A stretch of 64,000 bases of DNA, from positions 7,274-71,273 of the forward strand of contig JAFWZN010000049.1 in assembly GCA_017522345.1 (NCBI GenBank), given 5' to 3'. The translations under genes and the position numbers were made by a program. A model generated the notes under the pieces. That model made no database searches and had not been told where the DNA came from. It saw only the letters and a program-made list of their open reading frames with translations. This stretch comes from Clostridia bacterium (GTDB taxonomy: Bacteria > Bacillota > Clostridia > Christensenellales > Aristaeellaceae). Shown here in pieces: positions 1 to 64,000 of this stretch (positions are counted from its first letter, which is position 1; the number at the start of each line of letters is the position of its first letter).

Positions 1-1
1 C

Positions 2-1665
<1,664 letters not shown>

Positions 1666-1674
1666 ATAAATCTA

Positions 1675-1711
1675 AAAAACCTGCGCTGAAGTGTCATCGC
1701 GCAGGTTTTTT
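1675..1711 (+). terminator. rho-independent terminator of the atp operon
   Basis: Stem aacctgcgc / gcgcaggtt followed by a T-run. Confidence 0.8.
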
Positions 1712-1732
1712 GAAAATGCGGAGGAGAGGTTT

Positions 1733-2392
1733 ATGATTTTAAAAGGCGCAGTGATCAATTTTCTGGGCGACAGCATTACGCAGGGCGTAGGCGCGTCGGC
1801 CATCGAGAACCGCTTTACCGATGTGCTTGAAAGGGAATTTGAACTCAAAAAGGCCAACAACTACGGCATTTCCGGCTCCCGCATTGCGCGGCAGAAGGTA
1901 ATGAGCGGTGTGCCCAGCGACCGCGACTATTGCATGCGCATGGAGGAAATGGACGAAGCTGCCGACGCGGTGGTTGTCTTTGGCGGTACGAATGATTACG
2001 GCCATGGTCAGGCGGATATCGGAACGCCGAACGACCGCACGCCGGAAACCTTTTACGGCGCATGCCATTATCTGATGAATGGTCTACTGGACAGATTTTG
2101 CGGAAAGCCCATCCTGATTCTCACGCCCCTTCACAGAACGGACGAAGACAACCCCAAGGGCTCAGGCTCCTACAAGCCGGAGGACGTAGCGCCGCTTAAG
2201 GAGTATCGCAGAATCCTGATGGAGGTTGCGCAGTTTTATGCGCTTCCCGTTCTGGACCTGTACGCGGTCAGCGGCATACAGCCGGAAAACAAAACCTGCA
2301 TGGAGCGCCTTCTGCCCGACGGTCTTCACCCGAGCGATGAAGGGCACAGGCTGATTGCCATGAAGATCGGCAATTTCTTAAAGACGTTGTAG
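1733..2392 (+). CDS. SGNH/GDSL family hydrolase
   Basis: FLGDSITQG (GDS block) and DGLHPSDEGH (DxxH block). I chose the ATG at 1733 because it follows GGAGGAGAGG, not the upstream in-frame start inside the terminator. Confidence 0.85.
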   Translation: MILKGAVINFLGDSITQGVGASAIENRFTDVLEREFELKKANNYGISGSRIARQKVMSGVPSDRDYCMRMEEMDEAADAVVVFGGTNDYGHGQADIGTPNDRTPETFYGACHYLMNGLLDRFCGKPILILTPLHRTDEDNPKGSGSYKPEDVAPLKEYRRILMEVAQFYALPVLDLYAVSGIQPENKTCMERLLPDGLHPSDEGHRLIAMKIGNFLKTL

Positions 2393-2400
2393 AAAGGCAA

Positions 2401-2446
2401 AAAAACGTCCGAAACCCGTTTTTTAAATGGTTTCGGACGTTTTTTG
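2401..2446. terminator. bidirectional terminator
   Basis: aaaaacgtccgaaacc ... ggtttcggacgttttt, with A/T runs on both sides, between convergent genes. Confidence 0.85.
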
Positions 2447-2452
2447 TTTGGG

Positions 2453-3109
2453 TTATTCGGCGTTATTTTCAGCGCACTCGGTGCACTTGCCGCCGTCGCA
2501 GTATCTGCAGTCGATTTTAAATTCCTCGTTGCAGTCGTCGCATTTGCCCGTGCCTCTGCAGTCGGTGCAGTTGCTTAAAAGAAGACTCGTAAATTTGCCC
2601 TGATTTTTGCCGGTGCCCTCGCACTTCAGACACGTGCCGCCTTCGCAGTCGGGACAGTCGATAAAGCCGTTTTCGCAATGGATGCACACGCCGTTTTCGC
2701 AATGCACGCATTCCTCGTCGGCAGGCGCTTCTTCGCTGCCAGCGGCGGGTTTTTCTTTCGCGTTATCTTCTTGATTTTTTTCGTCGTCTTCTTTGTTGTC
2801 TTCATCGTCGCTTGTGAAGATGCCTGCGATCCCGCCTACAACACCCTTGACCGCGCGTACGACGGCGATGCAGCTGAAAAGAATGGCTACGGCTAAGATG
2901 ATTGCGAGAACCAGCTTATACTTATCTTTGACAATGCTTCTAAAGAATTCCGAGGCCTTTCCCCAGACGAATTTTGCGCCGGAGACGATTTTCGGATTAA
3001 CGGTATGAAACGCCTTTACAATGTAAGACCAAACAAGCTTCACAAATACGCAAATCTTATCCCAAACGCGCTTTAAAAACGCTTTTGCGGCGGCAAGCTT
3101 TTCATTCAT
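2453..3109 (-). CDS. single-pass membrane protein with acidic linker and C-terminal 8x CxxC (DnaJ-type zinc-finger-like) domain
   Basis: TM segment LVLAIILAVAILFSCIAVV, a D/E/K-rich linker, then CVHC, CIHC, CPDC, CLKCEGTG, CTDCRGTG, CDDC, CRYC and CTEC. Confidence 0.75.
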   Translation of the reverse strand: MNEKLAAAKAFLKRVWDKICVFVKLVWSYIVKAFHTVNPKIVSGAKFVWGKASEFFRSIVKDKYKLVLAIILAVAILFSCIAVVRAVKGVVGGIAGIFTSDDEDNKEDDEKNQEDNAKEKPAAGSEEAPADEECVHCENGVCIHCENGFIDCPDCEGGTCLKCEGTGKNQGKFTSLLLSNCTDCRGTGKCDDCNEEFKIDCRYCDGGKCTECAENNAE

Positions 3110-3204
3110 TGTGCGGATTCCTCCTGATTTTAATGTGAATGCACATAATGACTTTATTGTATACCCGTAAAGTCATTCAGTCAAGGGCTGCATCGTAAAA
3201 AACG

Positions 3205-3237
3205 TACAAAAAAACGCCGGATGCGCATGCATCCGGC
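3205..3237 (-). terminator. rho-independent terminator after the SH3b-repeat gene
   Basis: Stem gccggatgc / gcatccggc, followed by a T7 run on the minus strand. Confidence 0.75.
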
Positions 3238-3249
3238 TTAAAATCGTTC

Positions 3250-3963
3250 TTACTTAAGCTTCAGATAGTTGGCGGACATATAGCCGGTGTAGCCGTTCCA
3301 CTGAACCTTCCACCAGCCGGCGGTGGTCTTTTCAAGAACCTTCACGGTGGTTCCGCGGGTAAAGGCGGTCTTGATGGCGTACTGGGTGCCCGTGCCGGCG
3401 CGTAAATTTACGACGCTGCCGGTTACGGTTGCGTAGGTGGCTGCGGGAGCGCTTGCGGAGGTTTTGATGTAGGTCTTGCTCATGTAGCCCTGTGTGCCGG
3501 AAGCGGTTTCAACCAGATACCAGGAACCGTTTTCACCAAGAACTTTGACCTTGGTTCCGTTTTTCAGCTGACCCATGGAGGCGGTGGAAGTAGAGGCGCC
3601 CGCGCGAAGGTTGACGGAGCTGCCGGCGTGCTTGGTTGTTACATAGCCGGTATAGCTGCCGCCGTAGTAGTTGGTGCCGTCGGCATAGTTCGCGCCGTTT
3701 CCGGAGATGTAAAGGTTTTTGATGTAGCCGACGCGGCCGGAGGAAGTTACAACCTTGCTCCATACGCTGCCCTTGGAAAGCACTTCAATCAAATCGCCGT
3801 TTTTCACATAGCCGTTTGAGCCATAATTGGTGCCAGGGCCTTTGCGAAGGTGCAAAGAGCCATTTTTATAGGCGAGAGATACGCTTTCCGCGCCGGCCAT
3901 CATGGGAAGCGTGAAGGAAAGAAGCATTGCAATTACCAAAAGAACGGAAAGTTTGCGTTTCAT
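3250..3963 (-). CDS. secreted protein with three bacterial SH3 (SH3b) repeats and no catalytic domain
   Basis: Signal peptide MKRKLSVLLVIAMLLSFTLPMMAGA. Three repeats of the pattern LN/HLR.G.G....G.......V.VL.....W.KV...G..GYM/I. Confidence 0.8.
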   Translation of the reverse strand: MKRKLSVLLVIAMLLSFTLPMMAGAESVSLAYKNGSLHLRKGPGTNYGSNGYVKNGDLIEVLSKGSVWSKVVTSSGRVGYIKNLYISGNGANYADGTNYYGGSYTGYVTTKHAGSSVNLRAGASTSTASMGQLKNGTKVKVLGENGSWYLVETASGTQGYMSKTYIKTSASAPAATYATVTGSVVNLRAGTGTQYAIKTAFTRGTTVKVLEKTTAGWWKVQWNGYTGYMSANYLKLK

Positions 3964-4245
3964 CGTTAAAAACCTCCTGTGAGTTTGAATATCATTTAGA
4001 CGGATTTATTGTACCATAGGTTTCATGTAAATTCCAGTGATTGAATTACGTTTCTATGAACAATAAACAAAAAGAATGACATAGAAAAGAATGATTTCGT
4101 TTCGTGATTCAAGACTTCGGTATCTTTTGCGTATGGATCCGGAGAAGACGTTTTTTTGCCGTCTGCACCATTTCTCGCCCGACTCATATGATGCCATGTG
4201 GGCGAAAACGCCGCCCCGAAGCTAACGAATCAGGGAGGTATGCGC

Positions 4246-5316
4246 ATGTCTTTCTACTCATACAAAAACGCCAATGCCGACGCGAGCCCCGGCGTAATCA
4301 GCGGAAACGCGTGGGACGGAATCTGCGAGCGCATCTGTGTTCAGGTGAAAAACGTATATGACTCGTGTCTTCAGCAGGAGCAGCTGGACAATCGGGAAGT
4401 GACGCTTTCCAATATTGTTCCGGTGCTTACCAACTCCGGCTGCGGCGCGCAGGACATAAACCGCTCCTGCAGATGCGATTGCACGGGCAACGCTTGCTCC
4501 TGCAAATGCGGTACCTGCGGCGAGATTACGTATCAGGACGCTCTGGAAAATGCGGAAAACGCATCCTGTATTCCGCAGCCCTGCGGCACATGGACGTTTG
4601 AATCCTGCCGCTCGTCTCAGATTGAGGGCGTGATTTCCAATCTCTCCGTTGACCGCCTGTGCGATCGTCCGCAGTTTGCCCGCGTAAAAGCCGACGTTTC
4701 CATTCCGATTGACGTATTGTTTATCGACCAGCGCTGTCAGGAATGGATGGGTCAGTCTACGATCACGGTTTCAAAGGATGTTCTTCTGGCGATCCCCGAG
4801 GAATCCATTGTGCCCTTTACGCTTGAAAGCATGGTCAGCGCCATCTGCGTAAGCGGAAGATACATCGGAAACTGCCGCTTTGAAATCACCGTCTGCGTGA
4901 CCGTCGTATTAAAGATTCTGGCGGAAGTTGAGGTCATGATTCCCTCCTATGGCTTCTGTGAAATCCCGCCGTGCGAAGAGTTTGCGGAAAGCGTCTGCGA
5001 CGAGTTCTTTGCGCTGCCTATCTTCCCGCGTTCGGGCGCGTGCCAGCAGAATGCAAGCGCGGCTGCCGCCTCTGCGAACATGGCCGCAAACGGGGGATGC
5101 AGCTTTTATACCGGCGGCAAGCCCTACTGCAACAGCTGCACAAACGTGAGCGGCGCGTCGAGCGCATGCAATACGTGCGCAAACGGATGCTCGGCGAGCG
5201 TTTCCAATGTCAACGGCTGCACGGGCTGCTCCACCTGTTCCAATTGCGGAACCAGCTGCGCATCCTCGTCCACGCTCTGCCCCCGCTGCGGAAGCGCGAT
5301 GACGTCGATGACCTAA
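4246..5316 (+). CDS. cysteine-rich protein of unknown function (possible spore coat/surface protein)
   Basis: I chose the ATG at 4246, 7 nt after GGGAGG. I count about 36 Cys in 356 aa. The C-terminal tail is C/S/N/G/T-rich (CNSCTNVSGASSACNTCANGCSAS...CSTCSNCGTSC). Confidence 0.7.
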   Translation: MSFYSYKNANADASPGVISGNAWDGICERICVQVKNVYDSCLQQEQLDNREVTLSNIVPVLTNSGCGAQDINRSCRCDCTGNACSCKCGTCGEITYQDALENAENASCIPQPCGTWTFESCRSSQIEGVISNLSVDRLCDRPQFARVKADVSIPIDVLFIDQRCQEWMGQSTITVSKDVLLAIPEESIVPFTLESMVSAICVSGRYIGNCRFEITVCVTVVLKILAEVEVMIPSYGFCEIPPCEEFAESVCDEFFALPIFPRSGACQQNASAAAASANMAANGGCSFYTGGKPYCNSCTNVSGASSACNTCANGCSASVSNVNGCTGCSTCSNCGTSCASSSTLCPRCGSAMTSMT

Positions 5317-5426
5317 AATTTTACCAAAGCCAAGTTTCCCGCCGGATCAGGCGGTTTATATAGGCGCCCGGCTGATGAAAGCATTTTTACAAAAGAAAAG
5401 GGCGCCAAGCGTACATAGTAAAAAAT

Positions 5427-5468
5427 ATTCGCCTGCGCATTCATAAAGAACTTATGATTCGCAGGCGA
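5427..5468. terminator. bidirectional terminator
   Basis: ttcgcctgcg ... cgcaggcgaa with inner pairing, between convergent genes. Confidence 0.7.
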
Positions 5469-5475
5469 ACGTATT

Positions 5476-6279
5476 TTACAGAACCAGAATATCGTTGTCC
5501 GTCAGTGAGAGAACCTCTGCAATCGCTCTGGCTGCAAGAATGTTTCTCTGGCTTGCCGGGTGGTGGCAGTCGGAGCCGAAGGTGAAGCGGCAGCCGCATT
5601 CCTTGGCGATTGCAAAAAACTGCCATTTTGGATTTCGTTTGATTTCCTCATCCGTTTTGTTCAAAAAGGGACTTGTGTTGATTTCAATGGCGATGCTTTT
5701 TTCTTTGGCTTCTAAAAAGATATCTTCATATTCGCTTCGGGAAATCAGGGGATAGAGGAGGCTTTTGTCATACGGACAAGCCACTGCGTCAAAGGGATGA
5801 GCGAGCGCGGTAATGTATTTGGCGCGGGCGCTTTTGAGAATTTCATGCGTAGCCTTTACCATAAAATCGGCGTGCGCCTGATAGGGCTCGTAAAGGGATT
5901 TGGGCATCATCATGTGTGTGTGGGAATTTGGGATCAGAACAAAATCCAGAATTTCGCCCGCTTCGTCGCTAAGCGCGATATCGCATCGTACGGGATCGTA
6001 CTCAGCCTCCGCTCCGAAGAGAATGCGAAGCCCCTTTGCGTCGACCGACTTGATTTCCTCCCGGGCTTTCAGCACATGAGAAAGATTTTGCGGGCTGTAG
6101 AAAGGACGCCAGTAATCTTCGTCTCCGAGCGGAATTTTGTCGTCCCACAAATGATCGGCGATGCCGAGCGTATCAAGGCCCAGCTCCGCCGCCTGCCGGA
6201 TATAGGCTTCAAGCGTCGCCTCCGGCTTTGCGCAGCTGGATAAATGCGTGTGCATGTGAAGATCCTGCGTGATTTTCAT
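5476..6279 (-). CDS. PHP domain (histidinol-phosphatase-like) metal-dependent phosphoesterase
   Basis: N-terminal MKITQDLHMHTHLSSCA (HxH motif). I chose the ATG at 6279 after AAAGGGG. It lies immediately downstream of dnaX. Confidence 0.8.
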   Translation of the reverse strand: MKITQDLHMHTHLSSCAKPEATLEAYIRQAAELGLDTLGIADHLWDDKIPLGDEDYWRPFYSPQNLSHVLKAREEIKSVDAKGLRILFGAEAEYDPVRCDIALSDEAGEILDFVLIPNSHTHMMMPKSLYEPYQAHADFMVKATHEILKSARAKYITALAHPFDAVACPYDKSLLYPLISRSEYEDIFLEAKEKSIAIEINTSPFLNKTDEEIKRNPKWQFFAIAKECGCRFTFGSDCHHPASQRNILAARAIAEVLSLTDNDILVL

Positions 6280-6299
6280 GAAAGACGCCCCTTTCACTG

Positions 6300-7889
6300 T
6301 CAGTCTGTGACTTCCACCATATCGCGTCCGAAGATTTCAAAGGTTCTGGCAAGGGCTTCTCCGCTGATACCCCTGGGAACGACCTCTTTTCCATCGTCGA
6401 TTTTCAAATTGACGGTCATTTTTTCGCCGAAGCTTTCCGAAAATGCGGATTCGAGCAGCTGCGGCTTTCTCTCCAGCGCCTGCATGTGAATGCGGGCGTT
6501 TTTGTCAAAGGATACGAAAACCACGTTTGCGTCGCGGCCTGCAAATTTTGCGGTTCTTAAAGAGCCCCTGATGGAGGGATTCTGGCTAAGAAGCTCGATG
6601 GCCTTGTCAAACATCGCCTCGTCCTGCGATTTGGGGCCTTTTATTTTGGTTGCTTCGGCCTGTTTAGCGGGCGCGGGCGCTGTCTTTCCGGCGGCGGGCG
6701 GAGGCGCGGGCTGCGCATTTTCTGCCACTACGCCGTTTTTGAGCTTGTTTTCCATGATTTCGATGCGCTCCATCAGCGCTTCCACGCTGTCGCCCTCCGC
6801 CGGGAAGCAGGCGCGCACGGCGCACATTTCAAGGATGGAGCGGGGATTCGATACCCATTTCATATCGCCCTCGGCGCGGATGAAAAGGTCCATGGACCGC
6901 ATCAGGCGCGTTTGTTCAAAGCGTTCGGTTTGCTGAATAAAGCGCTCGGCGTCCTCGGGCGTGATTTCGGTGAGATTTGCAAGGTCGCCCGGAACGAGCC
7001 GCGCCATAAGCAAGGTTCTCATATGCTGGGCGGCTTCCCTTGCAAACACCTGCGGGTCGCGGCCGTCGCGCATGGCGCGGTCGATCAGGGAAACGGCAAG
7101 GGCGGTATCGCTGTTGAGAATGGCGCCGACAAATTCAAACATGAATTCGCGGCCGGTCGTGCCCAGAACCTCGCGCACAAGCGGCGCGGAAACGGCGTCC
7201 GTGCAATAGCTTAAGCACATGTCAAGAAGGGAAAGCGCGTCGCGCATGCCGCCCTCGGAGGCTCTTGCGATTTCGTTCAGCGCTTCTTCTTCCGCACTTC
7301 GGTGAATGCCGTTTAGTACGACCTTCATGCGGTCGACAATCACGTTTTGCGGGATGCGTCTGAAATCATACCTTTGGCAGCGGGACAAAACCGTCGCGGG
7401 CAGCTTTTGCGGTTCGGTGGTTGCGAGGATAAAAACGGCGTGCGCCGGCGGCTCTTCCAACGTCTTTAAAAGCGCGTTGAATGCGCTTGTAGACAGCATG
7501 TGAACCTCGTCGATGATATAAACCTTGTATTTTCCGATGGTCGGAGGATAGGCGATTCTGTCTCTGAGCGCACGAACCTCGTCAACGCCGTTGTTGGATG
7601 CGGCGTCGATTTCCAGTACGTCCATATTGTTTTCGTTTTTTAGCTGAACGCACGCTTCGCACGCGCCGCACGGTTCGCCGTCTTCTGTATTCATGCAGTT
7701 GATGGCGCGGGAAAGCACCTTTGCCGTCGTCGTTTTGCCGGTTCCGCGGCTTCCTGAGAAAAGATAGGCATGCGCGACATGTCCCATCACGATCTGTCTT
7801 TTCAGGGTCTTGGTTACGGCTTCCTGTCCGCATACATCTGAAAATTTTTCGGGTCTCCACGCGCGGTACAGCGCCTGATAGCTGCTCAT
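6300..7889 (-). CDS. dnaX: DNA polymerase III subunit gamma/tau
   Basis: Walker A GSRGTGKTT, zinc module CGACEAC, the IIDEVHMLS box and SRCQRYDF. Confidence 0.95.
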   Translation of the reverse strand: MSSYQALYRAWRPEKFSDVCGQEAVTKTLKRQIVMGHVAHAYLFSGSRGTGKTTTAKVLSRAINCMNTEDGEPCGACEACVQLKNENNMDVLEIDAASNNGVDEVRALRDRIAYPPTIGKYKVYIIDEVHMLSTSAFNALLKTLEEPPAHAVFILATTEPQKLPATVLSRCQRYDFRRIPQNVIVDRMKVVLNGIHRSAEEEALNEIARASEGGMRDALSLLDMCLSYCTDAVSAPLVREVLGTTGREFMFEFVGAILNSDTALAVSLIDRAMRDGRDPQVFAREAAQHMRTLLMARLVPGDLANLTEITPEDAERFIQQTERFEQTRLMRSMDLFIRAEGDMKWVSNPRSILEMCAVRACFPAEGDSVEALMERIEIMENKLKNGVVAENAQPAPPPAAGKTAPAPAKQAEATKIKGPKSQDEAMFDKAIELLSQNPSIRGSLRTAKFAGRDANVVFVSFDKNARIHMQALERKPQLLESAFSESFGEKMTVNLKIDDGKEVVPRGISGEALARTFEIFGRDMVEVTD

Positions 7890-7919
7890 TTTTTTACTCC
7901 TTACATTTATGAGGGGGGG

Positions 7920-8900
7920 TCAAATTAAATCGCGCCTCAATGCGTGAATCTGAGAAATGACGGGCTCGCTTGCGTCCATTTTGAGAACGCTTAATCCCTC
8001 GCTTAATTGCGTATCATTGGTAAAGGATGCGATAGCGACTGCGGGGAAGGGCTGGCTTATAAAATAAAGAAGCGAAAGCGCGGTCATGGAAATGCCGGTT
8101 TCATTGTGAAGGGATAAAAGGGCGCTGTAAATTTCATCGTTCAAAGGATCCTTGTAGGTGGTGATAAGATCGCCTCTCATGGGCGCGCCGTTTCTGCGTT
8201 TTTCAAAATAGCCCTTGGCAACCGAACGATAGGCCATGGCGGAAAGATGATTTTCCGCATGCCACTGATAGGTGTCTTTATCCATAGCTACGAGGGTTTT
8301 GTCGGCGATTTCGTCAATCGTTATGTGGGCAAGGGACCACATGAGCTGATTCATGGTAAAGCCGGAAAGGCCGTTTAGACGGCAATACGCCTGCGCCTCG
8401 ACTGCGCGCTTCAGCGTCCAGTTGGAGAAGCCGTAATTTCTGATCTTGCCCTTATTTTTTATTTCCTCAAGCGTCTCCATGACTTCGCCCACGGGCATGG
8501 AAGGGTCGTCTCTGTGGAGAAAATACATGTCGATGACGTCTGTGCCGAGGTTTTGAAGGCTTTTGTCTACGTCGGATAACAATTCGTCTCTCTTAAGGCG
8601 TATGGTAAAGCTTTCATCGTTTGCCAGAGGATGGCCGCCCTTGGTGGAGATGACGATTTTATCGTATGCGTTTCTTGCCTTAAGCCACCGCCCCACCACT
8701 TTTTCGCTTGCGTGCATTTCAGCGGTTGGGGGAAAACAGCCGTAAACGGAGGCGGTGTCAATGAAGTTTCCGCCTGCGTCCAGATACGCGTCCATCTGGT
8801 AAAACGCTTCTTTTTCGCTGGTTTTTGTACCGTAGTTGACCGTGCCCAAAGACAGCGGCGACACCGCCAAATCCGTGCCGGTTATTCGAATTTTCTCCAT
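7920..8900 (-). CDS. aldo/keto reductase family oxidoreductase
   Basis: LSLGTVNYG...GGNFIDTASVYG and overall AKR-like pattern, 326 aa. Confidence 0.85.
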   Translation of the reverse strand: MEKIRITGTDLAVSPLSLGTVNYGTKTSEKEAFYQMDAYLDAGGNFIDTASVYGCFPPTAEMHASEKVVGRWLKARNAYDKIVISTKGGHPLANDESFTIRLKRDELLSDVDKSLQNLGTDVIDMYFLHRDDPSMPVGEVMETLEEIKNKGKIRNYGFSNWTLKRAVEAQAYCRLNGLSGFTMNQLMWSLAHITIDEIADKTLVAMDKDTYQWHAENHLSAMAYRSVAKGYFEKRRNGAPMRGDLITTYKDPLNDEIYSALLSLHNETGISMTALSLLYFISQPFPAVAIASFTNDTQLSEGLSVLKMDASEPVISQIHALRRDLI

Positions 8901-9137
8901 TGGATTATCTCCTTATTGGCTTTTCCTTATTGTAACACCAATTTCAGATATCGTAAAGTCCCATTCGGGAATATATTGTCTTTCGGAAAAAACGATAAAA
9001 AGCCGATAAAGAGAGCGGAAAAATGCGCGCTGTTTAACCCAAAGGTAAACCAAAGAGCCGGGAAGGTGTGATATAATGAGGCAAGAACCCGCGGAATTTG
9101 GGATTTCCGGCATTTTAGACGAATGGGAAGTGTTGAC

Positions 9138-10211
9138 ATGCGCATTGTCTTAACCGGCGGCGGTACGGCCGGTCATGTTACCCCTCATCTGGCCATTATT
9201 CCAAGACTCCTGAAAGAAGGATGGGAAATCCATTACATCGGCTCCGAGACCGGCATCGAGAAGGATCTGATTGAAAGCATCGAGGGCGTGACCTATCACG
9301 CAATCAAAACCGGAAAGCTCAGAAGATATTTCAGCGCCCGAAACTTTACCGATCCTCTGCGCGTTATGGCAGGCGCTTATCAGAGCATCCGGCTTCTTAG
9401 GAAAATCAAGCCCAATATCGTATTCTCCAAGGGCGGCTATGTTTCCGTGCCCGTTGTGTATGCAGCAGCGCTCAATCGGATTCCCGCCATTATCCATGAA
9501 TCCGACATGACCAGCGGCCTTGCCAATAAGCTGAGCCTGCCCTTCGCCAAAGAGCTTTTGTGCACCTTCCCGGAAACGGCAAAGGAAGCGGGCAAAAAAG
9601 CCTTGTATATCGGGGCTCCGATTCGCGACGAGCTGTTAAAGGGAAAACGCGAAAAAGGCATGAAGCTGTTCGGCTTTAACGAAAACCGTCCCGTTCTTAT
9701 GGTCGTGGGCGGCTCGTTGGGCGCGCAGGCCATCAATCGTGCGGTCAGGGGCGCGCTTACGGAATTGACCAAGTGCTTTCAGGTTCTTCACATTTGCGGA
9801 AACGGAAACGTGGACGGAAAATACGAGGGCATGAAGGGCTATCATCAGGTACAGTATCTGAAGGAAGAAATGGCGGACGCCTATGCCTGTGCCGACGTTG
9901 TGATTTCAAGAGCCGGCTCCAACACGATTTGCGAGCTGCTTGCGCTCAGAAAGCCGACGCTGCTCATTCCCTATCCTTCCACCGCTTCCCGCGGAGATCA
10001 GCTGGTCAACGCCGCTTCCTTTGAAAGACGCGGTTTTTCAAGAGTTCTGGAGCAAAACGACCTCACGCCCGACACGCTGGTCAAGCGCGTGATCGAGGTG
10101 TACCGCGACCGCGGGCAGCTGATTGACAGCATGAACCGCGAGCCGCATATGAAGGCTGCGGACAGAATCGTCGAGAGAATTCATTACCACGCCAAAAAAG
10201 ACAAAGAATAG
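9138..10211 (+). CDS. murG: undecaprenyldiphospho-muramoylpentapeptide beta-N-acetylglucosaminyltransferase
   Basis: MRIVLTGGGTAGHVTPHLAI and the C-terminal SRAGSNTICELLA...P motif. Start set at the MRIVLTGGG Met. Confidence 0.93.
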   Translation: MRIVLTGGGTAGHVTPHLAIIPRLLKEGWEIHYIGSETGIEKDLIESIEGVTYHAIKTGKLRRYFSARNFTDPLRVMAGAYQSIRLLRKIKPNIVFSKGGYVSVPVVYAAALNRIPAIIHESDMTSGLANKLSLPFAKELLCTFPETAKEAGKKALYIGAPIRDELLKGKREKGMKLFGFNENRPVLMVVGGSLGAQAINRAVRGALTELTKCFQVLHICGNGNVDGKYEGMKGYHQVQYLKEEMADAYACADVVISRAGSNTICELLALRKPTLLIPYPSTASRGDQLVNAASFERRGFSRVLEQNDLTPDTLVKRVIEVYRDRGQLIDSMNREPHMKAADRIVERIHYHAKKDKE

Positions 10212-10220
10212 CATTATCAG

Positions 10221-10251
10221 CGCCATCGCCTGACGAGACGATGGCGTTTTT
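10221..10251 (+). terminator. rho-independent terminator after murG
   Basis: cgccatcg ... cgatggcg followed by ttttt. Confidence 0.75.
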
Positions 10252-10377
10252 CAGCGAAAACGGGAAAAACAGAATTATTTTCATCTGTGTGTTTTCAAAG
10301 ATCAGGAAAAGTGGTATAATTGGCACAAAACGCCAATGGCAAAAGCGGACAGTCTCTTTTGAGAAAGGAAGAAGCGT

Positions 10378-11145
10378 ATGCGTATTGTTACTTATAATCT
10401 GCGCTGCGACGTAAAGAATGACGGCGTGAACAGCTTTACAAGCAGAAAAGGCTTGGTTCTTAATAAAATTGATCAGGAAATGCCGGATGTGATCGGATTT
10501 CAGGAGGTTACGCCGCCGATGAACGCGTTTCTTCATAAAAAGCTTTCGGGCTATACGCTTGTCGGCTGCGGACGCGGAGAGGATTATGCGGACGAACACA
10601 ACCCTGTCGCGTTCAGACCCGACCGGTACGAGCTGATCGGCCTTGATGTTACATGGCTTTCCGAAACGCCGTATGCGCCAGGAACGCGGTATAAAATTCA
10701 GTCCATCTGTCCGCGCATCATCACCCATGTTATTCTTCGCCCCCTTGGCTATAACGCAAAGCCTTTCCATGTGTACAACACTCATCTGGATCATGAATCC
10801 TCGCAGGCGCGGCAGCAGGGCGCAAAGCGGCTTTTGGAAAAAATGGAAGAGGATCAGAAGACGCATCCCTTCCCGGCGCTTGTTACGGGCGATTTCAACG
10901 CTTTGCCCGATGCGCCGGAAATTCGGATGATTCAGGAAAAGCTTTCCGATCTTACGGAGAATGTCGGCGTGACGTTCCACAATTTCGGCCGCAAGACAGA
11001 CGGACAGATCGATTACATTTTCGCAAGCGGATTTGACAAGGAAGCTTCGGCGGTCAAGTGGACGGACGAATGGAACGGCGTTTTCCTGTCAGACCATTAT
11101 CCGATTGAGTGCCGGGTCAAAAGAAAGGACGGCGGAGAGGTATGA
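10378..11145 (+). CDS. endonuclease/exonuclease/phosphatase (EEP) family protein
   Basis: MRIVTYNLR...VIGFQEV...GDFN...SDHYPIE, the classic EEP blocks. Confidence 0.88.
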   Translation: MRIVTYNLRCDVKNDGVNSFTSRKGLVLNKIDQEMPDVIGFQEVTPPMNAFLHKKLSGYTLVGCGRGEDYADEHNPVAFRPDRYELIGLDVTWLSETPYAPGTRYKIQSICPRIITHVILRPLGYNAKPFHVYNTHLDHESSQARQQGAKRLLEKMEEDQKTHPFPALVTGDFNALPDAPEIRMIQEKLSDLTENVGVTFHNFGRKTDGQIDYIFASGFDKEASAVKWTDEWNGVFLSDHYPIECRVKRKDGGEV

Positions 11146-11666
11146 ACGAATACCTGATGATCGGCGAAGTTTTAAAGCCGCAGGGCGTAAAGGGAGACGT
11201 AAAGGTGCGCCCGATTACGTGCGATATTTTCCGCTTTGAAGAGATCGAGAAAGTGTATTTTCTGAAAGATGAAAAATACACGCCCATCGGCGTCCGTCTT
11301 GTCCGCATGGACGAGGATGCGGTGTATCTGCATTTCGACGGAATTGACGACAGAAATCTTGCCGAGACCATCCGCGGAAATTTTCTGTATGTGGACAGAG
11401 CGCATGCGGTGGAGCTTGATGAGGATGAAAATTTCATCGTGGACTTGATCGGCTTAAAAGGCGTGGATGATGAAGGAAACGAGTATGGAAAACTGGTGGA
11501 CGTCATGCAGCCCGGCGGAAACGACGTATACGTGTTCAGAGACCGCAGGCGCGAGGTGCTGGTTCCCGCGCTCAAGACGGCGATATTAAAGGTAGACCTT
11601 GAAGCGCGCGTGATGCTCATGAGCGCTCAGCGTCTTCGTGAAGTGGCGGTATTCGATGAAGTTTAA
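11142..11666 (+). CDS. rimM: 16S rRNA processing protein RimM
   Basis: IGEVLKPQGVKGDVKV at the N-terminus and a PRC-barrel-like C-terminus. ATGA overlap with the EEP gene stop. Confidence 0.9.
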   Translation: MNEYLMIGEVLKPQGVKGDVKVRPITCDIFRFEEIEKVYFLKDEKYTPIGVRLVRMDEDAVYLHFDGIDDRNLAETIRGNFLYVDRAHAVELDEDENFIVDLIGLKGVDDEGNEYGKLVDVMQPGGNDVYVFRDRRREVLVPALKTAILKVDLEARVMLMSAQRLREVAVFDEV

Positions 11667-13242
11667 AATTCTGACAATCTTTCCCGAAATGGTTGAAAGC
11701 TATTTAAAGGAAAGCATACTGGGCCGTGCAATCAAATCCGGCGCGATTGAAGCTGAGGCGATTGACATCCGCGCTTTCTCAAAGAATAAGCACAAAAACA
11801 CCGATGATACGCCCTATGGCGGCGGCGCAGGCATGGTGATGCTGGCGCAGCCGATTGTGGACGCAATGGAAAGCGCGATGGGGGAGAATTTCAGGGGCAA
11901 GCGTCTGTATCTGTCCCCGCGAGGAAAAACGCTTACGCAGAAGATGGTGGAGGAGCTTTCAAAGGAAGAGGAAATCATCCTTCTCTGCGGCCACTATGAA
12001 GGCGTGGATCAGCGGGCGATCGATCTTGTGATTGACGAGGAGGTCTCCGTGGGCGACTATGTGCTCACCGGCGGCGAGCTTGGCGCGCTGATTGTGGTGG
12101 ATGCGGTTTCGCGTCTGGTTCCGGGCGTGCTTGGCTCGGACGAATCAAGCGTAGACGAAAGCTTTTCAAGCGGCCTGCTCGAATATCCCCAGTACACCCG
12201 TCCGCGCGAATTCAGAGGATTGACCGTACCCGACGTATTGCTCAGCGGCCATCAGGCGAATATCGACCGATACCGCAGAGACGAGGCCTTGCGCGTCACC
12301 TTTGAGCGCAGGCCGGAAATGCTTAAAAACATTGCGCTTGACAAGCGCGACCATAAAGTAATCAGGGATCTTATAAAAGAAAGGAAAGAAAAGCACATGA
12401 TCAAGATTGGATTTATCGATTTTTTCCTGGATGAGTGGCATGCAAACAACTATCCCAAGTGGATTGAGGAACAGTCTGAAATTCTGGGCGTTCCGTTCAA
12501 GGTTGCCTATGCGTGGGAGGACAAGGCGAAGGAAGGCGGCCTTTCCGGCAAAGAGTGGTGCGAAAAGTTCGGCGTAGAGCTTTGCGAAACCCGCGAAGAA
12601 GTTGTCGAAAAGTCCGACGTTCTGGTCGTTCTTTCGCCCGACAACGCCGAAGAGCATGAGCGCCTCGGCAAAGAAGCCCTCATGAGCGGAAAGCGCGTTT
12701 ATATGGACAAGACCTTCTCAGAGGGCGTCGCCGCCGCAAAGCGCATGTTTGAACTCGCGGAAGCGAACGGAACCACGCTGTGCTCCTCCTCCGCGCTTCG
12801 CTTCTCCAGAAATCTGGACAAGCTCGCGGGCGATAAAGGCATTGTGAACTTTGCCGTTACCGGCCCCGGCGTACTCAAAAATTATTCCGTTCACCAGCTG
12901 GAAATGATTACGAAGGTTATGGGAACAGGCGCAAAGCGCGTGCTCGTTACCGGCACGGAAAATGCGCACAACGTTATGATCGATTACGGCAAGGATCGCT
13001 TTGCTACCATGTCTCAGGCGCCTATGTATGATTTCACATGCGCGGTCACCTGGGAAGACGGACAGGGCGAAATGATTGTTCCGACCGACTTTTTCCCGAA
13101 CTTCATTCATGACATGCTCGCCTTCTTCGCAGGCGGAGAACCCGTTGCCCCGAAGGAGGAAACCATCGAAATCATGGCGCTGATTGAGACCGTCATCAAA
13201 GCTTCTCAAAAGCCCGGCGCGTGGTTTAAGGTGGAAGCGTAA
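11656..13242 (+). CDS. trmD: tRNA (guanine37-N1)-methyltransferase TrmD fused in frame to a ~280 aa Gfo/Idh/MocA-like (degenerate Rossmann) domain
   Basis: The TrmD part has MKFKILTIFPEM, DDTPYGGGAGMVM, VGDYVLTGGE and YPQYTRP. There is no stop codon before MIKIGFIDFFLDEWHANNYP...SPDN..H......AL.SGKRVYMDKTF. An internal ATG at 12397 is preceded by AAAGGAAAG. Confidence 0.8.
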   Translation: MKFKILTIFPEMVESYLKESILGRAIKSGAIEAEAIDIRAFSKNKHKNTDDTPYGGGAGMVMLAQPIVDAMESAMGENFRGKRLYLSPRGKTLTQKMVEELSKEEEIILLCGHYEGVDQRAIDLVIDEEVSVGDYVLTGGELGALIVVDAVSRLVPGVLGSDESSVDESFSSGLLEYPQYTRPREFRGLTVPDVLLSGHQANIDRYRRDEALRVTFERRPEMLKNIALDKRDHKVIRDLIKERKEKHMIKIGFIDFFLDEWHANNYPKWIEEQSEILGVPFKVAYAWEDKAKEGGLSGKEWCEKFGVELCETREEVVEKSDVLVVLSPDNAEEHERLGKEALMSGKRVYMDKTFSEGVAAAKRMFELAEANGTTLCSSSALRFSRNLDKLAGDKGIVNFAVTGPGVLKNYSVHQLEMITKVMGTGAKRVLVTGTENAHNVMIDYGKDRFATMSQAPMYDFTCAVTWEDGQGEMIVPTDFFPNFIHDMLAFFAGGEPVAPKEETIEIMALIETVIKASQKPGAWFKVEA

Positions 13243-13258
13243 TCGGCTTATGGTTATG

Positions 13259-13290
13259 GAGCTGCCGCGGATCTGCGGCGGCTCTTTTTG
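13259..13290 (+). terminator. rho-independent terminator
   Basis: gagctgccgc ggatct gcggcggctc followed by ttttt. Confidence 0.8.
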
Positions 13291-13400
13291 TTTGGTTTTG
13301 CGGGGCGTGATCCGCTCAAGCGGGACAAAAAACGTCCCAGATATATGCGAAAAATGACCCGATTCGGGCGATGCACGGCCTGAAAAGCGTCTTTGGATGG

Positions 13401-13429
13401 TTGACGAACGAGTTTATAGGTTTTATAAT
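13401..13429 (+). promoter_or_regulatory. sigma-70-type promoter for the rnf operon
   Basis: TTGACG, a 17 nt spacer, then TATAAT, about 125 nt upstream of the first rnf gene. Confidence 0.6.
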
Positions 13430-13554
13430 TATCTTGTTAAGTTAAGGCATCGAAAAATAAGGAAGATATGCACAGAGGCGCGTGCCGGATGAAATGCATG
13501 TCTTTTTCTTGTTTGCGCTTAGGGACAGGACGATTGTTTCGGGAGGGAAACGAA

Positions 13555-14136
13555 ATGAGAGTAAGACGCATTGGACGGCTTCCGGGTTATCTCGCGCTTT
13601 TGATCATTACATTGGTCGCGGCGCTTGCGCTTGGGGCGACCTACACGCTTACGGAGGAGCGCATATTTGAACAGAGTGCGCTTGCCGCCGAGAAGGCGCG
13701 GTTTCAAGTGATGCCTGATGCGGACGCATTTGAGAAAATTCCGACCGAAGACGATCAGATTAAGGAAGTTTACCAGGCGCTCAAGGCCGGAGAAATGGTC
13801 GGCTATGTCGCCGTGACGGATGTAAACGGCTATGGCGGCGAAATTGAGATTGTCGCAGGTTTTACGCTGGACGGAACGATCACGGGGATTTCAGTGGGCG
13901 GCGCGAACTTTAAGGAAACGCCGGGCCTCGGCGCAAAGGCGAAGGAAAAGGCGTTTAGCGACCGCTTTATCGGCAAAATCGCACCGATAGGCGTCGTAAA
14001 GGCGGGAAAGACGGCGGGAGAAAACGATGTGGATGCGATTGCATCGGCGACGATTACTTCTAACGCCGTTGCCGGGGGCGTTAATTCCATAGCTGAGTAT
14101 ATTTCAAAAACGATGATTTTTGAGGAAGGAGCATGA
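13555..14136 (+). CDS. rnfG: Rnf complex subunit G (FMN-binding domain protein)
   Basis: N-terminal TM, an FMN_bind-like core GYGGEIEIVAGF...GISV...ETPGLG and the flavinylation-type motif DAIASATITS. ATG at 13555 after GGGAGGG. Confidence 0.8.
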   Translation: MRVRRIGRLPGYLALLIITLVAALALGATYTLTEERIFEQSALAAEKARFQVMPDADAFEKIPTEDDQIKEVYQALKAGEMVGYVAVTDVNGYGGEIEIVAGFTLDGTITGISVGGANFKETPGLGAKAKEKAFSDRFIGKIAPIGVVKAGKTAGENDVDAIASATITSNAVAGGVNSIAEYISKTMIFEEGA

Positions 14137-14140
14137 CAAA

Positions 14141-15463
14141 ATGAAATTCACATTCAAGCGCGGCGTGCACCTTTCCTACGGCGGCAAGAGCGCGACAAGC
14201 GTTCTGCCTGTTCGTGAATATGTGACGGACTATGTTAAAATCCCTATGAGCATGCATATCGGCGCGCCCAGCGAACCGTGCGTGAAGAAGGGCGATCTTG
14301 TTAAAATCGGTCAGGTGATCGCAACGCCCGTCGGGCCCTTGGGACTTCCCGTGCATGCAAGCGTATCTGGAGAGGTAACGGCGGTTGAGAAAATTCCCTA
14401 CCTCATGAAAGATCCCGTCACGGTTGTCAGCATAAAAAACGATTTCAAGGAAGAATGGGTTGATTTAAATCCGCTGGGCAGCGTTGAAAGCGTTGATCCT
14501 TCCATGATTATTCCGGCGATTCGCGATGCGGGCATTTGCGGCATGGGCGGCGCGTCGTTCCCGACGCATGTGAAGCTAAGCCTGAAGCCCAATCAAAAGT
14601 GCGATGTGATTATCGTAAACGGCGCGGAATGCGAGACGCATCTGACGGCGGATCACAGGCTGATGCTTGAGTATCCCAGACGCATCGTGGATGGGCTTCG
14701 CGCGGCGATGCGCGCTTTGAATGTCGAAAACGGCGTTATCGCCATTGAAGACAATAAACCCGACGCCATAGAAGCCATGAAAAGAGCGGCCTCCGGCCGC
14801 GACGGCGTTTCCGTGTGCGAGCTTAGAACCAAGTATCCGCAGGGCGGCGAAAAACAGCTGATCGAAGCGGTCACAAAAAAGCAGGTGCCCTCCGGCGGTC
14901 TTCCGATCGACATCGGTGTGATCGTTTTAAACGTAGGAACGTGCGCTGCGATTGCGGATGCAATTATCGACGGCATGCCGCTGATTAAGCGCATTACCAC
15001 CATCACCGGCTGCGTGCGTCATCCGGCAAACCTGATGCTGCCCGTCGGAACGATTGTCGAGGATATCATAGGCTTCTTGGGCGGCTTCCCGGAGGAGCCC
15101 GGCAAGATCACCTTCGGCGGCGCGATGACCGGTCTTTGCATTCCCAACATGCAGATTCCCATGATGAAATCCACCAACGGCATCGTCGTTTTCAATGAAC
15201 GCGAGGCCATGAGCATGGAGGAAGGCCCCTGCATCCGCTGCGCAAAATGCGTGCACGCTTGCCCGATCGGCTTAAACCCCTACAGAATCAAGGTGGAGGC
15301 CGACGCGGACAGGCTGGACGCTGCAAAAAAGCTCAACGTTATGGACTGCATGCTTTGCGGCTGCTGCTCGTATGTGTGTCCGTCCAGACGCTGGCTGAGC
15401 GCATCGTTTAAAATCGTCAAAGAAAAGCTGATCCGTCAGGCGAAGGGAGGGCAGAAGGCATGA
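14141..15463 (+). CDS. rnfC: Rnf complex subunit C
   Basis: GMGGASFPTHVK, and two 4Fe-4S motifs CIRCAKCVHACP and CMLCGCCSYVCP. ATG at 14141 after GGAAGGAG. Confidence 0.93.
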   Translation: MKFTFKRGVHLSYGGKSATSVLPVREYVTDYVKIPMSMHIGAPSEPCVKKGDLVKIGQVIATPVGPLGLPVHASVSGEVTAVEKIPYLMKDPVTVVSIKNDFKEEWVDLNPLGSVESVDPSMIIPAIRDAGICGMGGASFPTHVKLSLKPNQKCDVIIVNGAECETHLTADHRLMLEYPRRIVDGLRAAMRALNVENGVIAIEDNKPDAIEAMKRAASGRDGVSVCELRTKYPQGGEKQLIEAVTKKQVPSGGLPIDIGVIVLNVGTCAAIADAIIDGMPLIKRITTITGCVRHPANLMLPVGTIVEDIIGFLGGFPEEPGKITFGGAMTGLCIPNMQIPMMKSTNGIVVFNEREAMSMEEGPCIRCAKCVHACPIGLNPYRIKVEADADRLDAAKKLNVMDCMLCGCCSYVCPSRRWLSASFKIVKEKLIRQAKGGQKA

Positions 15464-16398
15464 GTATTCGTTTGTCAAGCGCGCCGCATATCCGTACCGG
15501 CGCTTCCACGCAGAGTCTGATGCTCAATGTGGTCATCGCGCTTATGCCCTGTGTGGCTGCGGGCGTTTACCTTTTTGAAATGAACGCGCTGGCAGTTCTG
15601 TGTATGAGCACGGGAACCGCGGTTCTTATGGAATATCTCTGGCAGAAGCTTATGAAAATCCCGGTGCGCGTGGGGGACTGCTCCGCGCTGGTTACCGGCA
15701 TCATTTTGGGCCTTACGCTGCCTCCGACGCTTCCGTGGTGGGCGACGATGGTAGCCAGCGCGTTTGCGATCATCATCGTAAAGCAGCTCTTCGGCGGCAT
15801 CGGCGACAATTTTCTAAATCCCGCTTTGACGGCGCGCGCGGTGCTTTTGGCGTCGTGGCCTGCGCACATGACGACCTTTGTGGATATTTCCAGAGAGCAT
15901 GTTGCGGACGCCGTTTCAATGGCGACGCCCTTGTCCGGCGAAAATGCGGTTGAATACACCTGGATGCAGCTTTTTCAGGGCGCGATTCCCGGTTCCATCG
16001 GCGAAACGTGCAAAGCCGCGATTCTGGTGGGCCTTGCGTATCTTTTGATCACAAAGACCATTTCGTGGCGCATTCCCGTAATCACGATGCTGTCTGCGTT
16101 TGTATCCGCTTTTATTCTCGGCATGGATCCCGTTGAGTCAGTTCTGACCGGCGGCATTCTTTTCGGCGCGGTGTTTATGGCGACCGATTACACGACAAGC
16201 CCCATGAACGCAAGCGCGCAGTATGCCTACTCCGTGGGAATAGGCTTTCTTACGATGCTCATCCGCCGCTTCGGCGCATATCCGGAAGGCGTGACTTATG
16301 CCATTCTTCTTATGAACATCCTAACGCCGCTTCTGGATAAATATCTGCCCAACAAAATCTACGGTCACGGCAAGAAGAAGGAGGCGAATCAGGCATGA
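15460..16398 (+). CDS. rnfD: Rnf complex subunit D
   Basis: SSAPHIR N-terminus, polytopic, ATDYTTSP (flavinylated Thr context). 4-nt overlap with rnfC. Confidence 0.93.
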   Translation: MSIRLSSAPHIRTGASTQSLMLNVVIALMPCVAAGVYLFEMNALAVLCMSTGTAVLMEYLWQKLMKIPVRVGDCSALVTGIILGLTLPPTLPWWATMVASAFAIIIVKQLFGGIGDNFLNPALTARAVLLASWPAHMTTFVDISREHVADAVSMATPLSGENAVEYTWMQLFQGAIPGSIGETCKAAILVGLAYLLITKTISWRIPVITMLSAFVSAFILGMDPVESVLTGGILFGAVFMATDYTTSPMNASAQYAYSVGIGFLTMLIRRFGAYPEGVTYAILLMNILTPLLDKYLPNKIYGHGKKKEANQA

Positions 16399-17033
16399 TT
16401 AAGGAAAGAAAGAGCCTCGGGAAAATCTTCTTAAACGGCGTTATCACGGAAAACCCCACCTTCCGGCTGGTTCTGGGCGCCTGCCCGACGCTTGCCGTCA
16501 CAACAAGCGCCGTCAACGGAATCGGAATGGGCGCGGCGGCGACGTTTGTGCTCGTTGGCTCAAACGTGGTTGTCTCCATGCTTCGAAAGTTTATTCCGGA
16601 TAACGTTCGAATTCCCGCGTTCATCGTGATCATTTGTACGTTTGTCACGATGGTTCAATTGTTTATGCAGGCGTATCTGCCTTCCCTTTATGAAAGCCTC
16701 GGTATTTTCATTCCCCTGATTGTCGTCAACTGCATCATTCTTGCCCGAGCCGAGGCGTTTGCCAGCAAAAATCCCGTGCTCGCATCGGCAGTGGACGGTC
16801 TTGGCATGGGCGTTGGATTTACGCTTGCATTAACGCTCATCGGCATGATCCGCGAGCTTATCGGAAGCGGAACGCTGTTCGGCCTTAATGTTATGGGCGC
16901 GGGCTATGAGCCGATGCTCCTTTTCGTGCTTGCCTCCGGCGGTTTTTTGACCTTCGGAATCCTCCTGGGCGTGATTAACGCGATCACAGCCTATTTCCAG
17001 AGGGATAAGCATTCGGAAGGAGGGAGAGCATGA
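16395..17033 (+). CDS. rnfE: Rnf complex subunit E
   Basis: ENPTFRLVLGACPTLAVTTS and IPLIVVNCIILARAE, typical of RnfE. Overlaps rnfD. Confidence 0.92.
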   Translation: MIKERKSLGKIFLNGVITENPTFRLVLGACPTLAVTTSAVNGIGMGAAATFVLVGSNVVVSMLRKFIPDNVRIPAFIVIICTFVTMVQLFMQAYLPSLYESLGIFIPLIVVNCIILARAEAFASKNPVLASAVDGLGMGVGFTLALTLIGMIRELIGSGTLFGLNVMGAGYEPMLLFVLASGGFLTFGILLGVINAITAYFQRDKHSEGGRA

Positions 17034-17614
17034 ACGAGATTACGAAGATGCTTCTTTTTATGGTCAGCTGCGTGCTTACCAATAACTTCATTTTCTCCAA
17101 ATTCTTAGGCTGCTGTCCGTTTCTCGGCGTTTCAAACAAGGTTGAAACCGCGGCCAGCATGGGTCTTGCGGTCACGTTCGTCATGACGATTGCATCGCTT
17201 TTCTCCTATATGGTGTATCATTGGCTGCTGGTGCCTTTAAAGATCACCTTCATGCAGACAATCGCCTTTATTCTGGTCATTGCGGCGCTGGTTCAGTTTG
17301 TGGAAATGTTCCTGAAGAAGGCGAGCCCCTCCCTGCACGGCGCGCTGGGCATTTATCTTCCACTCATTACCACCAACTGCGCGGTTTTGGGCGTTGCGAC
17401 CCTGAACGTTTCCGAAAACTACAATTTGATCTACTCCGTTTTGAACGGCGCGTTTTCCGCTATCGGCTTTCTGGTTGCCATTGTTCTCATGGCGGGCGTT
17501 CGCGAGCGCCTTGAAAACGCCAAAATCCCCGAATGCATGAAGGGATTTCCCATCAGCCTCGTATCCGCCGGACTCATGGCGATTGCGTTCATGGGATTCA
17601 GCGGGCTTGTGTAA
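17030..17614 (+). CDS. rnfA: Rnf complex subunit A
   Basis: NNFIFSKFLGCCPFLGVS and LPLITTNCAVLG. Overlaps rnfE. Confidence 0.92.
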   Translation: MNEITKMLLFMVSCVLTNNFIFSKFLGCCPFLGVSNKVETAASMGLAVTFVMTIASLFSYMVYHWLLVPLKITFMQTIAFILVIAALVQFVEMFLKKASPSLHGALGIYLPLITTNCAVLGVATLNVSENYNLIYSVLNGAFSAIGFLVAIVLMAGVRERLENAKIPECMKGFPISLVSAGLMAIAFMGFSGLV

Positions 17615-17632
17615 GAAAGGAGGCCGGAGGAT

Positions 17633-18454
17633 ATGATGAACATTCTCTTCGCGGCTGTTGTGTTGAGCGCGCTCGGCCTTGCGTTCGGTCTGATTCTTAC
17701 CTTTGCCGAGAAGAAATTCCGCGTGGATGTGGATGAAAGAATTGCTGAGGTTCGCGCTTGTCTCGGCGGCGCAAACTGCGGCGCGTGCGGCTATGCCGGA
17801 TGCGACAATTTTGCCGAGGCGGTTGTAAAGGGCGAAGCCAAGCCCAATTCCTGCCCGCCGGCGGGCGAAAAGGGCGCGAAGGAAATCGCCGCGATCATGG
17901 GCGTTGAGACGAGCGTTGAGGAAATGAAGGTTCCGCGCGTATTGTGCTCGGGCAGAGCCGGCGTGGCCTTCTCCCGCTATCGCTACGACGGATATAGAAA
18001 CTGCGCCGTAGCAGACGGCCTTGCGGGCGGACCCAAGATGTGCCGCTTTTCGTGCATCGGCCTTGGCGACTGCATGGATCACTGCGTAATGGGCGCTATC
18101 AGCATTGTGGACGGTCTTGCCGTTATTGATTATGATAAGTGCATTTCCTGCGGCGAATGCGCCAAGCATTGTCCGCGCGGCGCGATTCAGATGATGCCGG
18201 TTTCGCAGACCGTGTATGTCAACTGCAGAAATACCGACAACGCCCGCGAGGCCAAAAGCGTGTGCATGAGCGCGTGTATCGGCTGCGGAAGATGCAAGCG
18301 CGAGTGCAAGTACGACGCGATATATATCGAAAATTTCTTTGCGCACATTGATCCCGAAAAGTGTACCCGCTGCGGCGCGTGCGCGTCCGTTTGCCCGTGC
18401 ACAGCAATTAAGGATCTGATTAACGGTCTTCCGCACAGACCGAATTTCTATTAA
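17633..18454 (+). CDS. rnfB: Rnf complex subunit B
   Basis: N-terminal TM, CGACGYAGC cluster and several ferredoxin-type CxxCxxCxxxCP motifs. RBS AAGGAGG. Confidence 0.92.
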   Translation: MMNILFAAVVLSALGLAFGLILTFAEKKFRVDVDERIAEVRACLGGANCGACGYAGCDNFAEAVVKGEAKPNSCPPAGEKGAKEIAAIMGVETSVEEMKVPRVLCSGRAGVAFSRYRYDGYRNCAVADGLAGGPKMCRFSCIGLGDCMDHCVMGAISIVDGLAVIDYDKCISCGECAKHCPRGAIQMMPVSQTVYVNCRNTDNAREAKSVCMSACIGCGRCKRECKYDAIYIENFFAHIDPEKCTRCGACASVCPCTAIKDLINGLPHRPNFY

Positions 18455-18472
18455 GGGAGACAGGTTGTTTTA

Positions 18473-19009
18473 ATGCAGTCGGTTATTGCGCTGGGAACGT
18501 TTGACGGCATGCATCTGGGCCATCGCACGGTTATTTCGCGTGCGGTGGAAAAAGCGCGTCAAATGAATGCCAAAGCGATGGTGTACACCTTTTCGTCGAT
18601 CCCGAGGGCGCTTTTTGCAGATGCGCCCAAAATGCTCATGACGGCTGAGGAGAGGAAAAAGGAAATGCTCAAAATGGGCGTTTCGGAAGTGGTGATGGTG
18701 GATTTCACCAAAGAAATTGCCGAAATGAGCCCGGAAGCGTTTGTTCGAATGCTTTATAATGCTTATCACCCGTGCGCGATTGTTGCGGGGGAGGATTACT
18801 CCTTCGGCTACAGGGCGCAGGGGAATATGGAGCATCTCAAAAAATATGCAGAGGAGATGGGATTTGAAGTTATTACGGTAGAAACCGTTCGGGTAAAAAT
18901 GTCCGACGGCTCCTTCGGAAGCAAGATATCTTCGACGGATATTCGAAAAGCGTTGGAGGATGAAAATATTTTGCTTGCCGAACGTCTTTCCAAAGGCGAG
19001 ATTTTGTAG
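18473..19009 (+). CDS. FMN adenylyltransferase (FAD synthetase domain only; N-terminal half of a RibF-type enzyme)
   Basis: ALGTFDGMHLGH nucleotidyltransferase motif. 178 aa with no riboflavin kinase domain. Confidence 0.85.
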   Translation: MQSVIALGTFDGMHLGHRTVISRAVEKARQMNAKAMVYTFSSIPRALFADAPKMLMTAEERKKEMLKMGVSEVVMVDFTKEIAEMSPEAFVRMLYNAYHPCAIVAGEDYSFGYRAQGNMEHLKKYAEEMGFEVITVETVRVKMSDGSFGSKISSTDIRKALEDENILLAERLSKGEIL

Positions 19010-19029
19010 TATTATTAGAAGGAAGCTTG

Positions 19030-19160
19030 TATTCCTGGCTTCAGGACGGGGCGCAATTCCCCACCGGCGGTACAGCCCGCGAACCGCGCGTATTTTTCAG
19101 GCGCGCGGCCGATCCGATTTTTGATAGGCGGAGCCGACAGTAACAGGCTGGATGGAAGAA
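19030..19160 (+). promoter_or_regulatory. FMN riboswitch (RFN element)
   Basis: Conserved blocks CTTCAGGACGGGGCGCAATTCCCCACCGGCGGTA, AGCCCGCGA, GAGCCGACAGT and CTGGATGGAAGAAG, directly upstream of ribU. Confidence 0.9.
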
Positions 19161-19196
19161 GAAAAAGCTGCTTTGCAGCATCAGGAGGAAAAAGAT

Positions 19197-19787
19197 ATGT
19201 CTATGGGTAACTATGCCGCGTCCGTAAAAATCAAGACCATTGTTCGTGTTGCCGCCTTGTGCGCTCTGAGCGCGATTTTATACGCTTTGCCGGGAATCCC
19301 GATCATTCCGCCGATTTATAAGCTGGATTTTTCGGGAATCCCCGTATTTTTGGGCGCAATGTGGTTGGGCCCGATTCAGGGCGTTGTTATTGCGCTCTTT
19401 AAGGATATTACGGGTCTTGTGCATTCGTCCAGCGCAGGCGTGGGCGAGCTGGCCGATTTCATTTGTTCCGTCGCTTTCATTCTCCCGATTGCATTTTTGC
19501 TGAAAAAGGGGAGCGGGCGGGCGAAAAAGGCGCTGATTCTTTTGCTCGGAATTCTTTTCATGGTCATTGCCGGAGCGGCTGCGAATTACTGGATTTTGAT
19601 CCCGTTCTACGTCAAGGGAACGATGACGATTGAGAAAATTGTCGCAATGATCGCAAATGTGATTCCGGCGGTTGACTCTCTGGGAAAACTGATATTTTAT
19701 GCGACGGTACCGTTTAATCTTCTGAAAGGCGCGATCATTGCGGTCGTTGTGTGGTTTTTGGACTGGCGGCTTGAAAAGATCGTCTGA
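19197..19787 (+). CDS. ribU: ECF transporter S component, riboflavin transporter RibU/FmnP type
   Basis: About five TM segments, KLDFSGIPVFLG and VPFNLLKG motifs. ATG at 19197 after AGGAGG. Preceded by the FMN riboswitch. Confidence 0.85.
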   Translation: MSMGNYAASVKIKTIVRVAALCALSAILYALPGIPIIPPIYKLDFSGIPVFLGAMWLGPIQGVVIALFKDITGLVHSSSAGVGELADFICSVAFILPIAFLLKKGSGRAKKALILLLGILFMVIAGAAANYWILIPFYVKGTMTIEKIVAMIANVIPAVDSLGKLIFYATVPFNLLKGAIIAVVVWFLDWRLEKIV

Positions 19788-20179
19788 TGGAGAAGAAAAT
19801 GATTTTGACCGGCTCGGTCGCACACGGAAAGGCGCTGGGGCGCACGGTCGGCATGCCGACGGCGAATCTGCGCGTGGACGAAGGATGCGAATTGCCGGAA
19901 GCCGGCGTGTATGCGACGATATCGGAAATTGACGGGCGGGAACGGCTGTCCGTTACCAACATCGGCGCTCGTCCATCGGTGGACGACAGCCCCGTCTGGA
20001 CGGTTGAAAGCCATTTGATCGGCTTTTCGGGCGATCTGTACGGGCAGAGAATGAAGCTTATTGTGCTTGAAAAAATCCGTCCGCAAATGCGTTTTTCATC
20101 CCTTGATGAAGTAAAGAAGCAAGTGGAGGCGGACGTTATACGCGCCGGAGAAATTTATAAAACGTACAGGAACTCATAA
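19787..20179 (+). CDS. riboflavin kinase (stand-alone C-terminal RibF-type domain)
   Basis: GRTVGMPTANL and ESHLIGFSGDLYG motifs, 130 aa. TGATG overlap with ribU. Confidence 0.88.
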   Translation: MEKKMILTGSVAHGKALGRTVGMPTANLRVDEGCELPEAGVYATISEIDGRERLSVTNIGARPSVDDSPVWTVESHLIGFSGDLYGQRMKLIVLEKIRPQMRFSSLDEVKKQVEADVIRAGEIYKTYRNS

Positions 20180-20196
20180 AACCGGGAGGGAAGAAC

Positions 20197-21054
20197 ATGG
20201 AAAAGAAGATTCTGTTCCCCAGAACCACGGTGGCAGGCGTGGACATGCCCAGAATGATCGCCGGAACGAACTGGATGCTCGGCTTCAGTCACACCAGCTC
20301 CTCGGCGGATGAACTGATCAAAATGCGCAATTACAACCGCGATGCAATTGTAAAGATTCTGGAGGCGTATGACGCCTACGGCATCAATGCGGTGATGGGC
20401 CCTTACGGCGACAATCCCGTGCTTAGTGACGCCGTACACGCGGCGGAGGATAAGTTCGGCCATGAATTCATTATCGTCGATACGCCGATTGTGAATGTAG
20501 ACGACAGCGCACAGGCGCGAAAGGAAGCGGAGGCGCGCTTTAGGCAGTCGCGCGATCTGGGCGCGAAGTTCTGCCTCATCCACCATTACAGCGCGGAACA
20601 GCTGGTGAACAAAAACAAGCAGGAAATGCCGCGTCTGCCCGATTATCTTAAAATGATCCGCGACAACGGCATGATTCCCGGCTTGTCCGCGCACATGCCG
20701 GAGCTTATCGTCTATTCCGATCAGAACGAATACGACGTTCAGACCTACATTCAGATTTACAACTGCATGGGTTTTCTGATGCAGGTTGAGATTGAATACA
20801 TCAACAAGGTCATCTGGAACGCAAAAAAGCCGGTCATGACCATCAAATCCATGGCAGCCGGACGCTGCTCGCCCTTTGTAGGGCTCACCTTCAGCTATGC
20901 CACCATCCGCCCCTGCGACATGGTTACGCTGGGCGCGTTTACGCCGAGCGAGGTTCACGAGGATGTTGAAATCGCGCTTGCGGCCATTGAACGCAGACAG
21001 CCGGATCTGGAGGGCAGAAACAGCCCCGCAAAATCCGAAATTATGCAAAAATAA
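20197..21054 (+). CDS. conserved hypothetical protein (no motif I can name)
   Basis: 285 aa ORF with RBS GGGAGGGAAG. Coding-like composition. Its stop overlaps the next start (TAATG). Confidence 0.7.
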   Translation: MEKKILFPRTTVAGVDMPRMIAGTNWMLGFSHTSSSADELIKMRNYNRDAIVKILEAYDAYGINAVMGPYGDNPVLSDAVHAAEDKFGHEFIIVDTPIVNVDDSAQARKEAEARFRQSRDLGAKFCLIHHYSAEQLVNKNKQEMPRLPDYLKMIRDNGMIPGLSAHMPELIVYSDQNEYDVQTYIQIYNCMGFLMQVEIEYINKVIWNAKKPVMTIKSMAAGRCSPFVGLTFSYATIRPCDMVTLGAFTPSEVHEDVEIALAAIERRQPDLEGRNSPAKSEIMQK

Positions 21055-21689
21055 TGGAAAAAGCGCGCCTTGTGTTCGTTGACGGACGGGGAACGGAGCT
21101 TAAAAAACTCATGCATCCCCTGTTCTCGGACGAGCGTCTTTTAAAAATCACCCGCCGAAAAGCGGAAAGCCTGCGAATCGATTCCGCCTGCGCTGAGCTT
21201 GCGTTTCTTGCCGCGCAGAAAATCGCATTCGGCGGGATAAAGAAAAACCTCTATTTCTATGGGGAAAACGACAAGCCGTATTTCAAAGATGAGAAATACG
21301 GCTGCTTGTCTTTTGCCCACGCTTCATCCGTCGGCGCATGTCTGATCGCGCCGGTCAGGTGCGGCTGCGATATTGAGGATAAAAACAGAGACGTCGGCAA
21401 AATTGAAGCAAAAATCCGTTTTTTCAAAGGCGGGGAAGAGGAAAACGCGCTTACGCTCTGGTGCGCCAAGGAAAGCTATGTGAAGCTCACGGGAGAAGGG
21501 CTTTCAAAGCCGTTTTCAGAGCTTTTCTTGAAGAACAGTTTTCTGTTTGACAGGGATGAGACAGAACTTGCGCGCGTCAAAACGGGAGAAATCGGGCGAA
21601 TTGTGTGGGCGGCTTCATTTGTCGAAGAAATCGATATGGCCGTAACGCTTCTGACGGCGGAAAAAGTCATGTCCATGCTTTCGGATTAA
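21054..21689 (+). CDS. 4'-phosphopantetheinyl transferase (Sfp-type)
   Basis: GCDIED (metal-binding GxDxE) and WCAKESYVKLTGEG (W-x-x-KE-x-x-x-K-x-x-G) motifs. Confidence 0.8.
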   Translation: MEKARLVFVDGRGTELKKLMHPLFSDERLLKITRRKAESLRIDSACAELAFLAAQKIAFGGIKKNLYFYGENDKPYFKDEKYGCLSFAHASSVGACLIAPVRCGCDIEDKNRDVGKIEAKIRFFKGGEEENALTLWCAKESYVKLTGEGLSKPFSELFLKNSFLFDRDETELARVKTGEIGRIVWAASFVEEIDMAVTLLTAEKVMSMLSD

Positions 21690-21701
21690 GAGGTAAAGAA
21701 T

Positions 21702-22943
21702 ATGAACAAGCTTTTGCGCGCACATGCAGATCAGATTATTGCGTCCGCTATTCATGCCGTAATGCCCGACGAGGCGGTTGCCCGCGCGCTTGGCGGAAAA
21801 GCGTTTCCCGGTCGCGTTTTGCTGGTTTCTGCGGGGAAAGCAGGCTGGCAGATGGCGAAGGCGGCAAGCGATTGTCTGGGCGATCGCATTGACGCTGGCG
21901 TTGTCGTAACCAAGTATGGCCATGTAATGGGGGCCATCGCCAATTTTGAATGTTACGAGGCAGGTCATCCGGTGCCCGATGAGAATTCCTTTCGCGGGAC
22001 GCAGGCGGCTTTGAATCTCGTAAGCGATTTACAACCCGAGGATACGGTGCTGTTTCTGCTTTCAGGCGGCGGCAGCGCGCTTTTTGAAAAGCCGCTGGTT
22101 CCGGGCGAGGTTCTTCAGGATATAACGAAACAGCTTCTGGCCTGCGGCGCGGATATCGTTGAAATCAACACCATCCGCAAGCGCTTATCCGCCGTAAAGG
22201 GCGGTCGCTTTGCGCAGCTGTGCGCGCCCGCGCAGGTGTTCTCCGTCGTTTTAAGCGACATTCTGGGCGATCCTTTGGATATGATCGCTTCCGGCCCCGC
22301 GTATCCGGACGCTTCCACCTGCGAACAGGCGCTGGCGATTGCAGAGAAATATGCGCTCAGGCTTGACGCCGCCGCGCGTGAGCTTCTTAAAAAGGAAACG
22401 CCCAAGGCGCTTTACAATGTTGAAACCCAGATTACCGGTTCTGTTCGCGAATTGTGTTTTTGGGCGGCTGAAGCAGCCCAAAAACTCGGATACGAACCTG
22501 TTATGCTTACTGATCAGCTTTGCTGTCAGGCGAAGGAGGCCGGAAGCTTCTTATCGTCGGTGCTCAAAACCCATGCCGGCAGTAAAAAGAATCTGGCGTT
22601 CCTTGCAGGCGGCGAAACAGTGGTGTATCTGATGGGCAAGGGCAAGGGCGGACGGAATCAGGAACTCGCGCTCTCCGCTGCAATCGGTATAGAAGGAAAC
22701 GCTCAAATGGCGGTTTTCAGCGTTGGGAGCGACGGAACCGACGGCCCGACAGACGCTGCGGGCGGGTATACCGACGGCGACACGGCGAGGGAGCTCAGAG
22801 AGAAGGGCATCGACGTCTATAAGGTTCTTCAGGATAACGACGCATACAATGCATTAAAGGAAGTCGGCGGTCTTATCTTTACAGGCCCTACCGGCACCAA
22901 TGTAAACGACGTCGCACTTGCGCTTTTTCGTGCGGAAGAGTAA
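21702..22943 (+). CDS. glycerate 2-kinase / hydroxypyruvate reductase-like (DUF4147 + MOFRL)
   Basis: VSAGKAGWQMA, LLSGGGSALFE, GGETVV..GKGKGGRNQELAL and GSDGTDGPTDAAGG. Confidence 0.85.
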   Translation: MNKLLRAHADQIIASAIHAVMPDEAVARALGGKAFPGRVLLVSAGKAGWQMAKAASDCLGDRIDAGVVVTKYGHVMGAIANFECYEAGHPVPDENSFRGTQAALNLVSDLQPEDTVLFLLSGGGSALFEKPLVPGEVLQDITKQLLACGADIVEINTIRKRLSAVKGGRFAQLCAPAQVFSVVLSDILGDPLDMIASGPAYPDASTCEQALAIAEKYALRLDAAARELLKKETPKALYNVETQITGSVRELCFWAAEAAQKLGYEPVMLTDQLCCQAKEAGSFLSSVLKTHAGSKKNLAFLAGGETVVYLMGKGKGGRNQELALSAAIGIEGNAQMAVFSVGSDGTDGPTDAAGGYTDGDTARELREKGIDVYKVLQDNDAYNALKEVGGLIFTGPTGTNVNDVALALFRAEE

Positions 22944-22956
22944 AAAACACAAATAT

Positions 22957-22988
22957 AAAAGCTCGCAGGCATTCATCTGCGAGCTTTT
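22957..22988. terminator. bidirectional terminator
   Basis: aaaagctcgcag ... ctgcgagctttt between convergent genes. Confidence 0.85.
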
Positions 22989-23001
22989 ATGCGGTATTTT
23001 T

Positions 23002-23619
23002 TTATCCGATCAGTTCACTATCAACCCGGAAGGTGCTGATTACGGCTTCGGCAATATCCTTTTCAACATCGGTAAAGGTGAAGACGTACATATTGGAACC
23101 GGCGGGCATGAAATACTGGGAAACATCGTGGCTTTTGTATTTTGCGCCGATGTACATAATCTGGGTGAGATCATTGATGGAGACAAGCCCTGAATCTTCC
23201 TTGAATTCGATGCCGGTGAAGGAAGACTGAAGCATGGCTTTGAACGCGTCAATCTCCTCCGCCAGACGGTCAACGGTGATTCCGTCGGACGGGCCGTAGG
23301 TCAGAACCATCTGCTCGCCCGTAGCGGCGATAGAGAAAAGAATGTTGTTGTCCGCCGCATTCAGGCTCTCATGAAGGGCGGTTACTTCCGTATAGCCCAT
23401 GATATCATAAGCCTCGGTGAGATTCTGGGGCGTGGAATTAAGGCCGATCAGCGCCCATTCGGCGGGCACGCCGACATAATAGCCGACGGCGGGGTTGATA
23501 TAGCCGTGGAAATACATTTCGCCTTCGGCAAGCGGTTCTTCTGAGGTAGCGGTTTCGGCATAAGCGCATGCGCCGGCCATCAGCATGACGGCAATCAGAA
23601 GGGCAAGGAATTTTTTCAT
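23002..23619 (-). CDS. secreted or lipid-anchored hypothetical protein
   Basis: Signal peptide MKKFLALLIAVMLMAGACAYA. No recognisable catalytic motif. Confidence 0.7.
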   Translation of the reverse strand: MKKFLALLIAVMLMAGACAYAETATSEEPLAEGEMYFHGYINPAVGYYVGVPAEWALIGLNSTPQNLTEAYDIMGYTEVTALHESLNAADNNILFSIAATGEQMVLTYGPSDGITVDRLAEEIDAFKAMLQSSFTGIEFKEDSGLVSINDLTQIMYIGAKYKSHDVSQYFMPAGSNMYVFTFTDVEKDIAEAVISTFRVDSELIG

Positions 23620-23812
23620 GATTTGTACCTGCTTTCGAAAAAAGATGCTCCATAAAGGATATCACAATTTGAAGTAAAATGCAACCGCTGAAAATGGACG
23701 ATTTTCTGCGCGTTTTATGAAAAAGTTTTCATTTGACAAAAAAACGTCAAAATTTGGAACCAAGGCGGAAAAAGCGTCGTCTAAAAGGCATAGAAACTCA
23801 ATGAAGGGGGAT

Positions 23813-24865
23813 ATGAAAATGAGAAAAATCCTTTCTGCCGGTTTGATTCTGGCAATTGTCCTTGCGCTTTGTCCCCAAGCGATGGCGGACTGGGGCGACA
23901 GCTGGTCGGACGGCTGGGACAGCTACTACCCGACGGGTTCAAGCTACACGGTGACGGGCTCCACAAATCTTTTTTACGCGTCAAGCGCGCAGCTTACAAA
24001 CATAAACGTTGCTGTCAGCCGCCTTTCAAGCTTTGACATCGGATACGGAGAGCATTTTTCCTTCAACGATTGGGTCGGCCCGCGAACGGCGCAGTATGGT
24101 TTTAAAAACGCCGTGAACGGACGCGGCGTGGTCACGCGCGGCGGCGGCACGGGTCAGGTGGCGACGACCTTGTATCTGGCCGTCAGTCAGCTGGACGGAA
24201 TTACGTATACCGAAAAGACCACATGGGACGATCATTTTGCGCAGTCCTATACCTCCTCCGGCTACGACGCGGTGATTGTGGATTACGCAAACGGCAGAGA
24301 TTTCTCGTTTTTAAACGAAGCGGGCGATATGCATGTAGAAATGTGGGCGTCCAGAAGCTATCTGTACTGCACCATTTCGGTCTCGCCGGTTTTTGGCGGC
24401 AGCGTCGGCGGACGGCTGATCGGCTATTCCACCATCGTTCTTTCCGGCACCAATACGCTTAAAAACAACGTGCGCCTCGCTGCGAATGCAATAAACGGAA
24501 CGAGTCTCAGCTATTACGGCGAATTCTCCTTTAACCAGCTGGTCGGCCCGCGCACGCAGGCCAACGGCTTTGGTAACGCCGTCAACGGACGCGGCGTTAT
24601 CGTAACGGGCGGCGGCGTTGCGCAGGTTGCATCGAGCATTTATCTTGCCGCCAAGGATCTGAATTCTATCTATTTTCTTGAAAAGAAAACCTATGATCAT
24701 CGGTTTAATCAGTCCTACGTTGATGACAGGGAGGACGCCATTGTAACCGATTACAACAACGGTCACGATTTCCGCTTCCGATATGTCGGGTACGGAACGC
24801 TTATGATCAATACCTACGTCTCTGCAGACGGAACGAGACTGATTACGGAGATTTACGAATACTGA
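23813..24865 (+). CDS. secreted protein with two VanW-like domains
   Basis: Signal peptide MKMRKILSAGLILAIVLALCPQAMA. The block FSFN..VGPRT...GF.NAVNGRGV...GGG..QVA...YLA occurs twice. ATG at 23813 after GAAGGGGG. Confidence 0.78.
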   Translation: MKMRKILSAGLILAIVLALCPQAMADWGDSWSDGWDSYYPTGSSYTVTGSTNLFYASSAQLTNINVAVSRLSSFDIGYGEHFSFNDWVGPRTAQYGFKNAVNGRGVVTRGGGTGQVATTLYLAVSQLDGITYTEKTTWDDHFAQSYTSSGYDAVIVDYANGRDFSFLNEAGDMHVEMWASRSYLYCTISVSPVFGGSVGGRLIGYSTIVLSGTNTLKNNVRLAANAINGTSLSYYGEFSFNQLVGPRTQANGFGNAVNGRGVIVTGGGVAQVASSIYLAAKDLNSIYFLEKKTYDHRFNQSYVDDREDAIVTDYNNGHDFRFRYVGYGTLMINTYVSADGTRLITEIYEY

Positions 24866-24896
24866 AAATCGATTGAAACAGCGACTGAATCAGATG

Positions 24897-24926
24897 GGCG
24901 CGCCGGTAAAAGGCGCGCCTGTTTAA
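24897..24926 (+). terminator. rho-independent terminator
   Basis: ggcgcgcc ggtaaaa ggcgcgcc followed by tgtttaattt. Confidence 0.7.
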
Positions 24927-24953
24927 TTTAGTGAAAATAAATCCATTTTAGAA

Positions 24954-24982
24954 TTGACAAAAATAAATTCGGTGTTTATAAT
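24954..24982 (+). promoter_or_regulatory. consensus sigma-70-type promoter for the arsR-ABC pair
   Basis: TTGACA, a 17 nt spacer, then TATAAT, 38 nt upstream of the ArsR start. Confidence 0.7.
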
Positions 24983-25020
24983 ATGGATCAATCAAGCGTA
25001 TCGGGGAAGGAGGCGGAAGG

Positions 25021-25392
25021 ATGGACGGAAAGATACTCAAAGCGCTGGGCGATCCCAAGCGGTTTCAGCTTCTTAAGATCATGTCGGAGCGCGGATACTG
25101 CGTGAGCGCGCTGGCCGAGAGCACGTCTCTTTCGGAATCCGCGGTGTCGCAGCATTTGAAGATTCTGCGCGAGGCGGATCTGGTGGTCGGCGTAAAGAGA
25201 GGATATTACACGCATTATTCCGTAAACAAGGAAACGATTGAAAATGTGATCAACGCGCTTTCGGAGCTTGCCAATGTAAAGCATAAGCCCTGCAGCGGGC
25301 CGTTTTACGGATGTCCCTTAGCGGAAAAGGTGCAGTGCAAATCCTACGTGCCCCCCGAGAATAGAACGAAAGAGGAAGAGAAGACATGCTGA
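25021..25392 (+). CDS. ArsR/SmtB family transcriptional regulator with Cys-containing C-terminal tail
   Basis: LGDPKRFQLLKIM...CVSALAE...SESAVSQHLKILREADLV (wHTH), and a tail with four Cys (KPCSGPFYGCPLAEKVQCK...KTC). Confidence 0.85.
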   Translation: MDGKILKALGDPKRFQLLKIMSERGYCVSALAESTSLSESAVSQHLKILREADLVVGVKRGYYTHYSVNKETIENVINALSELANVKHKPCSGPFYGCPLAEKVQCKSYVPPENRTKEEEKTC

Positions 25393-27119
25393 AACGGTTT
25401 TTAGCCTACTACAAGCCCCACAAATTTATGCTGTCGATGGACATGCTGGCTGCGTTCACGATGTCGGTCATCGGCATGGTGTACCCGATGGTCACGCAGG
25501 ACATGCTGAACGATTACATCCCCAATAAGGAGTATATGTCGATCATCATTGCGGGCATTGTCGTGCTCGTGCTGTATGTGATCAGAATGTTGCTGAATTA
25601 TTTTGTTCAGTATTATGGGCACATGATCGGCGTAAGCATGCAGAGCCAGATGCGCAAGGATCTGTTTGCGCATCTTGAGAAGCTGCCCTACAAGTTCTTT
25701 GACAACAACGAAACCGGACGCATCATGTCCCGAATCACCGGCGATCTTTTTGAAGTGTGCGAGCTTGCGCACCACGGCCCGGAAAACCTGCTCATTTCCT
25801 CCACGATGATCATTATTTCCTTCGTATATCTTTGCACGATCGACTGGATTTTAACGCTCATCGTCTTTGCGTGCGTTCCGCTGCTCGTATGGGTTACGCT
25901 CCACTACAGAAAGCCCATGACACAGGCGTTCCGCGACAGAAGAAAGTCCAACGCCACCATTAATGCCGCCGTCGAAAGCTCCATCACCGGCATCCGCGTC
26001 ACCAAAGCCTACACCAACGCGAAGGAAGAAAAAGTGAAGTTCGCCAAGGGCGACGATGAGTTTGTTGATGCGTCCAGAAGATCCTATCAGGCGATGGCGA
26101 AGTTCCATTCCGGCACGCAGTTTATCACCTCCGTTTTCAATGTCGTAATCCTGATCGCCGGCGGTCTTTTCCTTTATTCCGAACGCATTGATTTCGGCGA
26201 TTATTCCGCTTTCATCGTATCCGTAAACCTGTTTATCGGCCCTGTAAATACCCTCATCGGCTTCATGGAGCAGTTCCAGAACGGCGCTTCCGGCTTCCAG
26301 AGATTCTGCGAGATCATGGACGAGGAGCCCGAAAAGGACGCGCCCGACGCGATCGAGCTTAACAACGTCGAAGGCGTGATCGAGTTTGAAAATGTAACCT
26401 ATGCCTATGACCCCTCGAAGGAAGTTCTGCATGATGTGAACCTGCGCCTGGAAAAGGGCAGAAAGCTCGCGCTGGTCGGTCCCTCCGGCGGAGGAAAGAC
26501 CACGCTTTGCCACCTGCTTCCGAATTTCTACAGGCTGCGCGACGAGGACGGAACGATCAGAATCGACGGCATTGATATCCGAAAGCTGACCATGGATTCC
26601 GTAAGACGCAATATCGGTATCGTTCAGCAGGACGTATTCCTGTTTGTCGGAACCATCAGGGACAACATCCGCTACGGCAGAATGGACGCGACGGAGGAGG
26701 AAATCATCGAAGCGGCCAAGCGCGCCAACATTCACGATTACGTCATGACCCTTGAAAACGGCTACGACACCGAAATCGGCGAGCGCGGCGTAAAGCTTTC
26801 CGGCGGCCAGAAGCAGAGATTGTCCATCGCCCGCGTATTCCTGAAAGACCCCGCCATCCTGATTCTGGATGAAGCCACGAGCGCCCTTGACAACACTACG
26901 GAAGTGCTCATCCAGGAAGCGCTTGACGAACTTTGCAAAGGCAGAACGACCCTTGTCGTCGCGCACCGCCTTTCCACCATCCGCAATGCCGATGAAATCG
27001 CCGTCGTCATGAACGGCAGAATCACCGAGCGCGGAACGCATGAGGAACTGATCGAAAAAGGCGGAACGTACAAGAGCCTGTATTCCCTTCAGTTCAGAGA
27101 CAACGATTATATCGCATAA
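25386..27119 (+). CDS. ABC transporter, fused permease/ATP-binding half-transporter (exporter type)
   Basis: Six-TM N-terminal half, Walker A GPSGGGKTT, signature LSGGQKQR and Walker B ILILDEATSALD. Overlaps arsR by 7 nt. Confidence 0.92.
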   Translation: MLKRFLAYYKPHKFMLSMDMLAAFTMSVIGMVYPMVTQDMLNDYIPNKEYMSIIIAGIVVLVLYVIRMLLNYFVQYYGHMIGVSMQSQMRKDLFAHLEKLPYKFFDNNETGRIMSRITGDLFEVCELAHHGPENLLISSTMIIISFVYLCTIDWILTLIVFACVPLLVWVTLHYRKPMTQAFRDRRKSNATINAAVESSITGIRVTKAYTNAKEEKVKFAKGDDEFVDASRRSYQAMAKFHSGTQFITSVFNVVILIAGGLFLYSERIDFGDYSAFIVSVNLFIGPVNTLIGFMEQFQNGASGFQRFCEIMDEEPEKDAPDAIELNNVEGVIEFENVTYAYDPSKEVLHDVNLRLEKGRKLALVGPSGGGKTTLCHLLPNFYRLRDEDGTIRIDGIDIRKLTMDSVRRNIGIVQQDVFLFVGTIRDNIRYGRMDATEEEIIEAAKRANIHDYVMTLENGYDTEIGERGVKLSGGQKQRLSIARVFLKDPAILILDEATSALDNTTEVLIQEALDELCKGRTTLVVAHRLSTIRNADEIAVVMNGRITERGTHEELIEKGGTYKSLYSLQFRDNDYIA

Positions 27120-27123
27120 GAAA

Positions 27124-27171
27124 CAAAAACGGCGCATGCAGAATAAAATCTGTATGCGCCGTTTGTTTTTT
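27124..27171. terminator. bidirectional terminator
   Basis: aaaaacggcgcatgca ... tgtatgcgccgtttgtttttt between convergent genes. Confidence 0.85.
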
Positions 27172-27176
27172 ATGGG

Positions 27177-27893
27177 TTATTCAAAAAGGGATTTAAGATA
27201 ATTCTCAAGGTCGTTATAATTTCCGTTTTTGTAAACGGAAATATCCCGCCCATCCTTGTTCAGAAGGCAGTCTGTCAGAAGAAAAACCTTCATGCCTGCT
27301 TTTTCTGCGGCGGCGTCTTCGATGGCGTCGTTTCCGATCATGAGGCATTGCTCGGCTTTGAGGCCGTTTTTCTCAAGAATTTCAAGGTAATAGGCGGGAT
27401 TAGGCTTGCAGAAACGGGAGTTTTCGTAGGAAGTGATATAGGAAAAATCATCCGGGTTCACGCCTGCCCACGTTATTCTGTTTTTCTGTGCGATCATGGG
27501 AAAGATGGGGTTGGAGGCTAAAATCAAATTTACGCCTTTTTCTTTCAGGAAGGAAACGATCTTTGATGCGTTTTCGGTATAGCCGCAGGCGGCCTTTGCG
27601 TTTAAAAATTCAGTTTTGTAAAAGTCTTCAAAAATCGGTTCGTCGTTTCTGCCCTTTTCGGGAAAGAGGACGGTGAAAGTTTGCCAGAAAGCGTCTTCAT
27701 TTGAAACGCTTCCGTCGTTTTTGATCATGGAGGCCGTGCCTGCCCAGATGGCGGAGATCAGCTTCTCGGGGTCATATCCGAAGGGCGCAAGGCGTTTTGC
27801 GAGGTTTTTGAAATAGAGCTTGGTGAACGCTTCCTGGTCCATCGGAAGAAGCGTACCGTCAAGATCGAAAAATACGTTTTTGATTTTCATCAT
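27177..27893 (-). CDS. HAD family hydrolase
   Basis: VFFDLDGTLLP (motif I) and IGNDAIEDAAA (motif IV-like). Start set at MMKIKN after AAGGAGAAA, because the longer ORF overlaps the upstream MFS gene. Confidence 0.85.
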   Translation of the reverse strand: MMKIKNVFFDLDGTLLPMDQEAFTKLYFKNLAKRLAPFGYDPEKLISAIWAGTASMIKNDGSVSNEDAFWQTFTVLFPEKGRNDEPIFEDFYKTEFLNAKAACGYTENASKIVSFLKEKGVNLILASNPIFPMIAQKNRITWAGVNPDDFSYITSYENSRFCKPNPAYYLEILEKNGLKAEQCLMIGNDAIEDAAAEKAGMKVFLLTDCLLNKDGRDISVYKNGNYNDLENYLKSLFE

Positions 27894-27900
27894 TTTCTCC

Positions 27901-29106
27901 TTAATTTCTTTCATTTCTGTAGAAGGCGTACATGCACACCGCTGACAGGAAAAATGCCAGGAAGCCGAACACGAAGGGGAGCTTTGCGCCGAGTTCATAG
28001 ATAAAGCCCGCCAGGGCGGATCCGAAAATCGAGCCGAAGGACTTTACGGAATTGAACGCGCCCATGATAAGATTGCTGTTCTCGCCCTTTCCGAGCACGG
28101 CGGTTTTGTTTTGAATGAGTGGGAGCGACACGAAGTAGAACGCGAAGAAAACGACGTTTATGATGATAAAGGGAACCATACCTGACACAAAGATCACGCC
28201 CAGCATGGAAACCGTGCAGACTGCCATTACGCCGATCATATAGAGGGAAGCGTTTTTCTTTTTCATGATCCACAGGCACAGCGTGCCGTTTGCAACGAGC
28301 GATATTACGCCCAGCGCCGCCTTGATTATGCCGTTGTAACCGGAGGAAAGATTGAATTGGTCTCTCAAATAGAAATTGAAGCACTGTTCAAAGGCGATAT
28401 AGCCCAGATTCGACAGGCCATATACGATGAAAATCAGCGCAATCAGCTTTGTCATGAACTTTCTGCACTGATAAATCGCAGAGAAAGGATTGCACGACCC
28501 TGCCAGCAATTTTGGCGTAAGCCTTTCAAGCCCGGACTGCCGGTCGTCTTCAATCAGGAAATAATGCATTACCGATGTGCCCGCAAGCGTAATCACCTGA
28601 AGCCATACCGACCAATATACATTGATTTCGCCGATCATGCCGCCCACAAAATAGCCGAACGACGCCGAAACCGCCTGAACCGTTGCGTTGACGGCAAGGT
28701 TTTTTCCGCGGTTTTCTTCATTGGATACATTAACTGTGTACGTAAGAAACGATACGTAGGATCCGCCGATAAAGATGCCCGCGAACATTCGCGCAAGCAG
28801 AAACTGTATCTCTGTCTGGGCAATGCCGAAGAAAATTTGTCCAACGGAATATCCGATTCCGCAGATCAGCATAACGGTTTTGCTTGAAATATAGCCGGCA
28901 ATCTTTCCCCAGAAAGGCGAAAACAAAAAGTTCATCAGCATCATCGCCGCCATGGCGAGGCCGAACATGTAGTCATTAAGCCCAAGATCCACAATGATCG
29001 TGGGCGTGACCGGGTGCACAAAATTGGCGGCCATGTTGAAAACAAAGAGAATGATAAAGAAAAGGGGCGTTCGGGATTTGAGTTTCAATCGCATCGCTCT
29101 TTTCAT
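27901..29106 (-). CDS. MFS transporter
   Basis: 401 aa with about 12 predicted TM segments and MFS-like loop motifs. Confidence 0.85.
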   Translation of the reverse strand: MKRAMRLKLKSRTPLFFIILFVFNMAANFVHPVTPTIIVDLGLNDYMFGLAMAAMMLMNFLFSPFWGKIAGYISSKTVMLICGIGYSVGQIFFGIAQTEIQFLLARMFAGIFIGGSYVSFLTYTVNVSNEENRGKNLAVNATVQAVSASFGYFVGGMIGEINVYWSVWLQVITLAGTSVMHYFLIEDDRQSGLERLTPKLLAGSCNPFSAIYQCRKFMTKLIALIFIVYGLSNLGYIAFEQCFNFYLRDQFNLSSGYNGIIKAALGVISLVANGTLCLWIMKKKNASLYMIGVMAVCTVSMLGVIFVSGMVPFIIINVVFFAFYFVSLPLIQNKTAVLGKGENSNLIMGAFNSVKSFGSIFGSALAGFIYELGAKLPFVFGFLAFFLSAVCMYAFYRNERN

Positions 29107-29239
29107 GTATATTTTTCTGATATTATATCATTTTCAGGTGAAATGAGCAAGAAAAAACGTCTGATAAACGTGTGGGGTTTATCGGATGTTTCAGGACAAT
29201 ACAAAAAGAAAAGCCGCTTTCGCGACTTTTCTTTTCGAC

Positions 29240-29324
29240 GGAAGCGGTGGGATTCGAACCCACGGACGGTTTCCCGTCACCTGATTTCGAGTCAGGGCCG
29301 TTATGACCACTTCGATACGCTTCC
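29240..29324 (-). tRNA. tRNA-Ser (anticodon CGA)
   Basis: Minus-strand sequence GGAAGCG-TA-...-CCTGA CTCGAAA TCAGG-long variable arm TGACGGGAAACCGTCC-GTGGG TTCGAAT CCCAC-CGCTTCC-G folds as a class II cloverleaf. CCA is not encoded. Confidence 0.9.
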
Positions 29325-29494
29325 ATGTGAACTTCAATATTATACAATGTTTTTTCTGAAAAAGCAAGGGGAAAACGTTAAAAATCGGCGCGACAATGGA
29401 ATGTTTATTTTGCTTATCGTTCTTGCGTTTCATAATGAGATATGATATACTTTAAGTGTCATAGTTTGACAATTTTTAATAAGGAGACGGACGC

Positions 29495-30646
29495 ATGAAA
29501 GCGATTATTAACGGCAGAATTATCACCCCCAACGGCACCATCGAAAACATGGCGCTTCTTTACGATGAGAAAATTCAGGGAATCGTTTCTCTCGATCAGA
29601 TCAATGACGCAGAAGTAATCGACGCGGAAGGCAAATACGTGCTTCCGGGTCTTGTAGATATGCACATTCACGGCTACCTCGGCGAGGACGCTTCCGATGG
29701 CGAGGAAGACGGCATCCGCAAAATGGCCAAGGGCATCGCAGCCAACGGCGTTACCAGCTGGCTGCCCACCACGATGACGGTTTCCTATGACGCGCTTGAA
29801 AAGGCCTTTGCCGCCATCAAGACCGTTATGGCAGAGACCAAGAAGGACGACTTTGACGGCGCCGAAATCATGGGCGTCAACGCCGAAGGTCCGTTCATCA
29901 ACGCCGCCAAGAAGGGCGCTCAGGCGGGCGAGCACATCCGCACCTGCGATCCCGAGTTCATTGATAAGTATTCCGACATCATCAAGGTGTTCACCGTTGC
30001 CCCCGAAGTCAAGGGCAACATGCGCGCCATCCGCGAAATCAAAAAGGCGCATCCCGAGATGCTGATCTCCATGGGCCACACCTCCGCCACCTTCGAGCAG
30101 GCTGAAAAGGCCGTTCGCGCAGGCGTTCGCCACGTAACCCACCTGTTCAATGCCCAGACGCCCCTTGCCCACAGAGATCCCGGCGTTGTCGGCTGCGCGC
30201 TTTGCGAATCCCGCGTTTCCGCCGAGCTGATTGCCGATATGTTCCACGTAAACAAGGCGCTTTTCAAGGTTGTCGCCGACGCCAAGAAGGATAAGCTCGT
30301 TCTGATTACCGACTGCACCCGCGCCGGCGGACTGACCGACGGCGAGTACACGCTGGGCGGTCAGCCCATCTTTGTTAAGGGCGTAGAGTGCCGTCTGGCG
30401 GACGGAACCATCGCCGGCAGCGTTCTTAAGCTCAACGAGGCTGTCCGCAATATGCATAACAGCTATCGCCGCCTGCCGCTTCACAAGGTTGTTAAGATGG
30501 CGTCCCTCAACCCTGCCAAGGCGATCGGCATTGACAAGACCAAGGGCTCCATCGAGGTTGGCAAGGATGCAGACTTCTGCTTTGCCGACGAGCAGTTTAA
30601 CATCAGCCGCACCATCCTTCGCGGCCGCACCATTTACGAAGCGTAA
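29495..30646 (+). CDS. nagA: N-acetylglucosamine-6-phosphate deacetylase
   Basis: VLPGLVDMHIHGY, HLFNAQ and an amidohydrolase fold pattern, 383 aa. Confidence 0.9.
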   Translation: MKAIINGRIITPNGTIENMALLYDEKIQGIVSLDQINDAEVIDAEGKYVLPGLVDMHIHGYLGEDASDGEEDGIRKMAKGIAANGVTSWLPTTMTVSYDALEKAFAAIKTVMAETKKDDFDGAEIMGVNAEGPFINAAKKGAQAGEHIRTCDPEFIDKYSDIIKVFTVAPEVKGNMRAIREIKKAHPEMLISMGHTSATFEQAEKAVRAGVRHVTHLFNAQTPLAHRDPGVVGCALCESRVSAELIADMFHVNKALFKVVADAKKDKLVLITDCTRAGGLTDGEYTLGGQPIFVKGVECRLADGTIAGSVLKLNEAVRNMHNSYRRLPLHKVVKMASLNPAKAIGIDKTKGSIEVGKDADFCFADEQFNISRTILRGRTIYEA

Positions 30647-30675
30647 TTTAAGCCGTTTATTGGAGGTTTTCGATT

Positions 30676-32049
30676 ATGGAACTTAAAATCAAAGCGCCCC
30701 TCGATCCTGGCTTTTACCCGATGGTTAAATTCGTCGACGAGTTTGACGCAGACGTTGCCAAAAGCGAAAAGCAGACCATCGCCGTAAGCGTTATCCGCAA
30801 TCAGGGCTACACCCACACCATCAAGATGGACGTTTTCAAAGACGGCATCGACGACGCGCGCAACTGCAAGGTTGTTGAACGCATCGTAAAGACCTTCCTT
30901 TGGGTATACGGCGGCTACAAAATCGTGATCGCCGGCTCCAAGGTGATTTATGAGCACATCAAAAAGTGCTATGCCGCCGACGGCGAGCGCGCCTTTGACA
31001 ACGACTTCATGGCCGGTGTTTACGAGCATCCCTTTGAGGTTGAGTTCGTTGCCTGCCCCAACTGCGCCCCCGAGACCAATGAGTCCGCAAGCCCCGTAGG
31101 CCGCCATCTGGACGGCTGCCGCATCGGCTTTGACGCAGGCGGCTCCGACGTGAAGGTTTCCGCGGTCATCGACGGCGAAAGCGTATATTCCGAAGAAATC
31201 GTCTGGCATCCCAAGACCCAGACCGATCCGAACTACCATTACAACGGAATCAGAAATGCCATGCTGAAGGCCGCCGAGAAGATGCCCCGCGTAGACGGCA
31301 TCGGCGTTTCCTCCGCAGGCGTTTACATCGACAACCGCGCGATGGTTGCCTCTCTTTTCATCAAGCTGTCTCCCGAAGACAAGGAAAAGTGCAAGAACAT
31401 CTATCTTGACGTTGCCAAGTCCATTGGCGACATGCCCATCGAAGTTGCCAACGACGGCGACGTTACCGCCCTTGCCGGCGCGATGGATTTAAACGACAAC
31501 CGCGTTTTAGGCATTGCCATGGGCACCAGCGAAGCGGGCGGCTATGTTGACGGAAACGGCAACATCACCGGCTGGCTTAACGAGCTCGCGTTCGTTCCCG
31601 TTGACGTGAACCCTGAAGCCATGGTCGACGAATGGTCCGGAGACGTCGGCTGCGGCGTTAAGTATTTCTCTCAGGATTCCGTCATCAAGCTTTGTCCCGC
31701 AGCGGGCATTGAGCTGGACGAGAGCCTGACGCTTGCCGAGAAGCTCAAGTACGTTCAGACCCTTCATGCAAACGGAGATTCCAGAACCAACGGCATTTAT
31801 GAAACCATCGGCGTATACTTCGGCTATCAGCTCGCCTACTATGCCAAGTTCTACGACATCGCCCACGTTCTCATCATGGGCCGCGTAACCTCCGGCACCG
31901 GCGGACAGATCCTGCTTGCCAAGGCAAAGGAAGTTCTTGAAGCCGAATATCCCGAGCTGGCAAAGAAAATGCAGCTCCACATCCCCGATGAAGCAAGCCG
32001 CCGCGTAGGTCAGTCTGTCGCCGCCGCGAGCCTGCCGCTGATCAAGTAA
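30676..32049 (+). CDS. ASKHA-fold sugar kinase (ROK-like) with ~150 aa N-terminal extension
   Basis: IGFDAGGSDVKVS (phosphate-1), ANDGDVTALAGA and GIAMGTSEAGGYV. The CxCGxxGC zinc motif of classic ROK kinases is not seen. Adjacent to nagA. Confidence 0.6.
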   Translation: MELKIKAPLDPGFYPMVKFVDEFDADVAKSEKQTIAVSVIRNQGYTHTIKMDVFKDGIDDARNCKVVERIVKTFLWVYGGYKIVIAGSKVIYEHIKKCYAADGERAFDNDFMAGVYEHPFEVEFVACPNCAPETNESASPVGRHLDGCRIGFDAGGSDVKVSAVIDGESVYSEEIVWHPKTQTDPNYHYNGIRNAMLKAAEKMPRVDGIGVSSAGVYIDNRAMVASLFIKLSPEDKEKCKNIYLDVAKSIGDMPIEVANDGDVTALAGAMDLNDNRVLGIAMGTSEAGGYVDGNGNITGWLNELAFVPVDVNPEAMVDEWSGDVGCGVKYFSQDSVIKLCPAAGIELDESLTLAEKLKYVQTLHANGDSRTNGIYETIGVYFGYQLAYYAKFYDIAHVLIMGRVTSGTGGQILLAKAKEVLEAEYPELAKKMQLHIPDEASRRVGQSVAAASLPLIK

Positions 32050-32074
32050 GAAAGCAAGTTTATTTGTCCAATGT

Positions 32075-32115
32075 AAAGTGCGCAGAGTGAGGATCGCCTC
32101 ATTCTGCGCACTTTT
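32075..32115 (+). terminator. rho-independent terminator after the nagA-kinase pair
   Basis: aaagtgcgcaga ... tctgcgcacttt followed by a T-run. Confidence 0.85.
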
Positions 32116-32279
32116 ATCTGAAAACAATCAAAACGGGACGTAAGATATGGCTCCTGAAGCGGAAAAACGATGATTTCTTGGTTAAGGAGCCATATATCAC
32201 GTACCGTATTTTTGCGGGATACCCTGTTGAATATGAAAAAACTACATTTAAAGCAACCCTTTTAATCACTTTCGATTGC

Positions 32280-33560
32280 CTATGCTTTTTTCTTTTTTCC
32301 TTTATGCTTCTTGGAGGGCGTTTCTTTGCGGGGGGAAGGGGGGGCCTGCTTGACAGCAGGTTCAGCGACGGGCTCCGGGATTGTCTCTATATCTGTAGGC
32401 GGCGCATCGCCTTTGCACGCGCTTTGCGAATCGGAAAACAGATTGTCAATGGCGCTGGGAATCCGGGCGTCCACCGCCTCGTCAATTAGGGTGTATACGA
32501 CCGACACGACCGGCACAAACAGCATCATGCCGGCAATGCCCATGAGGCTTCCGCCGATGGATACGGCAAACAGCGTAAGATACGCCGGAAGACCGACGGA
32601 TTCGCCGACCACGCGGGGGTAGATGATATTGCCTTCCACCTGCTGAACGACCAGAAACACGATAATAAACACAAGCGCGCTCTGGGGGGATTCAAGCAGT
32701 ATGATAATTGAACCGAAAGCCAAGGAAACAAAGGCGCCGACATAGGGAATGAGCGCGAAAACCATGGTGAGACTGCTGATGGACATGGCGTAAGGGAGAT
32801 CGAAAATCAGCATGCCGGCAAATAGTATAGCGGCCAGAATGAACGCTTCCAGACACTGCATGGAAAGAAAACGGCTGAAGGCGGAAACAAATAAGGAGCA
32901 GGTGCGGCTGATATAGGCTGCGACCTTTTTGGGAAGGAATGCAAACAGAATTCTGCGCGAGGATTTTGAAATGCGCTTTCGGTCAGCCAATATGTAAATG
33001 GCGAGCATAATGCACATAAGGGCTGAGGTCAGCGAGGAAAAGATGGAAACGGTGGTTGAGAAGGTCACATTCAACGTGACGTTTAGGATGTCGCGGATGT
33101 TGCCCTGAATCCATGCGCTGATTTTGTCAACCAGCGTCTGTATCGCAGCGGAATCAAGGCCGAACCGGGAGGTGAAATTGATAATTTCATCCCTGTTCTG
33201 ATTGACGCTTACGATCAGCTCGTCAATCGCTTCGACAAATTCCGGAACGATAAACATGACGATGCCAATAATGACCATGGGGGTCAGAATCAAAACCAGC
33301 GTCAGAGAGATGACGCCCCGTGTTTTTTCCGAGATCAGGTGCTTTTTGTCGATTCTTCTTAAAAGCTTTTCAATGCCGCGCAGCGGCACGTTTAAAATCA
33401 GCGCAAGCGCAAAGCCCAGCCCCATGGGACTTAAAAGCCCCCAGATTTTTTCCAGAAACCCGGCGATTGAATCAAGATTCATTAAGGCGGCAAACAGCAC
33501 GACGGCGAATATGATGGTAGACATCCAGACCTTTAACTGGCGGTTATCGGTTCGATTCAT
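32280..33560 (-). CDS. AI-2E (PerM/UPF0118) family transporter
   Basis: Polytopic, with LVVQQVEGNIIYPRVVGESVGLP and GGSLMGIAGMMLFVP motifs and a Lys-rich tail. Lies 12 nt downstream of the GRE gene. Confidence 0.85.
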   Translation of the reverse strand: MNRTDNRQLKVWMSTIIFAVVLFAALMNLDSIAGFLEKIWGLLSPMGLGFALALILNVPLRGIEKLLRRIDKKHLISEKTRGVISLTLVLILTPMVIIGIVMFIVPEFVEAIDELIVSVNQNRDEIINFTSRFGLDSAAIQTLVDKISAWIQGNIRDILNVTLNVTFSTTVSIFSSLTSALMCIMLAIYILADRKRISKSSRRILFAFLPKKVAAYISRTCSLFVSAFSRFLSMQCLEAFILAAILFAGMLIFDLPYAMSISSLTMVFALIPYVGAFVSLAFGSIIILLESPQSALVFIIVFLVVQQVEGNIIYPRVVGESVGLPAYLTLFAVSIGGSLMGIAGMMLFVPVVSVVYTLIDEAVDARIPSAIDNLFSDSQSACKGDAPPTDIETIPEPVAEPAVKQAPPSPRKETPSKKHKGKKKKA

Positions 33561-33572
33561 GACGGTTCTCCT

Positions 33573-35546
33573 TTACCTGTAGCTTGCGCGCATCAGAATC
33601 TGATCCTGATACGCAGCGTCCAATTGTACGAAATGACCGCTCCAGCCCCATACGCGCACGATGAGATTTTTGTGATTCTCCGGATGAATGCGCGCGTCTT
33701 TGAGAGTTTCGATATTGACGGCGTTCAGCTGAAGCTGATGTCCGCCCAGAGCGATGAAGGTTTTAACAAGCATGGCGACTTTTTCCATGCCTTCTTTGTT
33801 TCGCATGACGCTGTCATGAATTTCAAGCGTCAGAGGGCCGCCGTTTATGACGCGCGACAGCCCCGGACGCGCCATATGCCTTAGAACGGTGAGAGGACCC
33901 GCGTCCCGGACAAGAAGCGAGGGAGAAAAGTTGGCTGCGAGGCGATCGCCGGGCAGATGTCCGTTGGACATGGAGGCGATTTCGTCCGCGTGCCAGAGAT
34001 AGTACATTGCGCTGCCCGTTCCGGGACGGAAAATGCCGCCGAATTCATTTCTGAGCGGGGAGAGCGCGTCGGCAAACGCGTCTAAGAGAAAATCTGCAAG
34101 CTCAATGCATTCGTCGTCCCGTCCAAGCTTGGGCGCAGATTCCCTTAACATGCGAAGAAGCGCGGGGTTTGATTGGAAATGATCCGAAAGAGCGTCTGTC
34201 AGCGCGTCGCGCGTCACGCTTTTTTCATCAAAAAGGTATTTTTTGACGGCAGCCAGCTGATCGACGGCATCGGAAAAGCCGGTTCCATGAACGCCGTAGT
34301 TTCTGTATTTCGCGCCGGAGGATATGTCTTTAACGTAATCGCTCATCAGAACGCTTTGATACGGCGCGGGCTCCATCCATAGGGAATCGACTTCGCGTCT
34401 GACACCTTGGGCTGCAGCCTGCAGACGTTTTTTTACGGTATCGAGTACGGTTTCGAAGGAATCCGCGGTTTGAATGGAGGAAAGAATGCTTTCGTGAACC
34501 TCTTTTGCAAGGGAGATTGCAGCGATGTTTGGGATATCCATACCCTTTCCGGGGATGATGAATTCCCAGCAGGCGGCGACGGTGTAATCGCGGGCGTCCT
34601 CAAGGTCGTAGCCCATTTTGACGAGGGCGGGGATGACGATATCGTCGTTTGCATACTGCGGAAAGCCGAGTCCCTGCTTGGTTAGCTCGGTCGCGGCAAT
34701 GTAGAGCTCATTGGGCGTATCTTTATTTACGCGCAGATTGATTTTGGGATCGATTCTTCTGTTGTTGAGCGAGGCTTTTAAGCATAGGTACGTCAGCTCG
34801 TTGACCGCGTTTTTTCCGTCCCGCGTCACGCCGCCCAGCATCAGGCTCTGTCCGTTGTCGCCCTGCTGCATGCCGGTATACAGGTCGCTGTCGCGGTTGA
34901 AGGACAGGAAGAGCTCTTCGGTATATAAAAGCGCTTCCGCCTCGGTGATAAAGCCGCTTTCGACGTCTTTTTTGAAATACGGGTACATGTATTGGTCGAA
35001 TCTGCCGAGCGTATTGTGGTAAACATTGCTCGCCCAGAGCGCGAAATGGAGAATGCGAAGCGCTTTCAGCGCGTCAAGGTAATGCTCTGCGCCGTAGCGG
35101 ATGGCGTTTGAGAGCGCTTCGTCCTCGTAGCGGTCGGCGTAAGCGATGACGGCGTCGATGGTGAGGTCTCGCGCTGGATGACCGGTTTTTCTTTTGAGAA
35201 GACCGCCGGAAATTACGCCCGCCCAGTCGCTTGACAGGTTGCACACGCGCCCCTGCTCGTGGACGTGACGCCCCGCCTGCAGGCGCTCCTTTTCGCCTTC
35301 CTGATAGATGTCCGGAAAAGACGGGACGGTGCGCCAGCCGTAGATATGTTCATCGGGCATACGTATGATTTTTTCATTTTCAAGAAAGCGTTTTAAGCGA
35401 AGCGCTGCGCGCATTTCAAGCGAAAGATCGTCCGATTGGATTTCCTTTTCGATTTTTTCAGCGGTTTTGCTGTCGAGCGGCGCGCGCAGCGATTTGTTTT
35501 TTCCCAGAATCAGATTGCTGCGCTGATGATCCATCCAGCTGGTCAA
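33573..35546 (-). CDS. glycyl radical enzyme, PFL2/dehydratase-like, unusually short (657 aa)
   Basis: C-terminal LIVRVWGWSGHFVQL (glycyl radical loop context) and catalytic Cys loop VAACWEFIIPG. Overlaps the activase stop by 4 nt. Confidence 0.8.
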   Translation of the reverse strand: MTSWMDHQRSNLILGKNKSLRAPLDSKTAEKIEKEIQSDDLSLEMRAALRLKRFLENEKIIRMPDEHIYGWRTVPSFPDIYQEGEKERLQAGRHVHEQGRVCNLSSDWAGVISGGLLKRKTGHPARDLTIDAVIAYADRYEDEALSNAIRYGAEHYLDALKALRILHFALWASNVYHNTLGRFDQYMYPYFKKDVESGFITEAEALLYTEELFLSFNRDSDLYTGMQQGDNGQSLMLGGVTRDGKNAVNELTYLCLKASLNNRRIDPKINLRVNKDTPNELYIAATELTKQGLGFPQYANDDIVIPALVKMGYDLEDARDYTVAACWEFIIPGKGMDIPNIAAISLAKEVHESILSSIQTADSFETVLDTVKKRLQAAAQGVRREVDSLWMEPAPYQSVLMSDYVKDISSGAKYRNYGVHGTGFSDAVDQLAAVKKYLFDEKSVTRDALTDALSDHFQSNPALLRMLRESAPKLGRDDECIELADFLLDAFADALSPLRNEFGGIFRPGTGSAMYYLWHADEIASMSNGHLPGDRLAANFSPSLLVRDAGPLTVLRHMARPGLSRVINGGPLTLEIHDSVMRNKEGMEKVAMLVKTFIALGGHQLQLNAVNIETLKDARIHPENHKNLIVRVWGWSGHFVQLDAAYQDQILMRASYR

Positions 35547-36394
35547 AGCACGATCACCTCCATGTTTTCACGTTCAAACGGAGCTTTTATGATGTTGACT
35601 TCTGCGTTTTCATTGAAAGACGGCTTGTATTTTTTTCCGGCGCTTTCATATTTCGCGCCTGCGGCTTTGTGATAGGGAAGGAGCGCGACGCGGTGAAGCT
35701 GCTTTGCGCCCTTTATAAGCTGCGCCGTCGCATTCATATTATGAAGCGTGTCGTTCACGCCCGGAATCAGGGGTATATTGATTTGAAAGGGAACGCCGCT
35801 ATTTTTGAGAATTTCAAGATTTTTGAGAATTTTATCGTTTTTCACGCCGGTATAGTGTAAATGCGCTTCGGGATCAATGACCTTCAGGTCCATAATCACG
35901 TAATCCAGTTCGGAAATAACGCGCTTGAAAACGTCCTGTTCCGCATAGCCGCTGGTTTCAATCGCGGCGTGCATGGGGCGAAGGAGACGGCGAATTTCGA
36001 GCAGGAATTCGCTCTGCATAAGCGGTTCTCCGCCGCTGAAGGTAACCCCGCCCATGTTCATTTTAAGAAGATCCGCGTTTTTATAAACCCTTTCTGCGAC
36101 GTCCTCGGCCCTAACGTCGAGCCCGGCGATAGAGATAAGGCCCTGCCTGCATGCGTATAGGCACTGCATGCAGCCGGTGCATTTTCCTTTGCCGCCCGTG
36201 GGGCAAACGGCATTGCACGCGCCGCAATGCGCGCACAGGCGCACCTTTGTAATGCGAGTCGGCGCAAAATCAAGCCCTTCCGGGTTATGACACCACATGC
36301 AGCGAAGCGGGCAGCCTTTAAAAAAGATTACCGTGCGGATACCGGGGCCGTCGTACACCGCGAATTCTTCAATATCGAATATTTTACCAAGCAC
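35543..36394 (-). CDS. glycyl-radical enzyme activating protein (radical SAM)
   Basis: CPLRCMWCHNPE (CxxxCxxC), a ferredoxin-like insert CAHCGACNAVCP...CTGCMQCLYAC and GGVTFSGGEP. GTG start after GGGAGA. Confidence 0.9.
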   Translation of the reverse strand: MLGKIFDIEEFAVYDGPGIRTVIFFKGCPLRCMWCHNPEGLDFAPTRITKVRLCAHCGACNAVCPTGGKGKCTGCMQCLYACRQGLISIAGLDVRAEDVAERVYKNADLLKMNMGGVTFSGGEPLMQSEFLLEIRRLLRPMHAAIETSGYAEQDVFKRVISELDYVIMDLKVIDPEAHLHYTGVKNDKILKNLEILKNSGVPFQINIPLIPGVNDTLHNMNATAQLIKGAKQLHRVALLPYHKAAGAKYESAGKKYKPSFNENAEVNIIKAPFERENMEVIVL

Positions 36395-36413
36395 AGCATA
36401 TTTCTCCCAATTT

Positions 36414-36456
36414 GAAAAGCCGAACGAGGCTGCGTTTGCGCAGTCGTTCGGCTTTC
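36414..36456 (-). terminator. rho-independent terminator after murA
   Basis: On the minus strand: gaaagccgaacga ... tcgttcggcttttc. It ends only a few nt before the activase RBS. Confidence 0.7.
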
Positions 36457-36466
36457 ATTTCACGTC

Positions 36467-37750
36467 TTATACATTCGGGAACATGTTTTCGTCAACGAGT
36501 CTGCGGCGAACGTCCGCGCCCAGCAAACGCAGCTTTTCATCGATGCGCTCATAGCCGCGCAGGATGTAATGAATTCCGCGGATGCTGCTCTCGCCTTCTG
36601 CAATCAGGGAGGCGACGATCATGGCCGCGCCGGCGCGAAGGTCGGTAGCGGTGATGGAGGAGGCGGTCAGGCGTTTTACGCCGTGTATGCGCGCGATGCG
36701 GTTATCGACGTCGATATCCGCGCCCATGCGCTTTAATTCCTCCACATATTTGAACCGGCTTTCAAATACCGTTTCGTTGACGGAGCTTTCCCCCGCGACG
36801 GTTGCGAGCATCGCCGTCATGGGCTGCTGAAGATCGGTGGGGAACCCGGGATAAACCTGTGTTTTCACGCTGATCGGGCGAAGAATGCCTTCTGAGCGCA
36901 CGCGGATCAGATCGTCCGAATCGGTGACGTGTACGCCCATTTCAAGCAGCTTTGCCGTCAAGGACTCCATATGGGTTGGAATCGCGCCGTGAATGGTGAC
37001 GTCGCCGTGCGTTGCGGCGGCGGCAATCATGAGCGTGCCCGTTTCGATTTGGTCGGGGATGACGGCGTAGTTGGAGCCGTGCAGCGGGCGTCCGCCGCGA
37101 ATTCGGATCACGTCGGTGCCTGCGCCCTTGACCCATGCGCCCATAGAGGACAGGAAGTTCGCCGTGTCAACGATGTGAGGCTCGCGGGCGGCGTTGTGAA
37201 TGGTGGTATTGCCCTCGGCGCACACGGCCGCAAGCATGGTATTGATGGTTGCGCCGACGGATGGAAAGTCCAAAAAGATTTCGGTTCCCTTGAAATTATC
37301 GGTGACGCGCGCGGAAATGACGTCGCCTGCAAGATCAACGTCCACGCCAAGGGAAGTAAGGCCCTTGATCGTGTAGTCGATCGGGCGCTTACCGATATTG
37401 CAGCCGCCGGGCATAGGCACGTTGGCCGAGCCCAGTCTTCCCAGAAGCACAGGAACCAGATAATAAGACGCACGCATCTTCGAAACCAGATCAACCGGCG
37501 GGTTATCCTTCGTGATGCCGCGCGGGTCAATGTACATCACGCCGTCTTTGAATTCAACGTCGGCGCCAAGCCATTTGAGCATATCGCGCAGGCAGTATAC
37601 GTCGTCTATATCGGGCAGATTTTCTATAGTGGAAGGAGAGTCGGCCAAAACAGCGGCGGGAATGATCGCAACAGCCGCGTTTTTACCGCCGCTGACGCTG
37701 ACTTCTCCCCGAAGCCTTGTGCCGCCCTGAATACACAATGTCTCAATCAT
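36467..37750 (-). CDS. murA: UDP-N-acetylglucosamine 1-carboxyvinyltransferase
   Basis: ISGGKNAAVAIIPA and the catalytic loop GGCNIGKRPID. 427 aa with a full-length MurA pattern. Confidence 0.95.
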   Translation of the reverse strand: MIETLCIQGGTRLRGEVSVSGGKNAAVAIIPAAVLADSPSTIENLPDIDDVYCLRDMLKWLGADVEFKDGVMYIDPRGITKDNPPVDLVSKMRASYYLVPVLLGRLGSANVPMPGGCNIGKRPIDYTIKGLTSLGVDVDLAGDVISARVTDNFKGTEIFLDFPSVGATINTMLAAVCAEGNTTIHNAAREPHIVDTANFLSSMGAWVKGAGTDVIRIRGGRPLHGSNYAVIPDQIETGTLMIAAAATHGDVTIHGAIPTHMESLTAKLLEMGVHVTDSDDLIRVRSEGILRPISVKTQVYPGFPTDLQQPMTAMLATVAGESSVNETVFESRFKYVEELKRMGADIDVDNRIARIHGVKRLTASSITATDLRAGAAMIVASLIAEGESSIRGIHYILRGYERIDEKLRLLGADVRRRLVDENMFPNV

Positions 37751-37809
37751 GCTCGCTAATCTCCGTTCAGGCGGAGCCTTTCATTATTTTAGATCAGTGT
37801 GGCCGATGA

Positions 37810-38025
37810 CTATCTGCGCGCATGGGGACATGCGCCCGCGCAGCAGCCGCCTGCGTTCGGGCAGGCGGGCGCTTCCGCCTTTTTGATGAAGTTGCGCTTG
37901 CCCATCCAATTTCTTTCGCCCTTCGCGCCGCAGTCGGGGCACAGAGCAAAATCCTTATCCTTCATGGACAAAAGCTCTTCAAATTGTTTTCCGCATTCCG
38001 GGCAGAGAAACGAATACATCGGCAT
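37810..38025 (-). CDS. FmdB family zinc-ribbon protein
   Basis: MPMYSFLCPECGKQFE...CPDCG, a typical FmdB/CxxC-x-CxxC start. The longer ORF start was trimmed to the MP.Y..C motif. Confidence 0.75.
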   Translation of the reverse strand: MPMYSFLCPECGKQFEELLSMKDKDFALCPDCGAKGERNWMGKRNFIKKAEAPACPNAGGCCAGACPHARR

Positions 38026-38137
38026 ACAATCACACCTACTTTGTGCATAAGAGCCCACATAGCATTATACTCTTATTTTTTCATCTTATCAAGTAAATTC
38101 GAACATTTTATGATGAAGGTTTTCTAAAATAAATGAT

Positions 38138-38162
38138 AAAAGGAGCGCGCTTGCTCCTTTTA
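38138..38162. terminator. terminator hairpin
   Basis: aaaaggagc gcgctt gctcctttt between co-directional minus-strand genes: the FmdB-like gene (upstream, ends 37810) and proC (38183-38971). A/T runs flank both sides, so the served strand is unclear. Confidence 0.75.
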
Positions 38163-38182
38163 TTCGGTGAAAGGGCGAAAGT

Positions 38183-38971
38183 TTACTTGCCGTATTGCAT
38201 GACTGCGTCCACGGCGTCCATAAAGGCGGAGCGCATCCCTGCTTTTTCAAGCGCCTGAACGCCTCTTATGGTCGTTCCCAGGGGGGAGCATACGCCGTCC
38301 TTGATTTCGCCGGGATGAAGACCGGTTTCAAGCTGCATTTTTGCCGTTCCCAAGGTCATCTGCGCGGCCAGCGCGTAGGCGGTCTTTCGGGGAATGCCGT
38401 ATTTGACGCCCGCGTCGGACAGCGCTTCAAGAACCATCGCGATAAACGCGGGGCCGCAGCCGGCAACAGCTGCGCCGGCAGGCATCAGGCGGGAGGGGAG
38501 CGTAAACACGCTTCCGATTTTTGAGAACATATCAAATACCCACGCATGCTCGCTTTCTGTCAGGTTGTGCTTTTCTTCAAACATCAAAACGCCTTCGCCC
38601 ACCGAGGAGGGGGTGTTGGGCATGATGTAAAGGTGGCGCACGGAGGGGGGCAAAAGTTTTTCATATCTGTCAAAATCGTAGCCGGAAATGACGGACAGCA
38701 TGATTTTGTCCTTTAAACAATTGCCGCTTTCCTCTAAAACGGCTTCAATATGATAGGGCTTTACGGCAAAGAGGATGGCGTCTGTGTCCTTGGCCATCTG
38801 CTCGAGCGATTCTGAGATGTGAAAGCCCAATTCTTTAGAAAACGCACGAAGCTTTTCGGGGTGATGACCGCACACATAGACGTTGTCCGCGTCAATTGCG
38901 CCAAATTCGATCAAGCCGCGAATGAGCGCTCCTCCCATATTGCCCGCGCCCAAAAATCCTAATTTTTTCAT
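38183..38971 (-). CDS. proC: pyrroline-5-carboxylate reductase
   Basis: LGFLGAGNMGGALIRG (NADP site) and the C-terminal SPLGTTIRGV motif. Confidence 0.92.
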   Translation of the reverse strand: MKKLGFLGAGNMGGALIRGLIEFGAIDADNVYVCGHHPEKLRAFSKELGFHISESLEQMAKDTDAILFAVKPYHIEAVLEESGNCLKDKIMLSVISGYDFDRYEKLLPPSVRHLYIMPNTPSSVGEGVLMFEEKHNLTESEHAWVFDMFSKIGSVFTLPSRLMPAGAAVAGCGPAFIAMVLEALSDAGVKYGIPRKTAYALAAQMTLGTAKMQLETGLHPGEIKDGVCSPLGTTIRGVQALEKAGMRSAFMDAVDAVMQYGK

Positions 38972-39004
38972 CTGTTTTCCGCCTTTCGGATCGTTGTGTA
39001 TGGT

Positions 39005-40237
39005 TTATAGAATGTGCCGAAAGTTGATTCTGAATTCCGTGCCGCCGCTTTCGGTTGATTCGACGTCGATGGAAGCCTGATGCGCGTCGGCAACGCTTCT
39101 TGCGATGGAAAGACCGAGCCCGTGCCCCTCCTGAGCGCGGGTTTGGGCGTTTTTCAAGCGTCTAAAGCGGTCAAAAATATACGCGATTTCGTCTTTTGAT
39201 ATGTAGGTAGACGCATTATAGATAGAAAGCACGATTTTTCTGACCTGCTTTTCAAGTCGGATGCGCACCAGCCCCCCGTTTTTTTCATACTTGAACGCGT
39301 TTTCGATGATCGCTGTGACCATCTGCGAAAGCGCTTTTTCGTTTCCGCGGATTTCGACGCCGTCCTGAATGTCGGTTTCAAGCGTAATGCCTTTGTCGAA
39401 GGCCACGGCTTCAAACTGAAGCGTTTGACCAAAAACGAGGGCGGAGAGATTTACGTTTGTGAAATCCGTGCGGCGCACGTTCAGATCGCTTTGCGTAAGC
39501 ACCAGCATATCGCGAATCAAGTCGTGCATGCCGCCGGCTTCTTCCTCCGTTGCTGTCAGCCAATGGTTGGCTTCCTCGTCGTTTTTCATGGAGCCGCTTC
39601 GTAAAATTGCGATGTTGGCCAGAATGACGGTCAAGGGCGTTTTAAGCGCGTGGGATGCGTCGGCGATAAATTGTTTTTGCCGCTCCCACGCGTTTTCCGT
39701 GGTTAACAGCGCAAGCTTTGCAACCGGTATGCTGACGGCAATTACGAGCGCAACGGCGCAAGCCCCAATCAATGTGAGAAGCTTTATAAGCTTGATCATT
39801 TCCGCGCGAACCGGGCGCGTGCTGGCGATTCCGATGGAAACCGAGCCGTCCGGGTTTGGAATCTTTGCAAAATGCATATCGTCCGCAAGGTCGCCCGTCT
39901 GATTCTCGCTTGCCAGCGCGGCGGTTACCTTTTCTTTGAGCGCCGCTTGTTCAAGATGAGCGCCGCGCATCTCAATATGAATAATCTCGCCTTTTTGGGG
40001 GTCCGCCACTACAACGATATGCGCCGTCGGGGCGAACATGTGCCCGGGCGCGGGCGCGTCCAATGAAACGGGCGTTTCTTCGATGGAATTCGTCGCGGCT
40101 TTTATGAGATACGCTTCAAGCTCGTCAATATGAGCGTCATAGGTGAAAAAGCAGATGAGCAAAAAAACCAGTATCAGCACGATGCCGACATACAGGGTAT
40201 TGGTTACGATAAACTTTGTGCGGAGGCGTTTAAGCAC
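39005..40237 (-). CDS. two-component sensor histidine kinase
   Basis: Two TM segments, H-box FIADASHALKTPLT and G-box GHGLGLSIA. Confidence 0.9.
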   Translation of the reverse strand: MLKRLRTKFIVTNTLYVGIVLILVFLLICFFTYDAHIDELEAYLIKAATNSIEETPVSLDAPAPGHMFAPTAHIVVVADPQKGEIIHIEMRGAHLEQAALKEKVTAALASENQTGDLADDMHFAKIPNPDGSVSIGIASTRPVRAEMIKLIKLLTLIGACAVALVIAVSIPVAKLALLTTENAWERQKQFIADASHALKTPLTVILANIAILRSGSMKNDEEANHWLTATEEEAGGMHDLIRDMLVLTQSDLNVRRTDFTNVNLSALVFGQTLQFEAVAFDKGITLETDIQDGVEIRGNEKALSQMVTAIIENAFKYEKNGGLVRIRLEKQVRKIVLSIYNASTYISKDEIAYIFDRFRRLKNAQTRAQEGHGLGLSIARSVADAHQASIDVESTESGGTEFRINFRHIL

Positions 40238-40240
40238 GGT

Positions 40241-40918
40241 TTATCCCTCCTCCTGAGAGAGCCGATAGCCGATTTTCTGAAGATTTTTGATGGTGACCGA
40301 GGAATTCAAAAATCGAAGCTTCCTTCGTAAGAAGGAGATGTAAGCTTCCAGATTATTGTCCTCTACGCCGGACTCCGCGCCCCATACGTTTAATATGAGG
40401 GTTTCTTTTAAAACGGCGGATTTGGGGTTGTTCATCAATAGGCGCATGACCTCAAATTCCTTCGGGCTCAGATGGACGGAAGCGTTTTCCTTTTTAAGGT
40501 CGCAGCCGGTCAGATCGAGCGTTATGTCGGCGTAGGCGAGCTCGTCTAAAACGACTTCGCCGCTTCGCCTGGTCAGCGCATGAATGCGCGCAATCAATTC
40601 CTCCGTCGCAAAGGGCTTTGTCATATAATCGTCCGCTCCGGCATTTAAGCCGTTGACCTTATCGGGAACGGAGTCTTTTGCCGTCAGCATGAGAACGGGG
40701 GTTGATACTTTCTTCGAGCGGATGGTCTGAACGACTTCAAACCCGTCAATGTCCGGCAGCATAATATCCAGAAGAATAATGTCGTATGGAGCGCACAGCG
40801 CGTATTCCACGCCGCTTTTTCCGTCGTATACGACGTCCGTAACAAAGGCTTGATCTTCAAATATGCGCTTGAGCGCGGCGGCTAAGCGTTTCTCGTCTTC
40901 AACAATTAAAGCGCGCAT
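40241..40918 (-). CDS. OmpR-family response regulator
   Basis: MRALIVEDE...DIILLDIMLPDIDG...LTAKD and a winged-helix C-terminus ending GYRL. Start set at the ATG at 40918 after GGAAAGGAGG; the 389 aa ORF is an artefactual extension. Confidence 0.92.
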   Translation of the reverse strand: MRALIVEDEKRLAAALKRIFEDQAFVTDVVYDGKSGVEYALCAPYDIILLDIMLPDIDGFEVVQTIRSKKVSTPVLMLTAKDSVPDKVNGLNAGADDYMTKPFATEELIARIHALTRRSGEVVLDELAYADITLDLTGCDLKKENASVHLSPKEFEVMRLLMNNPKSAVLKETLILNVWGAESGVEDNNLEAYISFLRRKLRFLNSSVTIKNLQKIGYRLSQEEG

Positions 40919-41090
40919 GCATATCGCGCCTCCTTTCCCACCTATATCATAGCACAAGATTACAGAATTTACAAATGGTGACGAACGCAAATTTGATTTT
41001 TTTGTGAAGAAACGGAAAGATGCGTCGCTTTTTAAGAGAATTTTCAGCTTGACGGGTATGATAACAAGGTAGAGATGCATTATTGGCCGA

Positions 41091-41969
41091 ATGGAGGCTT
41101 TTTTCGTGAAAAAAGAGAGAATTGCGGTTATTACCGACACCGCCTCGGATCTTGACAAGGAATATCTGAGCGCGCACGAGGATTTGTTTGTTCTGCCTTT
41201 GAGACTGAATGTGGGGGACAAAAGCCTTATCGACGGCGCGGACATCACGACGGAGGAGGTGCTTGCGCGCATGGAAGCGGGCGAGACGTTCAAAACGTCC
41301 CTGCCGAGTCCCGAGGACGCGGAAAGGATTTTGGCCGAAATCAAAGCGCGCGGCATCAAAAAGGTTGTTTCGGTGCACATTGCCTCCGGCCTCTCCGGCA
41401 CCCTTGCCATGATGCGCCTGATGGCCGATCAGCACAAGGACGAGCTTGAGATTAAATTTTTTGACACCAAAATCCTCTCCATGAGCGAGGGCTATATGGT
41501 CAAAAACGCGGTCGAGCTCGTCGAAAGCGGTTATCCGTATGAAACGATCATCGAAAAAATGACGGCGCTTCGAAACGATGTGGACGGATATTTCTACATT
41601 CCGACCCTTAAATACTTAGCTGCGGGCGGACGTATCGGAAGCGTCGCCAAATATCTTGGAAATCTCATGAACATCAAGCCCCTTATCGGCTGCGAGCCGG
41701 AAGAAGGCAGATATTATCCCAGAAAAATCTGCATCGGCGCAAAGCGCACCATGCTCGCGGCGCGGGACGAGTGCAGGGCGTTTGTGGAAAACAGAATAGC
41801 GGAAGTCACGGTTCTGCACGCCGGTGCAAAGGAAGAGGCTGAAAAGCTGGCTGCGTCCATCAAGGCGGTTTGCCAGAATGTGAAAACGAGCATCAGCGAG
41901 CTTACGCCCTCCCTGTCCGTACATGTAGGACGCGGCATGATGGCGGTCTGCACCAGAAGATTTTCGTAA
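41091..41969 (+). CDS. DegV family fatty-acid-binding protein
   Basis: IAVITDTASDL, KTSLPSP, SGLSGT and GGRIG motifs. Confidence 0.88.
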   Translation: MEAFFVKKERIAVITDTASDLDKEYLSAHEDLFVLPLRLNVGDKSLIDGADITTEEVLARMEAGETFKTSLPSPEDAERILAEIKARGIKKVVSVHIASGLSGTLAMMRLMADQHKDELEIKFFDTKILSMSEGYMVKNAVELVESGYPYETIIEKMTALRNDVDGYFYIPTLKYLAAGGRIGSVAKYLGNLMNIKPLIGCEPEEGRYYPRKICIGAKRTMLAARDECRAFVENRIAEVTVLHAGAKEEAEKLAASIKAVCQNVKTSISELTPSLSVHVGRGMMAVCTRRFS

Positions 41970-42083
41970 AACACATAAAGAACGTCGGGCGAAAAAGTCC
42001 GGCGTTCATATGTTTTTGGGGATTGTATTTCTTCTCTTTTAATGTTAAAATATGATTATGCATAATTTGGAGGTGTACGCAGT

Positions 42084-42992
42084 ATGAAGATTGCGGTTCA
42101 GACCGGCGGTATTTTGGATCATTTCGGCATTGACGAGGGTTTTCGCATCATCAAGGAAGCGGGCTTTGATGCGGTGGATTTCAATATTGACCACTGCCTG
42201 AGCGGCTACAACATCAAAAACAACATCTGCGAGAGCGTTCTGGACGCGCCCATTGAAGAAATTCTGGAGAAAACGCGTCCCTATAAGGAAGCCGCCGAAA
42301 AATACGGCGTCACCTTCTATCAGGCGCACGCGCCGTTTCCGTTCTATTCCGACGGAAACACCGAAATGAACGAGTATCTTTTCATGATTATGGAAAAGTG
42401 CTGCGCCATCTGCGACTATGTCGATTGCAGATATATGATCGTTCATCCCGCCTTCAACGGTTACGACAAGTGGCTGGAGCACGACGACGAATGGAAGCTG
42501 AATATTGAAAGATACTCCCGCCTCATCCCGGCGCTTAAAAAATACAACATCACCTGCTGCCTTGAAAACATGTTTACCGGCCGTGATGGCAAGATTTACG
42601 GCGCGGTATGCTCCGATATGTATGAAGCGGCTGCATATATTGACGAATTGAATGCGATTGCGGGCGAGAAGAAATTTGCGTTCTGCTTCGATACGGGTCA
42701 TGCGCTTTTGGTCGGAAAGGACGTATACAACGCCCTTCTTCAGATCGGCGACCGCGTGGAAGCGTTCCACATCCATGATAACGACGGCGCGAGGGATCAG
42801 CACATTATGCCCTACACCGGAAAGCTCGACTGGAACCGCTTTATTGCAGGCTGCAAAGCGATCGGATACAAAGGAACGCTGAGCTTTGAAACGTTCAATA
42901 TCACAAACATGTTTGACAAGGAGCTCATTCCCGACGCGCTTAAGCTGATTGCCGCAACCGGCAGGATGTTTGCAAGAAGAATTGAGGGATAG
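42084..42992 (+). CDS. sugar phosphate isomerase/epimerase (xylose isomerase-like TIM barrel)
   Basis: FDAVDF, CLEN, DTGHA and HIHDN blocks typical of the AP_endonuc_2 / TIM-barrel family. Confidence 0.8.
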   Translation: MKIAVQTGGILDHFGIDEGFRIIKEAGFDAVDFNIDHCLSGYNIKNNICESVLDAPIEEILEKTRPYKEAAEKYGVTFYQAHAPFPFYSDGNTEMNEYLFMIMEKCCAICDYVDCRYMIVHPAFNGYDKWLEHDDEWKLNIERYSRLIPALKKYNITCCLENMFTGRDGKIYGAVCSDMYEAAAYIDELNAIAGEKKFAFCFDTGHALLVGKDVYNALLQIGDRVEAFHIHDNDGARDQHIMPYTGKLDWNRFIAGCKAIGYKGTLSFETFNITNMFDKELIPDALKLIAATGRMFARRIEG

Positions 42993-43000
42993 CCTCATAC

Positions 43001-43040
43001 AAAAGGCGCTTTGCAGCGATTAAACTGCGAAGCGCCTTTT
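43001..43040. terminator. bidirectional terminator
   Basis: aaaaggcgctttgcag ... ctgcgaagcgcctttt between convergent genes. Confidence 0.85.
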
Positions 43041-43048
43041 CTGCATGT

Positions 43049-43516
43049 TTAGCCTTCCGAAACAGCCTCTACGGAGTGGAATCTTCCAAGAATATAGTAT
43101 TCCAGCCAGCCGGTTCTGAGGGCGGAGGGGTCTTTTGTCAGAATGGTTGCGGTAAACCTCGCTTCTTTAAAGCGGTCGATGTCCTTGGGACCCGCGTCGG
43201 TTAAAAGGACGACGGCGTCCGCATCCGATTTTTTCTCAACAAACTGCGCCCATTCCGCCGGAAAGGGCGAGAAGTTCTTCGCGCTGACGGTTAGGGTGAC
43301 GAAGGAGTATGCGTCGATAGAATCAAGCGTTGAGACGCCCTCATATTTGCCGTTTTCTACGTCTGAAAGAATTTTTCGGAATTCTTCGTTTTTTTCCGCT
43401 GCCGGGACGGCTTCCTGCGTGATTGCGACTTGGAGATTAGAGGAATAAATGTAGTATGCCAAGAGCGAAACAATGACCAGAGTGATGCCGGTTAAGAATT
43501 TTGCGAATGCTTTCAT
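43049..43516 (-). CDS. N-terminally membrane-anchored hypothetical protein
   Basis: TM segment FLTGITLVIVSLLAYYIY and 155 aa. No motif recognised. Confidence 0.65.
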   Translation of the reverse strand: MKAFAKFLTGITLVIVSLLAYYIYSSNLQVAITQEAVPAAEKNEEFRKILSDVENGKYEGVSTLDSIDAYSFVTLTVSAKNFSPFPAEWAQFVEKKSDADAVVLLTDAGPKDIDRFKEARFTATILTKDPSALRTGWLEYYILGRFHSVEAVSEG

Positions 43517-43649
43517 TGATTTTTCTCCAGAATTTTTATCTTCTCTATTGTATCATGCCTTATTCAAAATGTCCATATTCAAAATGATTTGCGTTTTTAA
43601 CGTTTATCGGTTATAATAATACTGAATGCGTGTGCATATGGAGGAAAAT

Positions 43650-46247
43650 ATGGCGGAAAAGATTGTATTGGTAGACGGATATAGTCTGATGTACCGGGCG
43701 TTTCATGTGCTTCCGATTCTGGATAACGGCGAGGGCGTGTATACCAATGCGGTTTTTGGCTTTATGAATATGCTCCTTAAGGTGCTTTCCGAGGAACAGC
43801 CCGATTATCTGGCGGTGGCCTTTGACGAGCACGAAAAGACGTTCAGACACATTCACTATGACGCATATAAGGCGGGCCGCGCGCCCACGCCCGAGGAACT
43901 CAGGCCGCAGATTCCCCTGATATGTGAAATGCTTGAACTTATGGGCGTGCGGCAGATCAGCCTAAAGGGCTTTGAAGCGGACGACCTTCTCGGAACGATC
44001 AGCCAAATGTGTGAAGAGAAGAAAATCGATTGTGTGATCGTAACCGGAGACAGAGACGCCTATCAGCTTGCGGGCGAATACACCACGATTCTGTACACCA
44101 AGCGCGGTATCACCGAAAATGAACGCGTGACGCCCGAGTGGATTAAAGAAAAATATCAGGTCGCGCCCGTTCAGATGATTGATATCAAGGGCCTGATGGG
44201 CGATGCAAGCGACAATATCCCGGGCGTTCCGGGCGTTGGTGAAAAAACGGCGATCAAGCTGATTACGCAGTTCGGCTCCTTGGAAAATGCGCTGGACAAG
44301 GCGGATACGGAGCTTAAAGGCGCGGTGAGAACGCGTCTTATGGAAAACAGAGAGCAGGCGATCGACAGTAAGTTCCTTGCGACCATCGTTCGCAACGCGC
44401 CGCTTGATTTCGATTTTGAAAGCGCAAAAATCAAAAGCTTTCAGCCGGTTATACCGCTTATGAGAAAGCTTAAGCTCAGAAGCCTTGTGGACAGGGTTAT
44501 GAAGTTCACGGGAGATGGGGAAAACGCGCAGGAAGAAACCGGCGGAATTTTAGAAAAAGAGAAAAAAGCGCTTTTAACACTTGAGGGCGAGGACGCGCTC
44601 AGAAAAACCGTTTCCGACATTATAGCCTCCGGCGCGAAGCTTGTTTCCGCCTATGTTGGGGAGAAATTTTCCCTCGCAACCGATCTGGGAGATCGTTTTC
44701 AGATGAATATGGACGGCGATCTGCTGTCGCCCGGCGTCGAGGTCAGCCGGATACTGGACGCCATGAAAGCGTTTGCGTCCCAAGAACGCGCGCGTGTGAT
44801 TTTTCATAATATTAAAGCGTTTGAAGGCGAGATTGACGTTTTCAAGAACGTTTCGGAAGATGCGATGCTTGCATCTTATGTGATCAATCCCCATAGAACC
44901 GCAAGGACGCTGGAAGAAAACTGCGCGTTTTTCGAACTGGAGTTTTCCCGCGAGTGTCCTGCCGAAAGCCTTTTGAGCCTTTTTGCGCTTGAGAGTGAAA
45001 AAATGAGGGCGGACGGCGTCTTCGAATTGTACCGGGAAATCGAGCTTCCGCTGGCGTTTGTTCTTCGCGATATGGAGGACGCGGGCTTTCGGGTGGATAA
45101 GGAATACTTAGGGCGCCTTGGCAAAATCTACAAGGCGCGCATTGACGATATTACAGAGAAGATTTATAAGGAAGCCGGCGAGAAGGGCGCAAAAATCAAC
45201 TTAAATTCGCCCAAGCAATTGGCAAAGCTCCTTTATGAAGACATGGGTATCAAGCCCTTAAAGGGCGGAAAAGCGGGCTTAAGCACCGCGCAGGAAATTC
45301 TAGAGGAGCTTTCCGAACGCCATCCCATCTGCGCGCTGATTCTGGAATACAGAAAATATCAGAAATTAATGAGCACCTATGTGGAGGGGCTGATTCCCAA
45401 ATGCCAAAAGGACGGGCGCATTCACACGTCCTTTGAGCAGGCCGTGACGGGCACGGGGCGCATCTCCTCGCGCGAACCCAACCTTCAGAACATTCCCGTT
45501 CGAACGGAGCTGGGCCGCGAAATCCGCCGCGCATTTGTTGCGGGCGATGGATATACGCTTGTGGACGCGGACTACAGCCAGATTGAGCTGCGCGTTCTTG
45601 CGCATATGTCGGGAGATCTCGGCATGCAGGGCGCGTTTTTAAGGGGAGAGGATATTCACACGCGTACCGCCGCCGAGGTGTACGGGGTGGATATCGAAAA
45701 GGTTACCCGTGAAATGCGTTCGAATGCCAAGGCTGTTAATTTCGGCATTGTCTACGGGATTTCCGATTTCGGCCTTGCCAAAAACATCGGCGTTTCCCGA
45801 TATGAGGCGGCGGAATTTATTAAAAAGTATTTTGAACGCTATCCGAATGTGAAAAAATACATGGATGAGCAGGTTGCCATCGGCAAAGCGCAGGGCTATG
45901 TGTCCACGATTCTGAACAGGCGCAGATACCTGCCCGAGCTTGAAAGCTCGTCGTTCAACATGCGCTCCTTCGGGGAGCGCGCCGCGATGAACAGCCCCAT
46001 TCAGGGAACGGCGGCAGACATCATCAAGCTTGCCATGGTCAGGGTGCACAGGGAGCTTAAGGACAGAAATCTCAAATCGCGGCTGATTTTACAGGTGCAC
46101 GACGAACTGATCGTCGAAGCATGGGAAAGCGAAAAGGAATTGGTTCAGGAGATTCTGATTCGCGGCATGGAATCTGTAATGCAGCTTTCTGTTCCGCTCA
46201 AGGCGGAGCTTTCAACAGGAGGGAATTGGAATGAGTGCAAATCGTAA
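43650..46247 (+). CDS. polA: DNA polymerase I
   Basis: 5'-nuclease N-terminus (LVDGYSLMYRAFH, GDRD, GVPGVGEKTA). Polymerase motifs DYSQIELRVLAH, RSNAKAVNFGIVYG and QVHDELIVE. ATG at 43650 after GGAGG. Confidence 0.95.
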   Translation: MAEKIVLVDGYSLMYRAFHVLPILDNGEGVYTNAVFGFMNMLLKVLSEEQPDYLAVAFDEHEKTFRHIHYDAYKAGRAPTPEELRPQIPLICEMLELMGVRQISLKGFEADDLLGTISQMCEEKKIDCVIVTGDRDAYQLAGEYTTILYTKRGITENERVTPEWIKEKYQVAPVQMIDIKGLMGDASDNIPGVPGVGEKTAIKLITQFGSLENALDKADTELKGAVRTRLMENREQAIDSKFLATIVRNAPLDFDFESAKIKSFQPVIPLMRKLKLRSLVDRVMKFTGDGENAQEETGGILEKEKKALLTLEGEDALRKTVSDIIASGAKLVSAYVGEKFSLATDLGDRFQMNMDGDLLSPGVEVSRILDAMKAFASQERARVIFHNIKAFEGEIDVFKNVSEDAMLASYVINPHRTARTLEENCAFFELEFSRECPAESLLSLFALESEKMRADGVFELYREIELPLAFVLRDMEDAGFRVDKEYLGRLGKIYKARIDDITEKIYKEAGEKGAKINLNSPKQLAKLLYEDMGIKPLKGGKAGLSTAQEILEELSERHPICALILEYRKYQKLMSTYVEGLIPKCQKDGRIHTSFEQAVTGTGRISSREPNLQNIPVRTELGREIRRAFVAGDGYTLVDADYSQIELRVLAHMSGDLGMQGAFLRGEDIHTRTAAEVYGVDIEKVTREMRSNAKAVNFGIVYGISDFGLAKNIGVSRYEAAEFIKKYFERYPNVKKYMDEQVAIGKAQGYVSTILNRRRYLPELESSSFNMRSFGERAAMNSPIQGTAADIIKLAMVRVHRELKDRNLKSRLILQVHDELIVEAWESEKELVQEILIRGMESVMQLSVPLKAELSTGGNWNECKS

Positions 46248-46866
46248 GGCGTATATACTGGGGCTTACCGGCGGAATCGCGTCCGGCAAGTCGGAGGCGG
46301 CAAAGCATCTTGCCTCGCTTGGCGCGGCGTGTATTGATGCCGACGCCATTTCCCGCGCCATGACTGCGCCGGGCGGGCCGCTGCTTCCACAGCTTCGCAA
46401 AGCTTTCGGCGACGAAATCTTTGACGAGGAGGGCAATCTCAACCGCCGCGCGCTTGCAGACATCGTGTTTTCGGATCCTGTGCAGAGAAGAATTCTCGAT
46501 TCCGTGACCCATCCCGCCATTCAGAAAGCCATGATGGACGATGTGGAAAGGTATGAGGAGGAGGGAAGGCAGCTCGTCGTATTAAACGTTCCGCTTTTGT
46601 TTGAAACCGGCATGGACGCGCTTTGCGACGAAACGTGGCTCATCTCCTTGGACCGCGACAAGCAGCTGGAGCGCCTGATGGAAAGAGACGGCCTGACGCG
46701 CGAGCAGGCGAGCGCCCGCATCGACAGCCAGATGTCCTTGGAGGAAAAAGAAGCGCTGGCCACGGTGATTATTGACAACAGAAGAAGTCTTGAGAAGCTG
46801 AAAAGCGAGCTTACCAGTTTGTACGCTTCGCTTGAAAAAAAGCTTCATAAGCTTGAAAACGAATGA
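46231..46866 (+). CDS. coaE: dephospho-CoA kinase
   Basis: LGLTGGIASGKS P-loop and VPLLFE. Overlaps the polA end by 17 nt. Confidence 0.92.
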   Translation: MSANRKAYILGLTGGIASGKSEAAKHLASLGAACIDADAISRAMTAPGGPLLPQLRKAFGDEIFDEEGNLNRRALADIVFSDPVQRRILDSVTHPAIQKAMMDDVERYEEEGRQLVVLNVPLLFETGMDALCDETWLISLDRDKQLERLMERDGLTREQASARIDSQMSLEEKEALATVIIDNRRSLEKLKSELTSLYASLEKKLHKLENE

Positions 46867-47462
46867 GCAAAGGAAAAAAACGATCAGGCAAACGCATCTT
46901 TCTTCCGCTTGCGCTGCTCTTTGTTCTCGCAATCCTCTTTGTGTGCGTGCTTCCCGATGCGCTTGAAAGGGTAAATTATCCTGTCCGATACGCGGAATGG
47001 ATCGAAGAATTTGCCGAGGATTACGGGCTTGATCCCGCGCTTGTGGCGGCGATTGTTTATACGGAATCGGGCTATGACGTAAATGCGACAAGCGCTGTCG
47101 GCGCGAGGGGGCTTATGCAGGTGATGCCTTCCACCGCCGAGTGGATTCACCCAAAGCTTAAAAAGCCCTATCCGTTTGACGCCGACGTTCTCTATACTGT
47201 GGACGGCGCGCTTACATATGGCTGCTGGTATCTTGATTTTCTTTCGGATCTGTTTGACGGTGATCCGTTAAGCGTGATTGCCGCCTATCACGCGGGACAG
47301 GGGAAGGTGCAGTCGTGGCGGAAGGATACTGCCTGCGCGCCCGACGGCGTTCACTTAACGAATATTCCCGAAGGGGCAAAGGCTACGCGGCATTATGTTG
47401 AGAAGGTTAATAAGGCTTATGAATATTACACAAAAATTTATCACGCGGATGCATTCCAGTAA
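46863..47462 (+). CDS. lytic transglycosylase (SLT domain), membrane anchored
   Basis: N-terminal TM, ESGYD..ATSAVGARGLMQVMP and AYHAG motifs. ATGA overlap with coaE. Confidence 0.88.
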   Translation: MSKGKKRSGKRIFLPLALLFVLAILFVCVLPDALERVNYPVRYAEWIEEFAEDYGLDPALVAAIVYTESGYDVNATSAVGARGLMQVMPSTAEWIHPKLKKPYPFDADVLYTVDGALTYGCWYLDFLSDLFDGDPLSVIAAYHAGQGKVQSWRKDTACAPDGVHLTNIPEGAKATRHYVEKVNKAYEYYTKIYHADAFQ

Positions 47463-48984
47463 AAAACGTCTTTTCTGCCTGCTTTTGTGCGCGCTTGTGC
47501 TGTTTACCGGAACGGCTGCCGCAGGCAATGAAGACGTTTTTACCATTGGCATGGTTTGCTCCGCAGGCGCTACGATCAACCCGTACCGCTGCACGCAGAG
47601 GGATTTGATCAGCTTTAACGAGCTTGTGTTTGAATCGGTGCTCGATTTCGACGAGGCGTTCAAGCCCGTAGGAGAGCTTGCGCTTTCCTGGCAGATGGAG
47701 ACGGGCGGCGTGTATACGTTCAAACTGCGCGACAATGTGCGCTTTCACGACGGATCGTTTCTTTCCGCAAACGACGTCGTGGCGGCATATGATTATATTA
47801 TCTCTCTTGGCGACGCGAGCCCTTATTATACCCGCTGCCAGTATATTAAGAAAATGGAGGCTGTTGACCTTTACACCGTAAAGGTTACAGGTAAATACGA
47901 AAGCTATCTGACGCTTTACGCCATGACATTCCCGGTTGCCCATCGCAATACGGTTTCGCAGGAGCTGGCGTGCGGGACGGGGCCGTATTGGTATATCGGA
48001 TACGATCTTGAGTGGCTGCAGCTGGATATCAACCCCTATTGGTGGAAAAAAACGCCCACGATTTCGACGCTGTTCGGTCTCCGCTACGACGATACAGGAA
48101 AAGCGCTGGTTGCGCTCAGCATGGGGGAGATCGACGCGCTCTCGACGCGCTCTCAAAACGCCGCGCTTTCAAGGCTTTTAAACGACCGAACCGGCGTTGA
48201 CTACACCACGCTCACTTATGAGCTTCTGATTCCGAATCTCAACAGCACGATTTTTGGAAACGTATACACCCGCCAGGCGCTCATGTACGCCATCGACATC
48301 ACAACGATCGCTTCCAACATCTACATGGGCATGGTAACGGAGTCGGAGGTGCCCGTCGTTCCCGGAACATGGCTGTACGAAACGCAATCCGCCGTGTATT
48401 TTGAATCGCAGGAGCGTGCGCTTCAGCTTTTGTATCAGGGCGGCTGGGGCGATTTTAATAACGACGGCATTCTGGATCAGGTTGTAGGCGGCGTTCTTCA
48501 GCAGTTTGAATTTACGATTCTCACTTACGATGACGATACTGCCGGCACGCGCACGCACGCGGCCGAGATGATCCGCGATCAGCTGAAGCCGCTGGGCATC
48601 AATGTGACGGTTTCTACTTCCACCAAATCCGCCGTTCAGAAAAAAATGAAGAACGATGAGTTCGACATGGTGCTTTGCGCCATGAACATGGCGATGCTGC
48701 CCGACCTGACATTCCTTCTGAATTCGCAGGGCAGACTTAATTATTCCGGTTATATGGACGGCGGTATGAACACGCTGCTTGAAGACGTTTACATGACGAC
48801 GGACGAGGCGCAGTTTCAGTTTCTCATGAGCCAGATTCAGATGAAAATCGTAGGCGAGCTTCCGTTTCTGGGCCTTTTCTTCAGAAAAGGCACGATTATG
48901 ACCACGGCCGACATCTCGGGTCTTGCGGCGGTCAGGGAAAACGATGCGTTTAGGGGAATCGAGTACGTTGCGTTCCATGAGTAA
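47449..48984 (+). CDS. family-5 (peptide/nickel type) ABC substrate-binding protein, orphan
   Basis: Signal-like MHSSKKRLFCLLLCALVLFTGTAAAG and an SBP_bac_5-like body (LRDNVRFHDGS...). The start is uncertain; in-frame alternatives lie at 47395 and 47419. Confidence 0.75.
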   Translation: MHSSKKRLFCLLLCALVLFTGTAAAGNEDVFTIGMVCSAGATINPYRCTQRDLISFNELVFESVLDFDEAFKPVGELALSWQMETGGVYTFKLRDNVRFHDGSFLSANDVVAAYDYIISLGDASPYYTRCQYIKKMEAVDLYTVKVTGKYESYLTLYAMTFPVAHRNTVSQELACGTGPYWYIGYDLEWLQLDINPYWWKKTPTISTLFGLRYDDTGKALVALSMGEIDALSTRSQNAALSRLLNDRTGVDYTTLTYELLIPNLNSTIFGNVYTRQALMYAIDITTIASNIYMGMVTESEVPVVPGTWLYETQSAVYFESQERALQLLYQGGWGDFNNDGILDQVVGGVLQQFEFTILTYDDDTAGTRTHAAEMIRDQLKPLGINVTVSTSTKSAVQKKMKNDEFDMVLCAMNMAMLPDLTFLLNSQGRLNYSGYMDGGMNTLLEDVYMTTDEAQFQFLMSQIQMKIVGELPFLGLFFRKGTIMTTADISGLAAVRENDAFRGIEYVAFHE

Positions 48985-49028
48985 ATAAACTGGCGCGGCG
49001 CTATAAAAGCGCCGCGCCAGTTTATTTA
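48982..49028. terminator. strong terminator hairpin (21 bp perfect stem)
   Basis: taaataaactggcgcggcgct ataaa agcgccgcgccagtttattta, immediately after the SBP stop. Confidence 0.85.
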
Positions 49029-49205
49029 CAGACATCACTTTGAGATCGGCGGCTGAGAGGGTGGGCAGCGGCGTCCTGTGTTCAATAATGCTGTCCGCCT
49101 GCCAGCTTTCGTTTTTGTTAGTCAAGATCTTCTGCGCAAAAAATACCGCCCTTCCTTTGACGGATGCGGCAGCTTCCTCGTTATTTATTCACTTTTCCCA
49201 AAAAT

Positions 49206-49286
49206 GAAATGACCCTTGATTGCTTCATTTTTTCGATCTTCCTCTTTCTTTACAAAGGCTGATCATCCGCAATCAAGGGTCATTTC
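49206..49286. repeat. 18 bp perfect inverted repeat with 45 nt spacer in ORF-free DNA
   Basis: gaaatgacccttgattgc (49206-49223) and gcaatcaagggtcatttc (49269-49286). On the minus strand a T5 run follows the second arm. Confidence 0.8.
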
Positions 49287-49495
49287 GGTTCTGTCTTGTT
49301 ATCTAACATCATTTTGTGTACCTCGCTTTCTTTTATTGACCGGTCGGTGTACGGGTCTTGCTTCCACACTGTTTTCTTTTATGCGGTTAAACTCTACCGC
49401 TTTTTAGAAGCGCACCATTTTCTTTCCGGCCTGAACAGGCTTTGTGGGTAACAACCGTGATGTTGTCGGTTTGTTCCTCCCTGTTTTGTGATTAC

Positions 49496-49524
49496 ATTAT
49501 AACGCAAGATACCGTATTTTGCAA
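49496..49524 (-). promoter_or_regulatory. near-consensus sigma-70-type promoter, minus strand, with no downstream CDS
   Basis: Minus strand reads TTGCAA, a 17 nt spacer, then TATAAT. The transcript would run toward the inverted repeat at 49286-49206. Confidence 0.55.
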
Positions 49525-49634
49525 GATGGAATGATGCACAAAGTTATAAATGTAATTTGTGTGTAAAGCGCAGAAAGTTCTTAACATTTATTGACGCGGG
49601 AAAAATTATGTGGTATAGTTATAATGTTGGGCAT

Positions 49635-49668
49635 AAAAATAAGGCGTTTCAAAGCGCCTTATTTTTTA
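49635..49668. terminator. terminator hairpin after the GH39 gene
   Basis: ataaggcg tttcaaag cgccttat flanked by A and T runs, about 20 nt beyond the GH39 stop. Confidence 0.75.
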
Positions 49669-49688
49669 TGCTTTTTTTGTTTGAATCC

Positions 49689-51170
49689 TTATTTGTTCAG
49701 ATACCAGCCGTAGTCGTAGCCGTTGTCATGGACTTCCTTTAAGGGGGAGAGGGCAAAATGGACGACCGCGTTTGCGCGAAGAAGGATGCAGGCCTCGTTT
49801 TCGACGATTTCGGTTTCGATCTTCGGGTTCGCCGCCTGCTTAAGATACATGGTCTGCGCTTTGGTGAGGGTTGCGGGCTCGCCCATGTCGTGCCAGATCT
49901 TTAGGGGATTGGTCGTTTCCTCATCTACGGTGCGGGTCATGAGCGTTTTTGCGCCTGCTTCGGGAAGGGAAAGGCGGATTTCCTTTTCTTCTCTCGAAAT
50001 GTTCCATAAAACGCCCTCGTATTTTCCCTCTTCTGTTTTCATGACGACGATGTTTTCGTCCTTATAAACGCAGTCGCCCTTCAGATTATTGAAGAAATGG
50101 AACGTCCACATGGTGGGCTTGGGAATAAGGCCGCCGGCAATCAGGCCGAAGCCGCCGTGGAAGGGGCGGGAGGGAACGCCCATTTCCTCGAACACGTCGC
50201 CGAAGGTCCAATAGGAATAGCTTCTGGCGACGTCGCCCAAGCACGCGAGCAGGCCTGCGATGTTGGCTGCGTTATAGTTGGTGTCGTGAATGGGGCAGAA
50301 GGGATTGTAGGAAGTGTTGAATTCGGTGATGTGCATATCCATTCCCTTAAACTCGGGGAAGCTGTCGATGATTTCGCGCGTGGTCTTCATTTCCTCATAG
50401 GTATAGGAAACTTCGCACATATCGTGATAGAGATATCTGCCTTTCCTTTCGGGGGTCTGTCCCATATAGGCGTGGCGGGTCACGAAATCAACGGGCACAT
50501 GGTTGTCGCGGCAGAAGGTCAGAAAATCCTTAACCCATTCCTGCGAGCCGCTTCCGCCGCAGATGGCCGGGCCGCCGACCTTCATTTTGGGAAGAACTTC
50601 CTTTACCGCCCGGGCGGACACTTCATAAAGGTGCAGATACTTTTCTTTATCTGCGTTTTCCCAGAAGCCGGGAAGGTTGGGCTCGTTCCATACCTCGCAC
50701 GGCCAGGTGGACACAAATTCCTTCCCGTAGCGGTCGGCAAGATGGATAAGGGTGGCTTTTATGAGATTGGCCCACTTTTCATGATCTGCCGGGGGCGTGG
50801 TGTTTCCCTTCCAATAGAAGAGGGTCTGTGTGCCGGAAGCCATTTTAGAGGGCATGAAGCCCAGCTCCAGAAACGGCGTCAGGCCGTTTTCAAGGTAGGA
50901 ATCCATCACGCGGTCGAGATAGGTGAAGCAGTAGGCGTCCACGAGATTTCCGTTTTCATCCGGATAGGGCTGATAGATCGCCATATCGTCGGAGAAAAGG
51001 CCGTGTCCTCTTATGTGCTTAAAGGATGCCAGCGACTGCGCCAGGCGCATTTCGTCCACATATTCCTTTTGAAGCGCAAGCCCCATGCGCCCTGTTCCAA
51101 TTAAAAAGTCTGCGTTGTTTATGAATTTGGCATGCATATCCCTGCTTATGGAAACGGTTTTTACGTTCAT
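49689..51170 (-). CDS. glycoside hydrolase family 39 (beta-xylosidase-like)
   Basis: CEVWNEPNL (acid/base NEP) and MHITEFNTSY (nucleophile Glu context). ATG at 51170 after GGGAGGAG. Confidence 0.85.
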   Translation of the reverse strand: MNVKTVSISRDMHAKFINNADFLIGTGRMGLALQKEYVDEMRLAQSLASFKHIRGHGLFSDDMAIYQPYPDENGNLVDAYCFTYLDRVMDSYLENGLTPFLELGFMPSKMASGTQTLFYWKGNTTPPADHEKWANLIKATLIHLADRYGKEFVSTWPCEVWNEPNLPGFWENADKEKYLHLYEVSARAVKEVLPKMKVGGPAICGGSGSQEWVKDFLTFCRDNHVPVDFVTRHAYMGQTPERKGRYLYHDMCEVSYTYEEMKTTREIIDSFPEFKGMDMHITEFNTSYNPFCPIHDTNYNAANIAGLLACLGDVARSYSYWTFGDVFEEMGVPSRPFHGGFGLIAGGLIPKPTMWTFHFFNNLKGDCVYKDENIVVMKTEEGKYEGVLWNISREEKEIRLSLPEAGAKTLMTRTVDEETTNPLKIWHDMGEPATLTKAQTMYLKQAANPKIETEIVENEACILLRANAVVHFALSPLKEVHDNGYDYGWYLNK

Positions 51171-51332
51171 GATGGTCTCCTCCCTGATGATTGCTCTATG
51201 CACAGATTGCTTGTTTTTACAAACGTTTATAGGATTACTTCGACGAAAAATGAAAACCTCCTTCTATTCAAGGTGCCTAAAGAAAAAAACAAAATAAAAA
51301 GCTTTTGATCACTAAAACGTTTTCTGAAAAGA

Positions 51333-51361
51333 TTGACAAGTTGCACGAAATGTATTAGAAT
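51333..51361 (+). promoter_or_regulatory. sigma-70-type promoter of the carbohydrate locus
   Basis: TTGACA, a 17 nt spacer, then TAGAAT, about 95 nt upstream of the first gene. Confidence 0.6.
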
Positions 51362-51456
51362 ATGTAAAAACATGTATACGAAAAAGATGTAGAGTCATTT
51401 TCAGGAAGGCCTGAGAGCATCAGAAACAGAAGTTGATCTAAGGGGCGTTGGCTATC

Positions 51457-54357
51457 ATGAGAAAATTTCGTAGTGTACTGATTGGACTTGTATGCGTGGC
51501 GGCCGTAATTGCGCTTGTTGTATTTTTAGACGCAGAGCCCGAAAACTTCCGCGCAAAATACGAGGGAACAGACCTTTCGCAAGACGTATCCGGCATAGGC
51601 AGAAGCGATACCTATGGCGGGTATTTGCGCGCCCATCAGAATGCGCCCAAGGCGGAAGAGGGCGCGAAAGTGGATGTTCTTTCCTTTGAAGGCAACGCCG
51701 AAATTCTGTCGGATGAGGATGGAAGCGAGTATGTATACACCTCCGATTCGTCCTACGTTACGTGGAAAGTCAATGTTGCTCAAAGCGGCATGTACAACAT
51801 CAGAATTGATTACATGGCCGGCGAAAGCCGAGGCGTCGACGTGGAGCGCGAGCTGTATATCAACGGCGAGCTTCCCTTTGCAGGCGCAGGTCAGCTGACC
51901 TTCAACCGTCTGTGGACGGACGCGGGCGAGGTTACGCAGGACAATCAGGGCAACGACATTCGTCCCTCCCAGAAGGAAGTTTTCGCTTGGCAGAAGGCGT
52001 TTTTGAAGGACGATATGGGCTATCAGATCGAGCCCTATCAGTTCTACCTTGAAAAAGGCGAAAACACCATTTCCTTAAAATCCGTAAACGAGCCTATGAA
52101 AATCCGCGCGATGGAGCTTCTGCCGGTTGCAGGGCAGATTACATATGAAGAATATCTGAGCGCGCAGCCTGAAGCCTCTATGTCCGAAGAAGCCAAGAAA
52201 TTCTCCGTGACCATTCAGGGCGAGGACGCGTATCTTCGTTCTTCTCCGTCCCTGTATGCACGATATGACCGCTCCTCCGCCGACACCAAGCCCTACAGCG
52301 TGAAAAACACCGTTCTGAACTACATCGGCGGCGACCCGTGGAGAACGGCCGGCCAGTGGATCGAATGGGAGTTTGAAGTGCCTGAGGATGGCTATTATGC
52401 CATTTCCGTCAAAGCCCGTCAGGCTTATCAGCGCGGTTCGGTTTCCGCCAGAAGCCTCTACATCGACGGAGAGATTCCGTTTGAAGAAGCAAGCATCATT
52501 TCCTTCGACTACGACACCTCTTGGGAACTGTACACCCTGTCCGACGAAAACGGAACGCCGTATAAATTCTATCTTGAAAAGGGCGCGCACACCATCCGTC
52601 TCGAAGCTACCCTCGGCGAGATGGGCACGATTTTAAGCCAGATTGAAGAAAGCATTTACAGGCTGAACCTGATTTACAGAAAAATTCTCGTTTTAACCGG
52701 CGTCAACCCCGACCGCTTCCGCGATTACAACCTCGCAAAGGTTTATCCGGACGTTCTGGAGGCGATGGATCTTGAAAGCAAGCGCCTTTACAAGCTTGTT
52801 GACGACTCGGTTGCAATCACCGGTCAGAAGAGCGACCGCGTAGCCGTTGCGCAGACGCTGGCCAATCAGCTTGAGAAATTCTGCTTGTACAACGAAAGAA
52901 TTACCAAGCAGTTCACAAACTTCAAGGACAATATCACTTCCTTGGGCACCGCGATGCAGAACATGTCCGAGTGCAAGCTGGACATCGATCTTCTGATTGT
53001 AAGCGGCGAAGATGCCAAGCTTCCCAAGGTACGCGACGGTTTTGTTGCAAAAGCCATCCACGAGATCCGCTCCTGCGTGATGAGCTTTTTTGTCGATTAT
53101 AACTCTCTGGGCAACAAGTACGAGGAGGGCGAGGAGGAGGATCTGATCGAGGTATGGATCGTCACCGGCCGCGACCAGTCCACCGTGCTCAAAACCATGA
53201 TCGACGACAACTTTACGCGTGATTACCATGTCAAGGTCAATGTAAAGCTCGTCGTTGCCGATACGCTTCTGACCGCTGTTGTCGCCGGAAACGGCCCGGA
53301 CGTCGTTTTGTCTCTGGGCAGCTGGTTCCCGGTCAACTACGCGATGCGAAACGCGGTTGAGGATCTGACGCAGTTTGAAGATTTTGACGAGATCATTAAG
53401 CCGTTCTATGAGAGCGCGATTCTCCCTGCCGAATACAACGGCGGCATTTACGCACTTCCCGAAACGCAGGAATTCTCCGTTCTCTTCTATAGAAAGGACG
53501 TTCTGGAGGAGCTTCAAGTGACCGCGCCCGACACGTGGGACGAGCTGATTGCGCTTCTTCCCACCATTCAGGGCAACAACATGTCCGTAGGCATTTCCTA
53601 TCCCGACATCGCGACGGTCGACCTTTCCATTCTGAACTCGCTGATTTACCAAAACGGCGGTCAAATTTACGACGAAGACGGAAAGAAGACCTTGATTGAC
53701 GAAGAGAGCGGCGTTACTGCCTTTAAGCTTTACACCTCCCTTTACAACGACTACGGCCTCCCGACCGTATTCGACTTTGTCAGCCGCTTCCGTTCAGGCG
53801 AAATGCCCATCGGCATCGCAAACTATTCCGTATACAATACGCTGGTTGTATCCGCGCCCGAAATCAGAAATCTTTGGGACTTCACGCTCTTCCCCGGCAC
53901 GATCAGAACCGATGAAAACGGCGAGGCGTACATCGACAGAAGCGTTCATTCGCAGGGCCTTAGCTGCATGATGATCGCAACCGACGATGAAAAGGTGAAA
54001 CAGAACGCGTGGAAATTCATGAAGTGGTGGGTGAACGCCGATACGCAGGCCCGCTTCGGCCGCGAGATCGAGTCCATTCTGGGCTCCTCCGCCCGCTACA
54101 CTACCGCCAACCGCGACGCGCTCAAGCAGCTTGCATGGTCGAAAGATGAGCTCAAGGTTCTTGAAGAGCAGATGGCTTCGACCGTCGGCTTCCGCGAAAT
54201 TGCCGGCGGCTATTCCACCACCCGTCACATGACCAATGCGATCCGCCGCGTTATCAATACAAAAGAAGACGCGCGCGAGACGCTGATCACCTATGCGCGA
54301 ACGATCAACGAAGAGATCCGTATCAAGCGCAAAGAGTTCGGCCTGCCGCTGGAATAA
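51457..54357 (+). CDS. 966 aa membrane-anchored protein: two CBM-like beta-sandwich repeats plus a family-1 sugar ABC substrate-binding domain
   Basis: N-terminal TM VLIGLVCVAAVIALVVFL. Internal repeat (W.V.V..SG.Y.I...; R.LYI.GE.PF; Y.FYLEKG..TI.L) seen twice. The C-terminal ~430 aa resemble an extracellular solute-binding protein. Confidence 0.75.
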   Translation: MRKFRSVLIGLVCVAAVIALVVFLDAEPENFRAKYEGTDLSQDVSGIGRSDTYGGYLRAHQNAPKAEEGAKVDVLSFEGNAEILSDEDGSEYVYTSDSSYVTWKVNVAQSGMYNIRIDYMAGESRGVDVERELYINGELPFAGAGQLTFNRLWTDAGEVTQDNQGNDIRPSQKEVFAWQKAFLKDDMGYQIEPYQFYLEKGENTISLKSVNEPMKIRAMELLPVAGQITYEEYLSAQPEASMSEEAKKFSVTIQGEDAYLRSSPSLYARYDRSSADTKPYSVKNTVLNYIGGDPWRTAGQWIEWEFEVPEDGYYAISVKARQAYQRGSVSARSLYIDGEIPFEEASIISFDYDTSWELYTLSDENGTPYKFYLEKGAHTIRLEATLGEMGTILSQIEESIYRLNLIYRKILVLTGVNPDRFRDYNLAKVYPDVLEAMDLESKRLYKLVDDSVAITGQKSDRVAVAQTLANQLEKFCLYNERITKQFTNFKDNITSLGTAMQNMSECKLDIDLLIVSGEDAKLPKVRDGFVAKAIHEIRSCVMSFFVDYNSLGNKYEEGEEEDLIEVWIVTGRDQSTVLKTMIDDNFTRDYHVKVNVKLVVADTLLTAVVAGNGPDVVLSLGSWFPVNYAMRNAVEDLTQFEDFDEIIKPFYESAILPAEYNGGIYALPETQEFSVLFYRKDVLEELQVTAPDTWDELIALLPTIQGNNMSVGISYPDIATVDLSILNSLIYQNGGQIYDEDGKKTLIDEESGVTAFKLYTSLYNDYGLPTVFDFVSRFRSGEMPIGIANYSVYNTLVVSAPEIRNLWDFTLFPGTIRTDENGEAYIDRSVHSQGLSCMMIATDDEKVKQNAWKFMKWWVNADTQARFGREIESILGSSARYTTANRDALKQLAWSKDELKVLEEQMASTVGFREIAGGYSTTRHMTNAIRRVINTKEDARETLITYARTINEEIRIKRKEFGLPLE

Positions 54358-54379
54358 TCATGAAGGGAGATGAGGTAAG

Positions 54380-55318
54380 TTGAAATCATTTCTGAAAACC
54401 TATGTAGAGATGAAGCGCGAGACCATTAAGTATAATTTCGCCAAGGCCAAGCGCATGAAAATTTGCTACCTGTTCCTTCTGCCCTATGCTGTTTTGTTCA
54501 CGACCTTCTTCATTCTTCCCATCTGCACATCGATTTACTATTCTTTCACGCAGTATAACATCCTTGAAAAGCCTCAGTTTGTCGGCTTTCAGAACTACAT
54601 TAACTTAGTGCTTCAGGATGAAGTGTTCCTGACCTCCGTCAAGAATACGCTGGTGATTGCGGTAATCACAGGTCCCATCGGCTACATTCTGTCGTTCCTG
54701 TTTGCATGGTTCATCAACGAGCTTCCCAAGTGGATTCGCGCCATTGCGGTCGTTGTGTTCTACGCTCCGTCCATCGCAGGAAATGTGTACTTCATCTTCT
54801 CTATCATCTTCCGCGGCGATATTTACGGATATCTGAACTCATTTCTGGTTGATTTCGGTCTGATCAACGCGCCGATTCTGTGGCTGACCGATCCCAACTA
54901 CATGCTTACCGTTATCATCATTGTTATCCTGTGGATGAGCATGGGCACAGGCTTCTTATCCTTCGTTGCCGGTCTTCAGGGCGTTGACCGCGCGATGTAC
55001 GAGGCCGGTTATGTTGACGGCATCAAAAACCGCTGGCAGGAGCTTTGGTACATCACCCTCCCGTCCATGAAGCCCATGCTTCTGTTCGGCGCGGTTATGA
55101 GTATCACCTCCGCTTTCAACGTCTGCGACGTGCCCAGAGCTTTGGCAGGCTATCCGTCTACGGACTATGCCGCCAGAACCATCGTCACGCACCTGTTCGA
55201 CTACGGTTTCTCCCGCTTTGAAATGGGTTATGCGTCGGCCATTGCCACAGTATTGTTCTTAGTCATGATTTTGTGCAACAAGGCCATTCAGTCTATGCTT
55301 AGGAAGGTGGGCTCTTAA
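54380..55318 (+). CDS. sugar ABC transporter permease (MalF/CUT1 type)
   Basis: Six TM segments and an EAA-like loop YEAGYVDGIKNRWQELWYITLP. TTG start after GGGAGATGAGG. Confidence 0.88.
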   Translation: MKSFLKTYVEMKRETIKYNFAKAKRMKICYLFLLPYAVLFTTFFILPICTSIYYSFTQYNILEKPQFVGFQNYINLVLQDEVFLTSVKNTLVIAVITGPIGYILSFLFAWFINELPKWIRAIAVVVFYAPSIAGNVYFIFSIIFRGDIYGYLNSFLVDFGLINAPILWLTDPNYMLTVIIIVILWMSMGTGFLSFVAGLQGVDRAMYEAGYVDGIKNRWQELWYITLPSMKPMLLFGAVMSITSAFNVCDVPRALAGYPSTDYAARTIVTHLFDYGFSRFEMGYASAIATVLFLVMILCNKAIQSMLRKVGS

Positions 55319-56688
55319 TGGAAAATAAGAATATTCCCGTAAAGCCCGCCAAGAAAACGCGCGGCGATATTCTGCATGAGCGCATGGTGCTTCTGGGTGA
55401 GATTAAGGAAGAAAAGAAGTTTGACAAAAAGAAGTTTTTCTTAACCTCTCTTATTATACTTTGCGTTATGATTGCGGCGATTGTCGTTCTTCAGTACAGG
55501 CTGAATACGATTGCGGCCTATGAAGACGCGCTTTATGCCCAGCAGGCAGCTGCTGAGATTGTCGCGGATGAAAACGCCGCCACGGTTTCAGAGGCAACAG
55601 TTGCTGAAGCGGCCGCCGCAGTCGAAGCAGCCACCGAGATGGAAGCGGCCGCCGCGGTCGAAGCGGCCACTGAGGTGGAAGCGACCACCGAGGCAGAAGC
55701 GACCACCGAGACAGAAGCGGTCGGTGAGATCAAGAAACCGCAGGATTATACCTTTGCGCCGTTCTATCGCGCGGGCAAGCTTCTTCTGATCGTTGGCGCA
55801 TGTGCGTATGGCTTCTATGTCGTCATCCGCCTGCTTGCACCCAAGCGCAGAAAGCCCAACCGCAGCGTATGGGGCGACTTTGGAATTTACTTCATGCTGC
55901 TTTGCGTAGCGATTCTCATGATTTTCCCGCTGGTATTCTCCGTCAGCGCGTCGCTCAAGCCCTTGGACGAATTGTTCCGCTTCCCGCCGACGGTGTTCCC
56001 GCGCCAGCCCACTATGGATAACTTCTCCGACCTCTTCGTCACCTTGAGCCAGAGCTTCGTGCCCTTCTCGAGGTATCTGGTCAACACGGTATTTCTCACC
56101 TTCATCGGAACCATGGGTCATGTGCTCATCGCTTCCATGGCGGCGTTCGTGCTTGCGAAGTATGATTTCCCTGGCGGAAAGACGTTTTTCTCCATTGTCG
56201 TTACCGCGCTCATGTTCTCGGGCTACGTAACCGGCATTCCGAACTATGTCATTATGTCGAAGCTTCGCATGATCGACACCTACTGGGCGATCATTCTTCC
56301 CGCGTTTGCCGCGCCGATCGGCCTTTTCCTCATGAAGCAGTTCATGGAAGGCCTGCCGACCTCGCTTATTGAAGCTGCGCACCTTGACGGCGCGGGCGAG
56401 ATGAGAATTTTCTGGTCGATCGTAATGCCCAACGTAAAACCCGCATGGCTCACCATCATCATTTTCTCCGTGCAGAGCCTGTGGAACACCAATGCCTCCA
56501 CGGTTATCTACTCCGAAGCCAAGAAAACGCTGGTCTATGCGCTTCAGCAGATTCAGGCCGGCGGTATCGCCCGTACGGGTCAGGCTGCTGCGGTAACGGT
56601 AATCGTAATGCTGGTTCCGATTACGATCTTTATCCTTTCCCAGAGCCGCATCCTTGAAACGATGGCAAGCTCTGGTCTTAAGGATTAA
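55318..56688 (+). CDS. sugar ABC transporter permease (MalG/CUT1 type) with ~165 aa N-terminal extension
   Basis: EAA loop IEAAHLDGAGEMRIFWSIVMP. An extra N-terminal TM plus an Ala/Glu/Thr-rich tandem repeat. TAATG overlap with the previous gene. Confidence 0.88.
   Translation: MENKNIPVKPAKKTRGDILHERMVLLGEIKEEKKFDKKKFFLTSLIILCVMIAAIVVLQYRLNTIAAYEDALYAQQAAAEIVADENAATVSEATVAEAAAAVEAATEMEAAAAVEAATEVEATTEAEATTETEAVGEIKKPQDYTFAPFYRAGKLLLIVGACAYGFYVVIRLLAPKRRKPNRSVWGDFGIYFMLLCVAILMIFPLVFSVSASLKPLDELFRFPPTVFPRQPTMDNFSDLFVTLSQSFVPFSRYLVNTVFLTFIGTMGHVLIASMAAFVLAKYDFPGGKTFFSIVVTALMFSGYVTGIPNYVIMSKLRMIDTYWAIILPAFAAPIGLFLMKQFMEGLPTSLIEAAHLDGAGEMRIFWSIVMPNVKPAWLTIIIFSVQSLWNTNASTVIYSEAKKTLVYALQQIQAGGIARTGQAAAVTVIVMLVPITIFILSQSRILETMASSGLKD
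55606..55731 (+). repeat. in-frame tandem repeat (2 x 36 nt, then 3 x 18 nt) inside the permease gene
   Basis: gaagcggccgccgc(a/g)gtcgaagc(a/g)gccac(c/t)gag(a/g)tg twice, then gaagcgaccaccgag(g/a)ca twice and gaagcggtcggtgagatc. It encodes EAAAAVEAATEM/V and EATTEA/T. Confidence 0.9.
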
Positions 56689-56728
56689 GCGTGACGGAAG
56701 CCGGAATTTTAACAGGGGGGATTTGACG

Positions 56729-58237
56729 GTGAAATCATTTACAAGGGTAATGACCATGATCCTTGCAATCGTTACGCTTGTTTCTTCAATCCAGGCGTTT
56801 GCAAGCGAGGACGGTAATTTTACCAATTATACCTATAACTACGATTACTGGCAGGATGAAATCGAAATGCCCGACGCGTACCGCGTGGAGCAGGTCGTCT
56901 ATTCCGGTACGCTGGGTCTTGAAACGCCCATGAACAAGCCGCAGAGCCTGTATATCCGGGGCAATCGCGTCTATGTTGCCGATACCGGCAATAACCGGGT
57001 GCTTGAGATCGAGCGTCAGGGCAATCAGTTTAAGCTTTTACAGATCATCGACAAGATCAAGGGCGCTCAGCCTGAAACCCTTTCTTCGCCCAGCGATATG
57101 TTCGTTGACGAAGCGGGCAACATTTACATCGCAGACACCAATAACCAGCGCATCATCAAGGCTGACAAGGACTTGAATTTCGTCATGAGCTTTGTCAAAC
57201 CCACAGATCCCACCTTTGGCGAAGGCGATTTCCTGCCTGCGCGCATGGTTGTCGACGTGTCCGGCCGCGTGTATGCGCTTGCCACCAACATCAATAAGGG
57301 CTTGATCAAGTATGAGGCCGACGGCATTTTTGCCGGATTCATTGGCGCAAACCCCGTAACGTACACGATGTTTGAATACATCTGGAAAACATTTTTCACC
57401 TCCAAGGCGCAAAGAGCCCAGCAGGCCGCCTTTGTACCGACTGAGTATTCCAACATCGCCATTGATGAGGAAGGCTTCATCTATGCGACCAACGCCGTGT
57501 TCTCCGAATACGACCTCCTTTGGGACAACGCCAAGCCCATCCGCCGTTTGAACAGCATCGGAAACGATATTCTGGTCAAAAACGGCTGGCTGCCCCCGAT
57601 CGGCGACATCTATTGGGAGGAGCAATCCATCGAACACGGCCCCAGCAAGTTCAAAGACATCACCGTTCTTGAAAACGACATCTATGTCGCCTTTGACCGC
57701 ACCCGCGGCCGCCTGTTCGGCTATGACAGTCAGGGCATTCTTTTGTGGGCATTCGGAAACAAGGGCAACACCGAAGGCACGTTTAACGGCGCAGTTTCCA
57801 TTGAGCATATGGGAAACGATTTGTATTGTCTGGATGAACTTGGCTGTACGATTACTGTTTTCAGACCTACGGATTACGGCAATCTGATCTTTGAGGCTTC
57901 CGACCAGTATCTGAAGGGCGACTACGATGCGTCCGCTGATACCTGGAGAGAGGTATTAAAGCTTAACGCCAACTACAATCTCGCTTTCATCGGAATCGGA
58001 CGCGCGCTGATGCGACAGGAAAATTTCGAAGAAGCCATGAAGTACTTCAGGATGGCGTATGATCAGGAGAACTATGGCAGAGCCTATCGCTACTTCCGCA
58101 AGGAACGAATCGAAGAGAACATCGGATGGATCGTTGCGATTGCAGTTGTTCTGATTGCAGTGATTCTGATTCTGAGGGTAATACGGAAAATGAAGTGGGA
58201 GGTGCAGGAATATGAGAGCAAGCGGAAAGCCCGCTAA
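56729..58237 (+). CDS. NHL-repeat six-bladed beta-propeller protein with TPR-like segment and C-terminal TM anchor
   Basis: Signal peptide, then about six NHL-like blades (VYVADTGNNRVLEI, IYIADTNNQRIIKAD, ...). A TPR-like YLKGDYDASADTWREVLKLNANY..., then TM WIVAIAVVLIAVILIL. GTG at 56729 after GGGGGG; the start is uncertain. Confidence 0.75.
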   Translation: MKSFTRVMTMILAIVTLVSSIQAFASEDGNFTNYTYNYDYWQDEIEMPDAYRVEQVVYSGTLGLETPMNKPQSLYIRGNRVYVADTGNNRVLEIERQGNQFKLLQIIDKIKGAQPETLSSPSDMFVDEAGNIYIADTNNQRIIKADKDLNFVMSFVKPTDPTFGEGDFLPARMVVDVSGRVYALATNINKGLIKYEADGIFAGFIGANPVTYTMFEYIWKTFFTSKAQRAQQAAFVPTEYSNIAIDEEGFIYATNAVFSEYDLLWDNAKPIRRLNSIGNDILVKNGWLPPIGDIYWEEQSIEHGPSKFKDITVLENDIYVAFDRTRGRLFGYDSQGILLWAFGNKGNTEGTFNGAVSIEHMGNDLYCLDELGCTITVFRPTDYGNLIFEASDQYLKGDYDASADTWREVLKLNANYNLAFIGIGRALMRQENFEEAMKYFRMAYDQENYGRAYRYFRKERIEENIGWIVAIAVVLIAVILILRVIRKMKWEVQEYESKRKAR

Positions 58238-58880
58238 GGGTGAAACGCGCTTTCAGCGATACATCGCATCCGTAAAGTACGCAAAGCACGTCATATTCCA
58301 TCCCTTCGACGGTTTCTGGGATCTGGTACATGAAAAGAGAGGATCCATCGGCGCCGCGCATACGTTTCTTGCGCTTTTCCTTCTTGCCTATGTTCTGAGG
58401 CTCATGTACACGAACTTTCAGTTCATGACCGCGCCTCTTCAGTACATCAATATCTATGAACAGTGCGCCTCTCTCCTTCTCCCGTTTTTGATTATCTGTA
58501 TTTCAAACTGGGCGCTTTCCACGCTTTTTGACGGAAAAGGCTATTTCAAGGATATCTACATGGCGCTGTGCTATGCGCTGGTGCCGTATTTTCTGATTCA
58601 GCTGCCGCTGGTTGCCATCAGCCACTTTATCTCTTTTGACGAAGTTGCTTATTACAACGTGCTTGCCGGCATTTCCGTTATCTGGCCCGTGTTCCTTGTG
58701 TTCGTAGCGCTTATGCAGGTGCATGATTACACCCCCGGAAAAGCGTTTATTTTCCTGTTCGTCACGATTTTCGGCGCGCTTGTAATTTTGTTCCTCATTT
58801 TGGTATTTTTCAGCCTTTTAAGTGATGCGGCGGCATACTTTGTATCGCTGTATCGTGAGATTGTCTTCAGACTTCACTAA
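58212..58880 (+). CDS. Yip1-like polytopic membrane protein
   Basis: Five TM segments after HPFDGFWDL..., reminiscent of bacterial YIP1 family proteins. RBS GGAGGTG. Overlaps the previous gene by 26 nt. Confidence 0.65.
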   Translation: MRASGKPAKGETRFQRYIASVKYAKHVIFHPFDGFWDLVHEKRGSIGAAHTFLALFLLAYVLRLMYTNFQFMTAPLQYINIYEQCASLLLPFLIICISNWALSTLFDGKGYFKDIYMALCYALVPYFLIQLPLVAISHFISFDEVAYYNVLAGISVIWPVFLVFVALMQVHDYTPGKAFIFLFVTIFGALVILFLILVFFSLLSDAAAYFVSLYREIVFRLH

Positions 58881-58895
58881 GGAGGTGGTTAAGCG

Positions 58896-61484
58896 ATGAA
58901 AAAGCAAAAGTCGATTCTCGTTCGTTTGCTTCCGTGGCTGGTTGTTCTGGCCGCGCTGGCTGCGCTCGTGATTTTTGTCGGAATTCCGCTGTACGCGCCT
59001 CAGGAGACTGAAGAGCTTGCGCCGCCGCAGGTTTTCTTCTACGAGGGCGATATGGATAAAGCGTCCCTCAAGATGGAAAACGACGATCTCCTTTTCGAGA
59101 TGGATCCTGATAATACCCATTTTAAGCTCACCGAAAAGGCGACCGGCCGCGTATGGCTTTCCAACCCCGCGGATGCGGATAAGGATAAGAAAGCGGTTTC
59201 CACAAACAAGGGCATTCTGAATTCTACGCTTCTTCTTTACTATTCTCCTTTGGGAAGCACCGATATAGAGAGAAACAACTATCAGTATTCCATCGAAAAC
59301 CAGAACTTTATCTATGAGATCACCGAAGACGGTGCAATTCGCGTAACCTACGCCATCGGTCAGATCGAAAAGGTATACATGATTCCCTACGCCATCACAA
59401 CTGAGCGGTATAAGTTCTATACCGACCAGATGAGTGGTAAGGACAAGAAAAAGATTTCCGGTTACTATTCCAAGCAGACGCCCGCGTCTCTTGAAAAACT
59501 TTCGGCGGAAGAGAAAGAGCAGATGCTTCGATTGTATCCGTCGCTTGCAGAGCAGGAACTTTACATCATGAAGTCCAACATTACTGCCAGCAACAAGGAA
59601 AACGCCGAAGCGGTGTTTGCCTCGCTTGGTTACAATGAGGAAGAGTATGCGATTGATCAGGCGCTGATTGCGGCCAAGAAGGAATCCGACAGCCCCATCT
59701 TCAACGTTTCGGTCGAGTACCGACTGGACGGCGGAGATCTCGTTGTCAGCGTTCCCATGCAGGATATGCGTTACCGCGCGGACTATCCGATTACGTATCT
59801 GACGGTTCTTCCCATGTTCGGCGCACAGGGCGTTGATCAGGAAGGTTTCATACTGGTTCCTGAGGGCGGGGGCGCGCTCATCAATTACAACAACGGAAAG
59901 CTCAAGCAGAACAGCTATTTTACCAATCTTTATGGCTGGGATTATGCTCAGAAGCGCGATGAGGTTGTCAATGAAACGCAGGCGCTGTTCCCCGTGTACG
60001 GCATGACCGGAAACGGCGGCTCCTTTATCTGCATAGTCGAAGGCGCGCAGGCTTATGCTGGCATTCAGGCGGATATTTCCATGCGCTATAATTCGTACAA
60101 CTACGCAAACGTCAAATACACCGTTATCCACAGCGAGGAGTATAACGTATCGGCAAAGACTGCTCAGATCGTAAAAATGTTTGAAAAGCAGATGCCCGAG
60201 GACGTTATTCAGCAAAGATATTGCTTTGTTGAATCCGACAGCTATGTGGACATGGCAAAAACGTACGGCGAATACCTTGTAAACAAGCATCCCGAGCTTA
60301 AAGACATGAATGAAAACGCTGATATGCCCGTAAACGTTGAGCTCATCGGCGCCATCAGCAAGACCGTCGTCAAGTTCGGCATGCCCGTTGATTCCGCTGT
60401 TCCCGCAACGACCTTTCAAGACGCGCAGGACATCATTTCGGATCTTACCGACGCCGGCTTAAAAAATCTCTCCGTTCGCTTCTCCGGCTGGAACAATGGC
60501 GGCGTGAACCAGAAGGTTTTGAATAACATCAAGGTTGTCAAAAAGCTCGGCGGGGAAGAGGGCATGGAGAAGCTGATTGAGGCTGCCAAAGAAAGGAAAA
60601 TTCCGCTTTACTTTGACGGCGTCACCTGCTTTGCCTACGACAGCGGCATTTTCAAGGGCTTCAATCCCTTTAATGATTCCGCGCGGCATGCAACCCGCGA
60701 GCAGGTTAAAATTGATGATTATTCCTTCGTCACATACCGCAGCGTCAGCTGGAAGGATCCCTTCCAGTTGGTAAGTCCTTCCTACGCAAGCGAGATGGCG
60801 GAAAATCTGATCGACAAACTGGACGATATGGATGCTCAGGGCGTCGCTTTCCGCGATATCGGAAGCCTGCTTTCGGCCGATTACAACCCGAAGGCGCTCG
60901 TTACCCGCGAGCAGGTCAAGCAGATGAACATCGAGACTATGCTGGACGCAAAAGAACATGGCCAGAAGATTCAGATCAAAGAAGGCTTCGACTTCGCGAT
61001 TCCCTATGCGGATTTGATTACCGATATGGATATGATCGGAAGCCAGTATGCCCTGATTGACGAATCGGTTCCGTTCTATCAGATTGCGCTGCATGGACGA
61101 GTTGAATACACGGGTCTGCCCATTAATGTTGCCGCTGATTGGGAGACCGAGCTTCTGAACTGCGTTCAGTATGGCGCGGGTCTCAACTTCACCTTCATGG
61201 CGGAGGATGCGAAAATCGTTCAGGAAACCTACCATTCCAGCCTCTACGGCGCGTCTTATGACGAGTGGGCGGAGGATGTAAAGAAGATCGTGAACGATTA
61301 TCAGACGGCGATGGCGGGTCTTAACCAGACCGCGATCACGGGTCACGAAATTTTGGGCGATGTAACGGTAACAACGTATGAAGACGGCAGAAGCGTATAT
61401 GTCAACTACGGCTTTGCGGATTATGCTGTGGGCGATGAGACCGTTCCCGCCAGAAGCTACATCGTAGTAGGGGGTGACAAGTAA
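58896..61484 (+). CDS. 862 aa N-terminally anchored extracytoplasmic protein, DUF5696-like (family assignment from memory, unverified)
   Basis: TM LLPWLVVLAALAALVIFV followed by a large non-repetitive domain. RBS GGAGGTGG. The stop overlaps the next permease start. Confidence 0.6.
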   Translation: MKKQKSILVRLLPWLVVLAALAALVIFVGIPLYAPQETEELAPPQVFFYEGDMDKASLKMENDDLLFEMDPDNTHFKLTEKATGRVWLSNPADADKDKKAVSTNKGILNSTLLLYYSPLGSTDIERNNYQYSIENQNFIYEITEDGAIRVTYAIGQIEKVYMIPYAITTERYKFYTDQMSGKDKKKISGYYSKQTPASLEKLSAEEKEQMLRLYPSLAEQELYIMKSNITASNKENAEAVFASLGYNEEEYAIDQALIAAKKESDSPIFNVSVEYRLDGGDLVVSVPMQDMRYRADYPITYLTVLPMFGAQGVDQEGFILVPEGGGALINYNNGKLKQNSYFTNLYGWDYAQKRDEVVNETQALFPVYGMTGNGGSFICIVEGAQAYAGIQADISMRYNSYNYANVKYTVIHSEEYNVSAKTAQIVKMFEKQMPEDVIQQRYCFVESDSYVDMAKTYGEYLVNKHPELKDMNENADMPVNVELIGAISKTVVKFGMPVDSAVPATTFQDAQDIISDLTDAGLKNLSVRFSGWNNGGVNQKVLNNIKVVKKLGGEEGMEKLIEAAKERKIPLYFDGVTCFAYDSGIFKGFNPFNDSARHATREQVKIDDYSFVTYRSVSWKDPFQLVSPSYASEMAENLIDKLDDMDAQGVAFRDIGSLLSADYNPKALVTREQVKQMNIETMLDAKEHGQKIQIKEGFDFAIPYADLITDMDMIGSQYALIDESVPFYQIALHGRVEYTGLPINVAADWETELLNCVQYGAGLNFTFMAEDAKIVQETYHSSLYGASYDEWAEDVKKIVNDYQTAMAGLNQTAITGHEILGDVTVTTYEDGRSVYVNYGFADYAVGDETVPARSYIVVGGDK

Positions 61485-62515
61485 TGGCACAGGCGAAGAG
61501 CAAGGTCGGCGTAAGAAAGTGGGGCCTCAAGGATTCCATTCTGACCTATCTGCCGATTGAACCCCTGATCAGACTTATTAAAGGATCCAAGAAGAAAAAC
61601 GGCACGTTCGATTCCATGAGATCCAGAAATGCCAGAATCGGAACGCTGTTTGTGCTTCCTTTTATCCTCGGTTTCCTCGTGTTCATGTTAAGGCCCCTGT
61701 GCGAATCTCTCCTAATGAGCCTTTCTGCGGTTAAGATCATTCAAGGCGCCGGATATACGAGTACACTCAACGGCTTTGAAAATTACAAATACGCGCTTAC
61801 GGTTGACCCTGATTTCAACAATTTTCTGGTTGATGAAATCGGTCGTATGGCAATCAACGCCATTTCTACCCTCGTTCTGAGCTTTGTTATCGCTGTAATT
61901 CTCAATCAGAATTTCAAAGGCAGAACCGCCGCACGCGCCATCTTCTTCCTGCCGGTTATTCTCGCTTCCGGCGTATTGCCCGGCATTGAAGCGCAGGTTG
62001 GTTCCAACCAGGAAATTACGATGATCGAATCCGTTGCGGAAGAACTTTCTTCCTCTTCGGGCATCAATATCTCCGCAACGCTTGAAGAACTGCTTTCCGT
62101 ATCCGGCATGGCGTCCAGCGTATTTGACATTTTGTTCACAATGATCGACTCCATTTACGACATCGTCATGGCCAGCGGTATCCAGATTATTGTGTTCCTG
62201 TCCGGTCTTCAGGCCATTTCGCCTTCTCTTTATGAGGCAGCGGATATGGAGGGCTGCACGGCGTGGGAATCCTTCTGGAAGATCACGTTCCCCATGGTCA
62301 GTCCGCTTCTTCTTGTTAACTGCATCTATACCATCATCGACTTCTTCATGAAGAACGATAACAAGGTTATGGAGCGCATTAACACGGTTATGTATTCGCA
62401 ACTTCGATTCGGCGAAAGCGCGGCGATGAGCTGGATTTATTTCGCGATTGCTCTTGCATTCATTGCGGTGAGCTCCTTTATCATCACCAGGGGGGTACAC
62501 TACTATGAAGACTAA
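61484..62515 (+). CDS. sugar ABC transporter permease (MalF/CUT1 type), second set
   Basis: Six TM segments and an EAA loop YEAADMEGCTAWESFWKITFP. Confidence 0.88.
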   Translation: MAQAKSKVGVRKWGLKDSILTYLPIEPLIRLIKGSKKKNGTFDSMRSRNARIGTLFVLPFILGFLVFMLRPLCESLLMSLSAVKIIQGAGYTSTLNGFENYKYALTVDPDFNNFLVDEIGRMAINAISTLVLSFVIAVILNQNFKGRTAARAIFFLPVILASGVLPGIEAQVGSNQEITMIESVAEELSSSSGINISATLEELLSVSGMASSVFDILFTMIDSIYDIVMASGIQIIVFLSGLQAISPSLYEAADMEGCTAWESFWKITFPMVSPLLLVNCIYTIIDFFMKNDNKVMERINTVMYSQLRFGESAAMSWIYFAIALAFIAVSSFIITRGVHYYED

Positions 62516-63512
62516 TAAAACGGAAATGATCCGAAAACGCGATTTCTGGGAGGCGAACCGACAGTCCGGCGGCTATCTTTTAAGAAACAAAATCTCCAAA
62601 ATGATAGTTTCCGTGGTTCGCGCGCTTCTGTTGTTCGGTCTGTGCTTCATGATCATTCAGCCCCTTTTGACTCGATTTTCCACCTCCCTGATGCCGGAAA
62701 AAGATCTTTATGATTCTACCGTCATACTTGTACCCCGCGAGATCACGTTTGATAACTACAGGATCGTTGCCGATCTTACCGGACTTCCCAAGTCCATGCT
62801 GAATACGCTTTGGACGTGTACGCTGGTTTCGGTTCTGCAGGTTATCGCGTGTACGTTGGTTGGCTATGGCTTTGCCAGATACGATTTTCCGCTTAAAAAG
62901 CTTTGGTTCGGCTGCGTAATCGTCACAATCATTGTGCCGCCGCAGACCATCGCTACAGCTTTGTACATGAACTTCGTAGACTTTGACGTGCTGGGCATCA
63001 TTAAGCTGTTTACGGGCAAGGGCGTGAAACTGCACGGTTCCATTGTTCCGTACTCCCTGATGAGCATCACCTGCATGGGCCTAAAAAACGGTCTGTACAT
63101 CTATATGCTCCGCCAGTACTTCAGAGGAATTCCGAAGTCCTTAGAAGAAGCTGCATACGTGGACGGATGCGGAAGCCTCCATACCTTCGTTCGCATCATG
63201 CTTCCCGATGCCATGCCCACGATTCTGAGCTGCTTCCTCTTCTCCTTCGTATGGCAGTGGACGGATCTTTTCTACACCAGAAACTTCCTGTCCAACTACA
63301 CGATTTTCTCCAACGAGCTTTCTACCATCTTGACCCGCATGAGTCTCTACTTTTCCAATGAGACCGGAAAGCCCACCATCGTTCCTGTCGGACGTCAGAT
63401 GCAGCTGGTTTCCATCGGAATTCTTGTCTGCTCTCTCCCGCTGATCATTCTCTACATTTTCACCCAGCGCACCTTTGTAGAGTCGATCGCGATGTCCGGT
63501 ACGAAGGAATAA
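62505..63512 (+). CDS. sugar ABC transporter permease (MalG/CUT1 type), second set
   Basis: EAA loop LEEAAYVDGCGSLHTFVRIMLP. 11 nt overlap with the previous gene. Confidence 0.88.
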   Translation: MKTNKTEMIRKRDFWEANRQSGGYLLRNKISKMIVSVVRALLLFGLCFMIIQPLLTRFSTSLMPEKDLYDSTVILVPREITFDNYRIVADLTGLPKSMLNTLWTCTLVSVLQVIACTLVGYGFARYDFPLKKLWFGCVIVTIIVPPQTIATALYMNFVDFDVLGIIKLFTGKGVKLHGSIVPYSLMSITCMGLKNGLYIYMLRQYFRGIPKSLEEAAYVDGCGSLHTFVRIMLPDAMPTILSCFLFSFVWQWTDLFYTRNFLSNYTIFSNELSTILTRMSLYFSNETGKPTIVPVGRQMQLVSIGILVCSLPLIILYIFTQRTFVESIAMSGTKE

Positions 63513-63773
63513 AGGTGCAGATTTATTCGTTGCCAAAAAACTTCCTTTACACAAGGGAGGCGCGGGACGGGAAACCCGTCCCCTACGGGTTTGATCGGGT
63601 TGCAGCGAGGGAATGAGGCGTAAAGCACATTCCAAGCGGATTCGATTGGATCATGCTGTAGGGGAGGCGTTCCGCCGCCCGGATCTCCGTCCGAAACGAT
63701 TCGGACACTCATTTCGAATCTATGTGCGTTACGAAAAAACGCACACAGAAATATTTTTAGGAGGAACCCCATT

Positions 63774-64000
63774 ATGAAGAAACTGGTCGCAATGCTCCTT
63801 TCCCTCATGATGCTGCTCGTGTGCGTTGGCGCATGCGCAGAAGCTCCCGAAGGATATCCGGAAGTTACCCCCGGTATCGATTTCGGCGGCGCACAGATCT
63901 ACGTCTACGACTATTGGACCGCAAGCGCTGATCGCGTAGCCGAGCCCACCGACGAACAGCAGGCTCAGTATGACTACCGTGACTGGCTCGAGGCCACCTA
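63774..64000 (+). CDS. lipoprotein, probable second sugar-binding protein (3' end outside window)
   Basis: ATG at 63774 after AGGAGG. Signal peptide plus lipobox MKKLVAMLLSLMMLLVCVGAC. The reading frame is open to the window edge. The SBP call rests on position only. Confidence 0.55.
   Translation, partial: MKKLVAMLLSLMMLLVCVGACAEAPEGYPEVTPGIDFGGAQIYVYDYWTASADRVAEPTDEQQAQYDYRDWLEAT

Follow-up and report, generated by a model that had tools for sequence, protein, structure and literature searches.

A compact W-type glycyl-radical enzyme and its activase in a Clostridia bacterium: a dispensable cassette with a probable role in radical C-O cleavage of sugars

The window analysed here is a stretch of 64,000 nucleotides from a Clostridia bacterium (contig JAFWZN010000049.1). 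It contains three closely packed minus-strand genes that encode a radical SAM activase, a compact glycyl-radical enzyme (GRE) and an AI-2E family membrane protein. The ORF calls agree with the initial annotation of these genes, including a 4-nt overlap between activase and GRE (cTTGAcc) and a 12-nt gap between the GRE stop and the AI-2E ATG. The features of the locus, in window positions, are as follows.

32075..32114, no strand assigned: inverted repeat AAAGTGCGCAGA...TCTGCGCACTTT in the gap where the AI-2E and ROK-like genes converge (sequence reading); likely a bidirectional terminator that would close the unit
32280..33560, minus: AI-2E family membrane protein, 426 aa (Pfam PF01594 AI-2E_transport, 149 bits, 2.4e-43)
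33573..35546, minus: compact GRE of the W-type clade (RVWGWS / AACWEF / Asn103), 657 aa, TTG start
33639..33656, minus: glycyl-radical loop R631-V-W633-G634-W635-S636, with the Gly634 codon at 33645-33647; aligns with RVAGYS of 1R8W
34560..34577, minus: thiyl (Cys) loop A324-A-C326-W327-E328-F329, from alignment to glycerol dehydratase
35238..35240, minus: Asn103 codon, at the site of the glycerol dehydratase general-acid His164 (profile alignment)
35543..36394, minus: radical SAM activase, 283 aa, GTG start (ORF and domain search)
36416..36455, minus: terminator-like hairpin after murA, AAAGCCGAACG...CGTTCGGCTTT then TTTTC (sequence reading)
36467..37750, minus: murA, UDP-GlcNAc 1-carboxyvinyltransferase (NCBIfam NF009470, 562.6 against a cut-off of 552)

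The activase and the GRE are translationally coupled; the GRE ORF also has an in-frame ATG at codon 5, downstream of its TTG start. The 12-nt gap holds an AGGAG ribosome-binding site, no terminator was seen in the intergenic sequence between the GRE and AI-2E genes, and the AI-2E gene is probably co-transcribed with the pair. Upstream of the pair lies murA, a housekeeping backbone gene. The hairpin 3' of murA ends only ~20 nt from the activase start and is also present in genomes that lack the pair at this site and in the relative L092. No clear promoter belonging to the activase-GRE pair itself was recognised in the locus sequence. Two genes upstream of the pair is proC (38183-38971).

The activase and the compact enzyme

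The GRE has PFL-like (8.9e-70) and Gly_radical (4.6e-15) Pfam domains. Its translation contains the radical-loop context NLIVRVWGWSGHFVQLD around Gly634 and the thiyl-loop context YTVAACWEFIIPG around Cys326-Trp327-Glu328. A HMMER alignment with 1R8W pairs Cys326 with Cys433, Glu328 with Glu435 and Gly634 with the glycine of RVAGYS; the radical Gly and the catalytic Cys, whose misalignment was named earlier as a sign of decay, are thus both in register. The eliminase-type (Cys-x-Glu) loop proposed for this protein is genuine. The characterised C-O, C-N and C-S eliminases and isomerases all keep Cys-x-Glu, with the Glu acting on the substrate hydroxyl (PMC13450708).

The Trp residues in both signature loops, first noticed as an oddity, are a real family signature, conserved in at least 96% of 78 homologues: W633, G634 and W635 at 96-99%, and the C, W and E of the thiyl loop at 97-100%. 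At the third distinctive site, a profile alignment sets the family pattern v-s-N-i-s-s-D-Y against V-G-H164-V-S-V-D-Y of glycerol dehydratase. The Asn is invariant in the family alignment, and the equivalent residue is His in 1,2-propanediol dehydratase and in both PflD chains. The GRE is intact and under purifying selection: it matches all 84 positions that do not vary in an alignment of 48 family sequences, including Gly634, Cys326 and Glu328, and its dN/dS against the 80%-identical L092 orthologue is 0.12 (0.14 for the activase).

The activase, whose gene adjoins that of the GRE at 73 of 80 family loci, has Radical_SAM and Fer4_12 domains (Pfam), a CX3CX2C motif (C28, C32, C35) and two CX2CX2CX3C auxiliary-cluster motifs (C54-C64 and C72-C82). 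It scores 261.6 bits against NCBIfam TIGR02494, over the cut-off of 174.35, and falls under the cut-offs of all substrate-specific activase equivalogs in NCBIfam.

An AlphaFold2 model of the GRE (pLDDT 92, pTM 0.92) has the GRE barrel fold and comes nearest to 1R8W (Foldseek TM 0.86). The protein is unusually short, as remarked before, with 657 aa against at least 764 aa for every solved PFL2-type GRE found. Its clade of compact W-type enzymes (~640-700 aa) is large, uncharacterised and found in hundreds of anaerobe species of several phyla, the cultured Hungatella hathewayi DSM 13479 among them. In the tree, this RVWGWS clade has 100% local support and a long stem (0.55) and is nested in a W-G-[WF] superclade apart from the classical RVAGYS enzymes; the window GRE does not cluster with any GRE of known substrate. 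The Trp that precedes the radical Gly co-varies with the Trp that follows the Cys in 50 of 61 representatives, and in 48 of 61 with the Asn at the His164 position.

Sugar-gene context and proposed chemistry

Genes lying no more than two genes from the activase-GRE pair were counted at 77 family loci. Regulators near the pair include LacI (13 loci), AraC (12) and a GntR-type sugar regulator (8); MFS sugar porters occur at 12 loci, DUF1080 at 9, GH127-like and GH36-like enzymes at 6 each, and aldose 1-epimerase at 4. The neighbouring glycosidases vary by locus (GH127-like, GH36-like, DUF1080, GH78, GH35, GH2). About half of the 77 loci, including the window, have no recognisable sugar gene within this distance. 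At other loci the pair is tightly spaced beside sugar porters, LacI regulators and CUT1-type ABC systems; LacI-GH127L-GRE-activase operons are seen, and in G020 the GH127-like ORF overlaps that of the GRE.

A GH127-like glycosidase subfamily co-occurs with the compact GRE, and its gene is often a neighbour of the GRE gene. The initial annotation saw no known pathway partners, which holds inside the window and fails genome-wide, since this genome carries a GH127-like copy on another contig, 66-81% identical to the GRE-adjacent copies in L001, G003 and G020. All 11 genomes that carry the subfamily are GRE-positive, including cases in which the two genes lie on separate contigs. Among 41 relatives, the eight carriers are all GRE-positive (Fisher p = 1.7e-6, a value that overstates independence, since some of the co-occurring cases are in related genomes). 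Within the genus, five genomes have both genes and five have neither; among 301 genomes of the class, the four carriers all fall among the 23 that are GRE-positive. The subfamily is likely a partner of the compact GRE. It is one feeder among several and not a universal partner, as it is missing from 19 of the 23 GRE-positive genomes sampled from the class and from 3 of the 11 among the relatives.

The closest known relatives of this glycosidase are the GH127/GH146 beta-L-arabinofuranosidases (HypBA1, BtGH146; 3WKW, 6EX6). Pfam recognises the GH127 catalytic and middle domains in it, and its E-x-C and C-C motifs line up with their counterparts in 6EX6; catalysis by GH127/GH146 enzymes relies on a Cys nucleophile coordinated by zinc (PMC10728902). 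Both matches are weak (88 bits for Pfam, 2.7e-20 for 6EX6), and the protein represents a distinct subfamily, limited to compact-GRE genomes.

It is probable that the activase and the W-type compact GRE form a functional module, carried as a dispensable cassette between murA and the AI-2E gene, for radical cleavage of a C-O bond in a sugar that glycosidases release. Judged from genomic context alone, the substrate would most probably be an intracellular, glycosidase-released sugar or a sugar-derived polyol; in the lineage of the window, the releasing enzyme may be the GH127-like (beta-L-arabinofuranosidase-type) protein encoded on the other contig. The radical steps are modelled on known GREs. 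The activase would cleave SAM reductively and take a hydrogen from Gly634, and the stored glycyl radical would give rise to a thiyl radical on Cys326, which would in turn take hydrogen from a hydroxyl-bearing substrate carbon. With Glu328 of the Cys-x-Glu loop hydrogen-bonding or deprotonating the substrate hydroxyl, the ketyl-type radical could expel the neighbouring C-O substituent, by 1,2-elimination or ring-opening isomerisation, and the product radical would regain hydrogen from Cys326. The pocket is rebuilt relative to known dehydratases: the general-acid His is replaced by the invariant Asn, three Trp pack round the two signature loops, and the active site is lined by an invariant QQGDNGQS segment. 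Because the general-acid His of the diol dehydratases is absent, the leaving-group chemistry may differ from simple dehydration.

Another reading takes the GRE to be active on a non-carbohydrate substrate, a small hydroxylated metabolite, with the sugar and GH127-like links reflecting a shared habitat or regulon. The many loci without adjacent sugar genes, the window among them, would fit it, as would the changing glycosidase families and the absence of the GH127-like subfamily from most GRE-positive genomes. We consider it unlikely in view of the confinement of that subfamily to GRE-positive genomes even on separate contigs, the ORF overlap in G020 and the tight spacing of the pair with sugar-uptake and LacI genes.

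The murA/AI-2E spacer

The co-transcribed transporter was originally taken as a hint to an imported substrate. As a dedicated importer or exporter of the GRE substrate or product, the AI-2E protein would complete a three-gene functional operon; the 12-nt gap with its ribosome-binding site, the terminator-free junction and the murA-activase-GRE-AI-2E order, kept in same-genus relatives with 72-81% GRE identity, speak for it. However, the AI-2E gene adjoins the GRE only in those relatives: a homologue was found at none of the 80 other family loci, and none was seen beside the GRE in relatives at 56-63% identity. Moreover, the GRE-less sister genomes G001, G009 and G005 have an intact AI-2E orthologue directly after murA (murA being 93-96% identical in G001 and G009). 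The empty site of G009 retains the ribosome-binding site and ATG of the activase together with the last ~12 nt of the GRE; therefore the cassette was deleted there and the AI-2E gene kept. The cassette has thus been lost in a sister species, and the empty sites, one with remnants of both genes, mark the activase-GRE pair as a dispensable two-gene cassette. The AI-2E gene is a physical neighbour and not a conserved partner of the GRE, a pairing that is historical rather than functional; the operon reading is very improbable and already largely refuted by these comparative data. Similarly, proC is part of a histidine kinase-proC-murA-AI-2E backbone that is present in GRE-less genomes too, and it is absent at the 80 other family loci.

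Relation to known glycyl-radical enzymes

The closest known system is DhaB1/DhaB2, the B12-independent glycerol dehydratase of Clostridium butyricum (PDB 1R8W/1R9D). 1R8W is the best match in fold and also in sequence, at 7e-60 when the single sequence is searched and 2e-110 when the family profile is used. Common to both enzymes are a barrel of ten strands, the radical Gly, a Cys-x-Glu loop and an ARFDQYMYPY segment, and each is encoded beside an activase that has two auxiliary clusters. In contrast to 1R8W, the window GRE is 130 residues shorter, with ~105 of these missing from the N-terminal ~280, and has RVWGWS for RVAGYS, AACWEF for IGCVEP, and Asn, Tyr/His, Asn and Gly for His164, His281/Ser282, Asp447 and Tyr640. 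At 256 bits it fails TIGR01774, which classical representatives pass at 746-910 bits and which its sister clades fail too, and 1,3-propanediol pathway genes are absent.

PflD and YbiW are the only characterised GREs with carbohydrate substrates; both retain CXE and break a ring C-O bond beside a hydroxyl-bearing radical (PMC13450708). PflD is the second-best sequence match. These enzymes (PDB 8YJO, 8ID0, 8ID7) act on 1,5-anhydromannitol and 1,5-anhydroglucitol 6-phosphate. With 765-826 aa, RVAGYS and GCVE loops and His at the 164-equivalent they differ from the window GRE, which scores 226 against the PRK09983 cut-off of 1109. They work on phosphorylated substrates, whereas the genes found around the compact family encode porters, ABC importers and glycosidases, not PTS components or kinases. 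The 1,2-propanediol dehydratase of Roseburia inulinivorans (5I2A/5I2G) shares the eliminase fold and CXE and works in sugar-derived metabolism, in which fucose and rhamnose yield propanediol, but it has 843 aa and His166 and is microcompartment-associated; no BMC shell gene was found in the whole 2.87-Mb genome of the window, extending the absence first noted around the locus. HypD (trans-4-hydroxy-L-proline dehydratase, 6VXC) is an eliminase-type GRE common in gut Clostridia, which the nearby proC might recall; the GRE reaches 228 against a cut-off of 1100 for NF043068, and proC is a backbone gene kept with or without the GRE.

That the GRE is a divergent orthologue of one of these enzymes or of CutC is highly improbable. 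Its best matches (1R8W, PflD 8YJO, 1,2-propanediol dehydratase 5I2A), the CXE motif and proC could suggest it, but Foldseek structural alignments give no more than 19-23% identity with the solved enzymes, and the pocket substitutions and the place in the tree set it apart. Curated NCBIfam cut-offs refute such orthology: all equivalogs for known substrates give 149-228 bits against 1000-1150, and even the PFL2-3 subfamily cut-off is failed (256 against 678), in keeping with the earlier view that no known substrate class can be assigned. Least credible is a decaying or non-catalytic relic in a housekeeping spacer, to which the loss of the cassette in close relatives and the lack of a recognised promoter might point, against an open frame with every family-invariant residue, low dN/dS in both genes, a confident structure model and intact activase Cys motifs.

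The gene cassette and its glycyl radical enzyme

Three ORFs lie on the minus strand of the window, at exactly the coordinates proposed in the initial annotation:

35543-36394, minus strand: activase, ORF of 283 aa with Radical_SAM and Fer4_12 domains (Pfam)
33573-35546, minus strand: glycyl radical enzyme (GRE), ORF of 657 aa with a TTG start and an in-frame ATG at codon 5, PFL-like and Gly_radical domains (Pfam)
32280-33560, minus strand: AI-2E-family protein, ORF of 426 aa with an AI-2E_transport domain (Pfam)

The activase and GRE genes, together referred to as the cassette, overlap by 4 nt. The assigned start of the GRE is supported because the same overlap recurs in many homologous loci. 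The stop codon of the GRE and the ATG of the AI-2E gene are 12 nt apart, with an AGGAG site inside. On the other side, only ~20 nt separate a conserved murA hairpin from the activase start (hairpins around the cassette were read by eye), and a promoter and terminator scan of the locus revealed no clear cassette promoter. Co-transcription of the cassette with the AI-2E gene in the source organism is likely. None of the RNA runs searched contain the locus, and the matches come from gut and ruminant DNA metagenomes only.

The motifs first noticed in the GRE, VAACWEF and LIVRVWGWSGHFVQL, are both found in its translation. The protein matches PF02901 with 236.5 bits (cut-off 24.3) and PF01228 with 56.5 bits (cut-off 22.2). 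Among solved structures searched with HMMER, the B12-independent glycerol dehydratase (GD, 1R8W) comes first (7e-60), followed by PflD, 1,2-propanediol dehydratase (PD), HypD, and CutC. In the alignment with 1R8W, C326 corresponds to the catalytic Cys433, E328 to Glu435, and G634 to the Gly of RVAGYS; C326-W327-E328 thus forms the Cys-x-Glu motif of GRE 1,2-eliminases and isomerases. An AlphaFold2 model computed from a 48-sequence family alignment (pLDDT 92, pTM 0.92) has the ten-stranded alpha/beta barrel and matches GD, PD, PflD, HypD, and CutC in Foldseek with a probability of 1.00 and a query-normalised TM of 0.83-0.86. The enzyme had been described as unusually short, and indeed every PFL2-type structure matched has at least 764 residues. 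Compared with GD it is 130 residues shorter, ~105 of these being N-terminal in the profile alignment, along which GD 1-281 corresponds to residues 1-176 of the window GRE.

The curated models bear out the initial view that no substrate family can be assigned, since every equivalog scored below its cut-off. TIGR01774 (PFL2/glycerol dehydratase, PFL2-3 subfamily) gives 256 bits against 678.2, and the match is confined to profile positions 271-784. The NCBIfam equivalogs for HypD, CutC, HpfG, and HpsG give 228, 180, 200, and 195 bits, the PflD-type PRK09983 226 bits, the indoleacetate and 4-HPA decarboxylases 159 and 149 bits, and PFL 33 bits; the cut-offs of the substrate-defined GRE equivalogs are 994-1150 bits. 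The activase, which carries a CX3CX2C and two CX2CX2CX3C motifs, passes the generic TIGR02494 (261.6 bits, cut-off 174.35) and no substrate-specific activase model. A short GRE of the YjjI/YjjW type was rejected: the activase scores 145 against the TIGR04041 cut-off of 250, and no YjjI model matches the GRE. Microcompartment genes, reported as absent from the surroundings, are absent genome-wide as judged by the BMC shell domain PF00936, which is found in control genomes.

Other GREs of the same genome are of different types and share only 24-25% identity with that of the window. The one on contig C26 is a PFL. Two more short, divergent GREs, of 706 and 670 codons, are encoded at C15:14823-16940 and C110:18159-20168, with the glycine loops RIGGYS and RIGGFA, respectively. 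The former has an activase immediately downstream, and both fall into another, unassigned group of the GRE tree.

The W-type family and its active site

A word-indexed search with the window GRE returned thousands of matches, of which the best 120 are all 635-675 aa long and at least 62% identical; named entries among them are annotated only as 'pyruvate formate-lyase'. Relatives are encoded on 594 stretches of GTDB contigs (one genome per species). The best 80 of these come from Clostridia, Bacteroidales, Spirochaetes, Verrucomicrobia, and Planctomycetes, and include the cultured Hungatella hathewayi DSM 13479, Clostridium symbiosum, Eisenbergiella tayi, Acetatifactor aquisgranensis, Ructibacterium gallinarum, and Bianquea renquensis. 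The activase gene adjoins the GRE gene in 73 of the 80 loci. An exhaustive profile search over 1.84 billion representatives yielded ~25 clusters at 50% identity that carry both RVWGWS and AACWEF.

In a tree of 89 full-length representatives, built with FastTree only, the RVWGWS clade has 100% local support and a stem of 0.55. It lies inside a W-G-[WF] superclade, apart from the classical RVAGYS group, and the phylogeny proposed earlier as a check places the window GRE in this clade. In the sister clades, also compact at 660-745 aa, RVWGFS and SACWEP prevail. Classical representatives pass TIGR01774 with 746-910 bits, and two sister-clade representatives fail it.

The Trp residues noted in both signature loops are a property of the whole family. 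Among 78 members, conservation is 97-100% for C326, W327, and E328 and 96-99% for W633, G634, and W635, with the radical G634 and catalytic C326 at 99-100%. Invariant residues also include N103, H177, Q227, G229-D230-N231-G232-Q233-S234, N340, and G511. The signature residues co-vary. A Trp preceding the radical Gly pairs with a Trp following the catalytic Cys in 50 of 61 representatives and with an Asn at the position of GD His164 in 48 of 61; an Ala, Ser, or Thr preceding the Gly pairs with Val or Ile after the Cys and with His at the His164 position. Trp-type enzymes have a median length of 689 aa, against 790 aa for those of the Ala type.

In GD, Glu435 takes the proton from the substrate hydroxyl and His164 donates one to the leaving hydroxyl, and Cys-x-Glu is retained in all GRE eliminases and isomerases, with the Glu acting on the substrate hydroxyl (PMC13450708). 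In the profile alignment, the general-acid His of the GD and PD diol dehydratases (His164 and His166, respectively) is replaced by the family-invariant Asn103, whereas His occupies this position in PD and in both PflD chains. GD His281-Ser282 becomes Tyr176-His177, Val434 becomes Trp327, Asp447 becomes Asn340, and Tyr640 becomes Gly511; we take GD residues 281, 282, 447, and 640 to be pocket residues, as in the GD structure papers. Because Cys, Gly, and Glu are kept and other positions are changed, it appears from the alignment that the radical relay and the Glu are conserved and that the remainder of the pocket, acid catalyst included, has been rebuilt.

Our reading is that the window GRE is an active enzyme predicted to cleave a C-O bond beside a hydroxyl-bearing carbon. 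The Cys thiyl would start the reaction, the Glu would assist, and the C-O bond next to the hydroxyl-bearing carbon would be cleaved. The data establish the three catalytic residues, the fold, selection on the genes, clade membership, the behaviour of the cassette, and the co-occurrence described below; the chemistry and the substrate are inferred.

Probable sugar-related partners of the family

The surroundings of the family include sugar genes. Counting genes within two of the GRE-activase pair in 77 loci, regulators of the LacI (13 loci), AraC (12), and GntR-type sugar (8) families are found, along with MFS sugar porters (12), DUF1080/3-keto-disaccharide-hydrolase-like proteins (9), GH127-like proteins (6), GH36/raffinose-synthase-like proteins (6), and aldose 1-epimerase (4). 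ABC sugar systems, GH78, GH35, GH2, GH28-like proteins, FGGY kinase, and HAD phosphatases also occur near family loci. The closest informative relative (L001, 63% identity) has the order LacI, activase, GRE, GH127-like, and aldehyde-dehydrogenase-like. Operons of LacI, GH127-like, GRE, and activase genes occur in a relative genome (G020) and at loci L001, L019, and L029, some with CUT1-type ABC genes, and another genome (G003) carries a variant with divergent orientation.

The genome of the window encodes an orthologue of the L001 GH127-like protein (66% identical) on another contig, at C29:55543-57225. No signal peptide was found in it, and its E-x-C and C-C motifs are kept when aligned with the GH146 structure 6EX6. 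Five GH127-type genes are present in this genome, of which two match strongly. In a set of 41 relatives, the GRE occurs in 11 genomes and the GH127-like protein in 8, all 8 of which are GRE-positive (Fisher p = 1.7e-6, for genomes that share ancestry with each other). In the genus, both are present in five genomes and both are missing from five, and in 6 of the 8 genomes the GH127-like gene lies far from that of the GRE or on a separate contig. Among 301 genomes sampled evenly across the class, 23 have the GRE and 4 the GH127-like protein, these 4 again all being GRE-positive. The dependence is one-way, of the GH127-like subfamily on the GRE; most GRE-positive genomes are without the subfamily and have other glycosidases nearby.

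It is most likely that the substrate is a sugar, or a derivative of one, provided by glycosidases in the cytoplasm, a non-carbohydrate substrate being the less likely alternative. A more far-reaching proposal, which we consider improbable, is that W-type GREs perform a radical C-O cleavage new to the superfamily on a free, unphosphorylated sugar. The reaction could then be a dehydration, a de-alkoxylation, or a ring opening; L-arabinofuranose released in the cytoplasm by GH127-like enzymes would be one candidate substrate, and the coupled Trp, Trp, and Asn changes surrounding the Gly and Cys loops would adapt the structure to such chemistry. If true, these anaerobes would have an isomerase-independent route for a plant sugar. 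No AraA-type L-arabinose isomerase was found in the window's genome or its genus, save a borderline match in one relative, G006 (E 4.2e-5, 24.1 bits); AraA is also missing from most GRE-negative relatives.

In the genome of the window, seven genes in the same orientation come after the GH127-like gene, beyond a gap of 303 nt (C29:47268-57225; L099:268-10226, minus strand). They encode an Ldh_2-family dehydrogenase, a KDPG/KHG aldolase, an aldo/keto reductase, a glycerate-kinase-like protein (DUF4147/MOFRL), an enolase-like protein, an aldehyde dehydrogenase, and a PfkB kinase. As a set they resemble a deoxy-keto sugar-acid pathway. The idea that this pathway could take a GRE product was dropped, and the set is not built on here, because in nine other genomes the GH127-like gene has none of the seven as a conserved neighbour.

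The AI-2E neighbour and loss of the cassette

The order murA-activase-GRE-AI-2E is found only in same-genus relatives (GRE identity 72-81%) and is absent in relatives at 56-63% GRE identity. In three GRE-less genomes of the genus (G001, G009, and G005), an intact AI-2E orthologue directly follows murA, ~140 nt away, and the backbone histidine kinase-proC-murA-AI-2E is whole and conserved. Two GRE-less sister genomes are 75-80% complete, and their empty sites are contiguous sequence. The cassette alternates between presence and absence at two levels of divergence: where MurA is 93-96% identical to that of the window, locus L092 has it and G001 and G009 do not; at 80%, G006 has it and G005 does not.

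The empty site of G009 (contig C510, locus L097) retains both ends of the cassette. It contains ATATGGAGAAAAATACGATG, a single base different from the L092 stretch with the ribosome-binding site and ATG of the activase, which here open an ORF of three codons (M-Q-R-stop). It also contains GCTGCAGATAA, where the GRE end of L092 reads GCTACAGATAA, so that the last ~12 nt of the GRE stand just before the AI-2E ribosome-binding site. Since the ends remain, the cassette was deleted there and the AI-2E gene kept. The spacer is a deletion scar and a clean natural case of cassette loss.

These observations bear on the remaining alternatives. If the window GRE were an orthologue of a GRE of known substrate, HypD would be suggested by the nearby proC; all equivalog scores are below cut-off, however, and proC was rejected as a hydroxyproline clue, being a backbone gene in GRE-less genomes and absent from other family loci. 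The AI-2E protein (PF01594, 149 bits against 34.3; no NCBIfam equivalog reached) had been taken as a dedicated transporter hinting at the substrate. Its homologue is within 6 kb of the family GRE in 0 of 80 loci, and the gene stays beside murA in genomes that lack the GRE or have lost it. The pairing is therefore neither family-wide nor subject to co-loss, and a functional inference from it is not supported, though co-transcription is likely. This clue is a red herring, and substrate screens should be redirected. That the GRE is a decaying relic is contradicted by its keeping all 84 invariant family columns and by a dN/dS of 0.12 against the L092 orthologue (activase 0.14, AI-2E 0.15, MurA 0.045), figures that are approximate because dS is near saturation.

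Each newly assigned GRE clade has led to an unsuspected gut anaerobic pathway, as for choline to TMA, hydroxyproline, isethionate, and anhydro-hexitols. The W-type clade spans hundreds of gut and rumen species, including cultured strains. For enzymology, the small size of its members and the linked Trp, Trp, and Asn substitutions at the radical site raise a well-defined question, and the strict reliance of the GH127-like subfamily on the GRE is a concrete entry point toward the substrate. A June 2026 review of characterised GREs covers six C-O eliminases, CutC, three C-S lyases, three isomerases, decarboxylases, X-succinate synthases, and formate lyases, and states that whole GRE clades lack validation; the W-type family has no counterpart among the eliminases and isomerases it describes. 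Our literature search found no paper that joins 'glycyl radical' with AI-2E or with GH127/DUF1680, and none on a compact sugar-linked GRE. New here are the empty-site and deletion-scar evidence, the co-variation of signature residues, and the finding that the GH127-like subfamily depends phyletically on the GRE.

Other genes of the window deserve brief mention. A NagA-like amidohydrolase (383 aa) and a 457-aa protein, at 29495-32049 on the plus strand, converge on the AI-2E gene. The latter scores 19.3 bits for the ROK family, below the cut-off of 22.9, and has no NCBIfam match; the pair may be an amino-sugar module with a kinase-like protein. At 40241-41410 (minus strand), the call of a 389-aa ORF is over-extended, and the response-regulator domain begins at an internal Met (MRALIVEDEKRL...). 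This response regulator and the histidine kinase at 39005-40237 are a two-component pair of the conserved backbone.

Follow-up and report, generated by a model that had tools for sequence, protein, structure and literature searches.

A conserved nine-gene cassette in Firmicutes from gut and soil pairs two CUT1-type sugar importers with a candidate alpha-glycosidase family

The Sus-like PULs, or outer-membrane 'utilisomes', of Bacteroidetes combine a fixed core for transport and surface binding with a surface enzyme, lineage-specific glycoside hydrolases and regulators, and are energised by TonB. The locus described here follows a similar logic, but its core is not homologous: SusC and SusD are absent, and the system belongs to a Gram-positive cytoplasmic membrane and is ABC-energised. 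Firmicutes CUT1 importers of the MalEFG/MsmEFGK type, including the AbnEFJ arabino-oligosaccharide system (AbnE, 6RJY), share with it MalF/MalG-like permease pairs, cluster-type solute-binding proteins (SBPs), an ATPase encoded elsewhere and glycoside hydrolase genes adjoining the transporter. By contrast, our locus doubles both the permease pair and the SBP within one fixed array, one of its SBPs is a membrane-anchored protein of ~950 residues with CBM-like domains, and between the permease pairs come three membrane proteins that are not transporter parts. A polytopic Yip1-domain protein that is encoded, and acts, with a Firmicutes ABC transporter is found in Bacillus YknWXYZ (PMC4887032); that system, however, serves export, includes a membrane-fusion protein and has no propeller, glycosidase-like protein or SBPs. 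The closest described enzymes are ZgGH129 (also known as DagB), an exo-alpha-1,3-(3,6-anhydro)-D-galactosidase from Zobellia galactanivorans (PDB 5OPQ and 8RZG-8RZK; PMC5698469), and the retaining alpha-glycosidases of GH129 (the alpha-N-acetylgalactosaminidase NagBb, 5WZN) and GH101 (the endo-alpha-GalNAc-ases EngBF and SpGH101), in which an Asp nucleophile follows strand beta4.

We analysed a window of 64,000 nucleotides, the whole stretch of clostridial DNA under study. An earlier note on it had singled out three genes between two permease pairs. This placement is borne out by the BPD_transp_1 domains on either side, but the unit is larger than the trio: it is an array of nine co-directional genes with an SBP at each end (Table 1), encoding, in order, the giant SBP-A, permeases A1 and A2, the NHL/TPR, Yip1 and DUF5696 proteins, permeases B1 and B2, and SBP-B. 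The coordinates and the NHL, TPR, Yip1 and DUF5696 assignments given earlier were correct in every detail, and all three junctions were found again in the sequence. The NHL/TPR gene, which starts with GTG at 56729 downstream of a GGGGGG ribosome-binding site, shares 26 nt with the Yip1 gene (58212-58237); 15 nt containing AGGAGG precede the DUF5696 gene at 58896; and the DUF5696 stop and the permease B1 start are combined in TAATG at 61482-61486. Such overlaps and close packing suggest coupled translation. No site inside the array combines terminator-like features with a convincing T tract.

Table 1 Features of the nine-gene cassette in window coordinates
Feature	Position	Strand	Details
Sigma-70-like promoter candidate	51333..51361	+	TTGACA-17-TAGAAT, 11/12 matches, by consensus only; ahead of first cassette gene
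SBP-A, giant membrane-anchored solute-binding protein	51448..54357	+	N-terminal TM helix, CBM35/6-like repeats, C-terminal SBP_bac_1/8 domain
Permease A1, MalF/UgpA-like, CUT1 type	54380..55318	+	Pfam BPD_transp_1 E 2.2e-13
Permease A2, MalG/UgpE-like	55318..56688	+	Pfam BPD_transp_1 E 7.1e-13, residues 272-447
NHL/TPR gene (gene 1)	56729..58237	+	Signal peptide, six-bladed NHL beta-propeller, TPR-like helical hairpins, C-terminal TM helix, short basic tail
Yip1-domain gene (gene 2)	58212..58880	+	Pfam Yip1 domain; five TM helices by hydropathy
DUF5696 gene (gene 3), 862 aa	58896..61484	+	N-terminal membrane anchor, extracytoplasmic, GH129/DagB-like fold
Permease B1, divergent MalF-like	61484..62515	+	Pfam BPD_transp_1 E 3.8e-7, residues 227-288 only; seven hydrophobic segments
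Permease B2, MalG-like	62505..63512	+	Pfam BPD_transp_1 E 9.5e-15; NCBIfam MalG E 1.4e-16, below cut-off
SBP-B, second solute-binding protein, first 75 codons	63774..64000	+	Lipoprotein, lipobox LVCVGAC, ribosome-binding site; gene continues past window end

SBP-A (969 aa as an ORF; 953 aa by gene callers) has its TM helix at residues 9-27, matches SBP_bac_8 (E 4.8e-24) and SBP_bac_1 (E 8.9e-24) in Pfam, shows weak Pfam matches to CBM_35 and Golvesin_C, and aligns with CtCBM35 in the PDB (2w47, E 0.025). SBP-B is 451 aa long in the full contig (L001:14879-16234) and its PDB match is the arabino-oligosaccharide-binding protein AbnE (6rjy, E 1.3e-7). Permease A1 has six hydrophobic segments and resembles UgpA and GlcT below the NCBIfam cut-offs; A2 likewise matches UgpE below cut-off (E 6e-29). 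The latter carries an N-terminal extension of ~190 residues, with two extra TM helices and an Ala/Glu/Thr-rich loop encoded by a tandem repeat (55606-55720). The window contains no ATPase gene; in Paenibacillus cellulosilyticus, a ugpC ATPase gene lies immediately upstream of the cassette.

Conservation was surveyed in 80 species-level genome loci (54 complete and 26 truncated). The first eight genes are in the same order in all 54 complete Christensenellales loci and the full nine in 50 of them, SBP-B being present in 50/54; all 26 truncated loci are consistent with this order. It is also kept in the 10/10 distant contexts sampled, including those of the cultured Butyrivibrio fibrisolvens D1 and P. 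cellulosilyticus. Across the distant contexts, DUF5696 identity is 24-45% where measured, and SBP-B counterparts with matches to SBP_bac_1/8 occur. Every cassette begins with an SBP-A counterpart (929-1114 aa). Related loci and distant contexts together span Clostridia and Bacilli, and in none of them is the trio separated from the two permease pairs, a co-occurrence that the earlier note had asked about. In 4/10 distant contexts (L088, L091, L093 and L094), the NHL/TPR and Yip1 proteins are fused into one, which further supports the proposal that the trio is an accessory module. The nine-gene cassette is a strictly conserved, undescribed unit of gut and soil Firmicutes. The genes beside it encode secreted or accessory glycoside hydrolases, in sets that vary by lineage (GH10, GH5, GH26+CBM35, GH39, GH113, GH31, GH95, GH38, GH78 and GH43), together with xylulokinase and AraC/LacI sugar regulators.

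The DUF5696 protein matches its Pfam family over the entire profile (E 9e-187, positions 1-612 of 612). It has a single N-terminal TM helix, and a lipobox, signal peptide or TM anchor is present at the N terminus in 52/52 diverse members. The protein is built from an N-terminal beta-sandwich, a (beta/alpha)8 barrel (~479-770) and a C-terminal beta domain. Profile comparison with the DagB/ZgGH129 family (hhalign) gave a probability of 99% (E 9e-18, 443 aligned columns), and searches against the PDB retrieved ZgGH129 (E 9e-12) and NagBb (E 4e-7, over barrel strands beta1-beta3). Foldseek searches with the AlphaFold model, whose confidence is moderate (pLDDT 76.7) and poor around D662 and residues 715-720, returned as top hits ZgGH129 (E 3e-30), NagBb (E 6e-26), GH101 (~1e-17), GH36, GH97, GH13 and GH31, all of them enzymes acting on alpha-glycosidic bonds. 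ZgGH129, the best match by both profile and fold, shares the three-domain plan, a ...TGxVWxSxP... motif near the N terminus, strands beta1-beta3 and the position of its nucleophile Asp486 (D654), and DagB-like proteins score above threshold with two Pfam models, DUF5696 and GH129. Identity, however, is only ~13-14%, and at most 11% to GH129/GH101. The window protein is ~200 residues longer than DagB, with a helical insertion at ~169-255, and is membrane-anchored, Gram-positive and encoded in an ABC cassette of gut and soil bacteria, whereas DagB is a periplasmic protein of a Bacteroidetes PUL with SusC/D in a marine carrageenan setting; nor is the cassette context mucin-related, as opposed to that of GH129/GH101.

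On these sequence and model comparisons, DUF5696 is not an orphan fold but a diverged, unstudied homologue of the GH129/DagB/GH101 retaining alpha-glycosidases, and is a candidate new alpha-glycosidase family. The earlier description of the family as uncharacterised holds in that our literature search found no paper mentioning it, but ZgGH129/DagB is distant kin. By the same token, a hit of the 862-residue protein to a characterised CAZy family, which the note would have counted against its proposal, was obtained in part: this distant relative is characterised, but the protein has no match to the GH129 model PF11308 at E 0.01 or better and lacks the acid/base residues of GH129/DagB. The fold makes depolymerisation the most concrete of the three roles suggested previously (capture, depolymerisation or gating of a glycan).

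We regard it as moderately probable that the cassette is a surface system for processing and dual import of a complex, probably plant-derived, glycan, in which DUF5696 cuts and the NHL/TPR-Yip1 pair scaffolds or binds. The conserved cassette and the kinship of DUF5696 to alpha-glycosidases together suggest such a coupling of surface plant-glycan cutting to uptake. Tethered at the outer face of the membrane, DUF5696 would most likely trim or split captured oligosaccharides, and its two kinds of product would then be taken up by two ABC importers of the CUT1 type, which have a binding protein apiece: importer A through the giant CBM-bearing SBP, importer B through an ordinary lipoprotein, both probably energised by an MsmK/UgpC-type ATPase encoded elsewhere. 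The accessory module proposed in the earlier note is supported by profiles, fold, neighbourhood and topology, which places the bulk of the NHL/TPR and DUF5696 proteins outside the membrane.

The residues of the barrel can be read in two ways. The aspartates D654, D662 and D722, and also D699 and D710, are candidates for the catalytic residues. D654 is invariant in 41/41 close homologues but is Asp in only 24/52 diverse members, so the classical GH129 mechanism is not conserved family-wide; the acid/base glutamates of DagB and NagBb have no conserved counterpart, with ZgGH129 Glu517 and Glu531 aligning to K695 and T709. Motif conservation is strongest in the N-terminal beta-sandwich, not in the barrel. 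All this would fit a catalytically dead descendant of a glycosidase that has become a subunit of the dual importer with a glycan-binding, gating or structural role, for instance by holding long oligosaccharides for the SBPs while the lineage-specific secreted hydrolases encoded nearby do all the cleavage. The variety of these hydrolases argues against a single fixed substrate, as expected of a substrate-agnostic platform, and given it the role of DUF5696 could be generic and non-hydrolytic. We nevertheless consider loss of catalysis rather unlikely. D662 (49/52) and D722 (48/52), along with the barrel aromatics W532, Y/F663, Y700 and F727, are kept across 24-45% identity, which is an active-site pattern; D654, D699 and D710 are conserved in at least 40/41 members of the window protein's subfamily; and DagB itself departs from the NagBb catalytic pair yet is an active retaining enzyme, as described in PMC5698469 and by Wallace et al. 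2024 as cited in PMC11574756.

Profile searches confirmed the remaining two proteins of the trio. The NHL/TPR protein scores 44.2 bits against Pfam NHL (cut-off 20) and 28.7 bits against TPR_16, under the cut-off of 32.7, and matches a consensus TPR in the PDB (E 1.9e-10). Its AlphaFold model superposes on six-bladed NHL propellers (TM-score ~0.75, normalised to target) and resembles binding-type domains such as the PknD sensor and BT1954, a beta-propeller surface capture protein of Bacteroides thetaiotaomicron, not enzymes. The Yip1 protein scores 54.5 bits (cut-off 28.6; E 1.7e-14, residues 25-195) and has five hydrophobic segments. The two would form a single membrane unit, an external propeller and TPR on a six-helix base, most likely for glycan binding or for holding enzyme and transporters together; synteny and fusion are what point to a putative physical complex of the trio with the transporters. 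Alternatively, the unit could be a regulator, its propeller sensing extracellular glycan and Yip1 switching the importers or DUF5696 on and off. Among bacterial structures, the propeller is indeed most closely related to the extracellular sensor domain of PknD, the fusions show propeller and Yip1 acting as one protein, and a Bacillus ABC transporter has the Yip1-family protein YknW as its fourth component (PMC4887032). Yet the NHL/TPR protein has no cytoplasmic output domain (its tail is ~15 residues), the regulators seen are separate AraC, LacI or two-component ones flanking cassettes, and YknXYZ, being a MacB-type exporter that includes a membrane-fusion protein, is a different machine, all of which makes a regulatory role improbable.

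A role in remodelling, recycling or exporting the cell's own envelope or exopolysaccharide, instead of one in using a nutrient glycan, might be read from the membrane tethering of all three central proteins at the surface and from the generic occurrence of the cassette across lineages; it is very improbable, as type I importer subunits (BPD_transp_1, MalFG/UgpAE-like) with dedicated SBPs define uptake systems, the large SBP carries CBM-like domains, and the neighbours include plant-polysaccharide hydrolases, xylulokinase and sugar regulators. That the trio are unrelated passengers between two independent sugar transporters is refuted by the same order in 80 loci and 10 distant contexts from Clostridia to Bacilli, and the coding regions overlap. 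As for the favoured surface system of glycan processing and dual import, its fastest-evolving parts are DUF5696 and SBP-B, both extracellular (median identities across loci 54% and 58%, compared with ~80% for the A permeases), which fits a role for these two as specificity determinants.

The three genes that lie between the two permease pairs, encoding an NHL/TPR protein (gene 1), a Yip1 protein (gene 2) and a DUF5696 protein (gene 3), belong to a cassette of nine genes in the order SBP-A, permeases A1 and A2, NHL/TPR, Yip1, DUF5696, permeases B1 and B2, and SBP-B. We lean towards reading this cassette as a system for glycan processing at the cell surface combined with dual import. The earlier note, made from the sequence alone, had described a trio set between two permease pairs; the position was right, but the real unit comprises nine genes. 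The three co-directional genes were confirmed at their positions (see table) by an ORF listing and by inspection of the junctions, as were the 26-nt overlap of genes 1 and 2 (58212 into 58237), the 15-nt gap ahead of gene 3, which contains AGGAGG, and the TAATG shared by gene 3 and the permease gene that follows it; inspection also placed the GTG start codon of gene 1 eight bases 3' of a GGGGGG ribosome-binding site. The NHL, Yip1 and DUF5696 assignments of the earlier note were each recovered by Pfam, as were the flanking permeases (BPD_transp_1). Hydropathy agreed with the topologies previously described, namely a signal peptide and a single TM helix near the C terminus in gene 1, five TM segments in gene 2 and one N-terminal TM segment in gene 3. 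NCBIfam profiles gave the trio sub-threshold ScyF/NHL similarity only.

The pattern of a CUT1-type importer, two BPD_transp_1 permeases with a cluster-type sugar SBP, occurs twice in the cassette, as A1/A2 with SBP-A and as B1/B2 with SBP-B. SBP-A, membrane-anchored and about 950–970 aa long, is an unusual CBM–SBP fusion in which two weak CBM35/6-like repeats precede the SBP domain; a counterpart of 929–1114 aa is the first gene in every cassette seen. SBP-B (451 aa) has no Pfam match; its PDB match to AbnE (6RJY; E = 1.3e-7), which binds arabino-oligosaccharides, marks it as a divergent sugar SBP. An ATP-binding subunit of the MsmK/UgpC type is absent within the 64-kb window, where the sole match (29%) falls inside an unrelated ORF. 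Firmicutes usually share one ATPase among such importers, and the absence of a dedicated gene is thus usual. The promoter-like site ahead of the first cassette gene (see table) is a strong one, and no convincing terminator was found inside the cassette array of the window.

Features of the window and of other cassette-bearing loci (coordinates prefixed by L refer to the locus of that number)
Feature	Position	Strand	Remarks
SBP_bac_5 gene	47395-48984		family-5 SBP (E = 1e-54); between coaE/polA and the GH39 gene
GH39 gene	49689-51203	-	divergent from the cassette; near-consensus promoter site in the common intergenic region
Sigma-70-like promoter candidate	51333-51361		near-consensus TTGACA-17-TAGAAT; GH39/cassette intergenic region, ahead of the first cassette gene
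SBP-A, 969-aa ORF	51448-54357	+	N-terminal TM helix, weak CBM35/6-like repeats, C-terminal SBP_bac_1/8 domain
Permease A2	55318-56688		N-terminally extended
A2 loop repeat	55606-55720		18/36-nt tandem repeat
Gene 1, NHL/TPR	56729-58237	+	GTG start codon
Gene 2, Yip1	58212-58880	+
Gene 3, DUF5696 protein	58896-61484	+	862 aa; locus tag IKJ65_05385, metagenome-assembled genome of a Christensenellales-like member of the Clostridia
Gene 3/permease junction	61482-61486		TAATG
Permease B2/SBP-B spacer	63513-63773		261 nt
Spacer hairpin	about 63564-63583		GGGACGGGAAACCCGTCCC; GC-rich, without a T tract
SBP-B	start 63774, beyond window end	+	451-aa lipoprotein in the full contig; lipobox LVCVGAC
Fused NHL/TPR-Yip1 gene	L088:7837-9993
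Fused NHL/TPR-Yip1 gene	L091:8584-10743
Fused NHL/TPR-Yip1 gene	L093:7934-9985
Fused NHL/TPR-Yip1 gene	L094:4841-6931
DUF5696 giant	L092:10001-17296		2,431 aa
Tandem small SBPs	L043:14836-17804		3' of permease B2
Tandem small SBPs	L090:15492-18922		3' of permease B2

A one-genome-per-species scan for DUF5696 relatives yielded 493 places, the best 80 of which were analysed by tblastn with all cassette proteins (49–92% identity, mostly ruminant-gut Christensenellales). Of these loci, 54 were roomy enough for nine genes: 50 carried all nine in the same order, and the remaining four were without a detectable second SBP, with nothing else missing. All 26 truncated loci agreed with the cassette order. 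In a distant sample taken from a 50%-identity representative library and annotated plasmids (24–45% identity where measured), the order large SBP, two permeases, NHL, Yip1, DUF5696, two permeases recurred in 10 of 10 contexts; the smaller SBP was usually next downstream, and in some cases upstream or farther off. Among these contexts are a Cohnella-like locus (L085), metagenomic contigs (L087, L088, L089, L093, L094 and L095), the locus with the DUF5696 giant (L092), the Butyrivibrio fibrisolvens D1 plasmid pNP243 (L090), on which the trio goes by the RefSeq product names 'NHL repeat-containing protein', 'YIP1 family protein' and 'DUF5696 domain-containing protein', and a Paenibacillus cellulosilyticus plasmid (L091) with a ugpC ATPase gene directly upstream of the cassette. 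The earlier note had proposed checking whether the trio always travels with both permease pairs; it did so in 54/54 complete loci and 10/10 distant contexts. Chance adjacency of the trio to two transporters is refuted by this conserved gene order.

Gene 3 matches Pfam DUF5696 (PF18952) at 622.7 bits (cut-off 25.6; E = 9.4e-187), with profile positions 1–612 of 612 aligned to residues 248–855; the family comprises 5,601 clusters at 50% identity (E ≤ 0.001). Every one of 52 diverse members opens with a lipobox, signal peptide or TM anchor, which makes the family extracytoplasmic and surface-tethered. Single-sequence phmmer searches of the PDB with gene 3 gave marginal matches (E about 1e-3), which were accepted only once profile searches, Foldseek and profile–profile alignment concurred. 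A profile of 41 close homologues matched ZgGH129 (DagB of Zobellia galactanivorans; 5OPQ, 8RZG-K) at E of about 1e-8 and the GH129 enzyme NagBb at E = 1.5e-3, and a profile of 52 diverse representatives matched them at E = 9e-12 and 4e-7, respectively; the NagBb profile match is confined to barrel strands β1–β3. Profile–profile alignment of DUF5696 with a DagB-family alignment gave a probability of 99% (E = 8.9e-18) over 443 aligned columns, which begin at the end of the N-domain and take in the whole barrel as well as the C-domain. PF11308 (Glyco_hydro_129) showed no match to the DUF5696 protein of the window at E ≤ 0.01. DagB-like proteins (P0418–P0428) score above the curated thresholds of both PF18952 (33–67 bits) and PF11308 (25–45 bits), and the two families thus overlap and are evidently related; the same proteins also weakly match DUF6259. 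DUF5696 is, we conclude, homologous to the GH129/DagB group without belonging to it.

The AlphaFold2 model of gene 3 (pLDDT 76.7, pTM 0.78) was matched by Foldseek to ZgGH129 (5opq; E = 3.5e-30, TM-score 0.65 on target) and NagBb (5wzn; E = 6e-26, TM-score 0.68 on target), followed by GH101, GH36, GH97, GH13 and GH31; every enzyme in this series acts on α-glycosidic bonds. The predicted fold is GH129-like and has three domains: an N-terminal β-sandwich, a (β/α)8 barrel and a C-terminal β domain.

DagB is an exo-α-1,3-(3,6-anhydro)-D-galactosidase with Asp486, Glu517, Glu531 and Asp202 as candidate catalytic residues (PMC5698469), and was later found to be retaining (Wallace et al. 2024, as cited in PMC11574756). 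Its Asp486, equivalent to NagBb Asp435, is the catalytic Asp after barrel strand β4. For hhalign and the DagB-family comparison, the ZgGH129 barrel sequence was rebuilt from HMMER alignments. Profile–profile alignment places Asp486 on D654, two residues past predicted strand β4, whereas in the single-sequence HMMER alignment, and in hhalign when run with one ZgGH129 fragment, it falls three residues away, on S657. The methods thus disagree; we judge S657 implausible, since that alignment deletes strand β4, and provisionally prefer D654, which is Asp in 41/41 close homologues versus 24/52 diverse members. In GH129 the acid/base Glu follows β5 (NagBb Glu478, beyond the β1–β3 match; ZgGH129 Glu517, also Glu531); the ZgGH129 residues have no acidic counterpart in gene 3, where Glu517 aligns with K695 and Glu531 with T709. 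E696, D699 and D710 are conserved in the close subfamily only; D699 and D710, acid/base candidates in the close-homologue alignment, were dropped as subfamily-specific in the diverse one. Conserved family-wide are the barrel acids D662 (49/52) and D722 (48/52), together with D97, D254, D349 and E382 of the N-domain. The 60-residue spacing of D662 and D722 presumably recalls the β4/β6 pairs of GH36 and GH31. With the glutamates gone and two barrel acids kept across the family, DUF5696 could be a non-catalytic binding or gating subunit, which we consider rather unlikely, or an enzyme; an active DUF5696 would probably have its catalytic apparatus rearranged, to judge from residue conservation. 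Loops 659–667 and 715–720, which carry or adjoin D662 and D722, have the lowest confidence in the modelled barrel (pLDDT < 50); they are possibly mobile, with a role in catalysis or in gating of the substrate.

Gene 1 scores 44.2 bits against Pfam NHL (cut-off 20) and matches Pizza6/PknD in the PDB (E = 4e-24 to 4e-13). Six NHL repeats are visible in its alignment, and its model is that of a six-bladed propeller (TM-score 0.72–0.77 on target with NHL domains). The TPR-like region is below the Pfam thresholds (TPR_16, 28.7 bits versus 32.7; TPR_2, 22.9 versus 27) and matches consensus TPR proteins in the PDB at E = 1.9e-10. In the AlphaFold2 model (pLDDT 74.7) the propeller (residues 51–380) is followed by helical hairpins (382–443) and then by a long helix, of which the TM segment is a part. 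Foldseek placed first the six-bladed NHL domains of TRIM-NHL and Pizza (PknD-derived), and lower down BT1954, a surface cobalamin-capture lipoprotein of B. thetaiotaomicron, and the sensor domain of PknD; enzymes, virginiamycin B lyase among them, came below the binding-type NHL matches. Because binding domains outrank enzymes in this comparison, the modelled propeller looks like a binding platform.

Gene 2 matches Yip1 (PF04893) at 54.5 bits (cut-off 28.6) over profile positions 1–172 of 173, and its five hydrophobic segments make it a polytopic membrane protein, as is the case for Yip1. In 4 of the 10 distant cassettes, including that of the cultured Paenibacillus cellulosilyticus KACC 14175, NHL/TPR and Yip1 form a single protein of 683–724 aa, in which propeller, TPR-like region and TM helix run unbroken into the Yip1 domain. 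The two proteins are therefore taken to function as one unit. The literature yielded a single bacterial precedent for Yip1-family function, YknW, which acts as fourth component in the ABC transporter YknWXYZ (PMC4887032). In YknWXYZ the Yip1 protein accompanies a MacB-type permease/ATPase and a membrane-fusion protein, which are absent from the cassette; by contrast, the latter holds type I importer permeases and SBPs only. That the NHL/TPR–Yip1 unit is a regulator appears improbable to us.

Genes flanking the cassette vary by lineage, which argues for a reusable core with variable hydrolases. Among about 70 Christensenellales loci, GH10 flanks the cassette in 21 and GH5 in 20, further flanking genes being GH26+CBM35, GH39 (in the four nearest related loci only) and AraC regulators. 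Other lineages have GH113 and DUF5060, GH31 and GH95, GH38, two GH78, GH43 with a two-component system, or LacI. A firm call of a 'xylan system' was rejected, as the flanks point to no single substrate. The neighbourhood suggests hemicellulose side chains as the substrate, and the fold class of the model suggests an α-linked, possibly galacto-configured residue. By median identity to the window proteins in Christensenellales, DUF5696 (54%) and SBP-B (58%) evolve fastest and the A permeases (about 80%) slowest; rapid divergence of DUF5696 and SBP-B is what would be expected if both contact substrate. Surface tethering would also suit a cassette that remodels the cell's own envelope glycan; we regard this as highly improbable.

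In the favoured reading, surface glycan processing with dual import, the CBM-bearing SBP-A would capture an oligo- or polysaccharide, the tethered putative enzyme DUF5696 would trim or split it, importers A and B would take up the resulting products, and NHL/TPR–Yip1 would bind glycan or scaffold the assembly. A bolder proposal, which we advance tentatively and doubt in its full extent, is that the nine proteins form one Gram-positive 'utilisome' at the cytoplasmic membrane: NHL/TPR–Yip1 would bridge the two ABC importers and the founding member of a new α-glycosidase family, and a single cleavage of the SBP-captured glycan would give two products channelled directly into the two importers. 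If so, the cassette would be a modular core re-used by Firmicutes for many glycans, in the role of the SusC/D cores in Bacteroidetes.

CUT1 importers, the GH129-like fold, NHL and Yip1 are already known kinds. Not described before are the nine-gene architecture with its fixed order, the dual importer in which an SBP is fused to CBMs, the NHL/TPR–Yip1 unit and a large, uncharacterised, surface-tethered GH129-related family, DUF5696; the literature searched contained no mention and no functional study of DUF5696, PF18952 or the gene combination of the trio. As a surface-tethered GH129/DagB relative in a fixed cassette setting, DUF5696 is a concrete candidate to become a CAZy family of its own. 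The cassette forms a core that recurs in Gram-positive loci for glycan utilisation, in rumen/gut Christensenellales, Butyrivibrio, Paenibacillus and relatives, and would help to annotate more accurately how far metagenomes can degrade fibre. Because B. fibrisolvens D1 and P. cellulosilyticus KACC 14175 are cultured, the proposed coupling of surface cleavage to dual ABC uptake via a scaffold is directly testable.

The SBP_bac_5 gene, which lies between coaE/polA and the GH39 gene, has no permease genes beside it among ORFs of at least 200 aa. Permease A2 has an N-terminal extension of about 190 aa that adds two TM helices and a loop rich in Ala, Glu and Thr. The tandem repeat encodes this loop, and A2 measures 456 aa in the window versus 450 aa in otherwise identical contigs. 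This extension is absent in five sampled distant cassettes (permeases of 282–300 aa), and A2 is long in L092 (591 aa) and L095 (404 aa). The giant DUF5696 protein of L092, in a cassette otherwise alike, has long extra regions without a Pfam match, and P0121 is another oversized member (1,622 aa). The small SBP is present in tandem duplicate in L043 and L090. In the window, the hairpin between permease B2 and SBP-B might serve for internal processing or for attenuation, or might lie ahead of a separate SBP promoter.
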